Shown here: positions 1-64,000 of the stretch, one piece after another | Layout: every line of letters begins with the position of its first letter | How positions within the stretch are numbered: the stretch's first letter is position 1 | Assembly: GCA_038245295.1 (NCBI GenBank) | Contig: JBBRSP010000006.1 | Coordinates: 174,021-238,020, forward strand | Direction of reading: 5' to 3' | From: Candidatus Binatia bacterium | GTDB lineage: Bacteria; Desulfobacterota; Binatia; HRBIN30 | Length of the DNA: 64,000 nucleotides | Made by a program: the position numbers and the translations under genes | Notes under the pieces: generated by a model | Told to the model about the DNA's origin: nothing | Database searches by the model: none | The model's input: only the letters and a program-made list of their open reading frames with translations

Positions 1-28
1 TCGGAGCTATGTGGTCGGATTGTCGAGT

Positions 29-940
29 TCATCGGGATGGTGAGGGCAATAGCCGCGCATCGGGCGGACCTTTGCCCCTTGTGCTGCGGACGTTTTCTCC
101 CGGCGTCCCTTCCTTACTGTAGGGAAGTCCGGCGAGCTCTCGTAAGGAATGCGGCACCGCGCTCGCGGCCGCTCGCCAGATCGCTCCCGTGGGGTCGCTC
201 GTCACATCGTGCAGCGAGGCAAACCACACCGGGAGGGACGCGCGCACGTGAGCCACTCGCGCCCGGTAGCGTTCAAGCCAGACGGGATCGTGTCCAACGA
301 CGAGGACGATTTCCGGTGTGTCGCTCGGCTGCCAGTGGCTCGCCGTATAGCCGTATACCTTCTTCAAGAACCGCTGCGGTGTTCTCGTCTGATGTTCGAC
401 CTCGAGAGCGAACGTTGCGTGGACCTGATCGTCCCAGCCTACATCGAAGTGCGCGTCGGGAACGATTCGTCGAAGGCGCGGCGTGCGCAGTTCCCAGTCA
501 GACCGCCACGACAGGATCGCTCCGCCGGTTGCATCGAGCCCCCGCGCCAGGTGCACGCGGACCGTGTTGATCGCGAGGAGGTGCTCCAGGTTTCGGTCGA
601 GGCCCCGTGGGACGCGGTAGCGCTCATCGGCCGCTCCTTCATTTGCGAGAACCAGTCGTCCCGAGTTCGCTAGACTATAGACGTTGTCTCCCGAGAGGCT
701 GCGTACCCACACGCGCACAAGGCCTGCGTTGAGCAATCGGCGCAGGCACTTGTTCGTCGCGGATCGCGTGCCGAAGCACATGGTCTGGATCTGCGTCGTT
801 GTGAGGAAGCGCATCTTCGCCAGTGCTTCGAGGAGCCACTGATCACGATCGGTCAGGCGCACACGCGCCGCGTTTGCTCGCTTGAGTGTGCGGCGAGTGC
901 GGCAGCACTTTGACAGCAAAGCAATCGGTGTCTCGATCAT
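29..940 (-). CDS. Replication-relaxation family protein (wHTH N-terminus). ATG at 940 overlaps the stop of the upstream Zn-ribbon gene (ATGA). A longer alternative start lies at 985.
   Basis: N-terminal motif LTDRDQWLLEALAKMRFLTTTQIQTMCF...NKCLRRLLNAGLV is typical of the Replic_Relax family of actinobacterial plasmids/ICEs. It is the last gene of a coupled minus-strand operon. Confidence 0.6.
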   Translation of the reverse strand: MIETPIALLSKCCRTRRTLKRANAARVRLTDRDQWLLEALAKMRFLTTTQIQTMCFGTRSATNKCLRRLLNAGLVRVWVRSLSGDNVYSLANSGRLVLANEGAADERYRVPRGLDRNLEHLLAINTVRVHLARGLDATGGAILSWRSDWELRTPRLRRIVPDAHFDVGWDDQVHATFALEVEHQTRTPQRFLKKVYGYTASHWQPSDTPEIVLVVGHDPVWLERYRARVAHVRASLPVWFASLHDVTSDPTGAIWRAAASAVPHSLRELAGLPYSKEGTPGENVRSTRGKGPPDARLLPSPSR

Positions 941-1260
941 ACGCTCTGCACCGGGTTCTTGAGACCAACCCCGCATACCTGGCACGGAATGAAGGGCGGA
1001 GCGGCGCCGCAGACGGCGCAGCGCGTGAACGCAAAGCCATCAAACACGTATCGACAACGCCCGCATTCGAAACGACCGACCAGACTAACTGGCGAACCGC
1101 ATCCGAAGCAGGGCAACGCGTCCCGACGGGTCAGCACAACCGCGCCAGCGAGTTGCTTGGTCCAGCGGTAAAGACGACTCGCCACGCCGAATGGTAGCAG
1201 CACCGCCCAAAGGGCGAGCCGGATGGTCAGCAAGAGCGAGCGGAACATCAGATCTTCCAT
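937..1260 (-). CDS. Small membrane-anchored double zinc-ribbon protein (107 aa)
   Basis: Internal start MEDLMF at 1260-1258 overlaps the ATPase stop (TGATG). One TM helix is followed by four CxxC pairs (CFGCG, CGRC, CAVCG, CQVCG). Confidence 0.45.
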   Translation of the reverse strand: MEDLMFRSLLLTIRLALWAVLLPFGVASRLYRWTKQLAGAVVLTRRDALPCFGCGSPVSLVGRFECGRCRYVFDGFAFTRCAVCGAAPPFIPCQVCGVGLKNPVQSV

Positions 1261-2867
1261 CAGCCGAGTCGTGGCCTTCCCCGCCGAGTTGGCGGAACGG
1301 GCTCTTGAGACACGACGACGATCGGCGGCCGAACAAGTTCCCGGAGGCGAGCTTTCCGCGCGGTGAGTTGGCGACGCAACACTTCTCTCGGGACGGCGAA
1401 ACCGCCGTGGTCGATCCCCTGTTCCCTGATGAACGCGTCGAGCCGGTTCGCGGAGATCCCGATCCGCTCGTGTGGGGGCACGAAGTCCGCGACTCGAACT
1501 TGGACTGCACGGTATGGTTTGCGACGATCGTACCAGTAGCACATGCGGTTCGGCAGCCGCTGTAGTTTCTCCATCAAGTGACGGCGCATTTCGCTGCGAC
1601 TGGGAACCTCCCCTGAGCGGCGCAGGGCGCTTCCCACCATTTCCGGGTCGACGTCGGGAAGGAAGTCACCGAAGAATTCGGCGTTCCGCCCCGACGTCCG
1701 AAACAGCGCCATGAGGTCGCAGTTCGCAAGCATCGTCTCCCGGAGCGCCGGCGGCACTTGCGAGAAGTTGTGCATGACGAGTGCCAGGTGCACACCGAAG
1801 CTCCGAAGCGTCGTGAGTGCCGTCGCGAAGCGGTCGGCCAGCGCCGGGGCGGCGAGCAGGTGGAAGAATTCATCGAGGACGACGAGGTACGGACGATGTT
1901 TGCCTTCCGAGGCATAGGCCGCCTGGAACAACAGCTGAAGCAGCAGGCTGCCGAGCAAAGCCACCACCTCTTCTGGAATGCCGGCACCTTTGCCGAGAAA
2001 TACGAGCAAAGGATCACCTCGTGAGATGACGTCGCTCAGATCGATGAGATCGTCCGCCCCGAGCATGAGGCGGACGTTCTCGGCGAGCAGCAATGCCTGC
2101 AGCCGAGCGGTGAGCGCATGCTTCGACGTCTCCGGGAGAATCGCGTACGTCCGAAAGAAGAACTCCTTCAGGCGTTGGTCCGCCGACCGCTCGACGAGCA
2201 CACCGCGCAGCACGTCATCTTCCAGGACGGCAGGCGCCTCGACGAGCGACAGACCGGCCTCGGTGAGGAGCATCACCAAGTGACGGAGGATGTTCTCCAT
2301 ATGAATACTAAGCGAGGCCTCAAAGAGACGCGCGAATGCCAGGGTGACGTCGTAGGCCTGCACTTCGGCCGTCGATCCGGATGGTACCCGGCAGATGTTC
2401 AAAGGCGGCAGCGCATCGCTGAATGGGTTGATGATCGCGAGTCGCTCAATGAAGGTGGTGCGATCCCCTGGGTTCATCTCCCACGCGATTGCGGCAGCTG
2501 ACTGCAACACCATGTGAAAGAATCCCGACTTGCAATCGACGACGCCGATCGGTCGTCGTACCGAGAGTGCCCAGTCGACGCACGACGTAACGAAGGTCGT
2601 CTTGCCAGTACCGGTCCCACCCTGAACGAGCCAGTGCGCGGCGAAATCATCCGGGCTGAGTCGTAGACGCACCATTTTACCGGCCGCGTCGCCCGCCGTG
2701 CCAATCTGCAGCGCAAGCTCTTTATCCTGACTAGTTGTAACAAAAGCGTCGTAGTCACCGACGGCTTCGCGAAACACCCGGGCGCTCGCCCTTGCCACCT
2801 CGGCTCGTGCCTTCTGGCGATCACGCGCATGGCCGCGCGCGACTTGAATCCAACGCTCAAGTGCCAT
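1260..2867 (-). CDS. FtsK/HerA/TraD (VirD4)-superfamily P-loop ATPase, type IV coupling-protein-like
   Basis: Walker A GGTGTGKTT, Walker B LVVLDEFFH and a VVDCKSGF motif resembling T4CP DPKG. Paralogous to the 37685-38950 ORF. Confidence 0.6.
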   Translation of the reverse strand: MALERWIQVARGHARDRQKARAEVARASARVFREAVGDYDAFVTTSQDKELALQIGTAGDAAGKMVRLRLSPDDFAAHWLVQGGTGTGKTTFVTSCVDWALSVRRPIGVVDCKSGFFHMVLQSAAAIAWEMNPGDRTTFIERLAIINPFSDALPPLNICRVPSGSTAEVQAYDVTLAFARLFEASLSIHMENILRHLVMLLTEAGLSLVEAPAVLEDDVLRGVLVERSADQRLKEFFFRTYAILPETSKHALTARLQALLLAENVRLMLGADDLIDLSDVISRGDPLLVFLGKGAGIPEEVVALLGSLLLQLLFQAAYASEGKHRPYLVVLDEFFHLLAAPALADRFATALTTLRSFGVHLALVMHNFSQVPPALRETMLANCDLMALFRTSGRNAEFFGDFLPDVDPEMVGSALRRSGEVPSRSEMRRHLMEKLQRLPNRMCYWYDRRKPYRAVQVRVADFVPPHERIGISANRLDAFIREQGIDHGGFAVPREVLRRQLTARKARLRELVRPPIVVVSQEPVPPTRRGRPRLG

Positions 2868-2875
2868 CTCGATCC

Positions 2876-3166
2876 TCAGTGGTCGCGCTGCTCATGTCGC
2901 CGTTCGGCAATCCCCGCCGGCCGACGCACCGGTGGAATGCGGAGCGGCTGTTCATCCTCGATCTCCACATGCCCATGCCGCCGTATGGTCATCCCCGCAC
3001 CCAGGCATACCGCTACGATTCCCACGAGCAAGAGCCACGGCAGCACGACACTGATGACTAGAACGATTGCCTGGAAGGCGCAGCACATGAGCGGCTGCAC
3101 GATGAGCAGCGCCACCACAAGCTCGACCAGCGTGTCCATCGATGCCCGGCCGCGCTCATCGTTCAT
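2876..3166 (-). CDS. Small hydrophobic membrane protein (96 aa)
   Basis: Two predicted TM segments. Its start ATG overlaps the JAB-E1 stop (ATGA). Confidence 0.45.
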   Translation of the reverse strand: MNDERGRASMDTLVELVVALLIVQPLMCCAFQAIVLVISVVLPWLLLVGIVAVCLGAGMTIRRHGHVEIEDEQPLRIPPVRRPAGIAERRHEQRDH

Positions 3167-4605
3167 CCGGAGGCGCCTTCCGCGTGGCCGACATCATCCA
3201 GACCAGGGATGACCGGTGGTAACTCACTCCTGCTCATGCGGTTCGGGCGCCAGGTCGGAACAAGATCACCCAGACCCAGCCGTCCTTCTGCGCTGCAGTG
3301 CAAACACCCCTTTGTTTCCGGCACGGTGATTGAGAAGATCTCCCCTTCGAGTTCGCGATAGACGAGGTACGGCCGCGGGTTCCGGTAGGGGGCGACGAGG
3401 TTGTGCAGCTCTGCCACAGCAAGCGAGGCCACCACACCGTTTAGGTGGTACACCGCGGGCGCAGCTACTCCGGTCAAGTATCCGCGTTGCGTCAGAAGCG
3501 CCCGCTCCTCTGGTCGTGCCAGATCTTGTGCTGCACGCGTCGCGTCAAGCACACCTGCGCAGAGCAGGCACCACGCTCCCAGGGGCGGCACCACGACTTC
3601 GCCGCTGATATCGTCAAAGCGTCCGTCGTCGCCCACGCTGAGGTTGACCCCAGCGTGCAGAATCGGAATCAGATATTGCGCGGCCAAGGCGTTGAGCACG
3701 AGACGGGAAGCATCGTTGTCCGTGGCAGCGATCAAGACATCGCAACCACTGAGCGCCCTGAGCGAGCGCTCCGTGAACACGGTACAACGCAGCGCCTTGA
3801 TTTCCGCATCGTCGTCGATGCTGCGAATGTTTCGCGCCGCCACATCGACCTTGGCGATTTCTTCGGTCGCATCGGAGAGCGTGGTCGCGAGCAGTCGATT
3901 GAGGTTGCTGACTTCGACAATGTCCGGATCGACCAGCACCCAATCCCGCACCCCGAGTCGGGTGAGCTCCTCAACAATGACACTGCCAATGCCACCCACG
4001 CCGACAATTCCCACGCGCAGCGCTCGCATCCGCGCCTGAAACCCTCTCCCAAAAGCGCCGATCTGCCGATCGAACCGAGCGGCGTCGACCGCTGACAAGC
4101 CCGCATCCCCATCGAACATCAGCATCGCTCCATCGAAGGACGGCGACGGAATTCGAACCGGCCTCGCTTCGTCATCGCGCACCTCCCAAATGCGTGTGGC
4201 TGTGCTCGATGGATTGACGACGACCGAACCGTAAACCGTTTCAGGCAGGCGCTCCGCGAGGTAGGCAGCCATTACGAGTTCGTTTTGATCATCGATACAC
4301 GAGAAATCGACGTGCGGGCCGTCACCGGGGTGCGAGTGGAAGTCGACCTGCGACAAACCCTCTTGGGCGGCCAGTTGCAGGACGTGCTGCTGCACCTCGG
4401 GTCGCAGGGTCAGACCGCCCGCCGATTGATGACTGAATGCCTCAGGCGGCATGAGTACGAGGTGACGTCCCAGAAGCCTCAGTTGTGTGCCTGTGCGGTG
4501 CAGGCCGCAGAGTACGATAGCCATTTGCTCACGCTCTCGATCGTGGAGCAGGTGCGTGCGGAGTTCTCCTCCCATGGTTGGTGGAAGGACGATTCGATAG
4601 TTCAT
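3163..4605 (-). CDS. JAB/MPN(JAMM) deubiquitinase-like domain fused to E1-like ThiF/MoeB adenylyltransferase domain
   Basis: The N-terminus has a JAMM-like motif EG...FHSHPGDGPHVDFSCIDD. The central region has the ThiF Rossmann motif GIVGVGGIGS...VLVDPDIVEVSNLNRL. C-terminal CxxC pairs (CLLCAG, CLHCSAEG) are present. Start MNYRIV at 4605 is 11 nt after the E2 stop. Confidence 0.75.
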   Translation of the reverse strand: MNYRIVLPPTMGGELRTHLLHDREREQMAIVLCGLHRTGTQLRLLGRHLVLMPPEAFSHQSAGGLTLRPEVQQHVLQLAAQEGLSQVDFHSHPGDGPHVDFSCIDDQNELVMAAYLAERLPETVYGSVVVNPSSTATRIWEVRDDEARPVRIPSPSFDGAMLMFDGDAGLSAVDAARFDRQIGAFGRGFQARMRALRVGIVGVGGIGSVIVEELTRLGVRDWVLVDPDIVEVSNLNRLLATTLSDATEEIAKVDVAARNIRSIDDDAEIKALRCTVFTERSLRALSGCDVLIAATDNDASRLVLNALAAQYLIPILHAGVNLSVGDDGRFDDISGEVVVPPLGAWCLLCAGVLDATRAAQDLARPEERALLTQRGYLTGVAAPAVYHLNGVVASLAVAELHNLVAPYRNPRPYLVYRELEGEIFSITVPETKGCLHCSAEGRLGLGDLVPTWRPNRMSRSELPPVIPGLDDVGHAEGASG

Positions 4606-4616
4606 GACGGATGTCC

Positions 4617-5168
4617 TCAATTGTCGTTGGTCAACACGTCGCGCACGAGCGACAAGAAGGTCCACAGATTGTCGGAATCGCGGAAGTCGGCCGATGGCTG
4701 CCAACCGCCATCGTCAGGAGCCTTCGGCCAGACGCAATACCAGTGCCAACCTGCTGCCAGAAGATCGGGCGCACCATGAAATGCGGAGCTGGTGAGATGT
4801 GGATCACCCCCGCCGTCGGCCAGAGGAAATTTCCTGTCGAGATAGAAACCGAGTGGCGGTGAGATCGGGTAGGTCTGTGGGAACACGACTAAGAGCTGCG
4901 CCCAGCGGTGCTGCCAGCGTTCCGGGAGCGCGAACTGTTGGATGCGAAGCCAATCGCCGTTCGCTTCGTCGAAGTCGACGCCACCGCGATCGCTGAAACG
5001 CGGCGCGATCATCAGGACCTCGTTCTGAATGCGCGTTGTGCGATCGTCGAACCCCGAGGGGCCAACGGCAGCCCGGCGCGCTGGCGCTCTGTCGGGCGTC
5101 ACGTCGATCGCCGTATCATGGCCGTCTGGTATGAACAGTGCCTCAAGGACTCGGACGAATGTGCTCAT
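4617..5168 (-). CDS. E2/UBC-like ubiquitin-conjugating enzyme homolog
   Basis: UBC-like FPQTYPISPPLGFYLD motif (compare eukaryotic FPxxYPFxPPxxxF). A candidate catalytic Cys sits in WHWYCVWP. The gene lies between the Ubl and JAB-E1 genes, and the Ubl stop overlaps its ATG. Confidence 0.55.
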   Translation of the reverse strand: MSTFVRVLEALFIPDGHDTAIDVTPDRAPARRAAVGPSGFDDRTTRIQNEVLMIAPRFSDRGGVDFDEANGDWLRIQQFALPERWQHRWAQLLVVFPQTYPISPPLGFYLDRKFPLADGGGDPHLTSSAFHGAPDLLAAGWHWYCVWPKAPDDGGWQPSADFRDSDNLWTFLSLVRDVLTNDN

Positions 5169-5392
5169 GAAAACCTCCCCCTGGCCTGCCCTTTGACCCG
5201 CGCCGGCGCATCGAGAAATACGTCCCCGTCGTTGATCGGAACTCTGCTGCCCTTCGGGATCATGAAGTTGCCTTCTCGCGTTCGGCGCATGAGATTGCGC
5301 TTGCCGTCGATGTTGCCGATCCGACGGATATCCGCATCGGAGGCTGACTCCGGCAAATTCACCTGACGACCGTTGATGATTGCTGCTGCCAT
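5165..5392 (-). CDS. ThiS/MoaD-like beta-grasp ubiquitin-like protein (75 aa), no C-terminal Gly-Gly
   Basis: MAAAIINGRQVNLPESASDADI...IPKGSRVPINDGDVFLDAP fits the ThiS/MoaD pattern. A GGGAGA RBS lies 7 nt upstream of the ATG. It is the first gene of the coupled operon. Confidence 0.5.
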   Translation of the reverse strand: MAAAIINGRQVNLPESASDADIRRIGNIDGKRNLMRRTREGNFMIPKGSRVPINDGDVFLDAPARVKGQARGRFS

Positions 5393-5788
5393 TTTGTGTT
5401 CTCCCTTTTTGTGTTGTGCTGCTGTTGAAGGACTATCGGTTCCGCCCGCGGCGCTTCGGCGCGCCGCCGAAGAGTTGCTTGGCAACCTCATGGCCCAGCC
5501 CGCCAAGCTGTCGCGTCGCTTCGCCCTTGAAGCCTCGCAGTTGCCACTCGGCCTCGCGGCCAAAGCCGCGGAGCTGCCGACTCGCTTCACGACGGATTTG
5601 GCGAACGAGCCCGCTCCGTCTGTCATCGCCTCGCTTTGCCATTCTTGTCCTCCTCTCTTGTTTTTTGATCGGTCATGGCTCGCGTCGAAGCGCCGTACAG
5701 AACGCCTCACGTGTGACCGGATCCTAGAGCGGATTGAGAAAAGGGGTACGGTAACGACGGGGCTACGGAGAGGGATACTGAGGATAGG

Positions 5789-6658
5789 TCAAACGACCGC
5801 GAGGACGCGGCAGATTTGGCGAACGACGTCGGTGGCAATCGCGCTTTGGGCGTGCAGCAACTGGGACTCGGAGAAAGGGTAAGAGCTGGCCCACAGGACT
5901 TCTTGTTTCTTTGTGTCGGTCAACTCGACGTCGAGTCGAGCGACATCACCGTGCGCGCGAAGGATACCGATGAGCACGGCACAGACTTCGTCGGCGCGAA
6001 CGTCGCGCTGTCGGTTCTCAGCTTTACTGTGAGCTGCAATCTCGAGAACAGTGGCCAGATCCGCAGAAACAACTCGCAGTCCGCGGACGCTGGAAAGCTG
6101 CGCGAGAATGGTCGCACGAAAGCCGCCGGCCAAATCTGCGCCGAGTCGTTCACCTGTGGCCGCTTGGAATGCAGGCATGAGTAGACAGTGGTTGAACGAG
6201 ACGCCAGCCGACTCGGCCCGCACGAGCTCGCGCCAGTCCACTCGCCACCCGACCCGCACGCTCAACACGTCGGCAAGTTTTACCAGCGAGCCACTCGTCG
6301 CTCGACCCCCGCTGCGCCACTTCTTGATCGTGCCTTCCGAAAGAAGCCGGCTCTCGAGCGCCAGTCCAGGTTCGTAGAGGTCGATGATTTTCAAGCCGGC
6401 CTGTCGGCAGAGCGTCTTGAGCTTGGGGTAGTCAACGGAGTAGCCGCGGCGATGCTCATCGTTTGCTGTTGTGGTGGCACGCGATATCGCGCGCCCTCCG
6501 CCGCTCTTACCTTGTCGTGGTCGTGAAGATCGGGCAAGACGTCGTGTAGCCGCTCCCACCACGGTGGTTACTGGCGATACCGGATCAGGAGCGACGAACC
6601 CTCGCGTTTCGTGCCGACGCTGCGCCGGCTCGGCTCCTTCTGATGCACGACGGTTCAT
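5789..6658 (-). CDS. HTH (XRE-like) domain protein with an R-rich N-terminus
   Basis: LKTLCRQAGLKIIDLYEPGLALESRLLSEGTIKKWRSGGRATSGSLVKLADVL resembles a Cro/C1 HTH. It lies upstream of the Ubl operon on the same strand. Confidence 0.4.
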   Translation of the reverse strand: MNRRASEGAEPAQRRHETRGFVAPDPVSPVTTVVGAATRRLARSSRPRQGKSGGGRAISRATTTANDEHRRGYSVDYPKLKTLCRQAGLKIIDLYEPGLALESRLLSEGTIKKWRSGGRATSGSLVKLADVLSVRVGWRVDWRELVRAESAGVSFNHCLLMPAFQAATGERLGADLAGGFRATILAQLSSVRGLRVVSADLATVLEIAAHSKAENRQRDVRADEVCAVLIGILRAHGDVARLDVELTDTKKQEVLWASSYPFSESQLLHAQSAIATDVVRQICRVLAVV

Positions 6659-7743
6659 TGCCTGGCCTCCTTCCGAGGGCGAGTACTTTGACGGCGAGAC
6701 GTTTGTCTCCTCGTGGAGGATTTTGGGGTCTTTCCTCTAGGTGACGAGACAGGGGCGATATGAGGGGCCTTCGGAACATCGCCAACGTCTGGAACCGCGG
6801 CGATTTCATCTATGCTCGACGGCGGTAGCAAGGTGACCTCTTCCTTAATGCCAGGACGCAGCCGTTCGGCGAGTTGCAACCTGCGGCGAAACCATATGCG
6901 GTAGTCGGCTGACGACGCTCGCGGTATCGCGTCCACGCCACTCGCGACGAGCCACCCGTGGGCAGCTGCGAGTGTGGCATTGAACTCCTCGATCAGTCCG
7001 TCGACCGGATCGTGTCGATCCAGCGGAAAGCCGCTCGTCTCGATTTCTTGCAGCAGCTCATCGCCAATCGGCAACAGGCGGTGAGTTGCGAATTGGACGA
7101 ACCGGAGGGGCTCACCCACGGCGTGTGGGAGCAAGTATGAAACGAGTCGGAAATTCGCGTCGACAGCGTGCGGGACTTCACCTAGCGCGAGCGCTGTCAG
7201 ATAGTGGTAGCGACGACATTCGTTCCACAGGAGAAACGCATAGGCGGCCTGCTCGTTCGGCAAGAGCCCTTGAATTAGTACGCCAGCCGCCGCCAACCGA
7301 AGAGCGGATTGGAGGTGGCGATCCAGTTGATCGCTGTACGCGACGACAACGATCCTTCTCTCCGGAAAAAACAGGGCGCCCATGCGCTCGGCTTCCTTTA
7401 GCGATCGCACAATTAGTTTGGATGGACCCATCCACGTCCACAAGCGATAGCGGCGATCACGGGTTTCAAAGAGGAGCGGAAGGTAGCGCACCTTCCGCGT
7501 CGAGCGCTGTTCGAGACGTCGCTCCTGTCGCAGAGCCTCTAGGCCGATCTTTCCGCCACCGTGAGCGCGGACAAATTCCGACCGGTAGACTTTCTTGTAC
7601 GCCGCCGAGTGACGCCGTCCCAAGCCGCGTTTAGTCACAAGCCTCTTCCTCTTCCTCTTCTCACCGCTTTCTGTTGATACCGGTCGGCGCGCTTCACGGG
7701 GTGAGGCGGGCGGTGGGTTATGTTTGTTGTCGTCCATCGTCAT
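6655..7743 (-). CDS. Hypothetical protein (362 aa)
   Basis: Long ORF with a 4-nt overlap to the downstream gene. No recognisable motif. Confidence 0.35.
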   Translation of the reverse strand: MTMDDNKHNPPPASPREARRPVSTESGEKRKRKRLVTKRGLGRRHSAAYKKVYRSEFVRAHGGGKIGLEALRQERRLEQRSTRKVRYLPLLFETRDRRYRLWTWMGPSKLIVRSLKEAERMGALFFPERRIVVVAYSDQLDRHLQSALRLAAAGVLIQGLLPNEQAAYAFLLWNECRRYHYLTALALGEVPHAVDANFRLVSYLLPHAVGEPLRFVQFATHRLLPIGDELLQEIETSGFPLDRHDPVDGLIEEFNATLAAAHGWLVASGVDAIPRASSADYRIWFRRRLQLAERLRPGIKEEVTLLPPSSIDEIAAVPDVGDVPKAPHIAPVSSPRGKTPKSSTRRQTSRRQSTRPRKEARQ

Positions 7744-7921
7744 TCAGGGAAGCCGTCGAGTGCTTCACCATTCCTCTACTCGACAAACTACAGCACGCGC
7801 GCATCGCGTTCGACGGCCAGAACCGGTTGGACCGACACAACGCGACCCTTGTCGGCGTGACGAAACAAGCGGCGCTACAGGTCTTCCTGAAGCGCCGCTT
7901 TCGTATTGCTGCCCAAGGTCG

Positions 7922-8464
7922 TCACCTCCGCGATGCAGGGTGTCGTATGGGGAGGGAATGGTTGCCGTCAGCTGAATAGTAGTAAGTAAGGGCGAAAGAG
8001 ACGGCATCGAAAATCGCCATCCGTTGGTCCTCGCTCATCCAGAGCTTGCGAATCGGCGGCACCGATACCGCTAAGGCAGGGAGATGTTCCGCAACGGTGC
8101 GGGCCATCCGGTCTTTGTTCGGTCGCTCTTCCCCTTTGAACATCTCGCGGACTTCCCGCGCCGAGACGATGTGAAGGTCAAGGCCAAGGTGGATGACGAG
8201 CCGCGAGATTCCTCGAATCAAGGCACGCGCGCGTCGTCGACGCCGACAGCTTGAGTCCGCGCAATTCTCAACGATGACGATGTCCGGTTGGTACTGCTGA
8301 ATGAGCTGGGTCACCTTCTGGAGTGCCACTCGTCGCGTACCACCACGGCTTCGACTCAGACCCCAATCTACAAGGTCACCCGGGCCTTCAAGGATTGCAT
8401 ACCCAAAACCACGCGAGAACGGATCCACCCCTAAGACCCGGCGCGTCATGCGCTCGCGTCTCAT
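7922..8464 (-). CDS. RuvC/YqgF-like RNase H-fold resolvase-like protein
   Basis: VLGVDPFSRGFGYAILEG...PDIVIVEN resembles the RuvC N-terminal motif (LGIDPG...G.A). Its start overlaps the upstream HTH gene stop. Confidence 0.45.
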   Translation of the reverse strand: MRRERMTRRVLGVDPFSRGFGYAILEGPGDLVDWGLSRSRGGTRRVALQKVTQLIQQYQPDIVIVENCADSSCRRRRRARALIRGISRLVIHLGLDLHIVSAREVREMFKGEERPNKDRMARTVAEHLPALAVSVPPIRKLWMSEDQRMAIFDAVSFALTYYYSADGNHSLPIRHPASRR

Positions 8465-8826
8465 ACCGATGCATCGTTATCGGTCTGATGCGCTCCTGCT
8501 GCGTTGGCGATCGCCGAAAGCGTCTCCAGTTTGCGCTGGTGTAGCGGACCGCCATGGCTGGTGGACAGACGTTGCACGAGCGCGTGCACACGTTGAATGA
8601 CGTCGCTCGTGGCCCGCTCATGTGCGCCCGCAAAGAGCCGCTCCAGCGGTAGACGAAAAATGATGGCGCACGCAAACATCGTGGCGACGTTTGGGTGGCG
8701 TACGAATCGCTCGTAGCGCGATACTTTGCTGCCATGTTGGCAGCCGAGCAGGAAGGAAACCTCAGCCTGAGACAGGCCTGCCTCCCTCCGCGCTGCCCGA
8801 ATGTAGTTCGGGAGCTTCTGAGGCAT
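8461..8826 (-). CDS. XRE-family HTH transcriptional regulator
   Basis: AARREAGLSQAEVSFLLGCQHGSKVSRYERFVRHPNVATMFA is an HTH_XRE pattern. Confidence 0.6.
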   Translation of the reverse strand: MPQKLPNYIRAARREAGLSQAEVSFLLGCQHGSKVSRYERFVRHPNVATMFACAIIFRLPLERLFAGAHERATSDVIQRVHALVQRLSTSHGGPLHQRKLETLSAIANAAGAHQTDNDASV

Positions 8827-8999
8827 AGGTTCTACTTTTAGAAACTGTCGCCGCAGGGATGCGGCGACAAATGAATAATCTTTTCATTGTACGATGGCCG
8901 CCAGCCTTGTTGGAGGATATCCGTTGTGCCGTCAGCGGCAACTTGCAACGAGAGCCTGAACGAAAAAGAAGGCAAGCGGGGATGCTTGCCTTCTGTGCT

Positions 9000-9941
9000 T
9001 TAGTTGAGCGCCGCAGTCAGGAGCGATCCGCCGAAGCGTTCCATCTCGATGCGTCGCAGCGGTGCCAATGTTTGGGCCGCTCCGGTAAAGGCGTTGATGA
9101 TCCCGAACCGATTCGCCTCGGGGTCGCCAATGTAGCGTGCCATGATTTCATCGGTGAGCTTCTGGCTCATCTTGCGCTCTTCGGCGATATTCCGGATGAC
9201 GTCGAACGGATCAGCGATGGGCTCCTCCCTGGTCTTCAGGAATGCGTCGAGCACCTGGCTTGCTACCACGAAGCCGTCGCCAATCGCCTCGGCCATGCGG
9301 CGGGTGAGTTCGTTTGCCGTGAAGTGGATGTGCGCGTGCCGAAAGGCTTTCTCCTCGGCCACCACCAGGTCGTTCGTGCATGCTTTGCGGAACACGAACG
9401 GCTCGACCGACACGCTTCCCATGCCGACCTCGGAATTGCCAATCATGATGCCAGCCTTCAGGCCACTGGTGGGCTCGACCAACTCCTCGGAGACGATCTT
9501 TAAGAAGCAGTGGGTCTCTTCGAGCACAAACGACTTGATCCGAAGGGTGTCGCTTCTGAGCAGCTCTTCCACCGTCTCGGCGATCTGCCGGTTGTCGAAA
9601 GCGACGTACTCGCCGGAGAGGAAGGCGCGCACGTGAGCGGCTTTGCCGCGCAAGAGAAAAGCTCGTTCACTCATTCGTGAGAAGTCGAAGTTCGCTACCT
9701 TGGCTCTCATGTCGTTCGGCAGCCGCCGGTAGTACGCCACCGGGATACTGAGGCGTTCGCACATTTGACTCGTTGCGAGATCCGAGAGCGTCAAAGATTC
9801 CGGCGCAGGTCCTCCATTCTTCGCCAAGAGATCGCCGCGCTCACCGATCCAGAGCTGCGGGGTGGGCATCTTGCGATCCCATTTTCCGACGTCGTCAGCG
9901 GAGATCCGCGTGGCAACGTCATTCCAGGTTACTCGGTCCAT
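9000..9941 (-). CDS. DUF932-like phage/plasmid-associated protein
   Basis: Start MDRVTWNDV at 9941, with a perfect AAGGAGG RBS 7 nt upstream. The overall pattern (LTLSDLATSQMCERLSIPVAYY...) resembles DUF932 proteins of ICEs. Confidence 0.45.
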   Translation of the reverse strand: MDRVTWNDVATRISADDVGKWDRKMPTPQLWIGERGDLLAKNGGPAPESLTLSDLATSQMCERLSIPVAYYRRLPNDMRAKVANFDFSRMSERAFLLRGKAAHVRAFLSGEYVAFDNRQIAETVEELLRSDTLRIKSFVLEETHCFLKIVSEELVEPTSGLKAGIMIGNSEVGMGSVSVEPFVFRKACTNDLVVAEEKAFRHAHIHFTANELTRRMAEAIGDGFVVASQVLDAFLKTREEPIADPFDVIRNIAEERKMSQKLTDEIMARYIGDPEANRFGIINAFTGAAQTLAPLRRIEMERFGGSLLTAALN

Positions 9942-10263
9942 TGTTCTTTCCTCCTTTATTTGAACGATCTGGAGGGAAGCGTACGGCGAACGATGGATGC
10001 GTTGAAGAATGGTCCTTTTGCCGCTCGGGATCATGCCGCTTCTCTTGGCAAGTGAGGAGGTTGAGACACGAAGAGACAGGGAATTCTCGGCTGCTCACTT
10101 GTTGTCCTGTTGAACGGACATCCGCGTCTGAACCGTCCGCCTGGGCAGACAAGCCGTGCTGCGCCCTTGTCCATCAAACAATAACCGCCACCGAACTACA
10201 CAGGCGTAATTCTTGCTTCTAACGGAAGTCAAATTCTGGCTCGAATTAAAGGGGGCAAATTAA

Positions 10264-10746
10264 ATGTGGGCAAGACTGGCAGCGGTTATCTACTTCTTCT
10301 TGTCGCAAATCGGCGGGGGCGGGAGCCTACCTGCACAGAGCGGCATCGTCCTGAGCTGTGCGGGCGCCACGTGCACCCCGACATCTACGCGCACACGAAC
10401 GCCAACACGGACCCGGACACCGACCCCAACATGCACGGAAACACCGACGCCGATCGCAGAACCGGTGGTACACGCTGACATCGCGTGCTGGAAAACAGGC
10501 GTTCAGTGCTACGCCTGCAACCGGGGCCCGGACGACGCAACGATTCACGGTTTCGTTACGCCCGCGACAATGCCGGCGAGCCCCGACTTCTCGATCTCGT
10601 GTGGCAGTACGCTTTTCGTTTGGGCGGCGGATGGCGCCTCGGATCCGGCATCTGTCACCTGCCTCGTTTCAGTGGTGGGGAATGGACCGAAGAACATCAG
10701 TTGCGGAACGGTGCCGGTATCCTCCTGCGACTGTCTTGCGCCGTGA
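10264..10746 (+). CDS. Small secreted protein with a signal peptide and PT/RT-rich linker
   Basis: N-terminal hydrophobic segment, a TPTSTRTRTPTRTRTPTPTCTETPTP low-complexity tract and multiple Cys. Confidence 0.45.
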   Translation: MWARLAAVIYFFLSQIGGGGSLPAQSGIVLSCAGATCTPTSTRTRTPTRTRTPTPTCTETPTPIAEPVVHADIACWKTGVQCYACNRGPDDATIHGFVTPATMPASPDFSISCGSTLFVWAADGASDPASVTCLVSVVGNGPKNISCGTVPVSSCDCLAP

Positions 10747-10947
10747 CCATCAGAACTATCTCGTTGGGAAGCACACACTCACCGGCTCGCAAGAGCCGGT
10801 GAGGACTGCTCCGAACGAGACGCGTCGACAGACCATCGATCGGGAACGGTCGGACCCTGAAGTCGTGTCGCCGGTCTCAATTCCAAAGTAGCAGGAACGA
10901 GTCTACTACTTTGGAAAGCGCAAGGCTTTGCCAAAGCGGTGGACATT

Positions 10948-10980
10948 GGGTGACTTCAGGTGACTTTGGGTGACATTGAC
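10948..10980. repeat. Three GGTGAC motifs phased at 10 bp (iteron-like). Left arm of an inverted pair.
   Basis: GGGTGACTTCAGGTGACTTTGGGTGACATTGAC. The inverted partner at 11071-11100 has three GTCACC, also at 10-bp phasing. Confidence 0.7.
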
Positions 10981-11070
10981 CGGGCGGTGTCGACGGCACA
11001 CCACGCAGCATCCCGAGCTGCCGCGCTGATTCGTCGAGCCTCGGTGGCCACCTCTCCGCTTCCCATCCTG

Positions 11071-11100
11071 AAGTCACCCAAAGTCACCTAACGTCACCTG
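11071..11100. repeat. Three GTCACC motifs phased at 10 bp. Right arm of the inverted iteron pair. Overlaps the last codons of the helicase-like gene.
   Basis: AAGTCACCCAAAGTCACCTAACGTCACCTG. A GGTGGCCACC palindrome at about 11043 lies between the arms. Confidence 0.7.
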
Positions 11101-12438
11101 GTCGTCAGTTGGTGCTCGCTGCTCCGCGCCTTCGGCCAGGCCGTACTTCTCGCGCAGGCGCTGGAGCTTTGGGAAGTCTTCGAGGGCGATGACGTAGCTT
11201 CCTTGAACTCGTTGCGGCTTGAGACCAAGGCGCTTTCGTAGAATGCCGCCGATCCACTTGTTCGTCACCTTGCGCTCGTATTCGTCACCAAAGCGTTCCG
11301 TAAACTCGGTCGTGATCTCTTTGACAGAAAGACGCGACTCGGCGCTGAGAAGCAACAGTTCATTGATGACGTCGACCACTTGCGCCTCGGTGCTCATCCC
11401 TCGCTCGGAAACGGTATCGTGCTGATAGCGGTGCGCGAGCTCCGTGATTTCCAGACGAACGGCCGCATCGTCGATGATGCTGAGCAAAGGCACGAAGACC
11501 TGATTGAGACGCGGTTCGAGGCTCCGGTCGACGAACGCTTCGTTCGGACGGCATCGGGGTAAAGTCCGGAAACGGAACAGCAGGAGCTTGTTCCGCAGCG
11601 CACGTGCTTCATTCTCAAATGCTTCGGGAAGGCTGATCGGAATGTCCTCGCGCAACGGACGTTGCCCCATGTCTTCGGTCAGGCAGCGACTCTCAAGAGC
11701 GTTGTCTTCAAAGAAGCCGCGGGTAGCGATAATCTTCGGCCCAAACACCGCATAGGCGCGCGGGTTGAATTCGCCCTTGCCGTTCGCCTCGCTCCTGAGC
11801 ACGGGGAAGCCCCGGCCGTTCCCGTTGTTGAGGATCTTGACGACTTCAGCCTTCGCGTCGGTCTGGCGCCAATCGCTCTCGTCGACGACGAGAGTGCCGC
11901 GAAAGGTGTCGATCAGCCGAAAGATTGGCGAGACGGTTGAGGCGCCACTGGCGAAGATTGGTTTGTAGCAGAGCGATCCGACGGTCAGGAGAAACCGGCT
12001 TTTGCCGCTGCCGGCGTCACCGCGGACGCGAAGGTATGGCAGCTCGTTGAACCGATCGTAGACCCACGTGAAGAGGATGTAGTAGCTCGCGATCTGTTCA
12101 TAGATCGGGCTCAGATCAACGTAGCGATGCAGAAACGCCTGGAGTTCGTGGATCAAGTCAGACTCTGCACCGTACTCCTCGGGCGCAGACGGAAACATCA
12201 CGACGCGATGTTTCACGAGGTTGTTGCTGGCGGCGTAGGGCACGAGAGTCTCGGAGGCACTGAGTTCAACGCGGGGCTGTTCGTGCCACGTGCCGTCGTT
12301 CCACACGGCGAAGGACGTCGAGACCTTCTCAGGGTCGTAGACCATTTCCACGACTCGCCCATCGGCAAGCACCGCAGATACGGCCGGGACGCCGCGCGAG
12401 GTGGTCGGCTCTTGTTTGTCAAGCTGCTTCTCGTCCAT
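11074..12438 (-). CDS. P-loop NTPase, putative replicative helicase-like protein of the element
   Basis: Walker A RGDAGSGKSRFL and Walker B-like TLVVDESDW. Lies immediately downstream of the TOPRIM/zf-CHC2 primase gene and overlaps it. Confidence 0.5.
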   Translation of the reverse strand: MDEKQLDKQEPTTSRGVPAVSAVLADGRVVEMVYDPEKVSTSFAVWNDGTWHEQPRVELSASETLVPYAASNNLVKHRVVMFPSAPEEYGAESDLIHELQAFLHRYVDLSPIYEQIASYYILFTWVYDRFNELPYLRVRGDAGSGKSRFLLTVGSLCYKPIFASGASTVSPIFRLIDTFRGTLVVDESDWRQTDAKAEVVKILNNGNGRGFPVLRSEANGKGEFNPRAYAVFGPKIIATRGFFEDNALESRCLTEDMGQRPLREDIPISLPEAFENEARALRNKLLLFRFRTLPRCRPNEAFVDRSLEPRLNQVFVPLLSIIDDAAVRLEITELAHRYQHDTVSERGMSTEAQVVDVINELLLLSAESRLSVKEITTEFTERFGDEYERKVTNKWIGGILRKRLGLKPQRVQGSYVIALEDFPKLQRLREKYGLAEGAEQRAPTDDQVTLGDFG

Positions 12439-13498
12439 CGGTTTGAGAGTGAAGGTTTTCCAAAAACTCAAGCGCTTTCAGGAACGGTAACCGCTCGACG
12501 GCGATCACGAACGTGATCACGTCACCGTACCGGCCGCAGCCGTAGCAGCGGAACCGACCGGCCTCGGGGTACACCATGAGCGAGGGGTAGTGGTCTTCGT
12601 GGAAGGGGCACCGGCCACGCAGACTCGCGCCGGACGGGCGCAGTTGGATGTAGCGCTCGATCAGATCGCCAATGGGAACCGCCGCCTTTACGTCAGCAAC
12701 GCGACGACTCACTTCGTTGAAGGGACGCGAAAGACCAGACGACGGTATCACCGGTAGGGTCACGGGAAGCACGGGTACCGGCGTCGCTCGCTCAAGGAGC
12801 CCGAGAAAGTCTTCGCGCGTGTGTTGAAGTCGCACGAAGAAGTCGGTGATGTCACCGGCCGGACCCACCTCGTCGGGTAACTGGACGATTTTTGCATGTG
12901 GCAGGAATTGGCCGACGCGCAGCGCTCCAGCCCGGCCGGCGCCGTCGAGATCAAAGCAGAGGTAGATCTCCGGAATTGGTGCGAGATCATCAACCCACTC
13001 GGTACGGAGGGTACCCGCGCCACCGGTCGACGTCACGGCCGCGAAGCCGTGCGACTCCAAGACCAGTCGATCGAACTCGCCTTCGCAAATGATGAGGCGG
13101 CACGGTTTCGCGAGCACACGCTCCCAACCGTAGAGTTCTACTGACCCGCCGCGCGACGTCAGCATTTTTGGATCGTCGTTGCTGCCTTCCGGATCCCTCG
13201 CCAGTTTGAAGCAAACCACTTCGTCCAAGCGGTTGCGGATCGGAATCGTAATGCGCCGACCGTTCCAACCGAGCTGATGGAGTGTGATCACCTCGTCCGC
13301 GATACCGCGCGCCACAAGATACGTGCGAATGCGGTCGGGCAGCGCTTCGTGGTACCGAATGGCTTGGGCGCGAAGGTCGTCATGCATGATTCGCACGGTA
13401 CGACAGTCTACTACGTGGCCGAAGGCGGCGCGGTATGGCGACAACGGCAAGTCGGCCAGTCTTCGGTGCATTGAGGACGACGCGTAGGATGGACGCAT
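12419..13498 (-). CDS. Primase-like protein with a TOPRIM domain followed by a C-terminal CHC2 zinc finger
   Basis: TOPRIM motifs LIICEGEFD and CFDLDGAGR are mid-protein. The zf-CHC2 motif CPFHEDHYPSLMVYPEAGRFRCYGCGRYGDVITF is at the C-terminus. Confidence 0.6.
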   Translation of the reverse strand: MRPSYASSSMHRRLADLPLSPYRAAFGHVVDCRTVRIMHDDLRAQAIRYHEALPDRIRTYLVARGIADEVITLHQLGWNGRRITIPIRNRLDEVVCFKLARDPEGSNDDPKMLTSRGGSVELYGWERVLAKPCRLIICEGEFDRLVLESHGFAAVTSTGGAGTLRTEWVDDLAPIPEIYLCFDLDGAGRAGALRVGQFLPHAKIVQLPDEVGPAGDITDFFVRLQHTREDFLGLLERATPVPVLPVTLPVIPSSGLSRPFNEVSRRVADVKAAVPIGDLIERYIQLRPSGASLRGRCPFHEDHYPSLMVYPEAGRFRCYGCGRYGDVITFVIAVERLPFLKALEFLENLHSQTDGREAA

Positions 13499-13668
13499 GT
13501 CTACTCGCTTGCCTTACATTTCACGTCTTGAAGCGTGTCTTGAACCCCCAATCCCTGAGCGCTCAGCCGGGGTGCGATCTGGTCAACTTGCGCGAGTGGG
13601 TGGTACCCTGTGGGTACCCACGGGTGGCGGGCTAGCCTCCTCCCGGTGTTGCTCATCGACAACTTAAT

Positions 13669-13896
13669 ATGGCGGTTGAACGACGCGAACTGACTTCGCT
13701 CCGTCATCTCCTCACCCTAGGAGAGGTGGCGGAGTTTCTGCGCATCTCAAAAACCAGCGTCTATCGGCTCGTCGATCGGCGCGAACTTTCCTGCTGCCGT
13801 GTCGGTCGCAGCCTCAGGTTCACGATCCACGATGTAGATACCTACTTGCGTAGTCAACGCATCGGACCAACTGCCGCTGATCAAGACAACCTATGA
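13669..13896 (+). CDS. xis: Excisionase-family HTH DNA-binding protein
   Basis: LLTLGEVAEFLRISKTSVYRLVDRRELSCCRVGRSLRF matches the excisionase/AlpA-type HTH. Overlaps the integrase start by 4 nt. Confidence 0.6.
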   Translation: MAVERRELTSLRHLLTLGEVAEFLRISKTSVYRLVDRRELSCCRVGRSLRFTIHDVDTYLRSQRIGPTAADQDNL

Positions 13897-15080
13897 GCGC
13901 ACGGAAAATAGGACACTCCTGGTGGGTGGATTTCCGACACGCTCACCAGAGAATTAGAAAACGAAGTCCAGACAACAGTCGCGCTGGCGCTGCGGTATTC
14001 GAGGCGACGCTGCGCGGTCGCTTGGCTCGCGGAGAACCGCTGTTTCCAGCGGTGCACCGACCCCAGCCAAAGCCGCGCTTCGAAGTGTTCGCCTGGCACT
14101 GGTACGACGTCTATGTGAAGACCAACAACAAGCCGTCCGAGCAGCGGACGAAGCGAATAGTCCTCCGAAGGCACCTCGTACCGTGTTTTGGGAAGTCCGC
14201 TCTCGACGCGATCACGGCGCTCCACATCGAGCAATTCAAGGCGTCGCAACTTAAGTCGGGCCTTGCCCCAAAGACTGTCAACAACTCCCTAGCGATCCTT
14301 GGAAAATGCCTTCGAACCGCAGAAGAATGGGGCGAGGTTGTTCGCATGCCCAAGATCAAGCCGTTGCAGGTGCCGCCGCAGAAGTTCGACTTCCTGTCGG
14401 TCGAAGAAGCGAATCGGCTCATCCGCGCAGGGAACGATCCTCAGTGGCGAGCGATGGTCGTAGTCGCACTTCGAACCGGTCTCCGGCTCGGCGAGCTACT
14501 CGCGCTCGATTGGACAGATATCGATCTGGAAGCCTCGAGACTCACGGTACGGCGGTCGGTCTTCGGGAACCAGTTCGTTTCGCCGAAGAGCAACCGCATC
14601 CGGCACATTCCGCTCACAGATCAGACGCTACGGGTGCTCTGCGCGATCAAACAACCGGCCGGTCTTGTTTTCAAGCGCCGCGGTCCCGGACCTCTGAATC
14701 GTAAGACCCCAGCAAGAGTGATTTCGCTCCTTTGCACCGCAGCGGGCATTCGCCAAATCGGATGGCACGTCCTCCGACATACATTCGCCAGTCACCTGGC
14801 GATGGGCGGCGTTAGCATGAAGGCAATTCAGGAACTGCTTGGCCATTCAGACATTCGAACGACGATGCGCTACGCCCATCTGACTCCATCGATACTGCAG
14901 GACGCAGTGCGCGTTCTCGAGTCCGAGCCGACGCCAGCGGACACGCTTGTTGGGCAACCGGCGGGCAACGCTTTTGTAGCCGCCGTGGAGGACAAACAAA
15001 AACACCCCAGTATACGGGGCGTTTCTGCGGAATTTGTTGGCTCGGGAGGTGGGATTCGAAACGCCGGGCACGACGTTTGA
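13893..15080 (+). CDS. int: Tyrosine site-specific integrase
   Basis: C-terminal catalytic motifs HVLRHTFASHLAMGGVSMKAIQELLGHSDIRTTMRYAHL (R...HxxR...Y). Core-binding N-terminal domain present. Confidence 0.85.
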   Translation: MSARKIGHSWWVDFRHAHQRIRKRSPDNSRAGAAVFEATLRGRLARGEPLFPAVHRPQPKPRFEVFAWHWYDVYVKTNNKPSEQRTKRIVLRRHLVPCFGKSALDAITALHIEQFKASQLKSGLAPKTVNNSLAILGKCLRTAEEWGEVVRMPKIKPLQVPPQKFDFLSVEEANRLIRAGNDPQWRAMVVVALRTGLRLGELLALDWTDIDLEASRLTVRRSVFGNQFVSPKSNRIRHIPLTDQTLRVLCAIKQPAGLVFKRRGPGPLNRKTPARVISLLCTAAGIRQIGWHVLRHTFASHLAMGGVSMKAIQELLGHSDIRTTMRYAHLTPSILQDAVRVLESEPTPADTLVGQPAGNAFVAAVEDKQKHPSIRGVSAEFVGSGGGIRNAGHDV

Positions 15081-15272
15081 GAAGTACTGCAAATCAACAA
15101 CTATCGCGGTACGACATAGGTGATCATCATTTGCAGTGATCTGCACATGGAACACCCTGTCGCCACCATTTGTCACCTCGTGGGCAACAGATGGGCAACA
15201 CATCTGGGAGGGTGACGAATGCGGAATGCAAAGGGCGGAGCTACGGCTCCGTTCTTTGCATTCCGCGACGGA

Positions 15273-18260
15273 TTACGAGTGCTCGCCCGCTGAGGCGTCA
15301 CCAATTGCTTGCCCCCAACGAAGACGGTATCGGCGTTCGCGTTCCAGAAATGCACGCTCACCACCTTCGAGGATATCGCAAACAAGCCGGCGAATTGTCG
15401 GGTGCTCCAGCGATCCGCTTCGATACGACATCGTTGGCAGGCCACCTGTTGGACTGGACGTGACCGCCGCAACGATCACTTGGTCGACGTCGGCGTTGAC
15501 GACAAGGTTCGCGTTGTGGGTGACGATGATCACCTGTCGCCGCTTCCGAGCTTGGCGAAAGTGGGGCACCAACTCCCGGAACACGGAGTTCGGATCAAGG
15601 TTTTCTTCGGGTTGGTCGATGATCAATGGGCGTCGATCATGATGGTCGACCGCCAAATACAGAAGCAGGAGAACGATTCCGCGCGTTCCGGGCGATAGTT
15701 GCTCAATCGGCACACCGTCGTATTCAATACTGTAGCGAACTCGCAGATGATGGGTTCCGTAGAGCCATGCCCCGACTTGCTGGTTCCATCGAGGGCGGTT
15801 CTCGGTTGCAATAGTGCCGGGTCTGCCGGCAACGATGTCCTTACCGAAGTGCTCCCGAAAACCTTCTATCGCGCGCGCAACCTCTTCAGACGTGCCGCCC
15901 CGCCACGGTTTGAGCAGGTACATTTGTGCATGATTGGCGAGGGAACCTTGTCCTCGGAACTCTCCGGCATTTCGGAGGTCGAGCAACTGTTCTCCCTCCG
16001 ATGCCCACGAGACGATATCAACTGAGCGCTGGACGACGAACTTGAGCTTGCTTAGTGCACCCGTGGATTGATGAAAGGAGGCCGCCAGCGGGAGATAGAG
16101 GGTACGCAGCGCCTCCTCTTCTTCGACAAATGTGTCGACGACGCTGGTATACGTCTCCTTCCGTAGATCCAGTAGGGTTCGACGCCGCATGTCCGCCCCT
16201 TCGGCATGTTTAATCTCCTCGTGCAGCCGACCAAGCTTGAGATCGTTCTCGTTCACAGCTCGTTGGAGGATGTCGAAGGTTCTCTGCTTCCCAGCGTCGG
16301 CGCCTACGTCTTTCTTGAGCTGATCTCGATGTCGGCGGAGGACGATCACCGGCCAGTCTACCGTCGGTGGCAGTGTCTCGTTGACGACGAGACCAGGCTT
16401 GCCATTGATCAGGGAATCAATGGTTTGATCAAGTTCTTGTAGTTTCTTCGTAAGCAAAGCCGCCACGTCACCCTTGAACACCATCTGAAACAAGTCCCAA
16501 TCGGCCAACTCAAGACCGGCCGCGTTGAACCGACGTCGCATCTCCGACACTCGCGACGGCTCGTTCGCAAGAATGCGTTGCGTTTCTGCACGAAGGTCGT
16601 CCGCTGACTTCCTTCGTAGCCGCAAGTTCTCCACCTGCGCTTCCGCGGCTCGACATACTGTCTCGACGCGGGACAGCTCTCGGCCTCGCTCCTGCATTCC
16701 CTTTGGGAGGATCTGGCCTAGTTGTTTGCGGTCACTCTCCAGCTGCTTCTCCAAAACGACACATGCCTTCTTCTGGTCCGGTAACCGGTCCTTCAGCGAC
16801 TCCTCACGGGCAACCTCATCGGAGATCCTGTCAATTGCTTTCTGGAGTTCACCGCGTCGCTCCCTGATAGGATTGACCGCGGTGTCGACGAGTTGATCAA
16901 ACGACTCCGCTTCTAGACGGTCCGTAGGATCAGTCTCCAAGAAGACGAGTCGTTCCATTTCCTTCCGAAGCTCACTCGCCAGACCGGCCGAGGAGCACAG
17001 TTCCTCTACAAAGTGTTGCGACAAATACCGCGCGTTTTCGTCTTGGAGATCGTCGGTCTGCCAGGGAGGACCCAACGCTTTGGCCGCCGATGTCTCTCCG
17101 GAATACCACGTCAGTTGTACCTGTTCCTCGAGGAGTTGCTCTGCTGCGCGGTACAAGAACGACGACGCACCGGGTGAGTTCGTCATGGCACCGGCGCCGA
17201 CGGCGATGATATCCGCGAGGGCTGTCTTCCCCGATCCACGAGGGCCGATGATCGCGATCATTCCTTGGTTGAGATCAAGTGACTTGTTTTCGATCCATGG
17301 AGCACCGAAAATTTCCACGCGTGAAATGCATGACGAAGACGGCGGTGGAGTCGGCGGCTCTGCCCCTATCCAGACACGTTCCTCGGGCTCAAGAACCGCT
17401 TGACGCAACGCCTCGAAGGACAGGTCTCCCTTGATCCAGCAAAACCGATCTTGAGCTGGAGCAGCAACCAGGTCGAGTCGATGGGCGTCCGACCCATGGA
17501 GACACGGCTTCAGGCTTCCGAAGGTTTCCTCGATCCAGGCAGGAGGACTTCCCTCCTTCTGGCCGAGCCAAAACGTTCGCTCGCTCGGAGTCCCGGCAAA
17601 GATGACGTGCGCGGTACGTAGGATCTCCTGGCGAAACGAGGCGAACGAATCGTCATGTTGAATGCCAGCCGTTCCATCAGTGGAACTCGCGCAGGCAGCG
17701 ATCAAGCAGTTTTGCTGTAGCCAGTCGTCGCTTCGGAAGACTTGTTTTAGCTGCGCCAGCGAGACCTTGAATTGATTCGCGCCTTCACTCACGGCCGTCG
17801 CCCCGCTCACTCCTGGAATGTGTTTCTTGCCAAGTCTTGCCAGATCATCTCGAACGCAGGCGAAGGTTTCGCCGTCAACTTCAATGGTGAATCGACGAAG
17901 AGTGCGTTCGATACGCTCTTCGTGGTCGGAATCGAATGGTGAGAAGAGGAGATGGAGGTTGATGCCTGGTCCCTTCTCAGTTTTCACATCTAAGCGAACT
18001 TCGACGTTCGGGAAGAGAAGCTGAATGCCTGGCAATCGGCCTTCCGCTTTGCGCCGTCGGACTTCACGGTAGGTCTGGATTCCGAAGTAGTCCGTCACTC
18101 CGAGAGCGCTGATCAGCGGCGATGCATTCTCTAGTGCTTGTAGGTATCCTTCCCAATCGCCCCCGAACTCGTCGTTCAAAAGAGTGCCTGGCGCATGTAT
18201 ATGCGGATCCCAGCGGCGCCATTCGGAGCCGCGCGAGGTTTCAAGGTCGGGATGGTTCAT
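15273..18260 (-). CDS. PHP-domain (putative phosphoesterase/nuclease) fused to an SMC/Rad50/SbcC-like ABC ATPase with a coiled-coil insert
   Basis: N-terminus WDPHIHAPGT is PHP-like. Walker A IIGPRGSGKTALADII is at about residue 330. A ~350-aa coiled-coil region follows. ABC signature QLSPGTRG and Walker B/D-loop LIIDQPEENLD are near the C-terminus. Confidence 0.6.
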   Translation of the reverse strand: MNHPDLETSRGSEWRRWDPHIHAPGTLLNDEFGGDWEGYLQALENASPLISALGVTDYFGIQTYREVRRRKAEGRLPGIQLLFPNVEVRLDVKTEKGPGINLHLLFSPFDSDHEERIERTLRRFTIEVDGETFACVRDDLARLGKKHIPGVSGATAVSEGANQFKVSLAQLKQVFRSDDWLQQNCLIAACASSTDGTAGIQHDDSFASFRQEILRTAHVIFAGTPSERTFWLGQKEGSPPAWIEETFGSLKPCLHGSDAHRLDLVAAPAQDRFCWIKGDLSFEALRQAVLEPEERVWIGAEPPTPPPSSSCISRVEIFGAPWIENKSLDLNQGMIAIIGPRGSGKTALADIIAVGAGAMTNSPGASSFLYRAAEQLLEEQVQLTWYSGETSAAKALGPPWQTDDLQDENARYLSQHFVEELCSSAGLASELRKEMERLVFLETDPTDRLEAESFDQLVDTAVNPIRERRGELQKAIDRISDEVAREESLKDRLPDQKKACVVLEKQLESDRKQLGQILPKGMQERGRELSRVETVCRAAEAQVENLRLRRKSADDLRAETQRILANEPSRVSEMRRRFNAAGLELADWDLFQMVFKGDVAALLTKKLQELDQTIDSLINGKPGLVVNETLPPTVDWPVIVLRRHRDQLKKDVGADAGKQRTFDILQRAVNENDLKLGRLHEEIKHAEGADMRRRTLLDLRKETYTSVVDTFVEEEEALRTLYLPLAASFHQSTGALSKLKFVVQRSVDIVSWASEGEQLLDLRNAGEFRGQGSLANHAQMYLLKPWRGGTSEEVARAIEGFREHFGKDIVAGRPGTIATENRPRWNQQVGAWLYGTHHLRVRYSIEYDGVPIEQLSPGTRGIVLLLLYLAVDHHDRRPLIIDQPEENLDPNSVFRELVPHFRQARKRRQVIIVTHNANLVVNADVDQVIVAAVTSSPTGGLPTMSYRSGSLEHPTIRRLVCDILEGGERAFLERERRYRLRWGQAIGDASAGEHS

Positions 18261-18345
18261 AATTGTGAGAGGTTGGTGACCGAAGCCCCGGTCTTCAGAA
18301 GTTTAGCGCTCATCTTTATTTCCCCCTGCGTGGTATTTCACACCT

Positions 18346-19386
18346 TTGAGCGCACTTCGTAAAGCGTTCTGGGGCAATCTCTCGAATCGGCAGCGGCCAG
18401 GGACTCTTGATGGTGATCGCATAGTCGGCAGTCCCGCATTGGCAACTGCCGCAAAGTCTCACCACCTGCCAAAAGATCAGCGCATAAAGCGATCTGTCGA
18501 GATCCAACGGTCCTTCTCACTGATCTCGCCTCGAGCGCCGAACCAGTCGAGTACCGTACTGATGAGATCCGCAGCGACAGTGGGCATCCATTGCACGACG
18601 ACGTCGAGCGTTTGCCGTAAGCGGATTCCGGATCAGCCCCTGCGTGAAAGGATCAGCGATCCTCGCTTCGCAGATTTTAACGAAGGCGCTAGGTGGGACT
18701 CGGTAGGAGGTGGCGTTTGCGTGGCAATGACTATTGAAGATGTCGAGCAACGTGCCGGTCGCGTTCTCAACGCGCAACTCCGAAACCCGAATCGCGATGT
18801 TCAGGACGCGATGTTTCGCGTGCTATGCGCCAGAGTCGTAAAATTTGGCAACGCTGCCAGCATGCTGCGATCAGCGGGATATGCTGAGCCAGCAATGGTA
18901 ATGTTGCGATGCATTTACGAGACCTATCTGTGGACTCGTTGGATTCTGATAGATCCGAAAAACGCGCAGCAATATTGGGATATCGGCAAGCGAGAAGCGG
19001 CCCGATTAACTGGAAAAATGGTTGGACAATACGAGATCAAGATCCGTGACTTTCCAAAGGACTCGCACGTACGCCAGGCCTATAGTGACCGCCAGGCGAA
19101 GAGTATCGACCTTCCTGATCCATCGCGCCTAGCTGCAACTGTGGGGGTGCAGCGCCTTCACGACGCCGTCTATCCGCTTCTCTCGTGGATGACACATGGG
19201 AACATTCTTTCGCTCGGCGAAGGCATGCTTGCGTCGACGAACGGCCAGTCTGTTCCGACGGGGGCAAGCGAGCTGAACGTCATGTTGTTCGACGTCATGG
19301 CGGCAAGAGTCGGTGAGGCATGCGTCGAAATCCTCGAGACCTGGTCCGAACGCCACGAGGTTGCACCGCCGTTCATTTGGAAATGA
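18346..19386 (+). CDS. Hypothetical protein. The true start is possibly the internal M near 18727.
   Basis: ORF only. No recognisable motif. Divergent from the PHP-ATPase gene. Confidence 0.3.
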   Translation: MSALRKAFWGNLSNRQRPGTLDGDRIVGSPALATAAKSHHLPKDQRIKRSVEIQRSFSLISPRAPNQSSTVLMRSAATVGIHCTTTSSVCRKRIPDQPLRERISDPRFADFNEGARWDSVGGGVCVAMTIEDVEQRAGRVLNAQLRNPNRDVQDAMFRVLCARVVKFGNAASMLRSAGYAEPAMVMLRCIYETYLWTRWILIDPKNAQQYWDIGKREAARLTGKMVGQYEIKIRDFPKDSHVRQAYSDRQAKSIDLPDPSRLAATVGVQRLHDAVYPLLSWMTHGNILSLGEGMLASTNGQSVPTGASELNVMLFDVMAARVGEACVEILETWSERHEVAPPFIWK

Positions 19387-19724
19387 GCGCAAGTCGATCT
19401 AGCTGCACCGGGCGATCAGCTGACGTGGGGCACCCTGAACGGGGTGGTTACTGAAGCCCGACACTAGGTTCCGAACACGAAGTCTGTAGCCAACTCTGGG
19501 TCCAACGGCTCGACCGAAGCGCACAACTCTCCATACAGCGCCTCCCAGAGATCGCGCTCGCGACCCACCGCAGGTCGATCAAGCACGCGGCCCAACAGGC
19601 ACCGAACTCAACCATGACCGTTGGACTGCAGAACTCCTTGAAATGCTCAACCTCATAGCGCCCCGGCATTGGCCCGTTCCACGTGACTGGGCGGAAATCC
19701 TCCTGCGTCACCGGAATCCGATAC

Positions 19725-22610
19725 TCACCCTCGAACTCCGGTGGGGTTACCGCAACTTAGAGATCGGTCGACAGCCCGATCCGCGCGATCTGGAGGGCGG
19801 TTTCCTTGTCGCGCCAATTCGCAGCCGTTCAGCGCGTTGTTTACCGCCGCAATGATCTCGTTGATCGTGATGTCGCCCGACCCATCAATGTCGCCGGCAG
19901 CGCAGGCGGAGACATTCGCGTTTCCGAGAGCAATGTTGACCATCGTGATGATGTCGTTCACCGTGACGTCGCCCTCCTGGTCGCAGTTGCCCGCGCACGA
20001 GATTGGCGTGCGGGTTGGACTCGGAGAACCGGTCGCGGTGGGCGTAGGGATTCTTGACGGTGACGCTGTCGCGGTGGCAGTCGGCGTTCCGGTCGCGGAC
20101 GCACTGGGCGTAGGCGTGGCGGTATAGGTCGGGGTGATCGTCGCCGTTGCCGTTGGTATCGCCGTCGGTGTCTGCGTACCGGTCGCCGTGGGCGAGGTCG
20201 TTAGCGTTGCGGTCCCAGTCACCGTTGGTGTTGGTGTCGCGGTGAACGTCGCTGAGGGCGTGGCGGTAAGCGTCTGAGTTGGTGTCGCCGTAGCAGTAGC
20301 TGTTGGCGTCTGGCTCGGCGTCGCGGTACGCGTCCCCGTAGAGCTCGCCGTTACCGATGGCGTCGCGGTGAACGTTTGCGTCAATGTTGCGCTGAGTGTC
20401 GGCGTCGAACTCGGCGTAGCCGTTACCGTCGGTGTGTTGGATCTCGTTCCTGTTGGCGTTGGCGTGCCGGTCGGTGTGGACGTAGCTGTAACGGTGGCGG
20501 TCGATGTGTTCGATGGCGTAGCCGTGAATGTGCGTGTCGGCGTGGGAGTCTGGGTTGCTGTCCGCGTGGCGGTTGGCGTTGCGACCACCCCGAACGAGCT
20601 GACAGCGCTCTGCGTCTTGCGTCCCGCAACGTCGACCGCCTTCACAAACCACGTATGGGGACCAATGGTCAGCGGCACCAAGGGAACAAAGGCCGTCTGC
20701 AACACCGCGACGATGCACGGCGCACATTGGCCACCGGCGCCGCTGTCGATCCAGACTTCGTAGTTGGCAAGGCCGCTGCCGACATCGCTCGACGCCAACC
20801 ACGAGAAAGTGGGGAGAGACCCGGTGATGGTTGCCTGATCGGGCGGACTGACGAGCATGAAGGACGTTGGCGGTTGGGTGTCGACGTAGAACGTGAACGT
20901 TTCGAGCGAACGCGCTGTGTTGCCCACTTTGTCGAACGCCTCAATATACCACTGGTACGCGCCATCGGTGAGAGCCGATGGCGGCGTGGTGCAGGTACTC
21001 GATACAGTAATGTTGTCCCGGATGAGCGTGCCACCAAAGTAGAGGCGGTAGCCGACCACTCCAGAGACAGCATCCGTGGCGCCCGTCCAGCAAATCTGTG
21101 GCGTCAGACTCGACACAATCGCGCCATCGGCGGTACCAGGACTGAGACCGTTGAGGCGCAGGCCGGTGGGGGCGGTCGTATCGACTAGAAACGAAAACAG
21201 GTTGGTGCTGCTCGAATTGCCAGCTTGGTCGGTTGCGAGCACGGACCAATGGTGCAGTCCGTCGGCAAGCTTCATCGGAAACGTAAAGCTCGACGCCGCG
21301 AGCCCGGGATCAAAGACAGGGAAGGAATCGAGGTACACTCCTTGGCGGGCAAGGCCGCTCTCGGTGTCAGACGCGATCTGCCACTGGACGGTTGGCATTT
21401 GGTTTGTGATGTAAGACCCATGTGCGGGCGCCGGACTAAACGCCGGGAAGACCGGTGCGGTCGAATCGATGCGCACGGTACGGGCCGGCGCTGTGGCGCT
21501 GTTGCCAACTTTATCCACCGCAGAGGCAGACCAGGTATGCGTGCCGTTCGTCAGGGCCGAGAAAACGCCGAAAGTGAACGAGGAGGCATTCGTCTCCGCT
21601 GCCGGTACGGTTGTTCGAACCTGTCCATCGATTGTCAGGTCGTAGTGATCCAATCCGGACGGTGAGGGGCTGGCTCCGTCGCTCGTCGGTGCCCACTGGA
21701 AGCTAAACGCAGAGTTCCCGGATTTCCATGCCAGGTCGTCGGGAGCCGTCAGTGCAAAAGGCGCGGGCGGCGTGGCGTCAACGTTCACGGTGAACGTATT
21801 GGGAGACTGCGTACACGTCCCGAGTGAATCACAGGCTTGGATCGTCCAGGCATGCACCCCTTCGCTCAATTGTTCGGAGACGGTGAGCGTATAGCTTTGA
21901 ATCGTTGGCGGGATGTTGTTCTTCTGCACCGCTCCATCTACTCGAAGGACATACTTGGCCACCGAGAAATCTGAAGGAGGCTCCGCCCAGATGAACGTGC
22001 AGGACCGCCTGCAGAATCCGTTCTGGACGGGTTGGATCAAATCGAGGGGCGGCGACGTGTTCAAGAAGCTGGTGAAGTACGTGTTCATGTAGGACCCGCC
22101 CGAGCCATTTTCGACCGCCACCGCGATCAGATTCGTTTCACCCGGAATGAGATCCGCACTGATGTCGAGATTGATCCGAGAACCGGAACAACCTCCGGTG
22201 TTGCCAACGCATCCAAAACCGAAGCAATTGCCGCCCCAGTGCCCTTTGTAGGCGTTGTTCACGTAAACATCGATCCCGTCGTCGCTGTCGAAAGAGATTG
22301 TCGCATTGGCCAGGCCGCCGGGGACAAATGTCCCGCGGTAGAAGCGCGTCCGGCTTCCCGGAATGTCGTTGTGGGCAGGAAGCGAGATTGCGCTCCACGA
22401 CGAGTCGTCGAAGGCGGGATGGTACCAAGCGTTGCCGGCGCCATCGGTTGGTCCACTGCAGCTGGTGCTGATGGGTGAAGCACGCCAAATAATCGTTGGC
22501 GCGGCCATCGTCGGATTGCAGAGAGGTCCGACACACAAGCCAGCGACTGCGGTCGCGACAACCGACCAGAAGAACAACCGATGAAGAAGAACCCGGGCAA
22601 CTCTCGTCAT
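19725..22610 (-). CDS. Large secreted multi-domain protein: signal peptide, Ig/FN3-like repeats, PT-rich linker, C-terminal tandem dockerin-like repeats
   Basis: Long [15 protein letters not shown]... linker. C-terminus has [19 protein letters not shown] and [25 protein letters not shown] (dockerin type I-like EF-hand pair). Confidence 0.5.
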
Positions 22611-22712
22611 TTGCTCCCCCTAAACTGTGCTCGCTCGTGTCATTCACCGCAGTGACCAAGCCCGAGACGCCGAGCTTCTACACATGTGTAGAAGCAAATC
22701 AAGCACTCTAGA

Positions 22713-22955
22713 TTGATGCGGAGAACATCGGGCTTTCTGGCGGTGCGTTTGGCGCGAGGGTTGGCAGGGTTTCGCGGCGACGCCTCGCAGAATCAGTTTG
22801 CCAAGAAACTTGGCATTTCAAATGCCTCGCTGAACCGGATCGAGAATCGCAGTCAGAACGTGTCCCTGAAAACTCTCGAGACGCTCTGCCGGCGTCTCAA
22901 CTGCGACATTGCCGATCTGTTTCCGTCGGAAGACCCGCCGAGAAGCACGCGATAG
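22713..22955 (+). CDS. XRE-family HTH regulator
   Basis: QNQFAKKLGISNASLNRIENRSQNVSLKTLETLCRRLNCDIADLF. Confidence 0.55.
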   Translation: MMRRTSGFLAVRLARGLAGFRGDASQNQFAKKLGISNASLNRIENRSQNVSLKTLETLCRRLNCDIADLFPSEDPPRSTR

Positions 22956-22973
22956 AGAGCGCGCCCCAACGAG

Positions 22974-23210
22974 CTAGCCCGGCGTCCATCCGCGGACTTT
23001 CATGCACCGCACGAACATCTCCTTCCGCAGGGCGGGGCCGAACGGATTGTTCGCCGGCTGCGCTTGCCTCGCCTGGAGCTCGCACTCGTAAGCGTCCTTA
23101 TCGAGATCGGCTTGCGACCAATTTGGTTTCGTCCAGGTGGCCGTGGATACGCAGCCACTACTCAAGAGAAGTGTGATCACTGTGAGACGGACGAACAGCC
23201 TGCTCCGCAC
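22974..23210 (-). CDS. Small lipoprotein
   Basis: Signal peptide with a lipobox LLSSGC. 78 aa. Confidence 0.4.
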   Translation of the reverse strand: MRSRLFVRLTVITLLLSSGCVSTATWTKPNWSQADLDKDAYECELQARQAQPANNPFGPALRKEMFVRCMKVRGWTPG

Positions 23211-23407
23211 AATGCTCTCCTAGATTGAGCGGCACCGCTCCAGGCGGCCAAACTCTTTCCAATGGGATGCCAAATAGCACTTATGCAGTGTGTTGGCAAT
23301 CCATTTTGCATCGCAATGCAGTGCATATTGGCGCTTTGGCAATGCGACGCACTGTGGCCGACAGACCCCGATTCATTCCATCTTCAGGTTCCCCGGAGGT
23401 AGCCAGG

Positions 23408-23728
23408 ATGGACAACCGAGTGGCACTTGGCCTGCGAATCAAGGAGTTGCGAAAAGCGCGTTCGCTCTCTCAGGAAGCCTTGGCGGAGAAGATGGAGGTA
23501 CATCCCAAGTACCTCGGATCGGTCGAACGCGGCGAGCAGAATCCCACCATGGAGTTTCTCGAGAAAACAGCGCTTGCGCTTAGAGTCGACCTATCGGCGC
23601 TGTTCAATTGTCCCTGGCAGAGGATGAATGAGAGTGACCTCAAGAAGAAGCTCCACGCCCTTGTCGAAAAGTCGACCCTGGAGAGCCTTCGCGAAGTCTT
23701 AGCTATCCTGAAGTCGCGAGAGTTATAG
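23408..23728 (+). CDS. XRE-family HTH regulator
   Basis: Start MDNRVALG at 23408 with a GGAGGT RBS. LRKARSLSQEALAEKMEVHPKYLGSVERGEQNPTMEFLEKTALAL. Confidence 0.55.
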   Translation: MDNRVALGLRIKELRKARSLSQEALAEKMEVHPKYLGSVERGEQNPTMEFLEKTALALRVDLSALFNCPWQRMNESDLKKKLHALVEKSTLESLREVLAILKSREL

Positions 23729-23801
23729 TCGAGAGTTCCGGCGCGAGTGTGCCGGCGAGATCGGAATGCTCCTTGTCATCGGGTGTGCTTAGACTCCATG
23801 T

Positions 23802-24572
23802 TTGTTGCCTACCCCGCCATTGGTCGCGCGAGGCCGCTCCCGGAAGGCGTCTGCGTCAAGGGGTAACGAGGTGAATTCGGACGTCGACCCCGACCTTCAA
23901 CCGATCGAGTTGGCTGTCCGGCTGCTTCAGAATCGCTGGGCCGGAATCTTCGGCGCAGTTGCCGCCGTCCATCCAAGCGTACAATTCGATTGGGTGGACG
24001 AGGCCCGTGCGCAGGGTATGTCCCCGGTACGCAGAGCGGACTTTATTGGCGGACGACTCGCGGCGAGGCAGGCATTGGTTGCAGCTGGTTTGGTCGACGG
24101 AACCATCTCAGTTGATGATGACGGTGGCCCGATTTTCCCTCGCGGCTATACTGGCAGTATCGCGCATAAGCATGGTCGGGCGGTCGCCGTCGTGGGGCGA
24201 ACAGGGAGCTACGACGGCATCGGTGTTGACCTGGAGTATGATGAGGACCGTGATGAGGATAAGTTGGCGGCAGAGGTTGTCACCGCGTCGGAGGAGCGCC
24301 GGCTGCTGGACCTGCGCGCCGTCGAACCGATTCTCTCCTCGCCCGCGACACTGATTCTCGCCGCAAAGGAGGCCGTATACAAGGCCGCCTTCCCGATCAC
24401 CCGGAAGGACTTCTCGTTCGACGAGGTGGAACTGATCTTCGCGTCGGACTCCCGATCTTTTGATGCCGTTTGCTTTCCCGGTTACGAGCTGGTCTCCGTC
24501 TCTGGGTCGTACGAAATCGTGAGTCGGTGGATTGTGACGATAGCCGTCGCCCTCCCAGGTTCATACGTTTGA
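23802..24572 (+). CDS. 4'-phosphopantetheinyl transferase (Sfp/EntD type). The true start is possibly near 24018.
   Basis: Motifs GSIAHKHG, GIGVDLEY and AKEAVYKA (PPTase signatures). Confidence 0.55.
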   Translation: MLPTPPLVARGRSRKASASRGNEVNSDVDPDLQPIELAVRLLQNRWAGIFGAVAAVHPSVQFDWVDEARAQGMSPVRRADFIGGRLAARQALVAAGLVDGTISVDDDGGPIFPRGYTGSIAHKHGRAVAVVGRTGSYDGIGVDLEYDEDRDEDKLAAEVVTASEERRLLDLRAVEPILSSPATLILAAKEAVYKAAFPITRKDFSFDEVELIFASDSRSFDAVCFPGYELVSVSGSYEIVSRWIVTIAVALPGSYV

Positions 24573-24629
24573 CAATCAAACAAGTCTCTGCCATTATGTT
24601 CGACATTCGAACAGACGTGGAGGGCGCGA

Positions 24630-24989
24630 ATGTCGCTCAAATACACCCCGACGATCAACAAGCAAGAATTCGATGCAGTGGCGGAAGAACTGAGGAAGCG
24701 TTTGAAGCTCAGATACGAGATGTCGAAGAACGACGCGGATAAACCTCCGATCAACCCGGCAACGATGGGTGCCTTTGATCACCTGCCTGATCTCGATTCC
24801 AAGACTGTCGCGCGGTGGTCTTCCGACGTGCAGACATTTCTAGGTTGCAAGCTCAATCCTCGGTTAATCCGAAAGGGTGGGTACAATTCGTTTGATGATT
24901 TCTGGACAGACGTGTCTGCGAAGCTACGTGAGACGTGTTCTGAAGTCCGTAGCACGTTCACGTCAGAGCAAGCAGGAGCTGCACTATGA
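24630..24989 (+). CDS. Hypothetical small protein (119 aa), locally lower GC
   Basis: ORF whose stop overlaps the next HTH gene start (ATGA). Confidence 0.3.
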   Translation: MSLKYTPTINKQEFDAVAEELRKRLKLRYEMSKNDADKPPINPATMGAFDHLPDLDSKTVARWSSDVQTFLGCKLNPRLIRKGGYNSFDDFWTDVSAKLRETCSEVRSTFTSEQAGAAL

Positions 24990-25318
24990 GCGATGAGAAA
25001 CGCAAGAAATTGGCCGAACGCCTGCGAATGGCGCGCGAGGCGGCGAAACTCTCACAGGATGATGTTGCCCGAGAGCTCCTACTTCCTCGCCCGGCTATCT
25101 CACAGATCGAGAATGGGCATCGACGCGTGGAGGCGTTGGAACTGGCGCGCCTCGCGAAGCTTTATGGACGTCCCCTCGGCTTTTTTGCGGACGAAGAACC
25201 AATGGGTGCCGATGCGCTGTACCGCACTACGGCGGCCCTTTCGGAAAAGGATCGCGCCGAGGTGCTTCGATTCGCCGAGTTCCTTCGTCAAAAGGCCGAT
25301 GACACGGGGGAGCCGTGA
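24986..25318 (+). CDS. XRE-family HTH regulator (ImmR-like partner of the ImmA peptidase)
   Basis: LRMAREAAKLSQDDVARELLLPRPAISQIENGHRRVEALELARLAKLY. Immediately upstream of, and overlapping, the ImmA-like gene. Confidence 0.6.
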   Translation: MSDEKRKKLAERLRMAREAAKLSQDDVARELLLPRPAISQIENGHRRVEALELARLAKLYGRPLGFFADEEPMGADALYRTTAALSEKDRAEVLRFAEFLRQKADDTGEP

Positions 25319-26325
25319 TGGTCGAAGTTGTGCGAGAGGCGATTCTGCGTGGCATAGGCGGTGCTGCGGAGGCTCATGATGCTTTCAGGTTTCGGCAGCG
25401 CCATGAGGATGGCCTGCGTGCAATCGATGTCTTCGGCGTCATCGCGGAGCTAAAGCTCCCACTTGCGTTTCAGGCTCTCGACGAATTGTTGGGCGCGTGT
25501 ATCAGGGTGAGCAGCAGTGAAGTTGGAATCCTTGTCACTTCGCAACGTGATCTACACATGCAGCGTTTCACTGCGGCTCATGAGCTTGGGCACTTCGTCT
25601 TGGAGCATGAAGGCAGCCTAGACCGCGAGATCCGGTTGCCCGGCGATACGAAGGGGCGTGATCCGCGCGAGATCGAAGCCGACGCATTCGCCGCGGAATT
25701 CTTGATGCCCAAATGGCTCGTCAAAGCTGCGGCCCAGCGACGGCATTGGTGGGGTGACGACCTGTTGCGGATCCCGGAAGTCGTCTACCAACTCTCACTC
25801 CGACTTGCCGTCAGCTATGAGGCTACATGTTGGGGATTGGCTGCCCACGACTTTGTCCGACGTGATGTAGCAAGAGCCCTCACTGTCAAAAAACTGAAGG
25901 ACGTCAAGAAGAAGGTCCTTAGAGGTGTTCCGCTAGGCGACCCATGGGCCGACGTTTGGCAACTCGGTTCGGGAGACGATGGTGCTCAGCTCGACGCTGG
26001 CCCAAACGATCTCTTCGTCTTCGAACTCGCGGAAAGGGCCGCATCGGGATTCCGATGGGATGTGCAATCCGCAATCGATACGGGCTTCGCCCTTCTCGCC
26101 GACACGAGCGAGTTCGACGAGCGGGTGGTTGGTGGACAAAGCGAGCGGCGTTTGGTCCTCAGCGCGCCTCCGCCAGGCACTTATGAGCTTCACTTGCCGT
26201 TGCGGCGCTCCTTTGAGGCAACACCAGCCAACGGAACAGCGTTCAGTATCTCGATTTGTACGATCGGAACTCGACGCGACGAGTATCCGGCGGAGTTTTC
26301 TACGGCGGTAAGCACAGTGCACTAA
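25315..26325 (+). CDS. ImmA/IrrE-family Zn-metallopeptidase domain protein with an extra C-terminal domain
   Basis: HEXXH motif AAHELGHFVLEH and downstream EIEADAFAAEFLMP. The stop TAA overlaps the next ATG (TAATG). Confidence 0.6.
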   Translation: MMVEVVREAILRGIGGAAEAHDAFRFRQRHEDGLRAIDVFGVIAELKLPLAFQALDELLGACIRVSSSEVGILVTSQRDLHMQRFTAAHELGHFVLEHEGSLDREIRLPGDTKGRDPREIEADAFAAEFLMPKWLVKAAAQRRHWWGDDLLRIPEVVYQLSLRLAVSYEATCWGLAAHDFVRRDVARALTVKKLKDVKKKVLRGVPLGDPWADVWQLGSGDDGAQLDAGPNDLFVFELAERAASGFRWDVQSAIDTGFALLADTSEFDERVVGGQSERRLVLSAPPPGTYELHLPLRRSFEATPANGTAFSISICTIGTRRDEYPAEFSTAVSTVH

Positions 26326-26948
26326 TGGAAGTGATCCACGTGCTGCCTTCGGTTCGGGATCAGGGTGAGAGGGGAACTTGCCTCAGTATCGCAATGACCG
26401 ACGGACATCACGCGTCGCGCGCTGAGCCGCCCCCGCTGGCTGTCGACTTCCTGCATTTCAATGCGTCAACCCTCGCCGGGGTTGGTATCAATGATGCGGT
26501 CCCTGTGACCGCCGCGATGCTGGCACTCGAGGACGATGGCCAACCGATGGAGTCGGAGTGTCCATACTCCCCTATTGCGCTCCCAAGTACGTGGCTACCG
26601 CCGAAGACAATTGGCAAAATCTGGCGCCAGAAGACGGCCGTGCAATACAAGCATCCATGGGCGGTTATTGCAGCGCACGTCGGCATCGGCCAAGCGGCCG
26701 TCCTCGCGTTGAAAATCGACGACGCCTTTTGGAGCCCGGTGAATGGAGTCATTGATACCCCGATTGGTCCACCTCGGGCATTGCACGCCGTCCTCGCTGT
26801 AACCGCGGCCACTACTCCTCCGACTCGTGTTCTTGTGCGCAATAGCTGGGGTCCGAATTGGGGCGTCGGCGGTTACTCGTGGCTTTCCTCAGCATACGTG
26901 GCGGCATACTGTTTAGCGGTGATCACATTCCAAGGAGCGATTGAATGA
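26325..26948 (+). CDS. Papain-like (C1 family) cysteine peptidase, no pro-domain
   Basis: Cys motif DQGERGTCLSIAMT (compare QGxCGSCWAF). His/Asn region HAVLAV...VLVRNSWGPNWGVGGYSWL (compare NSWGxxWGExGY). Confidence 0.5.
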   Translation: MEVIHVLPSVRDQGERGTCLSIAMTDGHHASRAEPPPLAVDFLHFNASTLAGVGINDAVPVTAAMLALEDDGQPMESECPYSPIALPSTWLPPKTIGKIWRQKTAVQYKHPWAVIAAHVGIGQAAVLALKIDDAFWSPVNGVIDTPIGPPRALHAVLAVTAATTPPTRVLVRNSWGPNWGVGGYSWLSSAYVAAYCLAVITFQGAIE

Positions 26949-27745
26949 CACCAATAGTTCAGACGACCTGCGAACTCGCTTGGCTTGAGGCAGCCGAACA
27001 CCTTGCGCAGGTCAGCGACAATAGTGAGTACAACCTTGTCGTCGAAATCGCGAAGCCGACGTGGCATACGGCTGCAGACCTGCGCGTGCGCGCGACGGTC
27101 GACCAGTTTCTTCGTCGCCACAACACCCACCCGATCTCTACCGTGGCGGGCACTATATTTCCGGCGGCCGAGTACGTAAATCACGGCGTTCGTGGAGTGT
27201 ATGAATTCTACCCCGAGCAGGTATATCCCGCGATCAAGGAATCCACGGAATGGGGCCGATATGCGTACCGCCTGGTCCGCTGGGAGACTGCCTCGGGTAG
27301 AGTCATTAACCCTCTCGAGATCCTCATTGGGAAGATGAAGCAGCAACTCACGAATGGCAGACGCATGAGGGCGTGCTATGAGCTGTCCCTCGCGGATTCG
27401 GCGATTGACCTTCCGCTCTATGATCCGACTATTGATGCTCATCAAGCTCGTGGTGGTCCTTGCCTCTCCCATGTGAGTTTGAAGCTCGGCGCAGCGGACA
27501 CCCTCTACCTCACGGCGTTGTACCGCTCGCACTCGTACGTCGCGCGAGCGCTTGGGAATTTTCTTGGACTTGCAGATCTTCAAGCGTTCATCTGTGAACA
27601 GACGGGACTCTCCCCAGGACCGCTGATGAGCGTCTCGAGTTACTCCCGGCTTGAGACCGACGGCGGATGGTCGCGGGGGGAGGCGCTCCATCTCGTGAGG
27701 GATGCGCGCTCAGCATTCAACGGGGCAGTTCATGCGGCTGCGTGA
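26945..27745 (+). CDS. Thymidylate synthase / dCMP-dUMP hydroxymethylase-fold protein (divergent)
   Basis: GGPCLSHVSLKLGAADTLYLTALYRSHSYVARALGNFLGLADLQAF aligns by eye to E. coli ThyA [41 protein letters not shown]. The catalytic Cys is retained. The RSCD Asp is not conserved. Confidence 0.45.
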   Translation: MTPIVQTTCELAWLEAAEHLAQVSDNSEYNLVVEIAKPTWHTAADLRVRATVDQFLRRHNTHPISTVAGTIFPAAEYVNHGVRGVYEFYPEQVYPAIKESTEWGRYAYRLVRWETASGRVINPLEILIGKMKQQLTNGRRMRACYELSLADSAIDLPLYDPTIDAHQARGGPCLSHVSLKLGAADTLYLTALYRSHSYVARALGNFLGLADLQAFICEQTGLSPGPLMSVSSYSRLETDGGWSRGEALHLVRDARSAFNGAVHAAA

Positions 27746-28772
27746 ATACCAAGCGGCAGCCAAGAGCACCGATCAGTTCCCGAAAACGAAAGCGATCAAG
27801 GGGGCGAACAGCTCGCTTCAAAAGGCCGAACTGGTGCCACTCCTCGGCTTGACTGGCGAGATCGGTGCGTTGCTTTCCGAGTACAAGAAACTGCTTCGAG
27901 ATGGTCCCATTCATCTGCGGTTTTCTGATCGTCTCAAAGAGGAACTCGGCGACATCCTTTGGTATGTGGCGACTGTAGCGACAAAGTTCGATCTGCCCCT
28001 GGAGGAGATCGCTCGTCTGAACCTAAAGAAAGTGGCCGACCGATGGTCAAAGCCTCGACGCCGTGAGCCGTTGGACACATCCTACCCGCCCAACGAACGG
28101 CTGCCGCGAAGGTTTACGTACCGGTTCACCTACGAACATCGGAAGGACCTAACGCGGGGCGTTGCTGTCGTCGATCACGACGGCACGCGCATCGGCGACC
28201 TGCTTACGGACAACGCTCACGAGAACGATGGCTATCGATTTCACGACGTCATGCATTTCGCGTTCGTGGCGTTGCTTGGTTGGTCGCCTGTCGTACGCAA
28301 GCTTTTGCAGAGAAAACGCAAGAGCATCCGGAGCTCGGACGAAGTTGAGGACGGGGGGCGGGCAGGAGTCGTAGACGAAGCGATTGTGGCGATGGTGTTC
28401 GACTATATTCAGCATGACCTCGCTTCAACAACCGGAATGACCCGTATCGACTCCGATACTCTCCGCAGCATTCGCGCCCTTACCCGAGGGTTTGAAGTCA
28501 ACGTGCGAACCGAAGCGGAGTGGGAAGAGGCGATCCTGAAGGGCATCGAGGTATGGCGGCAGATCGAGGCTCACGATGGCGGAACAGTGGTCGGAGACTT
28601 TACGCGTCGCTCCTTCACGTTCAGTCCGAAGGGTGGACGAAGTCGAAGGAGATCTGCTCACGTCGCGAACCCCGTGCCGCGCCGTCGTAGGGCAAAGGAG
28701 CCCCGTTCAACTTCCACTTCGGTGGGTAGAACTGGGGTAGCGGATCGAGACTCGGCGAGAAGTTCTGTTTGA
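27732..28772 (+). CDS. MazG-like all-alpha NTP pyrophosphohydrolase domain protein with an unknown C-terminal domain
   Basis: Start MRLREYQ. Motifs LGLTGEIGALLSEYKK and EELGDILWYVA (EExGE / EELGDxLW MazG/HisE signatures). Confidence 0.55.
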   Translation: MRLREYQAAAKSTDQFPKTKAIKGANSSLQKAELVPLLGLTGEIGALLSEYKKLLRDGPIHLRFSDRLKEELGDILWYVATVATKFDLPLEEIARLNLKKVADRWSKPRRREPLDTSYPPNERLPRRFTYRFTYEHRKDLTRGVAVVDHDGTRIGDLLTDNAHENDGYRFHDVMHFAFVALLGWSPVVRKLLQRKRKSIRSSDEVEDGGRAGVVDEAIVAMVFDYIQHDLASTTGMTRIDSDTLRSIRALTRGFEVNVRTEAEWEEAILKGIEVWRQIEAHDGGTVVGDFTRRSFTFSPKGGRSRRRSAHVANPVPRRRRAKEPRSTSTSVGRTGVADRDSARSSV

Positions 28773-29898
28773 TGCGTGTTCGGCCCGAAATGCCGACGCA
28801 TTCGGGATGCGCCACACGGGCATATTTGCTCACCTCGCAAAAGAGATTCTGGTGATCAATTAGTTGTAAGGGGCGAATACCCCCCAGCTTGTCAAACTGG
28901 AGGCCCAGCCGATCAAATTCGACTTCGGCGATCGAAGCGACGTAGCCGATTATTTCGCTCTCGGCCATTCCGGAAGTGTTGCTGAAGCACTTCACAATTC
29001 CGTCGAGCGCACCAGGTCCTGGAACTACGAAATCCATTTCGGAAAAATCGGTTAGTTCGCTGTAGTTGACGTCAATCGCATACTGGAACGCGAGAAATGC
29101 ACCCAGCGATGGGTAGCTGCGGAGGATTGCAAAAACCTCCTCAAGAGACTTAGCCCTACCGACTCGACTTGGAGTACCGTCGCGCATCATTCGTTCAAGA
29201 AGCTGAAGATGATTGCGATGTTTCCGAGGACTGCCGAACGGAGGCGACGGCATGATGTACGCAGCAGAGTAAAGACGCTGACCCCGCGCATAGGCGGCGT
29301 CTAGGATCCGACCATATCTCTCCTCGTCGAAGCCGTACCACGCCGGAAGTTCTCCGAGTTGGTTGATCAGGAGCTCCCAAGTCCCGATGCGGTTAAAGAA
29401 TTTGAAAAGAAGAATTCGAAAGAAGACGTCATCCGCATGCTGAGACCCTTCGTAGATCACATGCCGAATCAGATACTGACTTACCCGATCCGATGCGCGG
29501 TAGGCATTTGTGAACCGGTGCGAAGCAATGATCGGATCGCTGCTCCACGGCAGCGACGCACCCTCAACGCGACGCATGAAGACTGCTTGTCGCTCGGCCG
29601 CAAAGCGCCAATAGGTATCAAAGACAGGCGTAGCTTCGACCGCCCGCCTGTAGGTTGCCTGAAGCAATCGTCCCAACCGAACACCCTCCTCCGTCCCCGA
29701 CGAGCGAAGCAAGGATATCCGCAGATGGCTTGGAGGTCCACCGCAAGACGTGGTGTTTTTGAGCTTCGCAGCAAAAGGTGCGAAGCGATCTGACGCGACG
29801 AAAGAACGAACCCGATCGGAGGGTCCGTTTTGTTTCGCGTCATTGCGCCTGGAATTTGACGAGGTCCGTTGCGCTTGTGCGTCGTTGCCGAGACACAT
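28621..29898 (-). CDS. Hypothetical protein (425 aa), convergent, low-GC
   Basis: Large ORF with about 50% GC over 28800-29500. No confident motif. Confidence 0.3.
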   Translation of the reverse strand: MCLGNDAQAQRTSSNSRRNDAKQNGPSDRVRSFVASDRFAPFAAKLKNTTSCGGPPSHLRISLLRSSGTEEGVRLGRLLQATYRRAVEATPVFDTYWRFAAERQAVFMRRVEGASLPWSSDPIIASHRFTNAYRASDRVSQYLIRHVIYEGSQHADDVFFRILLFKFFNRIGTWELLINQLGELPAWYGFDEERYGRILDAAYARGQRLYSAAYIMPSPPFGSPRKHRNHLQLLERMMRDGTPSRVGRAKSLEEVFAILRSYPSLGAFLAFQYAIDVNYSELTDFSEMDFVVPGPGALDGIVKCFSNTSGMAESEIIGYVASIAEVEFDRLGLQFDKLGGIRPLQLIDHQNLFCEVSKYARVAHPECVGISGRTRIKQNFSPSLDPLPQFYPPKWKLNGAPLPYDGAARGSRREQISFDFVHPSD

Positions 29899-29904
29899 GG
29901 CAGC

Positions 29905-29956
29905 CTTCAGCGCTTTCCAGAATTGACCCGGGCCTGCTCGTCAAAAGTGACCCACC
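29905..29956. repeat. ~52-bp repeat (copy A). Contains GAATTGACCC and GTGACCCACC half-sites. Coincides with a decayed serine-recombinase 5' end.
   Basis: CTTCAGCGCTTTCCAGAATTGACCCGGGCCTGCTCGTCAAAAGTGACCCACC. About 75% identical to 51915-51968. The minus-frame translation gives ...GSILESAEG, like the recombinase N-terminus GSILTSAED. Confidence 0.6.
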
Positions 29957-30162
29957 AAAATATCGCGACCAACCCTTCCAGAGACCATCGAACGCCGCCT
30001 TGATGTTCGATACCGCAGTGCTCGGACGCGTCAAGCGCCCGTCGATCAGCGTGCCATATTGCAGCGTAGTTTCGGGCGCTTGACCCATCCTGCGCGCCGC
30101 GGCCTGAGTCTTTAGGCGGCTTGGCTCGTAGTGTTCGGATTTCGGCAAAAATGAAGCGAACG

Positions 30163-30178
30163 ATTGGCGCGCGCCAAT
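30163..30178. repeat. Perfect 16-bp palindrome ATTGGCGCGCGCCAAT adjacent to repeat copy B
   Basis: Read directly from the sequence. Confidence 0.6.
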
Positions 30179-30184
30179 TGTTCG

Positions 30185-30238
30185 CAGGTGGGTCAATTCT
30201 GACGAGCGAAGGTGGGTCAATTCCGGCGAGCGCTGAAG
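30185..30238. repeat. ~54-bp repeat (copy B), inverted relative to copies A and C. Contains a tandem GGTGGGTCAATTC.
   Basis: Its reverse complement CTTCAGCGCTCGCCGGAATTGACCCACCTTCGCTCGTCAGAATTGACCCACCTG matches 51915-51968. Confidence 0.65.
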
Positions 30239-30242
30239 TACA

Positions 30243-30310
30243 GTAGCTGCACCAGCGGCCGAGTCGGCGATAAAGCTGCGTGGCTCGATTTCGTGAACGA
30301 CGAGGCATCC
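30243..30310 (-). pseudogene. Fragment homologous to the 3' end of the Cas4-like PD-(D/E)xK nuclease gene at 35830-36744
   Basis: The minus-strand translation ...QLYRRLGRWCSYC matches the C-terminus ...RFYRRPGRWCSYCDYLPVC. About 70% nucleotide similarity to 35880-35960. Confidence 0.45.
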
Positions 30311-30705
30311 TACGCGATGTATTTCTTTGAGATCGCCGGGTTCGCGACGACTCGCCTGCCCACTCAGTCAGAAAGATCGCATCGGAGGCGACATTCGACT
30401 GATTGAGAAGGTCATTGAAATGCGCGAGCGGTATCCCGATCCCGTTGCCGCCGTCCCCTCCACCCGCACTTGCTAATCGACAAGACCTTCGAAGGTGTCG
30501 GTAAACTGAAGAAGGAACAGCGCGAACTTTGTTGTCACCACAGGCAAGGAAGCGATGGGAAAATGCATCGGCGAGACCGGCATGCGCGAGCTGCGCAAGA
30601 GGGGCTTCATCAAGTAACGAAAAGTAGCGAGCTTCGGCTGCCCCAGAATGCGGCCCGCGGCACGAAGTGCCCTGTCACCATCCCTCTATACCTCGACACC
30701 GATGC

Positions 30706-33045
30706 CTATCGTCGAAGGAGTCGGTCGAGCCACGAGCGCCGATGTGGCGTAGCTTCGGACGGTTGTGACAACTCACCCCGGATTTGCCCCGGGCTTGGAG
30801 GGCTAGCACTCTTCGATACGACGACGCCGGGAGACCGATACGCCTCTGCTGGTGGAATCGGTTCCCCGCTTGCCCGGGCGATGGCCTGACCGTAGATCGA
30901 CCAAGCCGTTTCGACATCTTTCGACAGCGGTTCCGCAATCCTCCCGAAGCCCGAACGGCCAAATTGATCAACAGTTGGCGCCTGACCAAGTGCTTCCGAC
31001 AGCTGAAGGTACCACAATGACTCTTCGGCCAAGCGCTTGAGCTGATGGTTACGCTGTTGTGCTTCGACCTGCACCTTGGCTTCTTCGGGGTTTGCCACTA
31101 GGCTCCTTCGCTCGAACGGTTGTCCACCAAGCGCACAGAAAACCGACCACGTGAATCCGACGCGATCCGCCGGCATGATGGTCTCGCGTGTCGGCATTCG
31201 CGGGGCCTTCTCTCGGATGGTTGCATACAGCCCGCTGACGTCACCACCGAACCAATGGTTCGTGGCTCCCGCGCCGAATTTCATGAACTGCTTGAGAGTC
31301 GGAGGCTTTCCTCGATCCGCGAGCATACGATGGAATCGCTCTGCGGCACCTCGGATCTCCGTCTCCCAGCGGGCATGCAGGTAGCTATCAAGATACCCCT
31401 CGGCCCATGCGCGACGATGCTTGGTGATGATGTCGCGCAGGAACTCGAATCCTTCCCGCCGTGTACCACTGGAGGTCTGTATGCGTATTGAGACACCGGG
31501 GAATACCTCTGTTTTCGAGGATCGGTCGACGATCTCTTGTGGAGGCCCGAGCTTCGTCTCACCCAGACGGAGTTCTTCAAAAAGGTCCCTCGGTATTGGG
31601 CACTGAAGCTCCTGGAGGATGTCGACGTCCGCCGCATGGTACTGCGACAGACCTGCCATGTCGGTGCGCGAGGATGGACCCTCGCAAAGAAACCATGCTG
31701 TGAGAGCGCAGCCGTGCCAGACCCTGAGCGCGGCTCCAAAGGTCTGCGCCATGGCGGTATGCGGAAACGGCTCACTTACGACCCGATCTGGAAAGCGTTC
31801 TAAAACGGTCGTACCCCAGAGACGATCAATCTCCACGATAAGGTCTGCGGATAGGAAATCGCGGTAAAGGCCAGGCGTGTAGGGAGAACGCCACACGTCG
31901 TCAAACGTGATGAAGCCGCCCTCGTCGACAAGGCCCCAGAGTGACGGTTTCCCGGGGAGCTGCCGAGCATGCACCTCGTCGAACGCACTCCAGTACTTCC
32001 GCAGCGCAGCAACGCGTCGCTCAACCGGCGAAGACGTCCCAGTCTCCGCCCAGTAGGTGGAGAGGATATCTCGCACAGCGTCGGGAGAAACTCCCTGAGC
32101 CGCCGCGATTTCTTTCACCTGCCTCTTCGCCCTGACAAAGGGGCGAACTTTGGGGAGTGCCGTAATGATCTGCTCGTCCGGATGCGGTGGCTCGCCAATA
32201 TATTCGAGAAACGCCAACCAGCTCCCACCGAAGAACGCTGAAAGTAGGCGCTGGTACGGTTTGGTCAAAACCTGTTTCTTTTTTGGGGCGCCGTTGCGGG
32301 CGCTTTCGTAGTAACGCTGGACGAGTGTGACAAGAGCGGACGCTCGATAATGCTTGGCCTTGTCCACGCCAACCTGGTTTCCGAGCGCGCTCAAGAGCGC
32401 CCGCTTCACGTCCAGCTGCTCGGCAATCGCCATCGTGCTCCAATCGCGACCAGATCGCATCGGGCTGAGTTGATCCCCGACCTGGAAACCCATCGCACTC
32501 AGGTTCTCCGTCGCAGATGCCCACGCTCGTTGCGCGTCCTCCCGACTCATCGTGCCGGAACGATGTCCACGAAGAGCGAACACTTCGAACAAGCGCTCGA
32601 ACAAGGGTTCGAGCATTGCCCAGGAGAACACGGCGTCTGATGCAGTCTTGAAGATCACGCTCGCTTTCTCGGCGATTGTGGCTCCCCAGGCGAAGCGATC
32701 CTGCTGTCGGAAGTGAGCAGGAAAGTTCGCCATGCCGATTGAGACGCTTGCCCTCTCCGGGAAGTACCAGGCACCTTGAGAGTTCTGACCTTCAAGGCTG
32801 AAGACGCTATCCAGAAACTTCCGCTGCCGAGTGTCGAGGCCCGCGACACTCACGTCGTCGTTCCCGCGCGGACCGCCACGATGCGTAATGACCGTCTCAC
32901 CATGAAGTCCTCGCGCCAGCACGGTAGCAACAACCTCATCGATTTCTTCGAATACGATGCCAGCACGGTGCTCGACCTCGAGCGCCAATAGCTGCGATGG
33001 CTGAGCAAGAATCATTCGCCCAAAGGTGTCCAAGCGATCACTCAT
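30706..33045 (-). CDS. Hypothetical protein (779 aa), translationally coupled to the upstream DUF559-helicase
   Basis: Its start overlaps the helicase stop by 4 nt. No confident motif. Confidence 0.35.
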   Translation of the reverse strand: MSDRLDTFGRMILAQPSQLLALEVEHRAGIVFEEIDEVVATVLARGLHGETVITHRGGPRGNDDVSVAGLDTRQRKFLDSVFSLEGQNSQGAWYFPERASVSIGMANFPAHFRQQDRFAWGATIAEKASVIFKTASDAVFSWAMLEPLFERLFEVFALRGHRSGTMSREDAQRAWASATENLSAMGFQVGDQLSPMRSGRDWSTMAIAEQLDVKRALLSALGNQVGVDKAKHYRASALVTLVQRYYESARNGAPKKKQVLTKPYQRLLSAFFGGSWLAFLEYIGEPPHPDEQIITALPKVRPFVRAKRQVKEIAAAQGVSPDAVRDILSTYWAETGTSSPVERRVAALRKYWSAFDEVHARQLPGKPSLWGLVDEGGFITFDDVWRSPYTPGLYRDFLSADLIVEIDRLWGTTVLERFPDRVVSEPFPHTAMAQTFGAALRVWHGCALTAWFLCEGPSSRTDMAGLSQYHAADVDILQELQCPIPRDLFEELRLGETKLGPPQEIVDRSSKTEVFPGVSIRIQTSSGTRREGFEFLRDIITKHRRAWAEGYLDSYLHARWETEIRGAAERFHRMLADRGKPPTLKQFMKFGAGATNHWFGGDVSGLYATIREKAPRMPTRETIMPADRVGFTWSVFCALGGQPFERRSLVANPEEAKVQVEAQQRNHQLKRLAEESLWYLQLSEALGQAPTVDQFGRSGFGRIAEPLSKDVETAWSIYGQAIARASGEPIPPAEAYRSPGVVVSKSASPPSPGQIRGELSQPSEATPHRRSWLDRLLRR

Positions 33046-35123
33046 GAATCGAGTTCTTTGATGATCTCTAAGTATTGCTCGAACGTGACCGGCTCGGGCG
33101 AGTTTTGCGCATAGACTGCGTAACGCTGCGCAAGGGCTTCGCGTTCACGTTCTTGCCGGCGCTGCTCCACGCGTCGCTCGTCATGCACCAGTCGCTCTTC
33201 AACGGCCCCACGCTGGAAGACCACAAACGTTTCTGGGCGCCCCGCTGCGTCCTGCCCACGCGTACCCGGCAGGTCCTCCGTGGCGGACACACGACTCCAT
33301 TCGGGCGGAATTTCATGGCTCGTGAGTGGGTCCATGTCGTTCTCTCGGTAGATTGTATCGATATGCTCGTCGAGACCCAGTTCCGCATGGTAGATGACGT
33401 CGAGAAACTGCTGATGTCCATCGGTCCGACCCACAAGCGCAGGATGCGTCAGCACTCGTATTCCGCGGCCGACAAACTGATAGAATTCGCTGAAGCTGTT
33501 GTACGGCCGCATCGGGACGATGACGGTAACAGGGGGAAAGTCATATCCCTGCCCCAGCATGCGTAGCTGGACGATCCCTTGCAGGTCGCCGGACTCTTGC
33601 TCAAAACGATCCCGGATCGCTGTGATTCGAGCATCCGTCATCGAGTGGTGCAGATGGGCGCACGGTATCCCGTGCTCTTCGGCGATCCGAGCGATTTGTT
33701 CGGCGTGGCGTTCTCCCAGGGCAGAGAAAAGAACGCGAGGCTTGATGGGATAGAGGGCCGATGTCTGTGCGTCCAGCGCCCCTCGGACGGCGCGCATTAC
33801 TTGGCGGATTGGCTCGGTCGATTTCGCTGTGATGCGCGCAAGCTTCCGCTCGTCCTGGATGAGTTCGAGAATCGCATCCCTACCCGCAATCTCCTCGCGT
33901 GCTCCGTCGGGCCATACTAACTCGTAGGTTGTCTGGGTCGGGTCCGGCGCGAATCGATACACCCGAAGATTCTTGGCGTTTCCATCGGCGATCGCGTCGA
34001 TGAGCCGGTAGCGATACACAACATCGGCATCGATGGACTTCCCGTCTAGCCGCTGAAAACACGCGGACATGAGAAGTGTGCGTGCGCCGGCAAAATGACG
34101 AAACGTCCTCTGGTACGATTCGGCCGCTGCGATGTGCGCTTCGTCAATGACGATGAAATCGATGTCGTCCGGTCGCAACTTCATCAAGAGGTCGTCCGCG
34201 TCTCCGCCGGTTCCAAGAGAGTGGAAGTTCGTCACGACTACGTCGGCACCGAGAAGCTGCTCGCGCGTGACATCGCGGATCGCCGCTTCATCTCGATCGA
34301 GAACCCGTACCTTTGGGGGGGGAGTGCCCGGAATCAGTGGGCCACCCGGGAGCCCATATAGGACGTTGCCAACGGCGCTGTGATCGAACGCTTTGGCGAA
34401 CGTGCCGCGGATGACACTGCCGGGCGTTACGACCAGCGCGCGCTTCCGAGTGAAGGCCAATGATGCCACAACGGCCAAGGCGGTCTTGCCGGATCCAACC
34501 GACATTACGCAGGCTGCTCTGGTCCCACCGGAGCGCAGATAGTTTGCCAGCGCAACTACCGCCTCCCTCTGACAGCTGCGGAGGGTGCGCTGATTGAGCT
34601 TGTCGCGTACCTGGTCGAAGTAGGTCATGGGTGCGCCGTTTCTCGATAGTTCCCCATCCCACCCGAAGGGACGCAGCGCCTTGAGCCGATCTGGATCCAT
34701 CTCGGGCGTCTCCACGACCGGATCGCGAAGCAACAAGACTTGGAGTGCGGGATCTGTAGCGAGAATCGTTTGGAGTTGGGAAACGCATCGACCCGTCTCT
34801 CGACGAATCGAGTCGTACGAAAATCTGACAACGACCCTCCCAGAACCCTGGAGGTCGTTCTGTCGCATGCGGTCGTAGCTAAAAGCTGAACGATGTCCAT
34901 GAAACTCGAACCCGTCGAGCTCGATGATGAAGGTCTTCTCGTCGCCCTGGATTTCATAATCGACCCGATAGCACCGTGTGCCGATCTCCAGCTCTCGCTG
35001 CGGAACCACGCGGGCACGGATCTCCCGTCTAGCGGCAGGCGCGAGGACCCAACGCAGGAACGCGTACTCGAGGAATGAGCTTGCCGCGACGTCCTCATAA
35101 AGTTTCGCATCATCCGGCATCTT
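33042..35123 (-). CDS. SF2 DEAD/DEAH-box helicase with an N-terminal DUF559/Vsr-like PD-(D/E)xK endonuclease-like domain
   Basis: N-terminus VDYEIQGDEKTFIIELDGFEFHG...DRMRQNDLQGSGRVVVRF (DUF559). Helicase motif I VMSVGSGKT, motif II VIDEAH and motif VI QFVGRGIR. An alternative longer start is at 35204. Confidence 0.6.
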   Translation of the reverse strand, partial: KMPDDAKLYEDVAASSFLEYAFLRWVLAPAARREIRARVVPQRELEIGTRCYRVDYEIQGDEKTFIIELDGFEFHGHRSAFSYDRMRQNDLQGSGRVVVRFSYDSIRRETGRCVSQLQTILATDPALQVLLLRDPVVETPEMDPDRLKALRPFGWDGELSRNGAPMTYFDQVRDKLNQRTLRSCQREAVVALANYLRSGGTRAACVMSVGSGKTALAVVASLAFTRKRALVVTPGSVIRGTFAKAFDHSAVGNVLYGLPGGPLIPGTPPPKVRVLDRDEAAIRDVTREQLLGADVVVTNFHSLGTGGDADDLLMKLRPDDIDFIVIDEAHIAAAESYQRTFRHFAGARTLLMSACFQRLDGKSIDADVVYRYRLIDAIADGNAKNLRVYRFAPDPTQTTYELVWPDGAREEIAGRDAILELIQDERKLARITAKSTEPIRQVMRAVRGALDAQTSALYPIKPRVLFSALGERHAEQIARIAEEHGIPCAHLHHSMTDARITAIRDRFEQESGDLQGIVQLRMLGQGYDFPPVTVIVPMRPYNSFSEFYQFVGRGIRVLTHPALVGRTDGHQQFLDVIYHAELGLDEHIDTIYRENDMDPLTSHEIPPEWSRVSATEDLPGTRGQDAAGRPETFVVFQRGAVEERLVHDERRVEQRRQEREREALAQRYAVYAQNSPEPVTFEQYLEIIKELDS

Positions 35124-35712
35124 CGGACTCGATTTGGCGCAGCCGCTCCGTGATTTCCTCGCGTTCCTCGGATCCCTGACCAAGCCGTTCTGCAGCTTCC
35201 GCAACCTTTAAAGCCTCGCGAAGATACCCTTCGTTCTGGTAAAGCCGAAGCAGATGGGAGAACGACAGAATCCCGAACTGGCGCACCACACCGTCGGCTT
35301 CGTAGGATACGGCCTCCGGAAGGGATTCGGCGAGGCTAATGTCGAGCCAGCAAAGGCGTTCGACTTCTACAAGAACTGAGGGTTCCTCTATCCTTCGCTT
35401 CCAGAGCTGATCGGCGACACCTTGGATCGCGAAGTGGTATTCACTCCCCGTTCCGGGCAGTTCGAGAACCTCGGACAGATGTCGGAGTAGTCCGACGGTT
35501 GATGCTTCCGAAGAGGAGTGCTGCGAAGCTGGAGACGCTGATGTCTTCCCGTTGCCGGTGAGCAGTGGCCAGCTCAAAGATTCCTCACGTTTGCCTTCCA
35601 TATCGAAGACGTGACGCTCCGGAACGGCATTCTGCCCTGGAAGCCTCCCAGTACGTGTCCCTTGATAGGTCACACCGGGAATGTCAGCGAAGCGTTTGAA
35701 CCACTGAGGCAT
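35110..35712 (-). CDS. Hypothetical protein (200 aa)
   Basis: ORF upstream of, and overlapping, the helicase start region. Confidence 0.3.
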   Translation of the reverse strand: MPQWFKRFADIPGVTYQGTRTGRLPGQNAVPERHVFDMEGKREESLSWPLLTGNGKTSASPASQHSSSEASTVGLLRHLSEVLELPGTGSEYHFAIQGVADQLWKRRIEEPSVLVEVERLCWLDISLAESLPEAVSYEADGVVRQFGILSFSHLLRLYQNEGYLREALKVAEAAERLGQGSEEREEITERLRQIESEDAG

Positions 35713-35829
35713 GGTAGGCCATTATTCACACGTGCTTGGAAGGCGGCAAGCGCACGCGACCTTTTCATTTCGAGAGAAAGAAAAGAAGAGCCCGATCGGA
35801 GTGATCCGTCGGGCTCGTTTGTGGTTGCG

Positions 35830-36744
35830 TCACGGGGCTAGAACTTTGACCAAGGTCCGCTCGGCAAGAGCTTCGTCGCCAAGGCACACGGGCAGGTAGT
35901 CGCAGTAGCTGCACCAGCGGCCGGGACGACGATAGAATCGCTCGGCCGTGATTTCTTGAGCGACATATCCGGCCTTCGCGATGTATCGGGTGAGATCGGC
36001 CGGTTCACGGCGACTGAGGTGCCATTCGATTTTGGGTTGAGTCGTTTTCACGAGGACACAGAGCGCCGTTTGGGTCGCATCGGGCTCCGCGAGTTGATAC
36101 GCGGTCAGTTGATCGGACAACGCGGCTTCAAACGGGGGGTACGTTGTGGCTGAAGTCTTGAAGTCGAGGACGGTTCGTTGGCCGTCGACATCGGCGACGA
36201 GATCGATGATGCCAACAAGTTTGAGCGAGAGACTGGTCACCGTCACGGTAAACGGTCGTTCCACGGCCCTGACCGTCGTGATGCGGCCGACATCCGTGCG
36301 CGCGAACTGTTCCATGAGGGTGACGCCGATGGCGAGGAGCTTGTCCCAAGACTCGCGGTCTTTGTAGCGAACCGGAGCTTGTCGGATCGCGTTCCACTGC
36401 GTACGGAAGGTGACCACCGGATCCTCGCCGCCCCGAAACAACGCCTCGAGGGCAGCGTGCACGATCTTGCCGAACACCAAACTCGCGTCTGGCACCCGGC
36501 GCCGCAGATTCTCGTGATAATACAGCCGATATTGCTCGGGGCAGTGCAGATATCGGCTGACGCGCGAATGGGAGAGATGAGGCGCCTGTTTTGAAACGCC
36601 TCCATTCTGTGTCCGTTCTTGCTCTGGTGCGTCCACGGTCAATCCCTTCGCACGGCGCGAAGCGGAGGTGCTGAGAGCGGCGGGAGTACCTGAGCGACGT
36701 TGGTGTAGCGGCCATCCGGACTTGGCTGTGTCGTGACTCCACAA
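35830..36744 (-). CDS. Cas4/RecB-like PD-(D/E)xK nuclease with four Fe-S-type cysteines
   Basis: N-terminal HLSHSRVSRYLHCPEQYRLYY. C-terminal C-x2-C-x5-C (WCSYCDYLPVC). The position of the true N-terminus is uncertain. Confidence 0.5.
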   Translation of the reverse strand: MWSHDTAKSGWPLHQRRSGTPAALSTSASRRAKGLTVDAPEQERTQNGGVSKQAPHLSHSRVSRYLHCPEQYRLYYHENLRRRVPDASLVFGKIVHAALEALFRGGEDPVVTFRTQWNAIRQAPVRYKDRESWDKLLAIGVTLMEQFARTDVGRITTVRAVERPFTVTVTSLSLKLVGIIDLVADVDGQRTVLDFKTSATTYPPFEAALSDQLTAYQLAEPDATQTALCVLVKTTQPKIEWHLSRREPADLTRYIAKAGYVAQEITAERFYRRPGRWCSYCDYLPVCLGDEALAERTLVKVLAP

Positions 36745-37535
36745 GGGATGTTCAGGATCGTGCCTTCGGTGAGCGGTTGCGGCGCGACGTAGCCGGCGGT
36801 CTCGATATGCTGCCGCAGCTGATCGGCCGAACCGAAGAGCTTAGAAGTGCGACCACCGATGTCGACAGTGACGAAGAGGCGCCGTCCCCATCTGCCGTCC
36901 ATTCCGCCGACGTCCACGAGTCGCGCCGGGACCGCGTTGTTGTTCCCGGTTGGCGGAGCGCCTTGCTCGCGTCGCACCGGCGGCGGTGTTGATGCTCCAT
37001 TACCATTGCGTTGCCGGTTCGGCCCAAGAAAGCGTGACACGATTCCCGACTGCACGAGTAGCATGTGATCGGCTTGGCTTTGAATCGAGTCGATGGTCAG
37101 CTGCTCGATCGGCGCGGAGAACTCAATCGAGAGCGAGTCGATTCTGCCATCCGGGCTGACACTACGCTTGAGCACCATCTGCGTTCCGCTGCCATGACCG
37201 TTGCCGTTCCCATTGGTCGTGGTCTTGCGTCTCCGCGGCGCGGGTGGCTCGTTTTGAATCGCGTTGCGCTCTGCCTGATCGTACGTGGCGAGCGGGCCAG
37301 AGCTAGTTCCGTGGAGCTGGTGCAGCACCGCCTGAACATGGGCGCAGTACTCACCCGTATGTGCATTCGCCTGAAACTCGGCGCATGTGCATTGCGGCAC
37401 ATCGGCACTGCCTGTCACCAGAAACTGTTGCCGCGGGTCGCTCGGCGCGTAAACGCGCCAGCCGTTCTCTGTTTCGCTGATGACGAGCGGCTCCTCTTGG
37501 TTCGCCAACGGTCGGGTTGATGTTGCGTGGTTCAT
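36639..37535 (-). CDS. SWIM zinc-finger protein
   Basis: CTCAEFQANAHTGEYCAH (CxCx(n)CxH). Confidence 0.4.
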   Translation of the reverse strand: MNHATSTRPLANQEEPLVISETENGWRVYAPSDPRQQFLVTGSADVPQCTCAEFQANAHTGEYCAHVQAVLHQLHGTSSGPLATYDQAERNAIQNEPPAPRRRKTTTNGNGNGHGSGTQMVLKRSVSPDGRIDSLSIEFSAPIEQLTIDSIQSQADHMLLVQSGIVSRFLGPNRQRNGNGASTPPPVRREQGAPPTGNNNAVPARLVDVGGMDGRWGRRLFVTVDIGGRTSKLFGSADQLRQHIETAGYVAPQPLTEGTILNIPCGVTTQPSPDGRYTNVAQVLPPLSAPPLRAVRRD

Positions 37536-37684
37536 TTCTCTTCCTCCTTCTGAAATTGGTTGGTGTGAAAGAACTGAGAGGAAGTGTGCGGCGGACAGAC
37601 GAACACCCGTAGGATGGCAGTAGTGCCGCTTGCGGCAATCGTCAGATCCTTCGTGGACGGTGCCGAGTCGCCGACAATGAGGGG

Positions 37685-38950
37685 ATGATCACGACCCTTG
37701 GCTTGACCACCTTCCGCGACGATCGCCGGCCATTCGGTATCCGGCGCGAAGATCGACGGGCGCACATCTACGCGATCGGGCAAACTGGCACAGGAAAGTC
37801 GACACTCCTGGAGACGATGATTCTCCAAGACCTCGCCGTCGGCGAAGGGCTGGCCCTTCTCGATCCGCACGGTGACCTGGTTGAGCGTGTGGTTTTGCGC
37901 GCGCCAGAGAACCGCCGCGAAGACATCATCTACTTCGACGCACCCAACCCGACGCAGCCGTGGGGCTTCAACCCGCTTGCCAATGTCCCGGCAGGCAAAC
38001 GAGCGCTGGCGGCGTCAGCACTCCTCGGTGCGTTCAAAAAACAGTGGGCCGAGTCCTGGGGACCGCGAACAGAGCACCTGTTGCGGAACAGCTTGCTCGC
38101 TCTGCTCGATCAGCCCAATGCGACGCTGGCTGACGTCTTGCGCCTCCTCTCCGACGAAGACTACCGCCGTAACGCAATGGCGAATGTCCAAAGCAGGACG
38201 GTGCGGAACTTTTGGCTGCGTGAGTACCGCGACTACACGGCGCGGCTAAGGGCGGAAGCTATTGCCCCACTCCAGAATAAGATCGGAGCTTTTCTCGCCG
38301 ACCCGCTCCTCCACCGTATTCTCACCGAGCCCGAGCAACTGCTCGATCTCCGCGCCATCATGGACAAGGGCCAAGTGCTGTTGGTGAACCTCTCGAAGGG
38401 AAGGCTCGGCGAAGACACCGCCGCCCTCCTGGGATCGCTCTTGGTCGCAAGCCTTGGGGCAGCGGCGTTCGGTCGCGCGGAACAAGAACCCGATCAACGC
38501 CGCGATTTCTGGGTCTACCTCGATGAGTTCCACAATTTCACGACGCTCAGTCTCGCGACGATGCTCTCTGAGCTGCGGAAATTCCATGTCGGTTTTATTC
38601 TGGTACACCAGTACATCGCTCAGCTCGGCGATGAGGTACGGGCCGCGGTCTTCGGAAACGTGGGAACGATCTGTTGCTTTCGCGTCGGCGCCGATGATGC
38701 CGAAGCGTTGGCGCCGCAGTTCGCGCCAGTCGTTACGTCACACGATTTGGTTCGCGTGCCAAATCATCACATGTACGTGCGCCTAATGGTCGATGGAAAA
38801 CCGACTGAGCCATTCAGTGCAGAGGCAAGATTACCGACAGTATATAAGGGAGGTAGCGGTGCTCTCTTGCCCGTTTTTGCCGCTTCATCCACAGCAGACG
38901 TGCACGTTGTTGACGACGACAATGGGGCTTGCGCTGCGATCGACGCGTAA
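37685..38950 (+). CDS. TraD/VirD4-like type IV coupling-protein-family P-loop ATPase (second copy)
   Basis: Walker A IGQTGTGKST, T4CP-like LLDPHGDL and Walker B WVYLDEFHNF. Confidence 0.6.
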   Translation: MITTLGLTTFRDDRRPFGIRREDRRAHIYAIGQTGTGKSTLLETMILQDLAVGEGLALLDPHGDLVERVVLRAPENRREDIIYFDAPNPTQPWGFNPLANVPAGKRALAASALLGAFKKQWAESWGPRTEHLLRNSLLALLDQPNATLADVLRLLSDEDYRRNAMANVQSRTVRNFWLREYRDYTARLRAEAIAPLQNKIGAFLADPLLHRILTEPEQLLDLRAIMDKGQVLLVNLSKGRLGEDTAALLGSLLVASLGAAAFGRAEQEPDQRRDFWVYLDEFHNFTTLSLATMLSELRKFHVGFILVHQYIAQLGDEVRAAVFGNVGTICCFRVGADDAEALAPQFAPVVTSHDLVRVPNHHMYVRLMVDGKPTEPFSAEARLPTVYKGGSGALLPVFAASSTADVHVVDDDNGACAAIDA

Positions 38951-39166
38951 AGCTGCTTGGGACTCGAATATAAATGATTCTGGAGCACCCCGTCCAGACC
39001 CATTTGCGAGTGTCGTTTTTTTGACGAACCGACAAACCGGATCCGAGCCTCTCGCACCCGTCCGCACCCGTCTGAGAGTCATTGACTTTGAGGCAATTGC
39101 CGTGCAAACTGTCGGGTCCAAGATGCCCCAGAGCTGAAGTGATCGTCTCTACTGCAATGTGGCGAC

Positions 39167-42100
39167 TTGGGAAGGGGGTCACCAGTGGATCTCAGCAACC
39201 CGCCCGCATCGAGTTCCGCGGCCGTACGGTGGGCAGCACTTTTCCCACTGCGGGCTCTCATGGCTCTGATTCGGCGAGTGGTACGGCTAGCGGGGCGTCC
39301 CGTCTTACTCCTTCTGTTCAACGCTGCTTTCCTCCCCGATGTTGAATCAGCTGCAGCCAGTACGATAGCTGGCCAGATTCGCTATTTCGGAAGCGGACTG
39401 CCTGTCAGCGGTGTGACCTTGCAACTGCTTGGCTCAAATATAGCGTTCGTGCAGACCGACGGGAACGGCAAATACGCATTTACCAACGTGGGTCCCGGCG
39501 ACTGGCGTGTAGAGCCACAGAAATTTGGGGACGCACACGGCGCCCTGACGGCTCTAGATGCAGTTTGGGCGCTACAAGCTGTCGTCGGTCTTCGAACCAT
39601 TGACTCCTACAATCGAGTTGCTTGTGACACTGACGGAACCGGCTTTCTGAGCGCAGTCGATGCAGTGTTCATCCTTCAGTACAAGGTCGGCCTGATCAAT
39701 ATGTTGCCTTCGACTGAGACCTGTGGGTCGGAGTGGGCCTTTGACCCTGTGCCTTTTCCAGTCACCAATCAGCAGATCGACCGTCCGCAAGCAATGCCAG
39801 CGGGGTGCCGCCATGGCGACATTGCTTATCGCCCTCTGGTCGAGGACGTGGACAATCAAGATTTTCTTGCAATACTCGTAGGCGACTGCAACGGAAGCTG
39901 GCAAGGCGTTCCTGCCACGCCAACGCTAACGGTAAGTGCCTCGCCTTCTCCTACTCCTACGTTCGGTCCCGTATGTTTGACTTCCACCACCGTCGCGTTC
40001 TTTGACCCTATTCAAATGGGCGGGGACTCCATCAGTAGCAACCGTATTGAAGACGGCCTCGCTGCCGCCGCAAAGATAACACGCGGCGTCCTCATTCAAG
40101 GGTACTACGGACAACACACTGCGCCGCGCGAAGCTCGGCTGCGCGGGTTTGAGGTTGCGGCAAATGCCTCTCTGAATGGCACAGAAAATGATGCTACGGA
40201 GCTTGGGCTACTCGCCCAAGACACAAATACTGGAGTCGTCCAGTTTCCGATGGTAGGTGGATCAAACGCCATCACGGATCAACACCTTAGCGAATCATAT
40301 ATCGGAACCCAACTCGCAACGTTCCGCCGGTTAATTGCCGCAAATACATTGGTGGGCATGTCTGAACGCGCAAGCACAATGCTCGACACGACCCATCTTT
40401 CGTTCTTCGGTGCGACAGCTACTACGTCACCGGATGTTCTTGTTGCATCGATTCTTCCACAGATCTCGGGTGTAATAAGCCCTGTAGCTGGTCGGGATGC
40501 AGTTTTCAGCACCATTAACCAACTGCGACAGGCTTATCCGACAAAACCTCAGTACTATCTAGTCGGTTGGTCTACAACCGGCAGCTCTGTGACGGAACAA
40601 TCGTCCTTTGTACGGCTCGTGCTAGCAGCCCAGTCGGAACTCAAGAGCCAAGGTAATCTGGTTGATATTTGGTGGTACAACAACGAGGATGAACAGTGGC
40701 TGACCGCATACAGCAGGATTCTCGGTGGTTTCGGATTTGAATTTGAGAGCGATTTCTCGACGAAAGACCCATCTCTTTTTTCGAGCGCATGCTTACAAAC
40801 TGCTCCGTTCAGCCCCCCGACCGTTACGCCGATTATGTCACCCTTACGAACGACTACCCAGGCAGCGCCGCAGACAACGTCTGGCCCATCAACCTCGACA
40901 CCGATTCTGACTGCTACCGGCGTGTTTACACATAACATCATGGGGCCGACACCGTCAGCCACTCCCAGTCCTACCTCCATCCCCACACCGCCAGATCTCA
41001 CTTGGACTTCTCGGGGTGACGGATTGGCAGGCGGACAGGTTGAGACCAGTGTCATGTGGGGAGACAATCTCTACGCATTCGGGCTTGGTTCTCCAACCAG
41101 CCTTTATATCTTGAATACGGTCAGTAACGTTTGGCGCGAAGGGACTCCCACGCTCCAACAGGTGAACACCGGCAGCGCGGCAGCCTGGAATGGGGAGATT
41201 TTCGTTTTGTCGGGGTACGGCGAGCAACGCCTCCAGGTTTACACTGCAGCTACCGGACGTTGGCGCCTGGCCGCTCAACTGCCTGCCAGCCATCTTGGAT
41301 ACCCCGGGACGATGCTTATAGCCTTTGGTGCCAAGGTCTATGCGTTCGGAGGCATCCTTACGGATCAACTCAGCATCTACGATATCGCGACCGACAGTTG
41401 GAGTGCCGGGCACGCAATGCCGATGGCTCGCAGCTTGGCTGTCACCGCGGTGCTCCGCGACAAGCTGTACCTAGTTGGTGGTCAAACGTCCTTCGGGTTG
41501 TCTAGCCAAGTCGTCGTCTATGATCCTGCTTCGGAGGGCTACACCGTAGCGGATAACTCGACTGGAGATTGGACAACGCTCGACGGGCTTGTCGTCACCC
41601 GGCGCACTGCTTCGATAGGCGTAGTGGCAGACGATCAGATTTTTGTACTTGGTGGCCTCGAATTCTCTCAAGGGTTCGGGCAGGCGACTGCAATGGTCGA
41701 GTCTTATGATCCGAGCGCTCCTCCTTGGACTCGCTGGCGACGTCATGCTCCGTTACTCAGAAGCCGCGCTCATCTCGCAGGGGGTTCGATCGGGAACAAA
41801 CTCTATGTCGCGGCGGGACAGGATCTGGCGAGCGATATATCCTCCACAGAGGAAGGAACGCTCATTTACGTCCCGACCGCAACACCAACACCGCTCCCTT
41901 CTCAAACACCAACACCCACACCCACAGTCTTCTATTTAAATCTCATCGTAACGGATACGTATCTAGTAAATGTCGCGACTGGAAAACGAGTGGACAGTCC
42001 ACTCTTGGGACAACAGGTTCGCCCTTGCGTCGAATGGTTCGCCGAAGGGCCAAGTAGCTCGTCTATCGATCACGACGTCGCCACCTGGTATGATAGCGTG

Positions 42101-44164
42101 CCTAACGAAGTGCCCGCTGCTCGGGTATCGGATCAAGGTGGCAATTACAATAGCTATTGTCGAGGCGATGGGTTCGTCGTCACCGCGGGCTTCCACACCG
42201 CATCTGTCGATATCGACCCTCGCAACGAGGTTCCCGAACCCGCGGACCAAGACAATGTCGGCTCGATCAGTTGGTTGAGTTGGACCGGTCCGAGCCCGAC
42301 ACCGACGATACCGTTACCGGTGACGCCCTATAACCTTGTCGTGGATGAGGTTTGGGTAGAGGACCTCGCCGGAGCTCGAGTGAGTTCGCCCGGAGTCGGC
42401 GACACGATCCGGGTTGCTGCACGATGGCACGTGGAAGGATCGGGAGTGGCAAGCTTCACTATCCGAGCCTCCGTAAGTGGCCACATCCTCGATGACGTAA
42501 CCAACTACGTCGCGGCTGCAAACCAGTCTTTTACAATGAGAACATCGCTCACGCACGTGATTTTAACCGACGGACCAATCACTGCGAGTTGGGAGCTTGA
42601 TCCGCAGAACGCCCGCAATGAACCGAACGAAGACGACAATTCACGACAGTTTACCTGGATTGCACGGGACGATGGGCCTGCCGATATTGCTGTCGCCCGC
42701 GTGATCGTTAGCGATGCGGCATCACCTGACGCTAGCTTGAATACTTCCAACAGTCTAGGCCCAGAGGGACTACTAGCAGAGCGAGTCTCAGGTGACCTCT
42801 CGAACAGCTCCGCGGCATCTTCACCTGTTAGAGTTACGCCGCTCCTCAGTGACTCGGTGGTATTAGATACTGCCTTGACGGCGGTGCGACTGCCCCGAGG
42901 GGGGACAATCACACTGACAGCGTATCTGAGACCGACAGGCACACCTGAACTCAATTGCGGGACGCAAACGATTTCCACCGACCAAGTCACCACGGGAACC
43001 GTGTATTTGAGCGTCGTCTGTGACACAACCTTTGCAAATCCAAATGTCTCCTACCTCCCATTGGTCAAAGCGACCGTTTCCAACTTCACCGACATCGACC
43101 CAACGAACAACGAGACGGCTGGAGATAAACTCATAACACCCCAGTCGCGACCAGGAGGAAACGTACGATTCAGCTCCTCGTTCCTGCCTCTAAAAGATGT
43201 CACGCTCTATACGTTGGCTGGCGTGCAGATTGGCGGTCCGCGCACGGCGCTTGCCGACGGTCGAGTGTTTACTACGATCGATAATGGCAGTTATCTTGTT
43301 GGCGTCACAACAATGATCGGTACCCCACTGTATGACAACTCCGCGACTGGGAGTCCAGCATATTTTCTTGATGTCGCGCCAACGGGCAACACTGCAGTCT
43401 CGTTCGACGACGCTACCCCGCAAAGTTGTCCACTCGGGAGGTGCGCCAAACTGACCGTGGGAGGTGAAGCCACGGTCATAAGCGGCCTCGAAGGTATGAA
43501 GCGTCGCGTCTTATGGGAAGCGGCCTATGCCATGAACGGATGCCAAAACAACGGTGGAAACCCGAGAACGGGTTGCGTCACTGCGACAACGCCGTACAAG
43601 GACAACATCGTCGGCAACACAACATATGCGACGTTTTCTTATCTTGCAAGCGATGAGACCGCCGCGAAGGCTGCTTTTTCTGATGACGCATTGCACGGAA
43701 CATGTTACAATCATAGCTATCCGCCCATCTCTACATATGACTGTTCAGTCCAACACGATCCCGTGACCGAAGTGCTTCAATATTCTAGGCATCCAGGACG
43801 AGATTCGGAGGGGGTCTACTCACGTGGTGGTCAGTGTAAAAAATTTGTCGCGCTGGTTCTATATCGGAGCGGGATTCGCCATACAGTAGCCGGATCGTTC
43901 AGTCGTCTACCTGAGGATGCAAAGATTAGTAACGATCTCGTGATGTTTCCTGTTGTTGCTATCCCACATCCAGGAGATATCTTACGCCGCCCGAATGGGC
44001 ACGCCTTGATTGTTGCGGCATCTATTGCGGGGTTGGGCCTGATAGCCGTCGATTCAAATTATTCCGGGGGCGATGGCCACGAACGCATCGCCGTTCATTT
44101 AATGGGGCCCGCGAGCTTGGTCGAATATCACAACTTGAACTGCGTATACACAGGAGCATGCTGA
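39167..44164 (+). CDS. Giant secreted protein (1665 aa): carboxypeptidase-regulatory-like domain, dockerin-like repeats, Kelch beta-propeller repeats, PT linkers, C-terminal CHAP-like amidase/peptidase domain
   Basis: GQIRYFGSGLPVSGVTLQLLG...DGNGKYAF at the N-terminus. A DTDGTGFLSAVDAVFILQY dockerin-like motif. Repeated ...LYxxGG... Kelch motifs. C-terminal GGQCKKFV...PGDIL...NGHALIV is CHAP-like. Confidence 0.5.
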   Translation: MGRGSPVDLSNPPASSSAAVRWAALFPLRALMALIRRVVRLAGRPVLLLLFNAAFLPDVESAAASTIAGQIRYFGSGLPVSGVTLQLLGSNIAFVQTDGNGKYAFTNVGPGDWRVEPQKFGDAHGALTALDAVWALQAVVGLRTIDSYNRVACDTDGTGFLSAVDAVFILQYKVGLINMLPSTETCGSEWAFDPVPFPVTNQQIDRPQAMPAGCRHGDIAYRPLVEDVDNQDFLAILVGDCNGSWQGVPATPTLTVSASPSPTPTFGPVCLTSTTVAFFDPIQMGGDSISSNRIEDGLAAAAKITRGVLIQGYYGQHTAPREARLRGFEVAANASLNGTENDATELGLLAQDTNTGVVQFPMVGGSNAITDQHLSESYIGTQLATFRRLIAANTLVGMSERASTMLDTTHLSFFGATATTSPDVLVASILPQISGVISPVAGRDAVFSTINQLRQAYPTKPQYYLVGWSTTGSSVTEQSSFVRLVLAAQSELKSQGNLVDIWWYNNEDEQWLTAYSRILGGFGFEFESDFSTKDPSLFSSACLQTAPFSPPTVTPIMSPLRTTTQAAPQTTSGPSTSTPILTATGVFTHNIMGPTPSATPSPTSIPTPPDLTWTSRGDGLAGGQVETSVMWGDNLYAFGLGSPTSLYILNTVSNVWREGTPTLQQVNTGSAAAWNGEIFVLSGYGEQRLQVYTAATGRWRLAAQLPASHLGYPGTMLIAFGAKVYAFGGILTDQLSIYDIATDSWSAGHAMPMARSLAVTAVLRDKLYLVGGQTSFGLSSQVVVYDPASEGYTVADNSTGDWTTLDGLVVTRRTASIGVVADDQIFVLGGLEFSQGFGQATAMVESYDPSAPPWTRWRRHAPLLRSRAHLAGGSIGNKLYVAAGQDLASDISSTEEGTLIYVPTATPTPLPSQTPTPTPTVFYLNLIVTDTYLVNVATGKRVDSPLLGQQVRPCVEWFAEGPSSSSIDHDVATWYDSVPNEVPAARVSDQGGNYNSYCRGDGFVVTAGFHTASVDIDPRNEVPEPADQDNVGSISWLSWTGPSPTPTIPLPVTPYNLVVDEVWVEDLAGARVSSPGVGDTIRVAARWHVEGSGVASFTIRASVSGHILDDVTNYVAAANQSFTMRTSLTHVILTDGPITASWELDPQNARNEPNEDDNSRQFTWIARDDGPADIAVARVIVSDAASPDASLNTSNSLGPEGLLAERVSGDLSNSSAASSPVRVTPLLSDSVVLDTALTAVRLPRGGTITLTAYLRPTGTPELNCGTQTISTDQVTTGTVYLSVVCDTTFANPNVSYLPLVKATVSNFTDIDPTNNETAGDKLITPQSRPGGNVRFSSSFLPLKDVTLYTLAGVQIGGPRTALADGRVFTTIDNGSYLVGVTTMIGTPLYDNSATGSPAYFLDVAPTGNTAVSFDDATPQSCPLGRCAKLTVGGEATVISGLEGMKRRVLWEAAYAMNGCQNNGGNPRTGCVTATTPYKDNIVGNTTYATFSYLASDETAAKAAFSDDALHGTCYNHSYPPISTYDCSVQHDPVTEVLQYSRHPGRDSEGVYSRGGQCKKFVALVLYRSGIRHTVAGSFSRLPEDAKISNDLVMFPVVAIPHPGDILRRPNGHALIVAASIAGLGLIAVDSNYSGGDGHERIAVHLMGPASLVEYHNLNCVYTGAC

Positions 44165-44242
44165 TCAGTAGTCTGGTGGCGGTTCACATCGGGTATATTA
44201 CTCACCGTAGATATCGGAGGTTAAACTATAAGCGTGTAGTGT

Positions 44243-45040
44243 ATGGAGCATTCATGTGTGTTACGCGCGCTGTCGCTGCGCTCGAGTGTTGTCGTATTCG
44301 TAGTCGGCGTCGCTATCGGCGTTGTGGCCGTCAGGGCGGAGGCGCTGTTGACATTTGGCTCCAGGGATTCCGGCTCGATGTCTGCTGTCACCGTTCCGGT
44401 TGCTCCTGACCTGAGCCCGGAATATTTCTCAACGACGGTCGTCCCGCACACTCAAGTAGAGTTTGCTCGTGAAAAGCTGCCCGCGGGAATTGAGTGGGCA
44501 ATAACAGATGACGCGGATGTGAGGCATGGCGACACGACGGAGGGCATGACTCTGGTTGGAGCGATACGGATGAAAGTAGCTGGTGCGGACTTGAGGGACC
44601 TCGTCAACAGAGCCATCGATCCTGGAAAGCAAGACTACGACCCAAACTTATTGTATTCGTTTTGTACACTTGGGCCCAGGGTGATTACCGTGATGCAACC
44701 AAAGGCGGGATCGATAGGCTTGGAGGACTATTTGAGGAGAGAACGCGATGCGTCAAGCAGCGACTTCGAGAATGCTGCCGATAGCGGCATGATGACATCC
44801 ATAAACGGGAAGGATGTGTTGTTCTATCGGAGCGGAGACGAATCGGGCAATGAATTGTTGATCGCCTTGATGAATATTGGCTCATCCATCGTTAAAGTGA
44901 TTCAAACCAAAGGCGATTGCGAGCGAGTGAAGGAATTTGACCGAGTCCCGCTGTCAATAACGCGCAACCTGTCACGTGTCTCGGATTATGCATTTTATCG
45001 CGTCGTTAAGTCTATTGCATTTCTCAACGTTGTCAAATGA
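44243..45040 (+). CDS. Hypothetical secreted protein, lower GC
   Basis: N-terminal hydrophobic segment. ORF only. Confidence 0.3.
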   Translation: MEHSCVLRALSLRSSVVVFVVGVAIGVVAVRAEALLTFGSRDSGSMSAVTVPVAPDLSPEYFSTTVVPHTQVEFAREKLPAGIEWAITDDADVRHGDTTEGMTLVGAIRMKVAGADLRDLVNRAIDPGKQDYDPNLLYSFCTLGPRVITVMQPKAGSIGLEDYLRRERDASSSDFENAADSGMMTSINGKDVLFYRSGDESGNELLIALMNIGSSIVKVIQTKGDCERVKEFDRVPLSITRNLSRVSDYAFYRVVKSIAFLNVVK

Positions 45041-45168
45041 ATGATTATGTGTCGTCTGGCGAGCTGTGAAGGCAGTGTCCCCGGTTCGGAGCATTTGCGA
45101 TATTTACGATATATGTCTCTCGGTACGACGGAGCCCGTCAATGAAAGTGAGACACTCCCGTTCATAAT

Positions 45169-46290
45169 TTAGTGTATCGCCGCCTCTGGCGGCGATTGGT
45201 GTTTCAGCCGCGCGCTGGCGCGATTTGAAGCAGCGCCGTCGACCTCAACTGAAGGCGGATCGGTGCTCACGGGGCTTCCCAGAGCGCCGCCTTTGTCGGC
45301 AGCGCCGCCTTGGATCGCGGTTGGTGGGTTGATGTACACCGCGGTCGGCAATGTTGGTGACAGGGGTTTGTGTCCTTTAAAGCGTTGCGGGTTTCGCTCA
45401 AAAGCTTGGTCGAGTGCAACCGTTCGGATGGCGATGAGCCGTTGCGCATCGTCGTAGTGCACGACCTGCGGCGTCAGAAAGCCGAGACCGCTGTGATGGT
45501 GTTTGGTGTTGTACCAGGAAAAAAATTCACGCCCGAAAGCCATGGCCTGCTGGTTGGTAGCAAAGCGGTCGGGAAACTCGGGCCGGTACTTGGTGGTTTT
45601 GAACAACGCTTCGCTGAACGGGTTGTCGTTGCTGGTGTAAGGGCGACTGTGGGTCTTGGTGATGCCCAGATCCCCCATCATCTGCGCCACGCCCTTGGAT
45701 GTCATGCTCGGGCCGCGGTCGCTGTGCACAGTGAGCTGCCCGGGCTCGACGCCTTGCTTGTGAGCGCTCTCGGAGATCAGGCGCTGCGCCAGTGCCGAGC
45801 ATTCGCGCTCGGCCACCAACCAGCCGACCACGTAGCGGCTGAAGATGTCCATGAGCACGTAGAGATAGAAGTAGCTCCACTTGGCCGGCCCCATCAGCTT
45901 GGTGATGTCCCACGACCACACCTGATTGGGTGCGGTAGCAATCAGCTCGGGCTTGGCCACCGGCGGATGCGTCAGTTGGCGGCGGCGTTCGCGAACTTCC
46001 TGGTGGCGAGCGAGCAGGCGATACATCGTGCGCGCCGAACACAGATATTGCCCTTCATCGAGCAACGTGGCGTGAATCTCCGCCGGTGCGTCGTTCACGA
46101 AGCGCTCGCAGTGCAGGATGTCGAGTATAACTTGTTCCTCGCTCCTGCTGAGCGCCAACGGTGGGCGCGGTCGCAGCGCTGGTGGGAGCTTGGGCTGGTT
46201 TCGACGATAGAACGTCGGACGTGCCACGCCCAGGGCGGTGCACGCCGGACGCACCCCGACCCGATTGGCCAGATCAATGGTGGCTATCAT
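45169..46290 (-). CDS. IS3-family transposase OrfB (DDE)
   Basis: HSDRGPSMTSKG...HSRPYTSNDNPFSEALFKTTKYRPEF. Confidence 0.8.
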   Translation of the reverse strand: MIATIDLANRVGVRPACTALGVARPTFYRRNQPKLPPALRPRPPLALSRSEEQVILDILHCERFVNDAPAEIHATLLDEGQYLCSARTMYRLLARHQEVRERRRQLTHPPVAKPELIATAPNQVWSWDITKLMGPAKWSYFYLYVLMDIFSRYVVGWLVAERECSALAQRLISESAHKQGVEPGQLTVHSDRGPSMTSKGVAQMMGDLGITKTHSRPYTSNDNPFSEALFKTTKYRPEFPDRFATNQQAMAFGREFFSWYNTKHHHSGLGFLTPQVVHYDDAQRLIAIRTVALDQAFERNPQRFKGHKPLSPTLPTAVYINPPTAIQGGAADKGGALGSPVSTDPPSVEVDGAASNRASARLKHQSPPEAAIH

Positions 46291-46760
46291 GAGGCGCTCC
46301 CGTCGCTCGGGTCCGTTGCCAGGAGCGCCGCCACTTTTTTTTGGACGTCGATGATGATCTCGGCTTTCTCCAGCTTGGCCTGGAGACGCGCGTTCTCACG
46401 TTCGAGTTGGGCGACGCGAGCGGCAAGCGGATTGGCAGTGGGCTTGCGGCCACGCCGTTTGGGCTCAAGGCTCTGCGCTTGTTGCTCGCGCCAGTTGGAC
46501 AGGTGCGAGGAGTACAAGCCCTCGCGGCGCAACAGCGCTCCGATCGCTCCCGGTGACGTGCAGCGCTCTGCTTCACGCACGATGCGAAGTTTGTAGTCGG
46601 CGCTGAATCGCCGGCGTGCCGCTTTGGCGCTGCTCACCTCCGGGTCCCGTCGCGCCGCCGCAGCAGGAGCTGACTGCGCTCCGGTCGCTATCGCTCCCTT
46701 CGCTCCGTCAGCCCCTGCTGCGGCCCCGTTGGTAGGTCTCCCGTCCGTACTGCCATGCAT
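46287..46760 (-). CDS. IS3-family transposase OrfA (HTH/leucine-zipper)
   Basis: ADYKLRIVREAE...LEKAEIIIDVQKKVAALL. A -1 frameshift site A AAA AAG lies upstream of its stop. Confidence 0.75.
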   Translation of the reverse strand: MHGSTDGRPTNGAAAGADGAKGAIATGAQSAPAAAARRDPEVSSAKAARRRFSADYKLRIVREAERCTSPGAIGALLRREGLYSSHLSNWREQQAQSLEPKRRGRKPTANPLAARVAQLERENARLQAKLEKAEIIIDVQKKVAALLATDPSDGSAS

Positions 46761-46953
46761 TTGCTTGATTCGATTCTCCGCCCTCTACAGTAATTTCCCC
46801 AAGGGGAAATGTCTCACTGTCATTGGCAGAGAGGGCGATCTTCTCGCGAGCTCCTTTGACATCAGCGCCAAACGGCGTCGCTTCGAGGACCCGCCGCACG
46901 GTGATTGATTTCGGCCGAAGGAAGCCGGAAGACGGATCCCTAGATGCGTTGGG

Positions 46954-48069
46954 TTGCTGCCGCCGAGCAAGACGGTCATGCTAAGATCAGTGATGAGCAA
47001 GACAGACGATCGGTTCCTCCAACAAGCCCCCAGTTTCATCGATCAGGCCCTCGCGGCTCTCGGCGTAGGAGCCATGGTCGACCTGCCGCCCATCGACAAC
47101 TTGCCAAGTCCCGTCAACCCAGTCTGTGTTCGCGACCTTCTGCAGGTGTCCGATGAAGAGAAGGCTGATCTTGCAAGGATGTTCTATGGCAGACAAGGCG
47201 TGGCGGCGTTCAGCTTGGCGAAACCCAGTTATGCTCGCAAGCACCCCCTGATAGAACTCGCTAGTCAGCTATCGGATGCGTTGCCGCTAATGTATCCAAT
47301 CGCTCATCCTGGTGAGTCGGATAGAGGAGCTCTGACGCATTTTGGCAGCCCCGATGGCACCCTGAAAGTCTTTCAGCGATCCGATCAAAAAACCTCGCTT
47401 CAGTCCGAAGAGTTGCACTTGCACCAGGATGGAGTCGGATTGGCGGGTGCTGTGGTAGCGGTCGGCCTGTATTGTGAAAGTGGGCCGCTTTGGGGTGGGC
47501 TGACGTGCTTTCAAAATGCGTTGCGTCTGGTCGTCGAACTCGCGCGGATCGATCTATCGGCCTTTGCATCCCTCTTTCTTCCCAGTGCGCTGACGATCCT
47601 TAGAACGGGAGGTAGGGCTCTTCAGGTCACAGGCCCCGTGCTTTACTTGAACACGATGGGGCAGCCGCAGTTATTCCTGAGAGCCGAAGGTGGAGAGTAC
47701 GAGATGCGCTGGTTAAGCGACCCTGCAATATCACGGGCGAGGGACTTTCTGAGATATTATCTGCGACCTTTGGCGCCTTCATCTAACTTTGTGCAGCTAT
47801 CAGTGGAGGGCCAAGGCTGCTTTATTCGCAATGCGGTGGTACTGCATGGACGAACTCGGTTCGTGGAGGGCGATTCGCGAAAACGCATTTTGGCGAGAAA
47901 GTGGTTTGCGCTCACGGCGGCTGAAGCATTGATGAAGCAGGTTCCTGGTCTGCGAATCCTTGACGCGTATGCGGTCTTACGCCCCGATCTCTTCGGGAAG
48001 GAGGTCTTGAGCGGCCACTGGAGATACGATGAAGCCGCCTTAGCGAACGTGGCACAAAAGTCCGAGTGA
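46954..48069 (+). CDS. Hypothetical protein (371 aa), low GC, coupled to the downstream SIR2 gene. Possible cupin/2OG-oxygenase-like HxD...H, which is weak.
   Basis: HLHQDG and VVLHGRTRF motifs. Its stop overlaps the SIR2 GTG start (GTGA). Confidence 0.3.
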   Translation: MLPPSKTVMLRSVMSKTDDRFLQQAPSFIDQALAALGVGAMVDLPPIDNLPSPVNPVCVRDLLQVSDEEKADLARMFYGRQGVAAFSLAKPSYARKHPLIELASQLSDALPLMYPIAHPGESDRGALTHFGSPDGTLKVFQRSDQKTSLQSEELHLHQDGVGLAGAVVAVGLYCESGPLWGGLTCFQNALRLVVELARIDLSAFASLFLPSALTILRTGGRALQVTGPVLYLNTMGQPQLFLRAEGGEYEMRWLSDPAISRARDFLRYYLRPLAPSSNFVQLSVEGQGCFIRNAVVLHGRTRFVEGDSRKRILARKWFALTAAEALMKQVPGLRILDAYAVLRPDLFGKEVLSGHWRYDEAALANVAQKSE

Positions 48070-50129
48070 AGTGTCGAAAGAACGGGATGCCACGGCTGGG
48101 CTCAAGAGATCGGCTTCTTATCTTTTGCGGTGCCGGGATTTCTGTCGACGGACCTTCCCACCTGCCGAAGGCGGAAGAGCTCTCGCATCGGGTACTCGAC
48201 ATGCTTGTTGACCCCGGTGATCGAGTGGTGGACGCGCAAAGCCTTGAGCACCTTCGCTCGGCTGCCGACACGCTAAGGCTTGAGCTTGTTCTGGAACTGC
48301 TTGCTGATCACATGGATCCGCGGGTTCTGGTCGAGGTCTTCGCAATGTTACGATCGGCGCAGCCAAACCCAAATCATTTCGCGCTTGCCGCTGGGCAGTT
48401 TGATATTCTTACGACCAACCAAGATCTCTTGATCGAAGCTGCTGCTGCCACCCTGGATCTTCCATCGAACGTGCTGCATCTCCATGGTCGATGCGATCGA
48501 CCAACAACCATAATCACTTTGATCAGCCAATATGTTGCGGGCCTTCCAGAACCGCTGTCGCGTCAATTCAAACAGAAACTCGAGGAGAGGCATGTTCTTG
48601 TTCTCGGCTACAGCGGACGCGATCGCGATATCATGCCATTGATTGAGCACTCATCAGCCAAGCACATCGAGTGGATACTACATCCTGGCGCACCTGAATC
48701 GCCAGAACTGCGACGCCTTCGAAGCCGCCTGGGTGACCGCATAACCGTATGCTCGGAGTGGGCGTGTATGAGCCTCATGCGTCTGTTGACGTTGCGTCAA
48801 CGCGCCATGGTGCTCCGCGGGGTCAAAAAGCTTACGATGGAACCGGCCCTCCACGATCAGGTTCAGGTTTCAACACAATTTGCCTCAATCGGACGTCTGG
48901 AGCGAAATCTCGGGCTTGCCGCTGTCTTGCGGCATGCCTCATTTTACCGTGATGCTGAGCGAATATATGCGGCACTCGGCGGCACAGAAGATAACGCCCC
49001 CGCGTCGCTGCGCCTTGCAATCGCGTCGTCGCGCCTGTTTCAGCAGCACTTCGACGACGCTGTTTCGGGTTTTGACAGGGTGCTATCTACGCCCGGCGCT
49101 GGCTTTCATGAGCGCGCGGACGCACTACTTGGGAAAGTTGAGGCATTCCGCAATACCTCGCAGGGTGTTGCTGCGGTTCGCTCGTTGCGCGACTTGTTGC
49201 GGATTGCCGCCAAGATGCCGCGGGGCCGAAAGCGTGCTCGGTGTTTTGGGCGAGCAGCCAGTCACGCTGGCGGAATCGCCAGGGTCGACGGTAACCTTGC
49301 CGAAGCGGCCGTACAGTATTCCTCCGCAGTCGCCTGGTTTCGTCGCAGTAGAGATCTCGACGAGCAGCTAGAGAATAAATGCTGGCGAGGAGACGTTCTG
49401 AGGATGCGTGGACATTATCGACGCGCCCATGCCATGGTTTCAGACGTTCTCGAAGATTCGATGCTTTACGTCCGCCACCGCGTGCGTGCGTGGGCGTACC
49501 TCGTGAGCGCAGACATAGACTGTGGACGCGGCCAGATAGTGGAATCTGCTCGCTGGCTAGCACTTGCGGCCCAAGAGTTCAGTTCCTCGGAGAACCCTCA
49601 AGGCCTCGTGTGGACCGATCTCGTTCGAGCAACGTTATTGCGGACGAGGGGGGATCTCAGTGAGGCAGAGGGAGCACTCGACGATGCCGAGCGACGGAGT
49701 CGCGATGGCGCGGCTCCTCGGCATCTCGCGCAGGCGCGGTTGCATCTTGAGCGGGCCGAAGTGGCCCGAGGCAAGCATCAGGGGGACATGATCGGCCACC
49801 ATCTTCGACAGCTGACGGACCTTCTCCACTCGTCAAAACACTTCTCGACAAGACCTGAGTATCTCTACCTTCAAGCAGCGCTCGTGAACGCAGAATTCGA
49901 GCGTGATCGAGGTCGCGATATGGCAAACGACCTCTCTTCTCTTGGCGTGAAATTCGAAAGGCTCGGACTCAAGGGGTTATGCTCCCGCGCCTACGTAGCT
50001 GCATGGCTCAACGGTGGGGGCAAGTATCCTGTAGAACTGCTGCGTAGTTGTCGCGCTCACAACCGGCAGCATGAGGTAGCGCGACTCGAACGAGCGGAGG
50101 ATGGATTCTATCCTATTATTTTTGCATAG
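48066..50129 (+). CDS. SIR2_2-family (defence-type SIR2) domain protein with a C-terminal TPR-like helical repeat region
   Basis: LLIFCGAGISVDGPSHLP, ILTTNQDLLIE, VLHLHGRCD and VLGYSGRDRD match ThsA/DSR-type SIR2 motifs. The C-terminal ~430 aa are Ala/Leu/Arg-rich repeats. Confidence 0.65.
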   Translation: MKCRKNGMPRLGSRDRLLIFCGAGISVDGPSHLPKAEELSHRVLDMLVDPGDRVVDAQSLEHLRSAADTLRLELVLELLADHMDPRVLVEVFAMLRSAQPNPNHFALAAGQFDILTTNQDLLIEAAAATLDLPSNVLHLHGRCDRPTTIITLISQYVAGLPEPLSRQFKQKLEERHVLVLGYSGRDRDIMPLIEHSSAKHIEWILHPGAPESPELRRLRSRLGDRITVCSEWACMSLMRLLTLRQRAMVLRGVKKLTMEPALHDQVQVSTQFASIGRLERNLGLAAVLRHASFYRDAERIYAALGGTEDNAPASLRLAIASSRLFQQHFDDAVSGFDRVLSTPGAGFHERADALLGKVEAFRNTSQGVAAVRSLRDLLRIAAKMPRGRKRARCFGRAASHAGGIARVDGNLAEAAVQYSSAVAWFRRSRDLDEQLENKCWRGDVLRMRGHYRRAHAMVSDVLEDSMLYVRHRVRAWAYLVSADIDCGRGQIVESARWLALAAQEFSSSENPQGLVWTDLVRATLLRTRGDLSEAEGALDDAERRSRDGAAPRHLAQARLHLERAEVARGKHQGDMIGHHLRQLTDLLHSSKHFSTRPEYLYLQAALVNAEFERDRGRDMANDLSSLGVKFERLGLKGLCSRAYVAAWLNGGGKYPVELLRSCRAHNRQHEVARLERAEDGFYPIIFA

Positions 50130-50254
50130 TGTTGAACGGAATCCAAAAGCCACCCAATAGCTAAATAGGCCCCGGGGGCCTAAATTAATGCATTTTGCCA
50201 GTTGTCATGAGCGGATGCGATTTACCAATCCCGCGGGAAACCGCTAACTTGCGC

Positions 50255-50288
50255 TAGGAAGCGCTGGCCGCTCACGGGTTCGATTCCC
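50255..50288 (+). other. tRNA/tmRNA 3'-end-like fragment (T-arm plus acceptor 3' strand). Probable att core.
   Basis: CACGGGTTCGATTCCCCCCGCCTCCAC. A T-loop TTCGATT is flanked by a G/C stem. It resembles a tmRNA/tRNA 3' end, but no complete cloverleaf exists upstream. Its complement encodes the recombinase C-terminus. Confidence 0.4.
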
Positions 50289-51954
50289 CCCGCCTCCACT
50301 TTCGCAATGTATTCGAACCGGACTCCGGATCACCTGATTCGGGGTCCGCGTCCAACAAAGCCAATACATCGAGGCTCGAGTGGGCTCGGTAGTATGGTCG
50401 GCCGATTTCGCCCTTGGTCGGCTCCAAACGGACTGGTCCCAGCACTTTCCGCAGGATGAGCGCCGCCGGCGCCGTGCGACGCTCCAGGATCTCCTGGATG
50501 CGAGCGAGTCTTTCCTCGATCCATACTCTCGGCGGCGGGGTGAGCGTGTCCTCACAGCTGCGTCGCATCATTTCGAGCTCGTCGCTCAGGTCTTTGGCCC
50601 GTCTCTCGGCCTGTGATAGCGCGTCAGCCAGCGTGCGGGTCCCGCGTCCTTCACCGATGAACTCGATAAAGTTGTGAATCCTCCGCTCCTCCGCCTGAAG
50701 ATCGGCTTCCTTCAATCGCACCGCATTCGGCAAGTCCGCAGTCAGGCGACCAACTTCTTCGCTGGCACGGCGGAGCACGTATTCGATGTTGCCCGGCTGG
50801 ATGATGTGCTCGTGCAGCTCGCTCAGAATGACTCGCTCGACGAGTTTTCGCTTCACGAGAAGCCGGTTATTGCAACCGCGCTTCGCCGCCGTCAGGCAAC
50901 CATAGTAGCCACCGTCCTTGCCACTCACCTGGGCAATGGTCTTCCCACAGCAGCTGCAGAGCATCGATCCGGACAACAAATGAGTCGGATAGACGCGTGT
51001 GCGAGATCCGTGCTGCACCTCAAAGCCGCGCTTTCCTTTCTGTCCCGGCCAGATTTTTGCGACTTCAGTCAGCCGCGTTTGGACGCTGTCCCATACGTCT
51101 TGTGGAACGACGCGCAGGGCTTCATCCGCATTGACCATCCAGGAGGATTCGGGCTTGGCAAACTTGCGGCGGCGCCCGTTGGTGGGGTCGCGGCGCGTCT
51201 CGGTCCGATTCCAAACCCAGCGGCCGATATATTTCTCGTTGCGCAGCATGCGCGTGATGGTGGCGGGTGACCATGCCTTGGCGCGCCGCAGCTGTCCCGC
51301 GACGTTGTCTTGGTTGAGACGCTTCACAATGTGAGTAAGGGCCTTGCCCGCGGCGAAGCTACTGAAGATGTCTTGTACGATCGCGGCTTCACGTGGCTCA
51401 ACCGTCATCTTGTATCCGTCAGGACGCGGACGTCCCTTCTTGTCCATACGGATCGTGCCGACGGGGATAGATCGGTAGCCAAAGGTCCGTTCACCAACTG
51501 AGAACCCCCGTTCCTTCTGGCCGATCTGCCCACGCAGCGTCTTCTTCCGCAGGTCGCGCAGCTGCAGTTCGTTGAAGATGCCGCGTATCTGAATGCCCAA
51601 TGCTGCCTCGTCATCATCGCTGTCGAGCCCGTCAGCGACGGAGATGACGCGCACGCCGCTGAAGCGCAGTTGCGCGAGCACCGAGAGCATGAGGTAGTTG
51701 TCGCGAGCCAGACGAGACAGATCGTCGATGAGGACAGCCTCGAAAGCGCCGCTTTCGCTCGCCGCAACCAGCTGCTTGAGACCCGTCCGATCGCGGCGGG
51801 CGCCCGATGCGGCCTCGTCTGCGTAAACATGGTCATCAAGAACTTGTATCCCTCGGGTCAGAGCGAACTTGCGGCAGGACGAGACCTGGTCGGTGATGCT
51901 CTCCGGCCGTTGGTCTTCAGCGCTCGTGAGAATTGACCCACTTGCGCTCGGCAA
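50272..51954 (-). CDS. Large serine recombinase (resolvase/invertase catalytic domain, recombinase domain, zinc ribbon, coiled coil)
   Basis: N-terminus (TTG)PSASGSILTSAEDQ...ADEAASG...LIDDLSRLARD (catalytic Ser/resolvase fold). Central GYRSIPVG and C-terminal CxxC...CxxC region. The ORF's upstream S/T/P-rich extension was rejected. The likely TTG start at 51954 lies inside repeat copy C. Confidence 0.75.
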   Translation of the reverse strand: MPSASGSILTSAEDQRPESITDQVSSCRKFALTRGIQVLDDHVYADEAASGARRDRTGLKQLVAASESGAFEAVLIDDLSRLARDNYLMLSVLAQLRFSGVRVISVADGLDSDDDEAALGIQIRGIFNELQLRDLRKKTLRGQIGQKERGFSVGERTFGYRSIPVGTIRMDKKGRPRPDGYKMTVEPREAAIVQDIFSSFAAGKALTHIVKRLNQDNVAGQLRRAKAWSPATITRMLRNEKYIGRWVWNRTETRRDPTNGRRRKFAKPESSWMVNADEALRVVPQDVWDSVQTRLTEVAKIWPGQKGKRGFEVQHGSRTRVYPTHLLSGSMLCSCCGKTIAQVSGKDGGYYGCLTAAKRGCNNRLLVKRKLVERVILSELHEHIIQPGNIEYVLRRASEEVGRLTADLPNAVRLKEADLQAEERRIHNFIEFIGEGRGTRTLADALSQAERRAKDLSDELEMMRRSCEDTLTPPPRVWIEERLARIQEILERRTAPAALILRKVLGPVRLEPTKGEIGRPYYRAHSSLDVLALLDADPESGDPESGSNTLRKWRRGESNP

Positions 51955-51968
51955 AGTTGACCCAGTCG
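51915..51968. repeat. ~54-bp repeat (copy C), direct to copy A and inverted to copy B. Spans the serine recombinase start codon.
   Basis: CTTCAGCGCTCGTGAGAATTGACCCACTTGCGCTCGGCAAAGTTGACCCAGTCG. Confidence 0.65.
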
Positions 51969-52102
51969 AAGTTTTGGAAAGCGGAGACGATTCTGAGTCT
52001 GCGATCGCCGATGGCACTGCGGTGCACGTCGCCGGGGCCGATGCAGGCGTAGATGAGACGGAGTTGAGGTGGGTGGAGTGTGATGTTGCCGGGCGAAGCG
52101 GA

Positions 52103-52846
52103 TTACTCCTGCGGCGGGCGCAGGGATGTGCCGGTGATGCGCACGGTGGTGCAGTGGTGACGCAGGCGACTGAGTAGGGCGTCGACCATGTTTTTCTGCC
52201 CGAGGAATTCGTACCACTGCTCGTAGTCGAGGTTGGTGGTGATGATCGTTGACTTACGCCGGTAGCGCTCCTCCATGAGCTTGAAGAAAATGTTGGACTG
52301 CTCGGGGCGCAGATTGAGATACCCAAGCTCGTCAATGAGTAGGACGTCGATACGCAGCAGGCGATCGACGAGCTTGCGCGAGGAGCGATCGGCAAGGCTG
52401 GCGTACATCTCGTCGAATAGATCCTGGGCTTTGACGAAGAGCCCGCGGTAGCCGTTCTCCAGCGCTTTGATCAGAATGCCGGTGGCGAGGCCCGTTTTAC
52501 CGACGGCGGTTTCTCCGACAAACACGACGTTGGCGGCGCGGCTGACGAAGTCGAGCTCGGCAAGCTGGCGGATCTGCGTGCGGTTGACCCCAGGCTGCTG
52601 GTCGAAGGGGAAGGTCTCGATGGTCCAGCGCTCGGGAAGCCGAGCTTGGTCGATGCGGTACTTCATCGACTGCTCGCGCCGGTAGAGGTACTCCTCGCGA
52701 AACAGCCGGGCCAGCACCTCGCGCACCGTCGAGCCCTGCTTCTCGGCCCGCTCCAACTCGCGCTCGATGATCTTGCCGATCTGCTTGAGCTTGAGGGAAG
52801 CGCACAGTTGGTCGAGGTCGTCGTCAGATCTGTTTGCCGTCGTCAT
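52103..52846 (-). CDS. istB: IS21-family IstB ATP-binding helper protein
   Basis: Walker A VFVGETAVGKTGLA, LLIDELGY and the C-terminal pattern. Start MTTANRS at 52846. An upstream istA is represented only by a C-terminal remnant (about 52850-53250). Confidence 0.75.
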   Translation of the reverse strand: MTTANRSDDDLDQLCASLKLKQIGKIIERELERAEKQGSTVREVLARLFREEYLYRREQSMKYRIDQARLPERWTIETFPFDQQPGVNRTQIRQLAELDFVSRAANVVFVGETAVGKTGLATGILIKALENGYRGLFVKAQDLFDEMYASLADRSSRKLVDRLLRIDVLLIDELGYLNLRPEQSNIFFKLMEERYRRKSTIITTNLDYEQWYEFLGQKNMVDALLSRLRHHCTTVRITGTSLRPPQE

Positions 52847-53250
52847 CGTCGTTTCCTGTGTTGGCTGGGGTGAGGCGGAAGTAGTCGCCGGCGATCTGCT
52901 TGAGCAGCAGCTTCTCCAGCCGCACGAGATCGGTGAGCCCGTAGCCGCAACAGGAAAAGGGGATGACCCCCATTTCGCAGTCTCAACGGCAGAGCCGAAC
53001 GGCGAGTTCAAGCGATATATCTTGCGCGTACCACCAGAGATGAAGACGGCAAAAGAAGCCGTCGCATGGACGTTCGGCCTTACGGCGGACGAGTATTGTC
53101 CGCGGGTTGAGTCGTGATCGACGTCGGGGACGAGAGAGCATTGGCGGGTAGGCCGGGCAATGCATGGGGGCACCGGCCGGGACGTTGTGAGGTTCCTCAA
53201 CTCTCGAAGACTTACGAAAGTTCCAGCAACTTCCCCATTCGCCAACACCG
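52103..53250 (-). mobile_element. IS21-family remnant (intact istB, truncated istA)
   Basis: The istB ORF is preceded by only a short istA-derived reading frame. The insertion abuts the truncated cyclase gene. Confidence 0.5.
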
Positions 53251-53288
53251 AGCCTTAGAGCGATGAAAGCCGCCCCGAAAACATCGAT

Positions 53289-55619
53289 CTAAGGCCAAAA
53301 ACGAGGCCGGTTTTCGATGATTGGTTTATGATTTCCGCCGAGTACAGTGGTCCGACCCGGGAAAAGCCCCCCCTGCGACCAGTGACGGCGCGACGCGGCC
53401 AGGTCGCTAGCCCGGACCCAGCGTGCGGCGCGCACATGCCAGGTGGCGGCGCGCAGGGCGTCGCCCGCTTCCGTCCAGTGATGCGCCAACAGGCCGGCGT
53501 GCTCGTCGAGACGCTCGGCGTGGGCGGCCGCGATCGCCTCGGCGACCGACGCGTGACGCGCCCGCCGCGCCGAGACGAGCTGAGCGCCCAGGGCCACCTC
53601 GTGCGTCAGCGGATGCTTGAAGGCGTACTCCGCCACCGGATAGAGGGCGCGCTCGCGCACCAGCTCGGTGGCGAGCAGCGCCGTCAGCGCCGTCTCGAGA
53701 TCGTCGCCGCGGATCTCGATCACTGCCTCGAGCAGCGGCCGCAGGAACTCCTTGCCGATGACGGCCGCGGTGTAGAGCAGCAACTTCTCGCGCGCGCCGA
53801 GGCGGTCGATGCGCGCCGCCAGCAGCGATTGCACTGTCGCCGGCACCTGCAGCGCGTCGATCGCCGTCGCCAGCTCGTAGGCGCCGCGCACACCGACGAG
53901 GCGGCCGGTGTCGAGCAGCGAGAGGACGATCTCCTCGGCGAAGAATGGGTTGCCGCCGGAGCGCGCCCCGACGAGAGCCGGAAGCCCCGCCACCGACGGG
54001 CTCGAACCGACCCAGTCGCGCACCAGGTCCGCCAGCGCCTCGGCGCCGAGCGGCGCCATCGGCAGTTGCAGCACCCACGACTTACGCGTCCAGTCCGCCT
54101 GATACTCGGGGCGGAAGTTCACCAGCAGCAGCGTGCGCGTGGCGCTCACCGCCTCGACGATCTGCGCCAGGAAGAGGTCGCTGCCGGGATCGATCCAGTG
54201 CAGGTCGTCGACCAGCAACACGATCGGCTCGGCCTCGGTGCGCAATTGAATGAGGCGGCGCAGGAAGGTGAACAGGCGGCGCTGGCGCACCGCGGGCTCG
54301 AGCTGGAGAGGCGGTGCCTTCGGATCGCCGACGCCGAGGAAGTCGAGCACCAAGGCGCGGTCGTCGGCGAAGGCGTCGTCGAGCAGCGCCAGCTCGCCGG
54401 CGATCTTCGGCCGCGCCTCGCGCGGCCCGTCCTGATCGGTGATGCCGAAGAGATTGCGCAGCAGCTCGAGCAGCGGCAGATACGGGATCGTCTTGCCGTG
54501 CGCCGGGCAGTGGGCCTCGTAGACGACGAGTCCGCGGGCGCGGCAGCTCTCGACGAACTCGGCGCAGAGGCGGCTCTTGCCGACCCCTGCCTCGCCGATG
54601 ACGGCGGCGACGCGTCCGGTGCCCTCGAGCGAGCGCGCCAGCGCCAACCCCAGCGCCTCCATCTCGCTGCGGCGTCCTACGAAGCGCGACAGCCCGCGCG
54701 CCCGCGAGGTATCGAGGCGGGTGCGGTGGCTGCCCACTCCTTCCAACACGAACACCCCCACCGGCTGGCGCGATCCCTTCACCTGCAGCGGCCCGAGCGA
54801 GCGGGCGGCAAAGTAACCGTCGACGTGCTTCTGCGTGTGCTGCGACAGCGCGATACCGTCCGCCGGCGCGAGCTGCTCCATGCGCTGCGCCAGGCCGACC
54901 GTGTGCCCCTGCGCCGTGTAGTCCATGCGCAGATCGTCGCCGATCTTGCCGACGATCACCTCGCCTGAGTTGAGGCCGAGGCGAAAGGAGAAGTTGACGC
55001 CCGGGTCGAGGCGCAGCTCGTCGGCGTACGCCCGCAGGCGATCGCGCAGATGCAGCGCCGCGTAGCAGGCGCGCTGGGCGTGGTCCTCGTGCGCGATCGG
55101 CGCGCCGAAGAGAGCCATGATGCCGTCGCCGGTATACTGGTTCACCGTGCCCTCGAAGCGATGCACGCCTTCGGTGAGAATCTGGAAGAAGCGGTCGAGG
55201 ATCGTGTGCCACTCCTCCGGATCGAGCTGCTCGGCCAACTCCATCGAGCCCTTGACGTCGGCGAACAGGACGGTGACCTGCTTGCGTTCGCCTTCGAGGG
55301 CCGACTTCGATTGCAGGATTTTATCGGCGAGGTGTTTTGGGGTGTAGGCGCGTGGCGAGAGGTTGTTGGTTGTTCGTAAGGAAGGACTGACCGGCGCGCC
55401 CGCCATCGTGGCCGATGCCACGGACGACGAGGGATCACCGTTGAGCTCGGCAATCGCCTTGAGCAATTTCTTGCGGTGGCCCATCGAGACGCCGAGCTTC
55501 TCGAGGTCCTGCTCCGACAGGCTCGGCAGGATATCCAGATCGATGTCGTCGGCTTCGAATCGATCGCCGTATTGATCGAGCCCCAGCTTCTCCAGCCACT
55601 GGCGGATTGGGCCGCTCAT
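53289..55619 (-). pseudogene. SAM domain, class III adenylate/guanylate cyclase, STAND/AAA ATPase (TPR) protein, C-terminally truncated
   Basis: N-terminal SAM (LEKLGLDQYGDRFEADDIDLDILPSLSEQDLEKLGV). CHD cyclase (VTVLFADVKGS...TGDGIMALFGAP). P-loop AAVIGEAGVGKSRL. The reading frame terminates in IS-derived sequence next to the IS21 remnant. Confidence 0.55.
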
Positions 55620-55899
55620 GTGGCCAGCTCGCTCAGCAGCGTCTTGGCGTCCTTCAGATCGCGCCTGTCGAAGCCTTCCGCACTCCGGAGGCCTCCGGCG
55701 GACGTGTCGGTGAGCCGGACGTAGAGCACGGCGAGGAGAGCGCGAATACGGGTCTCCAGTTCATGATTCGAGCTTTCGCACATCGTCCGATACTTACCCT
55801 CTATGTGGCTCACAGCCAAATCGGGCGTTTGTTCGGGCTATCCGCCGTGAAGGCCGCGAGCTATTCCCTGCGAGCCGTTGGACTGCAGGACACGCCGCG

Positions 55900-56301
55900 T
55901 CATCGCGTTCCCCCAGATCCACTCGCTTTAGCACGGGCGATCATGAACGCGACCGCGTCGTTCATGCCAACGGGTTCGAGCTTCATCTCCGGGTGGTGAC
56001 GCGCGAAGATACGAAACACTTCGTCGCAGAAGCCCTGGCCGACGACATCTACGCCGCTGAAATCCAGCACCGCTTGCTCAAACTCGCTCAGCCGCTGGAC
56101 AACCCAGCGCGCCTCCGAGCGCGAGATCAGTGCGGATCCCAGGCTGCTCAGTCGCACCGTCGTGCACGTGCGGGTGAATCTGAGCTTGGCCGGGTCGGTG
56201 AAGGGGCGGAAGACTTCCTCAATCGGACCGGGCTGGCGATAGTTTTTCCACCATTGTTTGGATGCGGCCTCGGCAATGAGGACAACAACGGCGTCTTCCA
56301 T
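55900..56301 (-). CDS. STAS-like (DUF4325-type) domain protein
   Basis: Start MEDAVVVL. LDFSGVDVVGQGFCDEVFRIF pattern. Confidence 0.45.
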   Translation of the reverse strand: MEDAVVVLIAEAASKQWWKNYRQPGPIEEVFRPFTDPAKLRFTRTCTTVRLSSLGSALISRSEARWVVQRLSEFEQAVLDFSGVDVVGQGFCDEVFRIFARHHPEMKLEPVGMNDAVAFMIARAKASGSGGTR

Positions 56302-56632
56302 CTTATGATAACCGACAGGGATGGTTAGCGGCGACCGGTCTTGCGTCCGGTGACGGTGATCAACATGAGCCCAGGGCTGAGGAGCCGATGGAACGGCAAC
56401 CGCAGGATCGCCGCCACGACGCCGTTCAGGCGGGTCGATAACTCCGGGCAAAGCCGGTCTGGCCACATTTACCGCCAATAACTCGCAGATCATCCTCCGG
56501 TGCATGTATCAATTCGCCGACAAGTCCCCTACTCAGGCGACAATGATGGCCATGGGGACGATGCCGGCGACCACATCCGTCCGGCGTTCGCCGCGCTATC
56601 CGGCCGCGAACGAGCCTGGTACGGTCGCCGCC

Positions 56633-57067
56633 ATGACGGCTTGGATTTGTATGGCGCTGGCGGTGATCGCTGGGCTTGCCCTCGGGGTGCAGGGGCCGGC
56701 GAATGGGGCGTTGGCGCGCACGTGGGACTTCTGGCGCGCTGTGACTTTGAACGGTTTCGTGGTTCTGCTGGCGACCGCTGTCGGCATGGTGCTGACACGT
56801 GGCGGCGCCCCGGTTCCCGGGCGGGCGCCATGCTCGCAGATGATTGGCGGGTTATGCGGTGCCGTCGTGATCTGCTCAGCCGCCTATGTCGTGCCGCGTC
56901 TCGGGGCGGCGAAGTTCAATGTTGGGTTGGTGTTCGGGATGCTCGTCGCGGCAGCGTTGGTCGATCATTACGGGTGGTTTGGTCAGGTGGTGCAGCCGCT
57001 CACTGTGAGTAAAATTGCCGGGCTTGGTTTGGTGGTTGCCGGTGTGGCTGTGATGCGGTTGATGTGA
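56633..57067 (+). CDS. DUF606/YdcZ-like DMT-superfamily membrane transporter
   Basis: Four predicted TM helices. GVQGPANGALAR motif. Confidence 0.45.
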   Translation: MTAWICMALAVIAGLALGVQGPANGALARTWDFWRAVTLNGFVVLLATAVGMVLTRGGAPVPGRAPCSQMIGGLCGAVVICSAAYVVPRLGAAKFNVGLVFGMLVAAALVDHYGWFGQVVQPLTVSKIAGLGLVVAGVAVMRLM

Positions 57068-57185
57068 AGGCGGCGGCAGGCCGGCTGCGCCCGCGCCTGA
57101 CCGACGACACTTGAGGCGCCGCTCGGCGGTGGCTACGGCCTGCGCAAAAGAATCGACCTGGCCCCACCAAGCAAGGAGATGCCCC

Positions 57186-58436
57186 ATGCGCATGAACGTC
57201 CGCCCCATCCCAACCGTGTCGGAACGCATCAATCAGATTCGCGAGCTCACCGCGAAGATCATCAATCACGAGATTCTGCCGCACGAGAAAGCGCTCTGGG
57301 TCGGGCGCCGCGGTGGTGCTGCCAACGAGACGGCGGTGAAGCAGGCTCACGAATTGCGCGAGGGGGTAAGGCAGAAGGTGAAGCAGGCGGGGCTGTGGGC
57401 GCCGCACCTGCCGCGCGAGTATGGCGGCGCCGGGCTGAACTTCCTTGAACATGCGTACATGAACGAGGTGCTCGCCTATGCCATGGGCGCCGCCGCGCTG
57501 TTCGGCGTTGTGGCGCCGAACTCGGGCAACCAATCCATCCTGGTGAAGTACGGCACCGAGGAGCAGAAGAAGAAGTGGCTCATCCCGATGATCGAGAACG
57601 GCATGGAGTCGGGTTTCTCGATGACCGAGCCGGATAGCCCCGGATCCGATCCGCGCGCCATCCGCACGACGGCGACGCGTGACGGCGACGACTGGGTGAT
57701 CAATGGCCACAAGTGGTTCACCTCCAACGGCAAACGCGCCGCCTTCTTCATCGTCATGTGCCGCACCGAAGATCCCAACGGCCCGGCCGATCGCAACGGC
57801 AAGATGACGCAGATCATCGTGCCTTCCGACACACCCGGCGTGCGCATCGCGCGCGGCATCCCGGTGTGGGGCCGCGATAGCGACCACTGCGAGATCTACT
57901 ACGACGACGTCCGGGTGCCCGTCAGCAATGCCCTCGGACGCACCGGCTCCGGCCATCAGGCGGCCCAAGACCGCCTCGGCGCCGGCCGCGTCTACCACTG
58001 CATGAACTCGATCGGCCAGATGTGGCGCGCCTTCGATCTGATGGTCGAACGCTCCATGATGCGCGAAGTGCACGGCGGCAAACTCGAGACCAAACAGTTC
58101 ATCCAGGGCTTCATCGCCGAGTCGTACATCGACTTGCAGGCGGCGCGCCTCATGACTCTCCACTGCGCCGAGAAGATGGAAAGCGGCGGCGACCCGCGCA
58201 CCGATATCTCGGCCATCAAGATCTTCGTGCCGGCGGCCTATCACCGCGTCGTCGACCGGGCGATCCAGGTGTGGGGCGGCGCCGGTGTCTCCGGCGACCT
58301 GCCGCTCGCCGAGATGTACCAGGGGGCGCGCACGCTGCGTATCGCCGATGGTCCGGACGAAGTGCACAAGATCCTCATCGCCAAGAATGTGCTCAAGGCG
58401 TATCGCGATGGCGACGGGTGGGATTTCGGGAACTGA
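57186..58436 (+). CDS. Acyl-CoA dehydrogenase family protein
   Basis: FSMTEPDSPGSDPRAIRTTATRDGDDWVINGHKWFTSNG and a C-terminal ACAD pattern. AAGGAG RBS 8 nt upstream. Confidence 0.8.
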   Translation: MRMNVRPIPTVSERINQIRELTAKIINHEILPHEKALWVGRRGGAANETAVKQAHELREGVRQKVKQAGLWAPHLPREYGGAGLNFLEHAYMNEVLAYAMGAAALFGVVAPNSGNQSILVKYGTEEQKKKWLIPMIENGMESGFSMTEPDSPGSDPRAIRTTATRDGDDWVINGHKWFTSNGKRAAFFIVMCRTEDPNGPADRNGKMTQIIVPSDTPGVRIARGIPVWGRDSDHCEIYYDDVRVPVSNALGRTGSGHQAAQDRLGAGRVYHCMNSIGQMWRAFDLMVERSMMREVHGGKLETKQFIQGFIAESYIDLQAARLMTLHCAEKMESGGDPRTDISAIKIFVPAAYHRVVDRAIQVWGGAGVSGDLPLAEMYQGARTLRIADGPDEVHKILIAKNVLKAYRDGDGWDFGN

Positions 58437-58564
58437 TCTCCGTTGGGGAAGCGACCGCAGGCTGAAGCCTGCGCCTACCACTCCGAGCGGTTTCCCCCCG
58501 CCGTTTGACAGGCGCGGCACCCCCGCCGTAGGAAAGGCGCACAAGGGGGACCGCGCATGGTCGT

Positions 58565-59935
58565 ATGGTTCAGGCCGGTTTTGCGCTCGTGAGATCACCG
58601 GAGACGCGGATCGCCATCGTTGGCGCCGGTGCTGCCGGTTTGTCGACTGCCTGGTTTCTCAAGCAGAGCGGCTTCGTACACGTCACCGTCTTCGAATCGG
58701 ATGATCGCATCGGCGGCAAGTGTAAGTCGCTGACCTACGACGGCCGCTCGTTCGACCTGGGCGCCAACTATATTACCTCCAGTTACGCTCAGGTGCGTGC
58801 GCTCGCCGCCAAGTTTGGCCTCACCATGTTCACCGAACACCCCGGCCACGCGCTCGATCCGCAGACCGGCAAGCTGAGTTCGTTGCTCACCGCCACGACA
58901 CAGGGGCACAGCATCTTCGCCGTCGGCTGGGCTGCCCTGCGTTATCTCTTCCACCGCTGGCGACTGCGTAATCTGCTGGCGCCCAACGCGCCCGGCTTTC
59001 TGGCGGCCAGCAGCCGCGACGACCTGTGCGGCCCACTCAGCGACTGGCTCGAGAAGCGCCACCTCGAATGTCTCGAACCGATGTTCAACGTGCCGATCAC
59101 GCTGATGGGCTACTCCAAGCTGCGCGTCATCCCGGCCGCCTACGCGTTGACCTACATGAACCCGCGCACCTTCCTCGATCTCATGTTGTTTGCGCTCAAT
59201 CCGCCCGGACGCGCCTGGCCGAAGCGCTTCACACTCGGCTACGAGCGCCTGTGGGAACGTGTCGCCGCCGAAATTGCCGTGCTGCGCGGCGCCCAGATCA
59301 CTCGCATCCAGCGCGGCGATCGCATCGCCATCGACTTCGAGCTCGAAGCAACACAACTCACCGGTAGCACCGTCGACCGCCACCACGACGACTTCGACGT
59401 GCTCATCCTCGCCTGCCCGCTCGAACCGTCCGTCGTCGGCCCATTCCTCGACCTGAGCGCGGCAGAGCTGGCGCTGTTCCAACAGATCGAGCTCGATCCG
59501 TTTGTCGTCACCACCTACCCGACGTCTTGCAAGACGCCGGTGCACGCCGTCTCGTTCTTGTTCCCGCGGCCTGACATCGGTCATCCTTACGTCGTGACGC
59601 AGCAGTTTGCCGACACACCACTGCTGTCGATCTACTCGCGCATCGATCGCAAAGGCACAGTGACGCGCGACGAAGTTCTCCAGAACAACCGCGAGCTACT
59701 GCGCACCATCGGCGCCAACGATCCCGACGTCGAGCTCTACACCTACGACGAGTTCCCCTACTTCCCGCACGTCACCAGCGACTCCATGCGCCAGGGCTTC
59801 TATCGCCAACTCGAAGGCTTGCAGGGGAAGCGCAGCACGTACTACGTCGGCGGTCTGCTCGCCTTCGAGCTGGTCGAGACGATCGCGGAATACTCGCGCC
59901 ATCTGGTGGCGACGCATTTCGGAGGCCCACAGTGA
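58565..59935 (+). CDS. FAD-dependent oxidoreductase (amine-oxidase/PPO-like)
   Basis: Dinucleotide-binding motif RIAIVGAGAAGLSTAWFLKQSGF.HVTVFESDDRIGGKC. Confidence 0.6.
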   Translation: MVQAGFALVRSPETRIAIVGAGAAGLSTAWFLKQSGFVHVTVFESDDRIGGKCKSLTYDGRSFDLGANYITSSYAQVRALAAKFGLTMFTEHPGHALDPQTGKLSSLLTATTQGHSIFAVGWAALRYLFHRWRLRNLLAPNAPGFLAASSRDDLCGPLSDWLEKRHLECLEPMFNVPITLMGYSKLRVIPAAYALTYMNPRTFLDLMLFALNPPGRAWPKRFTLGYERLWERVAAEIAVLRGAQITRIQRGDRIAIDFELEATQLTGSTVDRHHDDFDVLILACPLEPSVVGPFLDLSAAELALFQQIELDPFVVTTYPTSCKTPVHAVSFLFPRPDIGHPYVVTQQFADTPLLSIYSRIDRKGTVTRDEVLQNNRELLRTIGANDPDVELYTYDEFPYFPHVTSDSMRQGFYRQLEGLQGKRSTYYVGGLLAFELVETIAEYSRHLVATHFGGPQ

Positions 59936-61710
59936 GACCCCACCTCTGGTTCCGCCGCGGCAGCTACGGGCTCATCGCCCTGGCCGTCATCCATTTTCTC
60001 AGCAACCGTCACGGCCTGCCGATCTCCGTCGACGACCCGGCCGGCCGCGAGCTGTTGCGCCTGATGGCCGACTACAAGATCAACTTCTTCGGCATCGAAC
60101 GCAGCATCGACGCAACCATTGACGGCTTCATCCTGAGCTGGGGCTTCCTGCTGCTGTGTGTCGCCGCCATCAACCTGTCGATCGTCAATCGCGGCACAGC
60201 GGTCGAGCCACCCGCCTCTCTCAAACTGATCAACATCGTCACCTGGGGATTATGCGCCGTGGTCGCCGTGTTCTTGTGGAGTTGGCCGCAAGCACTGATC
60301 CTCGGCTGCATCACACTCGCCTTCGTCGTCTCGGCCTGGCCGCAGGTGTCGCCGAGCCACGCCGCGCCGCCAGCGACACCCCGCGCCGATCCGCGCATCG
60401 CCATCATCGGCGCCGGCGCCGCCGGCCTCAGCGCCGCCTGGGCTCTCAAGAAGAAGGGGTACTCGAACGTAACCGTCTTCGAAAAGGCCGATCGGGTTGG
60501 CGGCAAGTGCGTCACCTTTGAATACGAGGGACACGCCATCGACCTGGCGGCGCACGAAATGCTCGCCGGGTACACCGACGTGATGCGCATCGCCGACGAC
60601 GTCGGCGCGCCGACGCAGGGTTGGCAGGACGTGCTCGTCTACGATCGCGCTTCGCAACGCTTCCTCGACATCATGAGCGCCAGTACCACCGGCGGGTATT
60701 CGACCCTACAGGTCGCCGGTGCGTCGCTGCGGTACACGTGGATGTTGTTGACCCGCTACCGCAACTTCGCGCGGCCGGGCACCGGGCTTGCCGAGGCTCC
60801 CGACGAGTTGTTCCAGCCGGTCGGCTCGTGGCTGAACGCCATGCGCCTCGACGCGCTGCAGGTCATCGTCACCTTCGTCATGCAGGTGCAGGGCTATGGG
60901 CGCATGGACGAAGTACCGGCCGCCTACTTCGTCAAGTTTCAGGGACTACGGAACTGGGTATCGAACGTCCTGCACAACATCGGCATCATGCACGGCTGGC
61001 CGCGCGTGTTCTCGCGTGGCTTCCAGGATCTCTGGGATCGTGTCGCGGCCAACCTCGACATCCGTTTCAACAGCCAGATCGTTTCGATCGAACGCCAGCT
61101 GAAGCCGGGCGCCGCGGTGACTGGCGTCAACATCTCCCTGCTCGGTCAGGAGGCTGAGCAGTTCGATGCGCTCATCCTCGCCACACCGCTCGATCGACCA
61201 ACCCTGCAGGGCCTCGGCCTCGATCTTTCCGAACAGGAGAGCCGACTGTCAGCGCAGGTGCGCTACCACACGTTCGTCACGACGGCGTGTCGGGTTGAAG
61301 GACTGCCGGCCGGCGTCGTCGGGACGATTCCGCTGCCGGGCATGCTTGAATACACGGGCTACATCAAAGTGTATAAAGATTGTGACGTCGCCGTGTTCTT
61401 CTCCGTGGCGCCGACACCCACACCGGACCTCGACGACATTTACCGTCGCATCTGCGCAACCGTCGCGGCAATTCCGCCCGGCCAGGGCACACAGCCACGC
61501 GTCGTCGAGCGTGTGCGACAACAGGCGTGGCCGTATTTTCCGCATCCCGAGACCACCGCCATGGCCGCCGGCTACTTCGTCGAACTGCAAGCGCTACAGG
61601 GCGTGCGCCAGACATTTTACGCCGGCTCGCTGTTGGAGATGGAAACCGTCGGTAATACCGTCGCCAATGCGCTGTACCTGATCGAGCAGCAGTTCCCGCC
61701 ACGCCAGTGA
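59932..61710 (+). CDS. Membrane-anchored FAD-dependent oxidoreductase, paralog of the preceding gene
   Basis: N-terminal ~130-aa TM region, then RIAIIGAGAAGLSAAWALKKKGYSNVTVFEKADRVGGKC. 4-nt overlap with the upstream paralog. Confidence 0.55.
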   Translation: MRPHLWFRRGSYGLIALAVIHFLSNRHGLPISVDDPAGRELLRLMADYKINFFGIERSIDATIDGFILSWGFLLLCVAAINLSIVNRGTAVEPPASLKLINIVTWGLCAVVAVFLWSWPQALILGCITLAFVVSAWPQVSPSHAAPPATPRADPRIAIIGAGAAGLSAAWALKKKGYSNVTVFEKADRVGGKCVTFEYEGHAIDLAAHEMLAGYTDVMRIADDVGAPTQGWQDVLVYDRASQRFLDIMSASTTGGYSTLQVAGASLRYTWMLLTRYRNFARPGTGLAEAPDELFQPVGSWLNAMRLDALQVIVTFVMQVQGYGRMDEVPAAYFVKFQGLRNWVSNVLHNIGIMHGWPRVFSRGFQDLWDRVAANLDIRFNSQIVSIERQLKPGAAVTGVNISLLGQEAEQFDALILATPLDRPTLQGLGLDLSEQESRLSAQVRYHTFVTTACRVEGLPAGVVGTIPLPGMLEYTGYIKVYKDCDVAVFFSVAPTPTPDLDDIYRRICATVAAIPPGQGTQPRVVERVRQQAWPYFPHPETTAMAAGYFVELQALQGVRQTFYAGSLLEMETVGNTVANALYLIEQQFPPRQ

Positions 61711-64000
61711 TGTCGCGCCGCCTTGCCACCTTGATTCTTCTGATCACCGTTGCCGCGCCCGCCGCGGCGGCGACGGTAGTGCTCGGACCAACCGACAGCG
61801 AACGCAACATCGGTGCGCAGGTCGAGTTCTACCGCGACTCCTCGCAACACGAGACGATCGACACGGTCCAGTCCCTGCCCTTCCAGGGGCATGGCTCCCA
61901 GAACCTGAGCTTCGGCTTTACGAACGATGCCATCTGGGTGCGCTTCTCGGTGCGTGCCGACTACGACGCCGAGCGCGAATGGTTCCTGGAGATCGACCAC
62001 CCATTGCACGATCGCGTCGAGCTCTACTCGGCGACGCCTAGCGGTTGGCAACGCAAGCTCAGTGGCGACATGGTCGCCGAGGGCGACAAGCCCTTGAACA
62101 TGCGCAGCATCGTCTTCCCGCTGCCGCTGCAACCACAGCAGGGCGCGACGTATTACCTGCGCATCGTCAGCGGCAACAGCATCGTCGTGCCGGTCGTGCT
62201 CATCGAAAAGTCGCGCTATCTGAGTCGCTCGGCCAATATCGAGCTCGCCTTCGGGCTGTTCTACGGCAGCCTGCTCATCATGGTGCTGTTCAACCTGGCG
62301 CTGTACGTATCGCTGCGCGACAGCAGCTACCTGCTGTACTCGGCAGCCGTGTTGTCGACGACATTGTTCCAAGCGACGTTGTCGGGCCACGCCATGCATT
62401 ACTTGTGGCCGCACAACGCCGACCTCAGCAATCCCGTCTCGCTGTATGCGCTGATTGCCACCATCGCCATGGGGCTGTGGTTCTCGATGCGCTTTCTCGA
62501 CTCGCGGCTTCACTTGCCGTTCTGGCATTGGGCGATGGTTAGCCTGGCCGTGCTCTCACTGCTCTTGGCACCGCTTGATTGGATCAAAGGATACACCTCG
62601 GCGATCGGCGCCGGCGCGATGCTCTCGGTGGTAAGCGCCAGCGTCGGTCTCATCGCCGGCATCGCATCGATACGCACGGGTGTGCCGTCGGCGCGCCTGT
62701 ACGTTCTGGCGCGTTCCGGCTTTTGCATTGGCTCGGTGCTGACGGCTGGCCGCCAGCTTGGTGCGTTTCCCGACATGTTCCTCACCGAGCACGGGATGCG
62801 CATCGGCAGCCTGCTCGAAACCGTGCTGCTCGCCTTCGCCTTGAGCGACCGATACAACGCGCTACGCGCCGAGAAAGAGGCGGCGCAGAAGCAGGTCGCC
62901 GACGAACTGTTGCGTCTCGACAGCCTCAAAGACGAGATCCTCGCCAATACCTCGCACGAGCTGCGCACGCCGCTGCAGGGTATCATCGGCCTGTCGGAGT
63001 CGATGCTCGACGGAGCTGCCGGCGACATGAGTGCGGCGGCGCAGAACAATCTCTCGATGATGGTGGCGAGTGGCCAGCGCCTGGCGCGTCTGGTCGACGA
63101 CATCCTCGATTTCTCGCGGCTGAAGACCAAAGACCTGCATCTCGACCCGAAACCTGTCGACCTTCGCGTCGCGGTCGACGTCGTGGTGACCCTGATGCAG
63201 CCGCTGCTGCGCGATCGTCCGGTTCGCCTGATCAACGACCTGCCGCCGGGCCTGCCGGCCGTCCTCGCCGACGAGGCGCGCTTGCAGCAGATCCTCAACA
63301 ACCTGATCGGTAACGCCGTGAAGTTTACCGACGAAGGCGAGGTGCGTATCAGCGCCGGCCGTGAGAACGGCGACGTGCGCATCGACGTCACCGACACCGG
63401 CATCGGTATTCCGCCGGAGGCACAGGGGCGGATCTTCGAGGCGTTCGAGCAGGGCGAAGGCGACGCGGCGCGTCTGCGCGGCGGCACCGGCCTGGGCTTG
63501 TCGGTGACGCGCAGCCTCGTCGAGCTGCTCGGCGGGCGTATCTTCGTGAGGTCCGAGGTCGGTCGCGGTTCGACGTTCAGCTTCACCATGCCCACCTCCT
63601 CCGTCGCCGCCGAACAGGTAAAGACGACCGCGCTTCCAGCCACGGTCCGCAGTTTTGCATCGGGGACCGCACACGACACGGCCGAACCTGACGCGTCGTT
63701 GATCAGCCCCGATATAGACCGCCGCATCCGCATCCTCGTCGTCGATGACGAGCCGGTCAACCAGCAGGTGCTTTCGAATCACTTGAGCCTGGCGCGTTAC
63801 TCCGTGGTGCAGGCGATGAATGGCCATGAGGCGCTGCAGCTGATAGAGTCGGGAGCGCCCTTCGATCTCGTGTTGCTCGACGTCATGATGCCGCGCATGT
63901 CAGGCTACGAAGTGTGCGAGAAGATCCGGCGTACGCATCTCGCGACCGAGCTGCCGGTCATCATGGTGACCGCCAAGACGCGTGCCGATGACCTCGTCAC
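61710..64000 (+). CDS. Hybrid sensor histidine kinase (7TMR-DISM extracellular and 7TM domains, HisKA, HATPase_c, REC), 3' partial at the window end
   Basis: ATG at 61710 overlaps the upstream stop (TGATG). Signal peptide, 7TMR-DISM-like periplasmic domain, seven TM helices. H-box TSHELRTPLQG, N/G boxes GNAVKF/DTGIGI/GGTGLGL. Receiver VVDDEPVNQQV...LDVMMP. Confidence 0.75.
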   Translation, partial: MSRRLATLILLITVAAPAAAATVVLGPTDSERNIGAQVEFYRDSSQHETIDTVQSLPFQGHGSQNLSFGFTNDAIWVRFSVRADYDAEREWFLEIDHPLHDRVELYSATPSGWQRKLSGDMVAEGDKPLNMRSIVFPLPLQPQQGATYYLRIVSGNSIVVPVVLIEKSRYLSRSANIELAFGLFYGSLLIMVLFNLALYVSLRDSSYLLYSAAVLSTTLFQATLSGHAMHYLWPHNADLSNPVSLYALIATIAMGLWFSMRFLDSRLHLPFWHWAMVSLAVLSLLLAPLDWIKGYTSAIGAGAMLSVVSASVGLIAGIASIRTGVPSARLYVLARSGFCIGSVLTAGRQLGAFPDMFLTEHGMRIGSLLETVLLAFALSDRYNALRAEKEAAQKQVADELLRLDSLKDEILANTSHELRTPLQGIIGLSESMLDGAAGDMSAAAQNNLSMMVASGQRLARLVDDILDFSRLKTKDLHLDPKPVDLRVAVDVVVTLMQPLLRDRPVRLINDLPPGLPAVLADEARLQQILNNLIGNAVKFTDEGEVRISAGRENGDVRIDVTDTGIGIPPEAQGRIFEAFEQGEGDAARLRGGTGLGLSVTRSLVELLGGRIFVRSEVGRGSTFSFTMPTSSVAAEQVKTTALPATVRSFASGTAHDTAEPDASLISPDIDRRIRILVVDDEPVNQQVLSNHLSLARYSVVQAMNGHEALQLIESGAPFDLVLLDVMMPRMSGYEVCEKIRRTHLATELPVIMVTAKTRADDLV

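Follow-up and report, generated by a model that had tools for sequence, protein, structure and literature searches.

The region between positions 23802 and 29898 of the window, the 64-kb stretch of Candidatus Binatia DNA analysed here, is interpreted, with about an even chance of being correct, as one horizontally mobile eight-gene cassette whose products would use a modified pyrimidine in an inducible system against phages or invaders. Putative thymine-precursor-modifying enzymes and a small carrier-like protein are placed under a repressor/protease switch equipped with a protease-inhibitor lock. This architecture is read directly from the genes, whilst the action of the lock is proposed from its domains and the chemistry and defensive role are deduced.

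Gene organisation and distribution

Six plus-strand open reading frames, confirmed at the coordinates of a preliminary description of this DNA, form an operon under a predicted operator in the order carrier-like orfA, XRE repressor, M78/chagasin protein, C1 peptidase, TS-like enzyme and MazG/MazG_C protein. Their proposed linkage by overlapping stops and starts is borne out by the sequence, where the junctions that translationally couple them read ATGA (orfA/XRE), GTGA or alternatively TGATG (XRE/M78), TAATG (M78/C1), ATGA (C1/TS) and a 14-nt overlap (TS/MazG). The five domain assignments made there (XRE, M78, C1, TS-fold and MazG) all pass profile or fold tests. The preliminary description did not include the carrier-like nature of the first gene and its phosphopantetheinyl transferase (PPTase), the chagasin-like domain, MazG_C, the convergent HMUDK_hel gene, the operator or the kinship to DS-4. 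The cassette region is a low-GC island and, elsewhere in the window, Pfam and PADLOC profile scans detect a restriction-like module.

Conservation of the cassette as a unit extends over 80 genomes from more than 15 phyla, with some archaea in addition. With the TS-like gene as the anchor of each locus, the carrier-like gene is found in 76, the C1 peptidase in 73-75, the M78 protein in 73-74, the XRE repressor in 72-73 and HMUDK_hel in 61. Of the 62 loci whose flanks extend for 4 kb or more in both directions, 33 contain all eight genes, and minimal loci still hold the carrier-like, TS-like and HMUDK_hel genes. This conservation answers the earlier concern that the genes might be a chance juxtaposition. 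A related proposal is that they are leftovers of a phage thymidine-hypermodification cluster, in keeping with the low GC content and with the 506 phage records, including ViI-like, M6-like and SP-10 phages, that match HMUDK_hel and whose orthologues are annotated aGPT-Pplase1. Both versions are very improbable: dozens of distant genomes share the gene order, the overlapping junctions and the operator, the loci show 22-71% identity across phyla and are thus not one recent clone, a comparison with 50,697 phage records gives no match to the TS-like family, and the 25 families listed as recurring most often in the flanks include no phage structural family. A prophage origin is also unlikely given that the TS-like family, absent from phages, is found on conjugative plasmids and in integrase-flanked islands. 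Of the two functions suggested earlier, the prophage-derived hypermodification module is therefore set aside and a derepressible nucleotide-modification or abortive infection system is the better option.

The mobile context lends itself equally to a self-modification role, which counts against the defence reading, as does the lack of any PADLOC model covering the core genes in the PADLOC scan. Thirteen of 23 plasmid matches are conjugative, the flanks repeatedly contain T4SS coupling proteins, TrbI and integrases, and the window itself holds a TrwB-like ATPase and an rve integrase. ImmR/ImmA pairs are known to control the induction of integrative conjugative elements (ICEs) and prophages, and the cassette enzymes have homologues among those of phage hypermodification, which serve as a shield against restriction. 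On its own induction, an integrative element or a conjugative plasmid could accordingly use such a switch to turn on thymidine-replacing or -decorating enzymes that act on its own DNA and so survive restriction in the next host, as an anti-restriction or epigenetic module. This is considered a minority possibility, since the cassette also occurs in chromosomal islands beside defence genes with no transfer genes nearby, and its closest tested relative, DS-4, is defensive. Self-modification also leaves both the protease-inhibitor lock and the carrier protein without a rationale, and the UDG-like protein that replaces HMUDK_hel in variant loci suits an attack on modified DNA better than its protection. 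Neighbours of other loci include a Shedu nuclease, an MmeI-like restriction-modification system, a HigB toxin-antitoxin system and integrases. A defence role is argued from these defence-gene neighbours, the restriction-like module of the window, the protective activity of DS-4 and the predicted defensive function of MazG-C/aGPT-Pplase/UDG gene sets.

The repressor/protease switch and its putative lock

The operon is preceded by a promoter-like site with two palindromes (24568-24611, plus strand), identified by promoter scan and motif and predicted to be the XRE operator. The promoter-like element, TTGACA-17-CATTAT at 24569-24597, scores 10/12 with a TG extension. The palindrome TTYGA-N3-TCGAA occurs twice, 31 bp apart, with O1 (24568-24580) overlapping the -35 element and O2 (24599-24611), the sole perfect match to the motif within the window, lying just past the -10. 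With at most one mismatch, the motif is present in 43 of 72 loci, against an expectation of 0.013 per region. The two copies lie 31 bp apart in 24 loci and between 30 and 32 bp apart in 32, and the predicted dual operator over the promoter is kept across phyla.

The XRE-family helix-turn-helix (HTH) protein (24986-25318, plus strand; HTH_3, 8.8e-13) matches the PADLOC capH profile over its full length (6.8e-10). It adjoins a gene (25315-26325, plus strand) whose product combines an M78 Zn-peptidase of the ImmA/IrrE/CapP type (residues ~1-200; Peptidase_M78, 6.9e-16) with a domain of the chagasin/ICP family, I42 (residues ~210-315, nt ~25942-26259; Inhibitor_I42, 1.4e-5). The peptidase part matches the capP profile (1.6e-19), its HELGH motif is invariant in the family, and the protein profile finds IrrE (2e-8) and CapP (1.4e-6) in the PDB. 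Together with the conserved dual operator, these CapH/CapP-like matches uphold the XRE/ImmA-type gate recognised previously. The cassette thus shares with the CapH/CapP, ImmR/ImmA and DdrO/IrrE switches (bioRxiv 10.1101/2022.04.27.489752; 10.64898/2026.05.16.725639) an XRE HTH protein adjoining an M78 peptidase and, with CapH/CapP-type switches, the capH and capP profile matches and a palindromic operator over the promoter. It differs from these switches in having a cognate C1 peptidase gene after the M78 gene. In CapP and IrrE a C-terminal GAF domain forms a groove that binds single-stranded DNA, whereas the window protein carries the chagasin-family domain in its place, so the input signal is probably not sensed in the same manner.

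The I42 profile is matched by 34 of 35 M78-protein orthologues (best 1.4e-10), one of which is named 'protease inhibitor I42 family protein' in RefSeq, and PDB comparison returns amoebiasin-2 (7e-12), Pseudomonas aeruginosa ICP (4e-8) and chagasin (1.4e-5). The family consensus keeps the GYxW and RPW loop motifs; in the window copy SGFRW and RSF replace these two inhibitor-loop motifs, which counts against the main reading. The following gene (26325-26948, plus strand) encodes the mature domain only of a papain-family (C1A) cysteine peptidase. It matches Peptidase_C1 (26.2 bits against a cut-off of 20.7), and its family profile matches 178 solved C1A peptidases (best 7e-22). The catalytic Gln, Cys, His and Asn are intact and at least 90% conserved. 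The enzyme has neither a prodomain nor a signal peptide and is cytoplasmic; its subfamily comprises 612 members, with all 120 listed being 208-234 residues long. Translation of a chagasin-like domain directly before this pro-less peptidase suggests that the two form an inhibitor-protease pair, and a papain-like enzyme lacking its prodomain would be tolerated because of that inhibitor. In common with known chagasin/ICP systems (MEROPS I42), the cassette has an I42 match that extends to solved chagasin, amoebiasin and Pseudomonas ICP structures, and a C1A partner. It differs in that the inhibitor forms part of a cytoplasmic metallopeptidase whose gene shares an operon with that of the presumed target; known ICPs are free-standing proteins.

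The TS-fold enzyme and the carrier-like protein

The TS-fold enzyme (26945-27745, plus strand) belongs to a family that has no Pfam model (1,439 cluster representatives at E<=1e-3). The protein has no Pfam match, and its match to TIGR03283 (1.5e-11) falls under that model's cut-off. Its assignment depends on invariant columns and on an AF2 model (pLDDT 87) for which Foldseek gives 396 matches at E<=1e-3; every one of the 50 listed belongs to the TS superfamily, and TS, MilA and AfhB are among the matches. The structure prediction and the active-site comparison with ThyA that were proposed earlier, the latter made against E. coli ThyA, agree with the original view that the nucleophilic Cys (GPCL) is kept, the Asp of RSCD is lost and the enzyme is not a canonical ThyA. 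Catalytic Cys173, Arg194 and Asn205 are retained, the Cys being invariant across the family, whilst the D169 position is Ser in the window (RSHS) and Ser or Tyr in the family, and the L143 position is Gly. Thus, the uracil-specifying Asn is present and the folate-contacting Asp and water-excluding Leu (roles from PMC13326640) are absent. An open active site that lacks the folate Asp points to something different from a methyl group as the product. Some loci carry a canonical TS as well, which makes a plain dUMP hydroxymethylase role for the TS-like enzyme improbable and counts against the main reading.

The first gene of the operon, orfA (24630-24989, plus strand), encodes a divergent acyl/peptidyl-carrier-like protein of 119 residues. 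Its best structural and profile matches include acyl carrier proteins and the ALDH1L1 PP-binding domain, although there is no significant match to Pfam PP-binding. An invariant Asp-Ser lies at a helix N-terminus in a PCP-like pattern, with Ser57 of LDSK as the candidate phosphopantetheine site. Upstream, and outside the repressed operon, lies a Sfp-type 4'-phosphopantetheinyl transferase (23802-24572, plus strand; 4PPT_N, 7.6e-17; ACPS, 1.9e-8) with conserved PPTase motifs and an uncertain start codon. A Sfp-type PPTase is found in 48 of the 80 loci and an AcpS-type enzyme in a further 10 (any PPTase, 58), at several positions; one locus (L066) has another Sfp-like copy at a third position. 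The Asp-Ser and the Sfp- or AcpS-type PPTase resemble type II carriers with dedicated PPTases. The cassette differs by its nucleotide- and DNA-modifying partner enzymes, its insignificant Pfam match and the absence of an adenylation or acyltransferase loading enzyme, which counts against the main reading. In 10-formyl-THF dehydrogenase (ALDH1L1), a phosphopantetheine arm carries a folate-derived one-carbon unit, and the carrier thiol of the cassette is a probable participant in its chemistry.

A carrier with a dedicated PPTase is, however, a hallmark of tethered biosynthesis, and the carrier, PPTase, TS-like, MazG-MazG_C and C1-fold proteins could make a carrier-tethered modified nucleotide or nucleoside, such as a toxin, antibiotic-like compound or second messenger, with no DNA modification. 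The papain-fold protein would then be a transferase or thioesterase on the carrier, and papain-fold acyltransferases acting on ACP thioesters do exist (BtrH). Nucleoside-antibiotic pathways can begin with a TS-fold enzyme, as with MilA, and DS-4 has the same core beside a TIR effector, which may point to sensing of a nucleotide product. This proposal is rather unlikely: adenylation, ketosynthase and condensation enzymes are absent from the cassette, the C1 protein is an ordinary C1A peptidase accompanied by a peptidase inhibitor, HMUDK_hel and the UDG-like protein come from superfamilies that act on DNA, and CapH/CapP-like gating is typical of immune operons.

The MazG-MazG_C and HMUDK_hel module

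The last gene of the operon (27732-28772, plus strand) joins a MazG-type all-alpha NTP pyrophosphohydrolase (9.4e-5), which resembles YpjD/DCTPP1 and conserves the acidic motifs, to MazG_C (7e-64). A nucleotide kinase function for MazG_C is a published prediction, and its lack of a P-loop counts against the main reading. The Arg/Ser-rich, non-conserved tail of the protein overlaps the convergent downstream gene (28621-29898, minus strand), which encodes an HMUDK_hel protein (5.9e-108) resembling clade-1 aGPT-Pplases. As conservation is lacking over the first ~90 codons of that gene, its actual start may be further downstream. The literature assigns HMUDK_hel a DNA-glycosylase-like helical fold. 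A Cys354-Glu355 pair is conserved in the family, and this Cys aligns with that of phage aGPT-Pplase1 and 2. In clade 2 neither the Cys nor the adjacent Glu can be spared, and beta-mercaptoethanol, a thiol, can serve as the nucleophile; the phage clade-1 paralogues, which HMUDK_hel resembles, are dispensable in vitro (PMC8989533), which counts against the main reading. Fusions of HMUDK_hel with MazG-MazG_C (L004) and with Thymidylate_kin occur, loci that lack MazG carry a PF00303 TS with a P-loop dNMP kinase, and 13 loci have dCTP-deaminase-like accessory genes.

Relationship to known systems and proposed mechanism

The back half of the cassette (MazG-MazG_C with HMUDK_hel, a UDG-like protein, or canonical TS and dNMP kinase) resembles DS-4 and predicted MazG-C/aGPT-Pplase systems. 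DS-4 ('NTTI'; DeWeirdt, Mahoney & Laub 2026, PMC13092281) has been validated in E. coli against phages and comprises TS, an adenylate-kinase-like dNMP kinase, HMUDK_hel, TIR and Nmad2. Both systems have an HMUDK_hel protein, a TS-fold enzyme and a nucleotide-kinase function, and the MazG-less loci hold the exact triad of PF00303 TS, P-loop dNMP kinase and HMUDK_hel. DS-4 uses a PF00303 TS and P-loop kinase where the window has the Pfam-less TS-like family and MazG-MazG_C, and no P-loop kinase; the window also lacks TIR and Nmad2 and adds the carrier, PPTase, XRE, M78-chagasin and C1 peptidase genes. The same source predicts, without validation, sets of MazG, MazG-C, NMAD and UDG and of MazG-C with dUTPase plus aGPT-Pplase (fig. 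S12B and C). The back module of the present cassette likewise has MazG-MazG_C with an HMUDK_hel/aGPT-Pplase-like or UDG-like protein, often beside a dCTP-deaminase/dUTPase-fold gene. For the predicted sets, the text and legends of the source mention neither a carrier protein or PPTase nor a C1 peptidase, a chagasin domain or a TS-like gene.

In phage thymidine hypermodification (M6, ViI, PaMx11, SP10 and PhiW-14), a dUMP hydroxymethylase is followed by incorporation, a P-loop 5-hmdU DNA kinase and the amino-acid:DNA transferase aGPT-Pplase2 (PMC5889632, PMC8989533). The cassette likewise has a TS-fold enzyme and an aGPT-Pplase-superfamily protein with a conserved Cys, and may share the chemistry of a C6 thiolate and a C5 exocyclic methylene. 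By contrast, it is cellular, borne on plasmids or islands and repressor-gated, its TS-like family is absent from phages, its protein is clade-1-like rather than aGPT-Pplase2, and the window lacks the P-loop DNA kinase and PLP, radical-SAM or flavin tailoring enzymes.

The main reading, that an XRE/M78-gated, protease-locked system produces a deoxyuridine modified at C5 and acts on this product within replicating DNA, is given evenly balanced likelihood. An XRE dimer on the two palindromes would cover the -35 element and the transcription start and repress the operon until a trigger leads the M78 peptidase to cleave the repressor, by homology to CapH/CapP, ImmR/ImmA and DdrO/IrrE. The inhibitor-protease pair may either feed the trigger into the switch or silence the peptidase until the M78 protein is consumed. 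MazG would convert dNTPs to dNMPs, giving dUMP and clearing the competing nucleotide. Cys173 of the TS-like enzyme would attack C6 of the uracil nucleotide, and a C5 one-carbon substituent would be built. As a further reactant, the carrier's phosphopantetheine thiol is the likeliest; it could capture the C5 exocyclic methylene as a thioether adduct or carry the one-carbon unit. MazG_C, or a thymidylate-kinase-type enzyme at other loci, would re-phosphorylate the product, and the modified nucleotide would enter replicating DNA. The HMUDK_hel enzyme, or the UDG-like protein in the variant, would then act on the modified base, leaving replicating phage DNA damaged or blocked. In accordance with the preliminary description, which did not recognise the combination with a C1 peptidase, no described system with it was found in the literature searched. 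The full architecture is so far undescribed, and an anti-virus role is the most likely one for this family of cassettes.

Operon organization and conservation of the cassette

Six open reading frames, all on the + strand, occupy window positions 24630-28772 and encode, in order, the carrier-like protein orfA, an XRE-type repressor, the M78-I42 protein, a C1 peptidase, the TS-like enzyme and MazG-MazG_C. The preliminary description had presented these genes as linked, and overlapping or abutting junctions are indeed found in the sequence: those of orfA/XRE and C1/TS-like both read ATGA, that of XRE/M78 reads GTGA (or TGATG) and that of M78/C1 reads TAATG, and the TS-like and MazG genes overlap by 14 nt, given a MazG start at 27732. 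The five domain assignments in that description also stand, those of XRE, M78, C1 and MazG by profile and that of the TS-like enzyme by a structure model.

An alignment of TS-like homologues led to 80 genomic loci, in which genes were counted by tblastn and all-against-all clustering of ORFs. These loci are distributed across Myxococcota, Acidobacteriota, Alpha-, Beta- and Gammaproteobacteria, Verrucomicrobiota, Actinomycetota, Planctomycetota, Nitrospirota, Bacteroidota, Chloroflexota and others, including one Thermoplasmata archaeon. The carrier-like gene is present in 76 of the 80, the C1 peptidase in 73-75, M78-I42 in 73-74, XRE in 72-73, MazG-MazG_C in 63 and HMUDK_hel in 61; the complete eight-gene set occurs in 33 of the 62 loci flanked by 4 kb or more on each side. 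Minimal loci retain the carrier-like gene directly 5' of the TS-like gene, plus HMUDK_hel. Gene order is identical on two further contigs with independent gene calls, and in a Bradyrhizobium plasmid copy the RefSeq annotation runs acpS, hypothetical, HTH, 'protease inhibitor I42 family protein' and 'C1 family peptidase', the remaining order being hypothetical, uracil-DNA glycosylase, NTP pyrophosphohydrolase and dCTP deaminase. The TS-like family itself is rare but widespread, a search of 1.84 billion cluster representatives giving 1,439 at E<=1e-3. Chance juxtaposition, the alternative that a neighbourhood search was to decide, is ruled out by the co-conservation of the cassette genes over the 80 loci; the cassette is a real, strongly conserved system.

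A probable repressor-peptidase switch and its predicted operator

The gene for the XRE-type HTH repressor adjoins that of an M78 Zn-metallopeptidase, as in the CapH/CapP, ImmR/ImmA and DdrO/IrrE switches. The repressor matches HTH_3 (8.8e-13) and the PADLOC model capH (6.8e-10); the peptidase matches Peptidase_M78 (6.9e-16) and PADLOC capP (1.6e-19), which agrees with the ImmR/ImmA-type pair recognised at the outset. H89, E90 and H93 of the peptidase HExxH motif are invariant, and the N-terminal half of the M78 family profile retrieves IrrE and CapP from the PDB. By homology, the XRE protein would repress the operon and cleavage by M78 would relieve this repression.

The 57-nt gap 5' of orfA contains a TG-extended promoter close to consensus (TTGACA-17-CATTAT) and two copies of the palindrome TTYGA-N3-TCGAA, the first of which (24568-24580) covers the -35 element whilst the second (24599-24611) lies directly 3' of the -10 element, over +1. 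The palindrome is not enriched across the whole window (15 matches versus 10.4 expected); its significance lies instead in where it occurs and in its conservation between genomes. Allowing up to one mismatch, it is found at the equivalent position in 43 of 72 loci, versus 0.013 expected, and the spacing of the two copies is 31 bp in 24 loci and 30-32 bp in 32. The pair is the predicted operator of the dimeric XRE repressor, with the properties expected of one. A palindromic operator over the promoter is, like the XRE and M78 pair, a feature shared with CapH/CapP-type switches. This placement would make orfA through MazG the regulated unit, leaving the genes for the phosphopantetheinyl transferase (PPTase) and HMUDK_hel outside. 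Two further XRE-type HTH ORFs 5' of the PPTase gene (22713-22955 and 23225-23728, +) were rejected as parts of the cassette; they recur in 0 and 2 of the 80 loci, respectively, and are therefore probably unrelated regulators.

A chagasin-like domain in place of the ssDNA sensor

CapP and IrrE sense ssDNA in a groove where the peptidase domain meets a C-terminal GAF domain (bioRxiv 10.1101/2022.04.27.489752; 10.64898/2026.05.16.725639). In contrast, the M78 protein of the cassette lacks this GAF domain and, at the same place (residues ~210-315), 34 of 35 orthologues match a chagasin-family (I42) cysteine-peptidase inhibitor domain by profile. The match of the window copy (25.8 bits) is slightly below the Pfam cut-off of 27.2 bits and the best match among the orthologues is 1.4e-10; searched against PDB sequences, the M78 family profile retrieves amoebiasin-2 (7e-12), Pseudomonas ICP (4e-8) and chagasin (1.4e-5). 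The inhibitory loops of chagasin and ICP carry the motifs NPTTG[YF]xW, GxGG and RPW. The family consensus has GYxW and RPW, and the window copy SGFRW and RSF.

The adjacent 3' gene, translationally coupled to M78-I42, encodes what its profile matches and catalytic residues identify as a bona fide papain-family enzyme. It scores 26.2 bits against Peptidase_C1 (cut-off 20.7), its family profile matches 178 solved C1A peptidases (best 7e-22, PDB) and the catalytic residues Q13, C19, H154 and N173 are each at least 90% conserved. Unlike papain-family C1A enzymes, which carry a signal peptide and an inhibitory propeptide, the cassette peptidase has neither: the protein begins ~10 residues before the mature-domain alignment, and its subfamily of ~600 members measures 208-234 aa throughout among the 120 listed, so that its designation as a pro-domain-less papain-like peptidase was correct. 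The chagasin-like domain would, by homology, inhibit the C1 peptidase, and an inhibitor domain translated directly 5' would be an obvious means of silencing it. The location of this domain at the GAF position suggests that the state of the switch is linked to the C1 peptidase instead of, or in addition to, ssDNA; the peptidase could serve as input, lock or output.

The TS-like enzyme

The TS-like protein has no match in Pfam, PF00303 included, its family profile retrieves no thymidylate synthase from PDB sequences, and its sole NCBIfam match, the archaeal thymidylate synthase model TIGR03283 (1.5e-11), falls under the cut-off. Structure prediction was needed because this sequence-only placement failed. 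An AlphaFold2 model built with 22 homologues (pLDDT 87, pTM 0.88) yields 396 Foldseek matches at E<=1e-3, and the 50 listed are all thymidylate synthases, the CMP hydroxymethylase MilA or the flavin-dependent dCMP hydroxylase AfhB, bearing out the thymidylate-synthase fold originally claimed.

Active-site residues were mapped by alignment and hhalign, with residue roles taken from PMC13326640; the probabilities from hhalign were low against single sequences of ThyA and the DS-4 TS, and these alignments served motif mapping only. Three ThyA residues are kept and invariant in the homologue alignment, namely the nucleophile C146 (window C173), the phosphate-binding R166 (R194) and N177 (N205), which selects uracil over cytosine. 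Two are lost: L143, which excludes water, is replaced by Gly, and D169, which contacts folate, by S197 in the window and by Tyr in most homologues. The nucleophilic Cys is thus retained and the Asp of the RSCD motif is not, as had been read from the sequence alone. Since D169 is lost, PF00303 does not match (both being features of the ThyA family) and no thymidylate synthase is retrieved by the PDB profile, the enzyme is a member of the TS superfamily but not of the ThyA family. In 5-hydroxy-dCMP synthases, an altered D169 marks the change to flavin as cofactor (PMC13326640). This pattern of kept and lost residues suggests that the enzyme probably activates C5 of a uracil nucleotide to give a product other than a methyl group, and folate may not be used in the usual way.

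A putative carrier protein and its transferase

The first gene of the operon, orfA (24630-24989), encodes 119 aa with no Pfam match. Residues D56-S57 are invariant, a PCP-like pattern follows the Asp-Ser, and a helix starts at Ser57 in the structure model (pLDDT 77); this Ser aligns with the phosphopantetheine attachment Ser of acyl carrier proteins. A search of the orfA profile against the PDB returned four chains only, all of them acyl carrier proteins (E 0.35-0.69). Foldseek gave nothing significant for orfA and a Pfam scan of 23 family members no match, so that the carrier assignment draws on weaker, concordant evidence. Directly upstream of orfA lies a gene for an Sfp-type PPTase (23802-24572). 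An Sfp-type PPTase is present in the gene cluster in 48 of the 80 loci and an AcpS-type enzyme in 10 further loci; their position varies between loci, and in one locus (L066) yet another Sfp-like copy occupies a third site. The occurrence of two PPTase types at differing positions gives strong contextual support to orfA as a carrier protein, which by homology would be phosphopantetheinylated. A tethered small-molecule pathway is the second of the rival explanations for a cassette with such a carrier.

The interchangeable back half

MazG and MazG_C domains occupy the same protein (Pfam, 9.4e-5 and 7e-64). The former resembles the YpjD/DCTPP1 house-cleaning pyrophosphatases, and MazG_C is a predicted nucleotide kinase according to DeWeirdt et al. 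(PMC13092281). No P-loop is present in MazG_C, and a profile search found no P-loop kinase in the window cassette. Convergent to MazG is the gene for HMUDK_hel, a 425-aa protein (profile 5.9e-108) that is not a P-loop kinase and has no sequence relative in the PDB. The two ORFs overlap by 152 nt (28621-28772), as they do similarly in L001, the retrieved Myxococcus eversor locus; the MazG tail within this overlap is Arg/Ser-rich and not conserved.

Phage relatives of HMUDK_hel were found in 506 records, including ViI-like, M6-like and SP-10 phages, where the orthologues are 'aGPT-Pplase1' paralogues adjoining a 5-hmdU DNA kinase. The cassette thus shares with phage thymidine hypermodification a protein of the aGPT-Pplase superfamily with the conserved Cys; in HMUDK_hel this Cys (window C354) belongs to a conserved Cys-Glu pair and aligns with that of phage clades 1 and 2. 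The cassette differs in having no P-loop 5-hmdU DNA kinase and in a TS-like enzyme that is absent from 50,697 phage records. In clade 2, the conserved Cys and neighbouring Glu are essential for amino-acid transfer to 5-phosphomethyl-dU in DNA, by way of a C6 adduct and a C5 exocyclic methylene, with the thiol of beta-mercaptoethanol able to act as nucleophile; the clade-1 paralogues are dispensable in vitro (PMC8989533). By homology, both the TS-like enzyme and HMUDK_hel would perform Cys-dependent C5 chemistry on uracil.

Variants among the loci bear on the roles of these genes. Two fusions link their functions: a 742-aa HMUDK_hel-MazG-MazG_C protein in L004 (11485-13713, -) and a 621-aa Thymidylate_kin-HMUDK_hel protein in L041 (10756-12621, +), a locus without MazG. 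Thymidylate_kin is fused or adjacent to HMUDK_hel in other loci only, not in the window. In six MazG-less loci (L007, L008, L021, L038, L058 and L066), the TS-like gene is accompanied by a canonical PF00303 TS, a P-loop dNMP kinase and HMUDK_hel, and in L066 by a TylF-like methyltransferase as well. In 10-11 loci (L051, L059, L064, L068, L069, L071, L073, L075, L077, L080, L081), HMUDK_hel is swapped for a ~225-aa protein with weak similarity to uracil-DNA glycosylase of family 4, the two genes being mutually exclusive; these variants occur in Sphingomonas, Lysobacterales, Pseudomonas and Bradyrhizobium and have MazG-MazG_C on the opposite strand. A dCTP-deaminase-like gene is added in 13 loci. 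These variants divide the cassette into a constant front, composed of (PPTase), carrier, XRE, M78-I42, C1 and TS-like, and an interchangeable back that combines a nucleotide pyrophosphatase or kinase function with a protein handling uracil derivatives in DNA.

Two unusual proteins were also observed. Locus L045 has an uninterrupted 1,724-aa ORF (11839-17013, -) in which an MmeI-like type IIL RM protein (Eco57I, MmeI_Mtase, MmeI_TRD) is apparently fused to HMUDK_hel. P0229, a 674-aa metagenome protein with no locus, joins M78-I42, TS-like and MazG-MazG_C, in that order, without the C1 peptidase; it derives either from a deletion or from chimeric assembly.

Genomic context

The cassette lies within a ~45 kb stretch (window ~7000-52000) with a GC content of 0.53-0.60, compared with 0.62-0.70 at both ends, that is probably a mobile or defence island. 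This stretch also encodes an AAA_21/SMC-like (ABC/SMC-like) ATPase (15273-18260), a DUF5677 protein (18346-19386), a TrwB-like coupling ATPase (37685-38950), an rve integrase (45169-46290) and a SIR2-TPR protein (48066-50129). A minus-strand run at 30706-37535, consisting of a 779-aa family-less protein, a 720-aa helicase-nuclease (DUF559/MTES_1575 nuclease and ResIII helicase; PADLOC mREase_IV, 4e-15), a 200-aa ORF, a PD-(D/E)XK nuclease and a 298-aa ORF, has the appearance of a restriction or defence module in its own right. Its genes were rejected as cassette parts: the helicase-nuclease recurs in 1 of the 80 loci and the 779-aa, PD-(D/E)XK and 298-aa proteins in none.

Flanks of the other loci are heterogeneous, with integrases, transposases, T4SS coupling proteins and scattered defence genes. 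Named neighbours include a Shedu nuclease, an MmeI-like RM system and a HigB toxin-antitoxin pair, and the 25 flank families listed as most recurrent contain no phage structural family. Among the flanking ORFs of L001-L050, 5 of 95 hit the PADLOC model 'mad8', the same number as for dCTP-deaminase-like and second-TS genes. On plasmids, the TS-like family is matched 23 times, with 13 of these matches on conjugative plasmids and one from Haloarcula; it occurs in none of 50,697 phage records. With such flanks of islands and plasmids, the prophage-derived origin proposed initially is rejected. This context points to an anti-phage role, to which the main rival is that the cassette serves a mobile element in modification of its own DNA.

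Relationship to known systems and a possible mechanism

In DeWeirdt et al. (PMC13092281), the validated anti-phage system DS-4 combines TS, dNMP kinase, HMUDK_hel, TIR and Nmad2, and MazG/MazG-C/UDG and MazG-C/dUTPase/aGPT-Pplase systems appear as predictions only. The back half of the cassette resembles DS-4 and the MazG-C/UDG or aGPT-Pplase predictions; HMUDK_hel is the sole component that DS-4 shares with the window, and its triad of PF00303 TS, P-loop dNMP kinase and HMUDK_hel recurs in the six MazG-less loci. Neither TIR nor Nmad2 was seen in the window or the flank families examined. Literature searches for a chagasin, carrier protein or PPTase in anti-phage systems returned nothing relevant. 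The combination with a C1 peptidase, suspected from the beginning to be undescribed, is likewise missing from the searchable literature, where no such system contains a carrier protein, a chagasin-M78 fusion or a C1 peptidase, although Iyer 2013 and Burroughs 2015 may depict parts. A nucleotide- or DNA-modifying half and a repressor-peptidase gate are of known kinds, whilst the parts without precedent are the carrier with its PPTase, the TS-like enzyme that Pfam lacks and the inhibitor-protease lock.

The most economical chemical hypothesis is that the carrier thiol captures the exocyclic methylene to be expected from both Cys enzymes, or that it carries a one-carbon unit. Thiol trapping in TS mutants and the phosphopantetheine (Ppant) arm of ALDH1L1 are among the precedents for carrier-thiol chemistry. 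A further chemical precedent is the acceptance of beta-mercaptoethanol as a nucleophile in clade 2 (PMC8989533). A more elaborate reading, which we consider possible but rather unlikely, is that of carrier-dependent alkylation of DNA or nucleotides, armed by a chagasin-swapped CapP-like switch that would be of a new type. Upon derepression, the Ppant thiol of the carrier would be joined by a thioether to the C5-methylene of deoxyuridine, the methylene intermediate arising from the TS-like enzyme (on the nucleotide) or from HMUDK_hel (in DNA). The resulting protein-nucleotide or protein-DNA adduct would stop phage replication, and the inhibitor domain that replaces the ssDNA sensor would couple transcription to the state of the papain-like protease.

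This analysis defines the TS-like enzyme and the carrier-like protein as two families that Pfam does not model, and the exact operator sequence makes regulation directly testable. The cassette is also a starting point for finding out what clade-1 aGPT-Pplase/HMUDK_hel proteins and MazG_C do, and it suggests a reason for the function of DS-4-type systems; enzymes able to couple groups or proteins to one particular base of DNA would, moreover, be useful tools. If the cassette is indeed a defence system, the phosphopantetheinylated carrier protein, the cytoplasmic papain-type protease under a chagasin-type inhibitor and the CapP-like switch with a swapped sensor domain would each be new to defence biology. 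The cassette would then represent a widespread immune system that turns the phages' own thymidine hypermodification chemistry on the invaders; its TS-like family forms ~1,400 clusters when grouped at 50% identity and extends over more than 15 phyla as well as archaea and plasmids.

Follow-up and report, generated by a model that had tools for sequence, protein, structure and literature searches.

The locus considered here, from a Candidatus Binatia bacterium, brings together on one strand a helicase with a nuclease-like N-terminal domain, a 779-aa protein, a Cas4-like nuclease and a SWIM zinc-finger protein, and it raises the question of which of these genes work together and to what end. A preliminary description of the 64,000-nt window (the whole stretch of DNA analysed) had placed all four in one nuclease-helicase cluster, at the centre of which stood a two-gene, helicase-first system. 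The conserved unit was found to be a minus-strand operon of three genes in the order C, B, A (Table 1), in which B codes for the helicase and A for the 779-aa protein. Gene C had been missed, and because it is conserved and overlaps B, the unit comprises three genes, with the helicase in second place. The overlap between C and B is 11 nt, the ATG of B lying within the 3′ end of C, and that between B and A is the 4 nt originally reported, the stop codon of B and the start codon of A sharing ATGA. Overlaps of 11 nt also occur in the Leptolyngbya cassette, and C–A fusion proteins were found as well (P0277, P0274 and P0314).

Table 1 Positions of the features discussed, counted from the first letter of the window
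Feature	Position	Strand	Remarks
Inverted repeat, left arm	30189–30238		50 nt; partner at 51915–51964
Second Cas4-like gene, 3′ remnant	30241–30410	−	Downstream of A, adjoining the left inverted-repeat arm
Gene A	30706–33045	−	779 aa; family and fold without known match
Shared module of A	30826–32034	−	Residues 338–740
Gene B	33042–35120	−	692 aa; Vsr/DUF559-family endonuclease (predicted) fused to SF2 DEAH helicase
SF2 helicase core of B	33450–34607	−	Pfam ResIII, DEAD, Helicase_C
Vsr/DUF559 (MTES_1575-type) nuclease domain of B (predicted)	34761–34988	−	Pfam DUF559, MTES_1575
Gene C	35110–35712	−	200 aa; first cassette gene
Promoter-like site	35721–35749	−	TTGCCG, 17-nt spacer, AATAAT; immediately 5′ to the start codon of C
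Terminator-like hairpin	35771–35816	−	GC-rich, then T-rich run; past the stop of the Cas4-like gene
Cas4-like PD-(D/E)xK nuclease	35830–36636	−	268 aa; PDDEXK_1 8.3e-31
SWIM zinc-finger protein	36639–37535	−	298 aa
TrwB/VirD4-like coupling ATPase	37685–38950	+	TrwB_AAD_bind 8.5e-13; divergent from the SWIM gene

The three genes were nearly always found together, whether A or B served as anchor. Among loci anchored on A in genomes, B was present in 81 of 83 and C in 78 of 83 with the order kept; the misses include loci at contig ends (L021, L027, L028 and L076) and rearranged or decayed ones (L053 and L080). On metagenome contigs anchored on B, A was adjacent in 57/61 testable loci and C in 68/73. 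When all flanking ORFs were clustered, only A, B and C emerged as widely common. The co-conservation of the helicase and the 779-aa protein thus held in both directions. The preliminary description had named two outcomes that would count against its proposal, a partner that is not co-conserved and a core repair operon as context; neither was observed.

The cassette was detected in 127 of 185,579 species (approximately 0.07%), with a patchy, non-syntenic distribution over at least seven phyla (Actinomycetota, Acidobacteriota, Myxococcota, Chloroflexota, Cyanobacteriota, Gemmatimonadota and Bacillota). It occurs on Streptomyces linear plasmids, including megaplasmids typed as mobilizable, and in this genus several copies are close to the end of a contig or chromosome. 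Individual loci have nearby a pAgo with a PD-(D/E)xK nuclease, QueC with SNF2 and DEAD helicases and transposases, a TrwC relaxase with an IS110 element, or a DUF262 protein. A list of 92 distinct neighbours, drawn up without comparison to the genomic background, includes Menshen NsnB (2e-120) and PARIS AriA together with OLD/Gabija/Septu-type ATPases, integrases and CHAT proteins, and the immediate flanks of some loci are ordinary metabolic genes. These observations support a setting in variable islands and on mobile elements and speak against a core repair operon. An origin from phages was rejected, as no relatives of A were present in IMG/VR or among INPHARED phages.

In the window itself the cassette lies as cargo at one end of a block bounded by inverted repeats; the preliminary description had already placed the cluster inside this block. 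The two arms are 84% complementary, each carrying two copies of a 24-nt unit that contains GGTGGGTCAATTC, and the right arm falls in the 5′ region of a large serine recombinase ORF. The repeat motif GGTGGGTCAATT was not found in any related locus. Besides the serine recombinase, the block carries an IS3 element and a SIR2-TPR gene. The remnant of a second Cas4-like gene that lies downstream of A is approximately 73% identical to positions 35830–36000 and ends at RWCSYC; a 133-aa ORF at 29907–30308 is accordingly probably not a gene. The presence of this remnant downstream of A shows insertion of the cassette beside the Cas4-like gene.

The same remnant bears on whether the Cas4-like and SWIM proteins work with the helicase and the 779-aa protein, as first proposed. 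In favour of such an enlarged cluster, the Cas4-like, SWIM and cassette genes are adjacent on one strand, and pairs of a helicase and a Cas4/AddB-like nuclease occur in other systems. However, neither gene was present in any of the 83 A-anchored or 80 B-anchored loci (0/163 in all), whereas both recur with the divergent TrwB-like ATPase gene at two loci that have no cassette (L090 and L091). The stretch between the Cas4-like gene and C also speaks against a shared operon: a hairpin with a T-rich run (−10.6 kcal/mol for a truncated stem) and a promoter-like site would, as terminator-like and promoter-like elements, separate the two. The latter is the sole sigma-70-like match in 30200–38000 and a match to the consensus only; the hairpin is absent from the output of the scan of the same interval that gave this site. 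The Cas4-like, SWIM and TrwB-like genes are a separate conserved module of the surrounding mobile element and not part of the cassette, and we regard the enlarged cluster as very improbable.

The identifications of the two neighbours themselves stood. The Cas4-like protein has four cysteines, namely an N-terminal one and the described C-x2-C-x5-C (CSYCDYLPVC). It scores 40.9 against the cas4 model TIGR00372, below the cut-off of 65, and no cas gene was found among the scanned neighbours and no CRISPR-like array beside it; its identity as a CRISPR Cas4 was rejected on these grounds. The Pfam match of the SWIM protein (1.4e-3) is below the cut-off, yet its C-x-C-x12-C-x-H motif (C49, C51, C64 and H66) is invariant over 28 homologues. 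The SWIM family gave 483 matches, and IMG/VR and PLSDB yielded no relatives of the protein. The absence of a methyltransferase, also remarked upon earlier, extends to the window neighbours scanned and to the cassette at every locus.

Gene B encodes the nuclease-helicase much as initially described. The ORF itself spans 33042–35204; by the gene call the true start is the ATG at 35120 and the protein has 692 aa. Pfam matches to ResIII (1.7e-13) and Helicase_C (1.1e-7) score above the cut-offs and DEAD was also matched. Helicase motifs I (GSGKT), II (DEAH), III (SAC) and VI (GRGxR) are all present in B and invariant among cassette helicases, and by these motifs the protein is an SF2 helicase. The N-terminal domain matched DUF559 (8.5e-6; 26 bits against a cut-off of 20.6) and MTES_1575 (6.6e-6). 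In 58 non-redundant cassette helicases its motif YRxDY...ELDGF.FH...YDRxRQND does not vary, and D54, E67, D69 and H74 (692-aa numbering) are invariant in the 22 that were aligned. The domain can thus be assigned by sequence to the Vsr/DUF559 endonuclease fold, and nuclease activity is predicted. Identity between B proteins across phyla is 53–71%, and in some copies of the cassette the helicase ORF is split.

Gene A gave no family match in Pfam, PADLOC, NCBIfam or PHROG, nor any PADLOC model match (v2.0.0) even at E≤1. Although its AlphaFold model is confident (pLDDT 86.5, pTM 0.77), Foldseek returned no match at E<1e-3 in PDB or BFVD, and a profile search of PDB sequences found nothing; the fold of the 779-aa protein remains as unmatched as it first appeared. 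The family comprises 134 matches, and 616 representatives at 50% identity. HNH_repeat (PF18780) was matched weakly in 5 of 32 members (best E 4.8e-6), and internal repeats are detectable with weak statistics. Residues 338–740 form a module that is 40–46% identical to parts of P0297, P0312, P0278, P0285, P0291 and P0293. The first three of these are SngA-like proteins: P0297 sits in a genuine Shango operon (SngB 2e-168, SngC 3.5e-216) and P0312 carries the module between TerB_N and TerB_C. P0285 is a kinase fusion. The module is found fused to Ser/Thr kinase, TerD, HIRAN and DUF2510 domains, a promiscuity that is typical of domains from conflict systems. HIRAN, which binds 3′ DNA ends, forms the tail of one variant. 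Some family members have a C-terminal TerD domain (7.8e-24) and bear the PGAP name ‘TerD family protein’; no Ter domain was matched by Pfam in the A protein of the window or in any of the 32 members.

Gene C belongs to a family of 54 matches, every one of them named hypothetical. In the protein, an N-terminal region with a beta-hairpin precedes a C-terminal half that is helical and TPR/PPR-like, and an ELPG..YH motif is invariant. It gave no family match in Pfam, PADLOC (even at E≤1), NCBIfam or PHROG and no PDB fold, its AlphaFold model (pLDDT 95.1) yielding weak, exclusively TPR-like fold matches. A profile search of PDB sequences returned a PPR/TPR motif at residues 152–178 and nothing else.

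We then compared the cassette with known systems. Shango, made of a TerB-like SngA, an ATPase SngB and a helicase SngC, protects Pseudomonas aeruginosa and E. coli from phages (PMC10250203; bioRxiv 10.1101/2022.05.11.491447). Like the cassette, it is an operon of three genes in which an SF2 helicase stands beside a large partner that is not an enzyme; the two are alike in their occurrence in defence islands, and residues 338–740 of A are 40–44% identical to the centre of some SngA proteins, one of them in a genuine SngABC operon. However, A lacks TerB, TerB_N and TerB_C and has no SngA match at E≤1. In the position of a SngB/BrxD-type ATPase the cassette has instead the 200-aa TPR-like C, and B is its only ATPase. 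In addition, B possesses an N-terminal Vsr/DUF559 nuclease that SngC lacks, and its 11 PADLOC matches at E≤0.01, all to generic helicases, do not include SngC. As A, C and B each fail to qualify as SngA, SngB and SngC respectively, membership of Shango was rejected.

The closest matches of B concern its helicase part only: in PADLOC the best is mREase_IV (4.2e-15, residues 340–589) and in the PDB 7clg (4e-8, residues 337–402). This likeness to SauUSI-type type IV enzymes includes the lack of a methyltransferase partner in both, but B has a Vsr/DUF559 domain instead of a PLD nuclease, no DUF3427-like target-recognition domain and the partners A and C. With Pfam finding neither PLDc nor DUF3427 and the match confined to the helicase core, this class was also set aside. 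As in type III and type ISP enzymes, a ResIII-family helicase is fused to an endonuclease in B, which suggests cleavage of DNA coupled to translocation; the cassette nevertheless has no Mod or methylase domain, and its nuclease is Vsr-type and N-terminal, as against a C-terminal PD-(D/E)xK domain. With no Mod methyltransferase in the cassette at any locus, it was not assigned to type III restriction-modification. No PADLOC match to HamA (DUF1837), HamB or DruE was obtained for A, B or C, in agreement with the original view that the layout is not that of Hachiman, Druantia or type III systems; the only Druantia match, to DruK (7e-5), was that of the Cas4-like gene. Hhe was reportedly described by Gao et al. 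(2020) as one protein that joins helicase and Vsr endonuclease domains. Its helicase is of the SF1 (Upf1-like) type and its nuclease is C-terminal. It shares with B the presence of a helicase and a Vsr/MTES_1575-family endonuclease, the presumed effector, on one polypeptide, but its architecture differs from that of B, which is an SF2 enzyme with an N-terminal nuclease and two conserved partners. B gave no PADLOC match to Hhe and is strictly linked to A and C, hence it was not classed with Hhe. Finally, the location of several Streptomyces copies near contig ends led us to consider the telomere-associated helicase TtrA of Streptomyces, a DEAD-box protein with tandem HA domains (bioRxiv 10.1101/2024.11.13.623437); Pfam detected no HA domain in B and this identity was rejected. 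No description of the cassette was found in the literature on DUF559/MTES_1575 or TerD helicase defence and on SngA/SngC.

Taken together, we consider C-B-A to be a self-contained, horizontally mobile operon that most likely serves in defence against phages or plasmids, a reading to which we give a probability of about 60%. As A and C have no PADLOC match even at a permissive threshold, the assignment to defence is one of guilt by association, and we infer that the proteins form a complex, that its target is DNA and that it confers a defence phenotype. B is the predicted effector, an ATP-driven SF2 translocase that would cut DNA with its N-terminal Vsr/DUF559-type endonuclease. A would be the sensor or specificity subunit, recognising invader DNA or a cue of infection and recruiting or licensing B; its fold would be new, and the weak HNH_repeat and internal-repeat signals suggest helical motifs of the HNH-repeat kind for DNA binding. 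C, a small protein with a TPR-like half, may be an adaptor that would hold the complex together. In the absence of a methyltransferase, discrimination between self and non-self cannot be that of classical restriction-modification.

Alternatively, the cassette could be the restriction arm of a DNA hypermodification system in which the neighbouring thymidylate-synthase-like, MazG/MazG_C and 5-hmdU DNA kinase genes modify host or element DNA and C-B-A cuts DNA that lacks or carries the modification. On the same strand, 800 nt downstream of A, lies an HMUDK_hel gene (6e-108), adjoined by MazG_C (7e-64) and thymidylate-synthase-like genes. Homologues of HMUDK and MazG, differently arranged, also lie within 6 kb in an Actinoplanes locus (L025), the cassette beside QueC and several helicases may point the same way, and the closest solved relative of helicase B is a modification-dependent type IV enzyme. 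However, neither an HMUDK nor a MazG_C homologue is near the cassette in 161 of the 163 loci, and the HMUDK cluster of the window falls beyond the inverted repeats that enclose the cassette block. Defence has moreover been validated for systems that themselves contain thymidylate synthase and 5-hmdU kinase domains (PMC13092281), so that the adjacency may reflect nothing other than clustering in defence islands. We therefore judge a restriction arm, in either version, to be improbable.

Functions other than immunity were also weighed. The cassette might serve integrative, conjugative or linear-plasmid elements as a helicase-nuclease complex for transfer, replication or maintenance; the TrwB-like ATPase of the window, the TrwC relaxase at another locus, the mobilizable linear megaplasmids of Streptomyces and the terminal position of several copies in that genus all fit such a role. 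Most loci, however, have no conjugation genes within 10 kb, the HA domains of TtrA are missing from B, transfer does not usually involve a Vsr-type nuclease that is constitutively active, and the cassette behaves as swappable cargo, all of which makes housekeeping of mobile elements unlikely in our estimation. A chromosomal Ter-associated system for stress response or DNA repair, which would process damaged DNA after a metal, calcium or membrane signal, could be envisaged from the TerD domain on some A-family members, the place of the module between TerB_N and TerB_C in SngA-like proteins, the HIRAN tail of one variant and the weak matches of the B helicase to RadD and UvrB. Such a role is hard to reconcile with the rare, patchy and non-syntenic occurrence of the cassette and with the split helicase ORFs, and such Ter-domain proteins are now themselves tied to phage defence, in Shango and Bunzi (bioRxiv 10.1101/2022.05.11.491447). 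We find this alternative about as improbable as the restriction arm.

Within the defence reading, a bolder proposal, which we advance tentatively and at somewhat less than even odds, is that C-B-A represents an unnamed, widespread defence family and that residues 338–740 of A are a new sensor or regulatory domain also present in Shango SngA variants and in proteins fused to a kinase. If true, this region would be a common invader-sensing module whose effectors are a Vsr-helicase, SngB/SngC or a Ser/Thr kinase.

For experimental work, the unit of study is corrected: a construct of A and B that omits C, or one that adds the Cas4-like and SWIM genes, would not test the right unit. A and C, two of the three cassette proteins, fall into no known family or fold. 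Should the cassette prove to be a defence system, it would add a three-gene helicase-nuclease family common in Streptomyces, Acidobacteriota, Myxococcota, Chloroflexota and cyanobacteria, groups that are under-sampled by E. coli-based defence screens. The module of approximately 400 residues in A links the cassette to Shango through what may be a sensing domain of both, open to study in the one as in the other, and would thereby give a handle on the mechanism of Shango.

Comparative analysis of the minus-strand genes C, B and A showed that these three genes form a conserved unit. The stop codon of C and the start of B overlap by 11 nt in the window sequence and B and A share an ATGA junction, which bears out the coupling claimed for the latter pair in the preliminary description. 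B had also been presented there as a nuclease-helicase, and the two genes upstream as a Cas4-like PD-(D/E)xK nuclease with a cysteine motif and a SWIM protein. Pfam matches were obtained for B (ResIII 1.7e-13, Helicase_C 1.1e-7, MTES_1575 6.6e-6 and DUF559 8.5e-6, the last of which exceeds the family cut-off) and for the Cas4-like protein (PDDEXK_1 8.3e-31, with CSYCDYLPVC and an upstream Cys), and the SWIM signature C-x-C-x12-C-x-H was invariant in 28 homologues, though its Pfam score was sub-threshold (1.4e-3). A Pfam scan of the neighbours and a repeat search of the window revealed neither a methyltransferase nor a cas gene nor a CRISPR-like array; for the methyltransferase and the array this had already been stated. 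Since the listed features were found again by Pfam, motif and junction checks, that description was accurate; the proposed two-gene system of helicase and 779-aa protein is real as a pair, but gene C had been overlooked and the unit comprises three genes.

Features of the window and of related loci (positions along the window unless a locus is named)
Feature	Position	Strand	Length	Remark
Primase	12419-13498
Tyrosine integrase	13893-15080
SMC_N/AAA_21 (AbiEii-like) ATPase and divergent DUF5677 protein	15273-19386		995 aa (ATPase)
Nucleotide/DNA hypermodification cluster	25315-29898			just outside inverted-repeat block, one side of cassette
M78/IrrE peptidase with chagasin-like domain	within 25315-29898	plus
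Papain-like peptidase	within 25315-29898	plus
Thymidylate-synthase-like protein	within 25315-29898	plus	266 aa	TIGR03283 1.5e-11
MazG + MazG_C	within 25315-29898	plus		MazG_C 7e-64
5-hmdU DNA kinase	within 25315-29898	minus		HMUDK_hel 6e-108; convergent with plus-strand genes
133-aa ORF	29907-30308		133 aa	probably a chimeric non-gene
Inverted repeat arms	30189-30238 and 51915-51964		50 nt	84% complementary
Diverged Cas4-like 3'-end copy	30241-30410		170 nt	~73% identical to 35830-36000
Gene A	30706-33045	minus	779 aa
Gene B	33042-35120	minus	692 aa
Gene C	35110-35712	minus	200 aa
Cas4-like nuclease	35830-36636	minus	268 aa	independent gene call
SWIM protein	36639-37535	minus	298 aa
TrwB/VirD4-like ATPase, SWIM, Cas4-like trio	35830-38950			also L090 7702-10727; L091 6868-10622
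Kelch beta-propeller, CarboxypepD_reg, CARDB protein	39167-44164		1665 aa
SIR2_2 + MalT-like TPR protein	48066-50129		687 aa
Large serine recombinase ORF	50272-52395
SAM-domain + adenylate/guanylate cyclase + AAA_16 protein	53289-55619		776 aa

The family of protein A comprises 134 full-length matches, every one named hypothetical, and, at 50% identity, 616 representatives. Relatives of A were located in 127 of 185,579 species when one genome was scanned for each, and 80 loci were retrieved. When the window proteins were used as tblastn queries on 83 A-anchored loci, 81 had B directly upstream of A and 78 had C upstream of B, the misses including truncations at contig ends (L021, L027, L028, L076) as well as loci that are rearranged or decayed (L053, L080); gene order and strand were constant, one rearranged locus excepted. 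Clustering of all 1,240 ORFs identified A, B and C alone as broadly common, the next-commonest cluster occurring in 14 loci, nearly all Streptomyces. Cassette loci were found in Streptomyces and other Actinomycetota, Acidobacteriota, Myxococcota, Chloroflexota, Cyanobacteriota and Gemmatimonadota, together with one metagenome-assembled genome of Bacillota. The co-conservation of A and B, named in the preliminary description as a check, was recovered from the opposite direction: A adjoins B in 57 of 61 B-anchored metagenome loci with sufficient room, and C is adjacent in 68/73, the exceptions in this reverse test including one truncated helicase remnant. The 11-nt overlaps recur in Leptolyngbya, C-A fusion proteins occur naturally and several cassette copies have a split helicase ORF. 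The products of C, B and A very probably form one complex.

No counterpart of the Cas4-like, SWIM, 112-aa or 133-aa ORFs was detected by tblastn in any A-anchored locus. The Cas4-like and SWIM genes have a conserved context of their own elsewhere: on two unrelated contigs, a SWIM gene has a divergent TrwB-type ATPase before it and the same Cas4-like gene after it, arranged exactly as in the window, and toxin-antitoxin, PLD-helicase, SIR2-NACHT and reverse-transcriptase genes surround the trio as cargo. Their earlier inclusion in a five-gene nuclease-helicase cluster is thus not upheld, that grouping being the less likely one, and the trio is a module separate from the cassette. A GC-rich hairpin with a T-run lies directly 3' of the Cas4-like stop codon, and the sole sigma-70-like site within 7.8 kb, a consensus match only, is found just before C. 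The SWIM family has 483 matches and the ATPase gives a weak PADLOC mad8 match; searches of IMG/VR and PLSDB with the SWIM protein did not find the trio. Contigs of uncultured Binatia, and others, also carry the trio with toxin-antitoxin and defence-like cargo alongside; it probably forms the backbone of an integrated element, which may be of an undescribed integrative kind.

Each inverted repeat arm consists of two 24-nt units containing GGTGGGTCAATTC, a motif absent from related loci. The arms bound a 21.7-kb block, the right one lying within the 5' region of the serine recombinase ORF, and may represent element ends, sites at which the recombinase binds or the limits of a segment that can invert. 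Downstream of A, what is left of another Cas4-like 3' end abuts the left arm, so that the cassette is flanked by a remnant copy and an intact copy; with the other arm at the recombinase, this shows that the cassette entered as cargo at the block end. The Kelch-repeat protein, also inside the block, is something that mobile elements do not usually carry as cargo.

In 58 non-redundant sequences of B, the nuclease domain shows YRxDY...ELDGFxFH...YDRxRQND without variation, and of the helicase motifs I (GSGKT), II (DEAH), III and VI are likewise invariant. In the 692-aa numbering, K212 belongs to the Walker A motif, D326 and E327 to DEAH, and E67 and D69 to the nuclease. Its nearest relatives are SauUSI-type type IV helicase cores (PADLOC 4.2e-15; PDB 7clg 4e-8), with those of type I/III Res subunits likewise among the closest. 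Protein A has a confident predicted fold (pLDDT 86.5, pTM 0.77) that gave no Foldseek match in PDB or BFVD, nor did a profile search against PDB sequences return one. Five of 32 A members match the HNH_repeat family, and A contains three G(K/R)xPTxKQF...FGG(D/S)W-type motifs weakly related to one another, which together suggest helical DNA-binding repeats. The predicted fold of C is very confident (pLDDT 95.1), with an N-terminal beta-hairpin part followed by a TPR/PPR-like helical part.

An exhaustive profile search revealed proteins that share solely residues 338-740 of A (40-46% identity) and differ from it towards the N- or C-terminus. Three of them (P0312, P0297 and P0278) are SngA-like, which constitutes a likeness to Shango, a system whose anti-phage activity has been validated (PMC10250203; bioRxiv 10.1101/2022.05.11.491447). 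P0312 matches TerB_N (3e-19) and SngA (3e-35); P0297 matches TerB_C (3.8e-13) and SngA (1.4e-14) and is followed by SngB (2e-168) and SngC (3.5e-216) genes, its locus being a genuine Shango operon. The module is fused to a Ser/Thr kinase domain (3e-40) in another protein, and family A members carry TerD, HIRAN or DUF2510 tails. A itself has no Ter domain by Pfam and no SngA match at E<=1 by PADLOC, the cassette encodes no SngB by either library, and B does not match the PADLOC SngC model. On every one of these counts Shango identity was ruled out; the cassette therefore has a working part in common with Shango and is not Shango itself.

In Leptolyngbya the cassette adjoins a pAgo together with the PD-(D/E)xK partner of that protein; on linear plasmids of Streptomyces it lies beside a DUF262 protein, and elsewhere beside XRE regulators with Uma2, a TrwC relaxase with an IS110 element, or QueC with SNF2 and DEAD helicases and transposases. 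In a raw tally, uncorrected for genomic background, of 92 distinct large ORFs from 55 loci, neighbours include Menshen NsnB (2e-120), PARIS AriA, OLD/Gabija/Septu-type ATPases, three integrases and CHAT proteins. Searches for relatives of A did not find the cassette in IMG/VR or phage records. The QueC locus, with several SNF2/DEAD helicases (L088, 1-6101), resembles a Dpd-type 7-deazaguanine DNA modification system. In 14 loci (13 Streptomyces, including L029, L031 and L032, and one Actinoallomurus) an ORF of ~1766 aa is conserved upstream and, in 11 of these, a gene of ~390 aa also precedes the cassette; both sit about 1-6 kb upstream and may be another co-localised system.

Elsewhere in the window, the SMC_N/AAA_21 ATPase and DUF5677 protein, adjoined by the integrase and primase, are possibly another defence pair, and the SIR2_2-TPR and SAM-cyclase-AAA_16 architectures are typical of immune sensors. 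Recent work has validated defence systems that contain domains of the thymidylate-synthase-like/MazG/5-hmdU-kinase kind (PMC13092281). HMUDK and MazG homologues also lie near the Actinoplanes cassette (L025).

We consider a mobile system of three genes directed against phages or plasmids the best-supported reading of the cassette, with a probability of roughly 0.6. That it serves the neighbouring hypermodification genes, which lie outside the inverted-repeat block, as their restriction arm is less likely. A DNA-processing function of mobile elements is less likely too, as is a Ter-type stress or repair function.

In the three-gene defence system that we favour, B would couple a nuclease to a translocase, A would act as a sensor or specificity subunit and C as an adaptor. 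As the helicase resembles SauUSI and a methylase is absent, one option for self/non-self discrimination is that modified DNA is recognised in a type IV-like manner. Judged from sequence, the candidate cassette would belong to an already known kind, the helicase-nuclease defence systems, and not form a new category; what is new, relative to PADLOC 2023, Pfam 2025, NCBIfam 2026, PHROGs and the literature found, is the C-B-A cassette itself with its proteins A and C.
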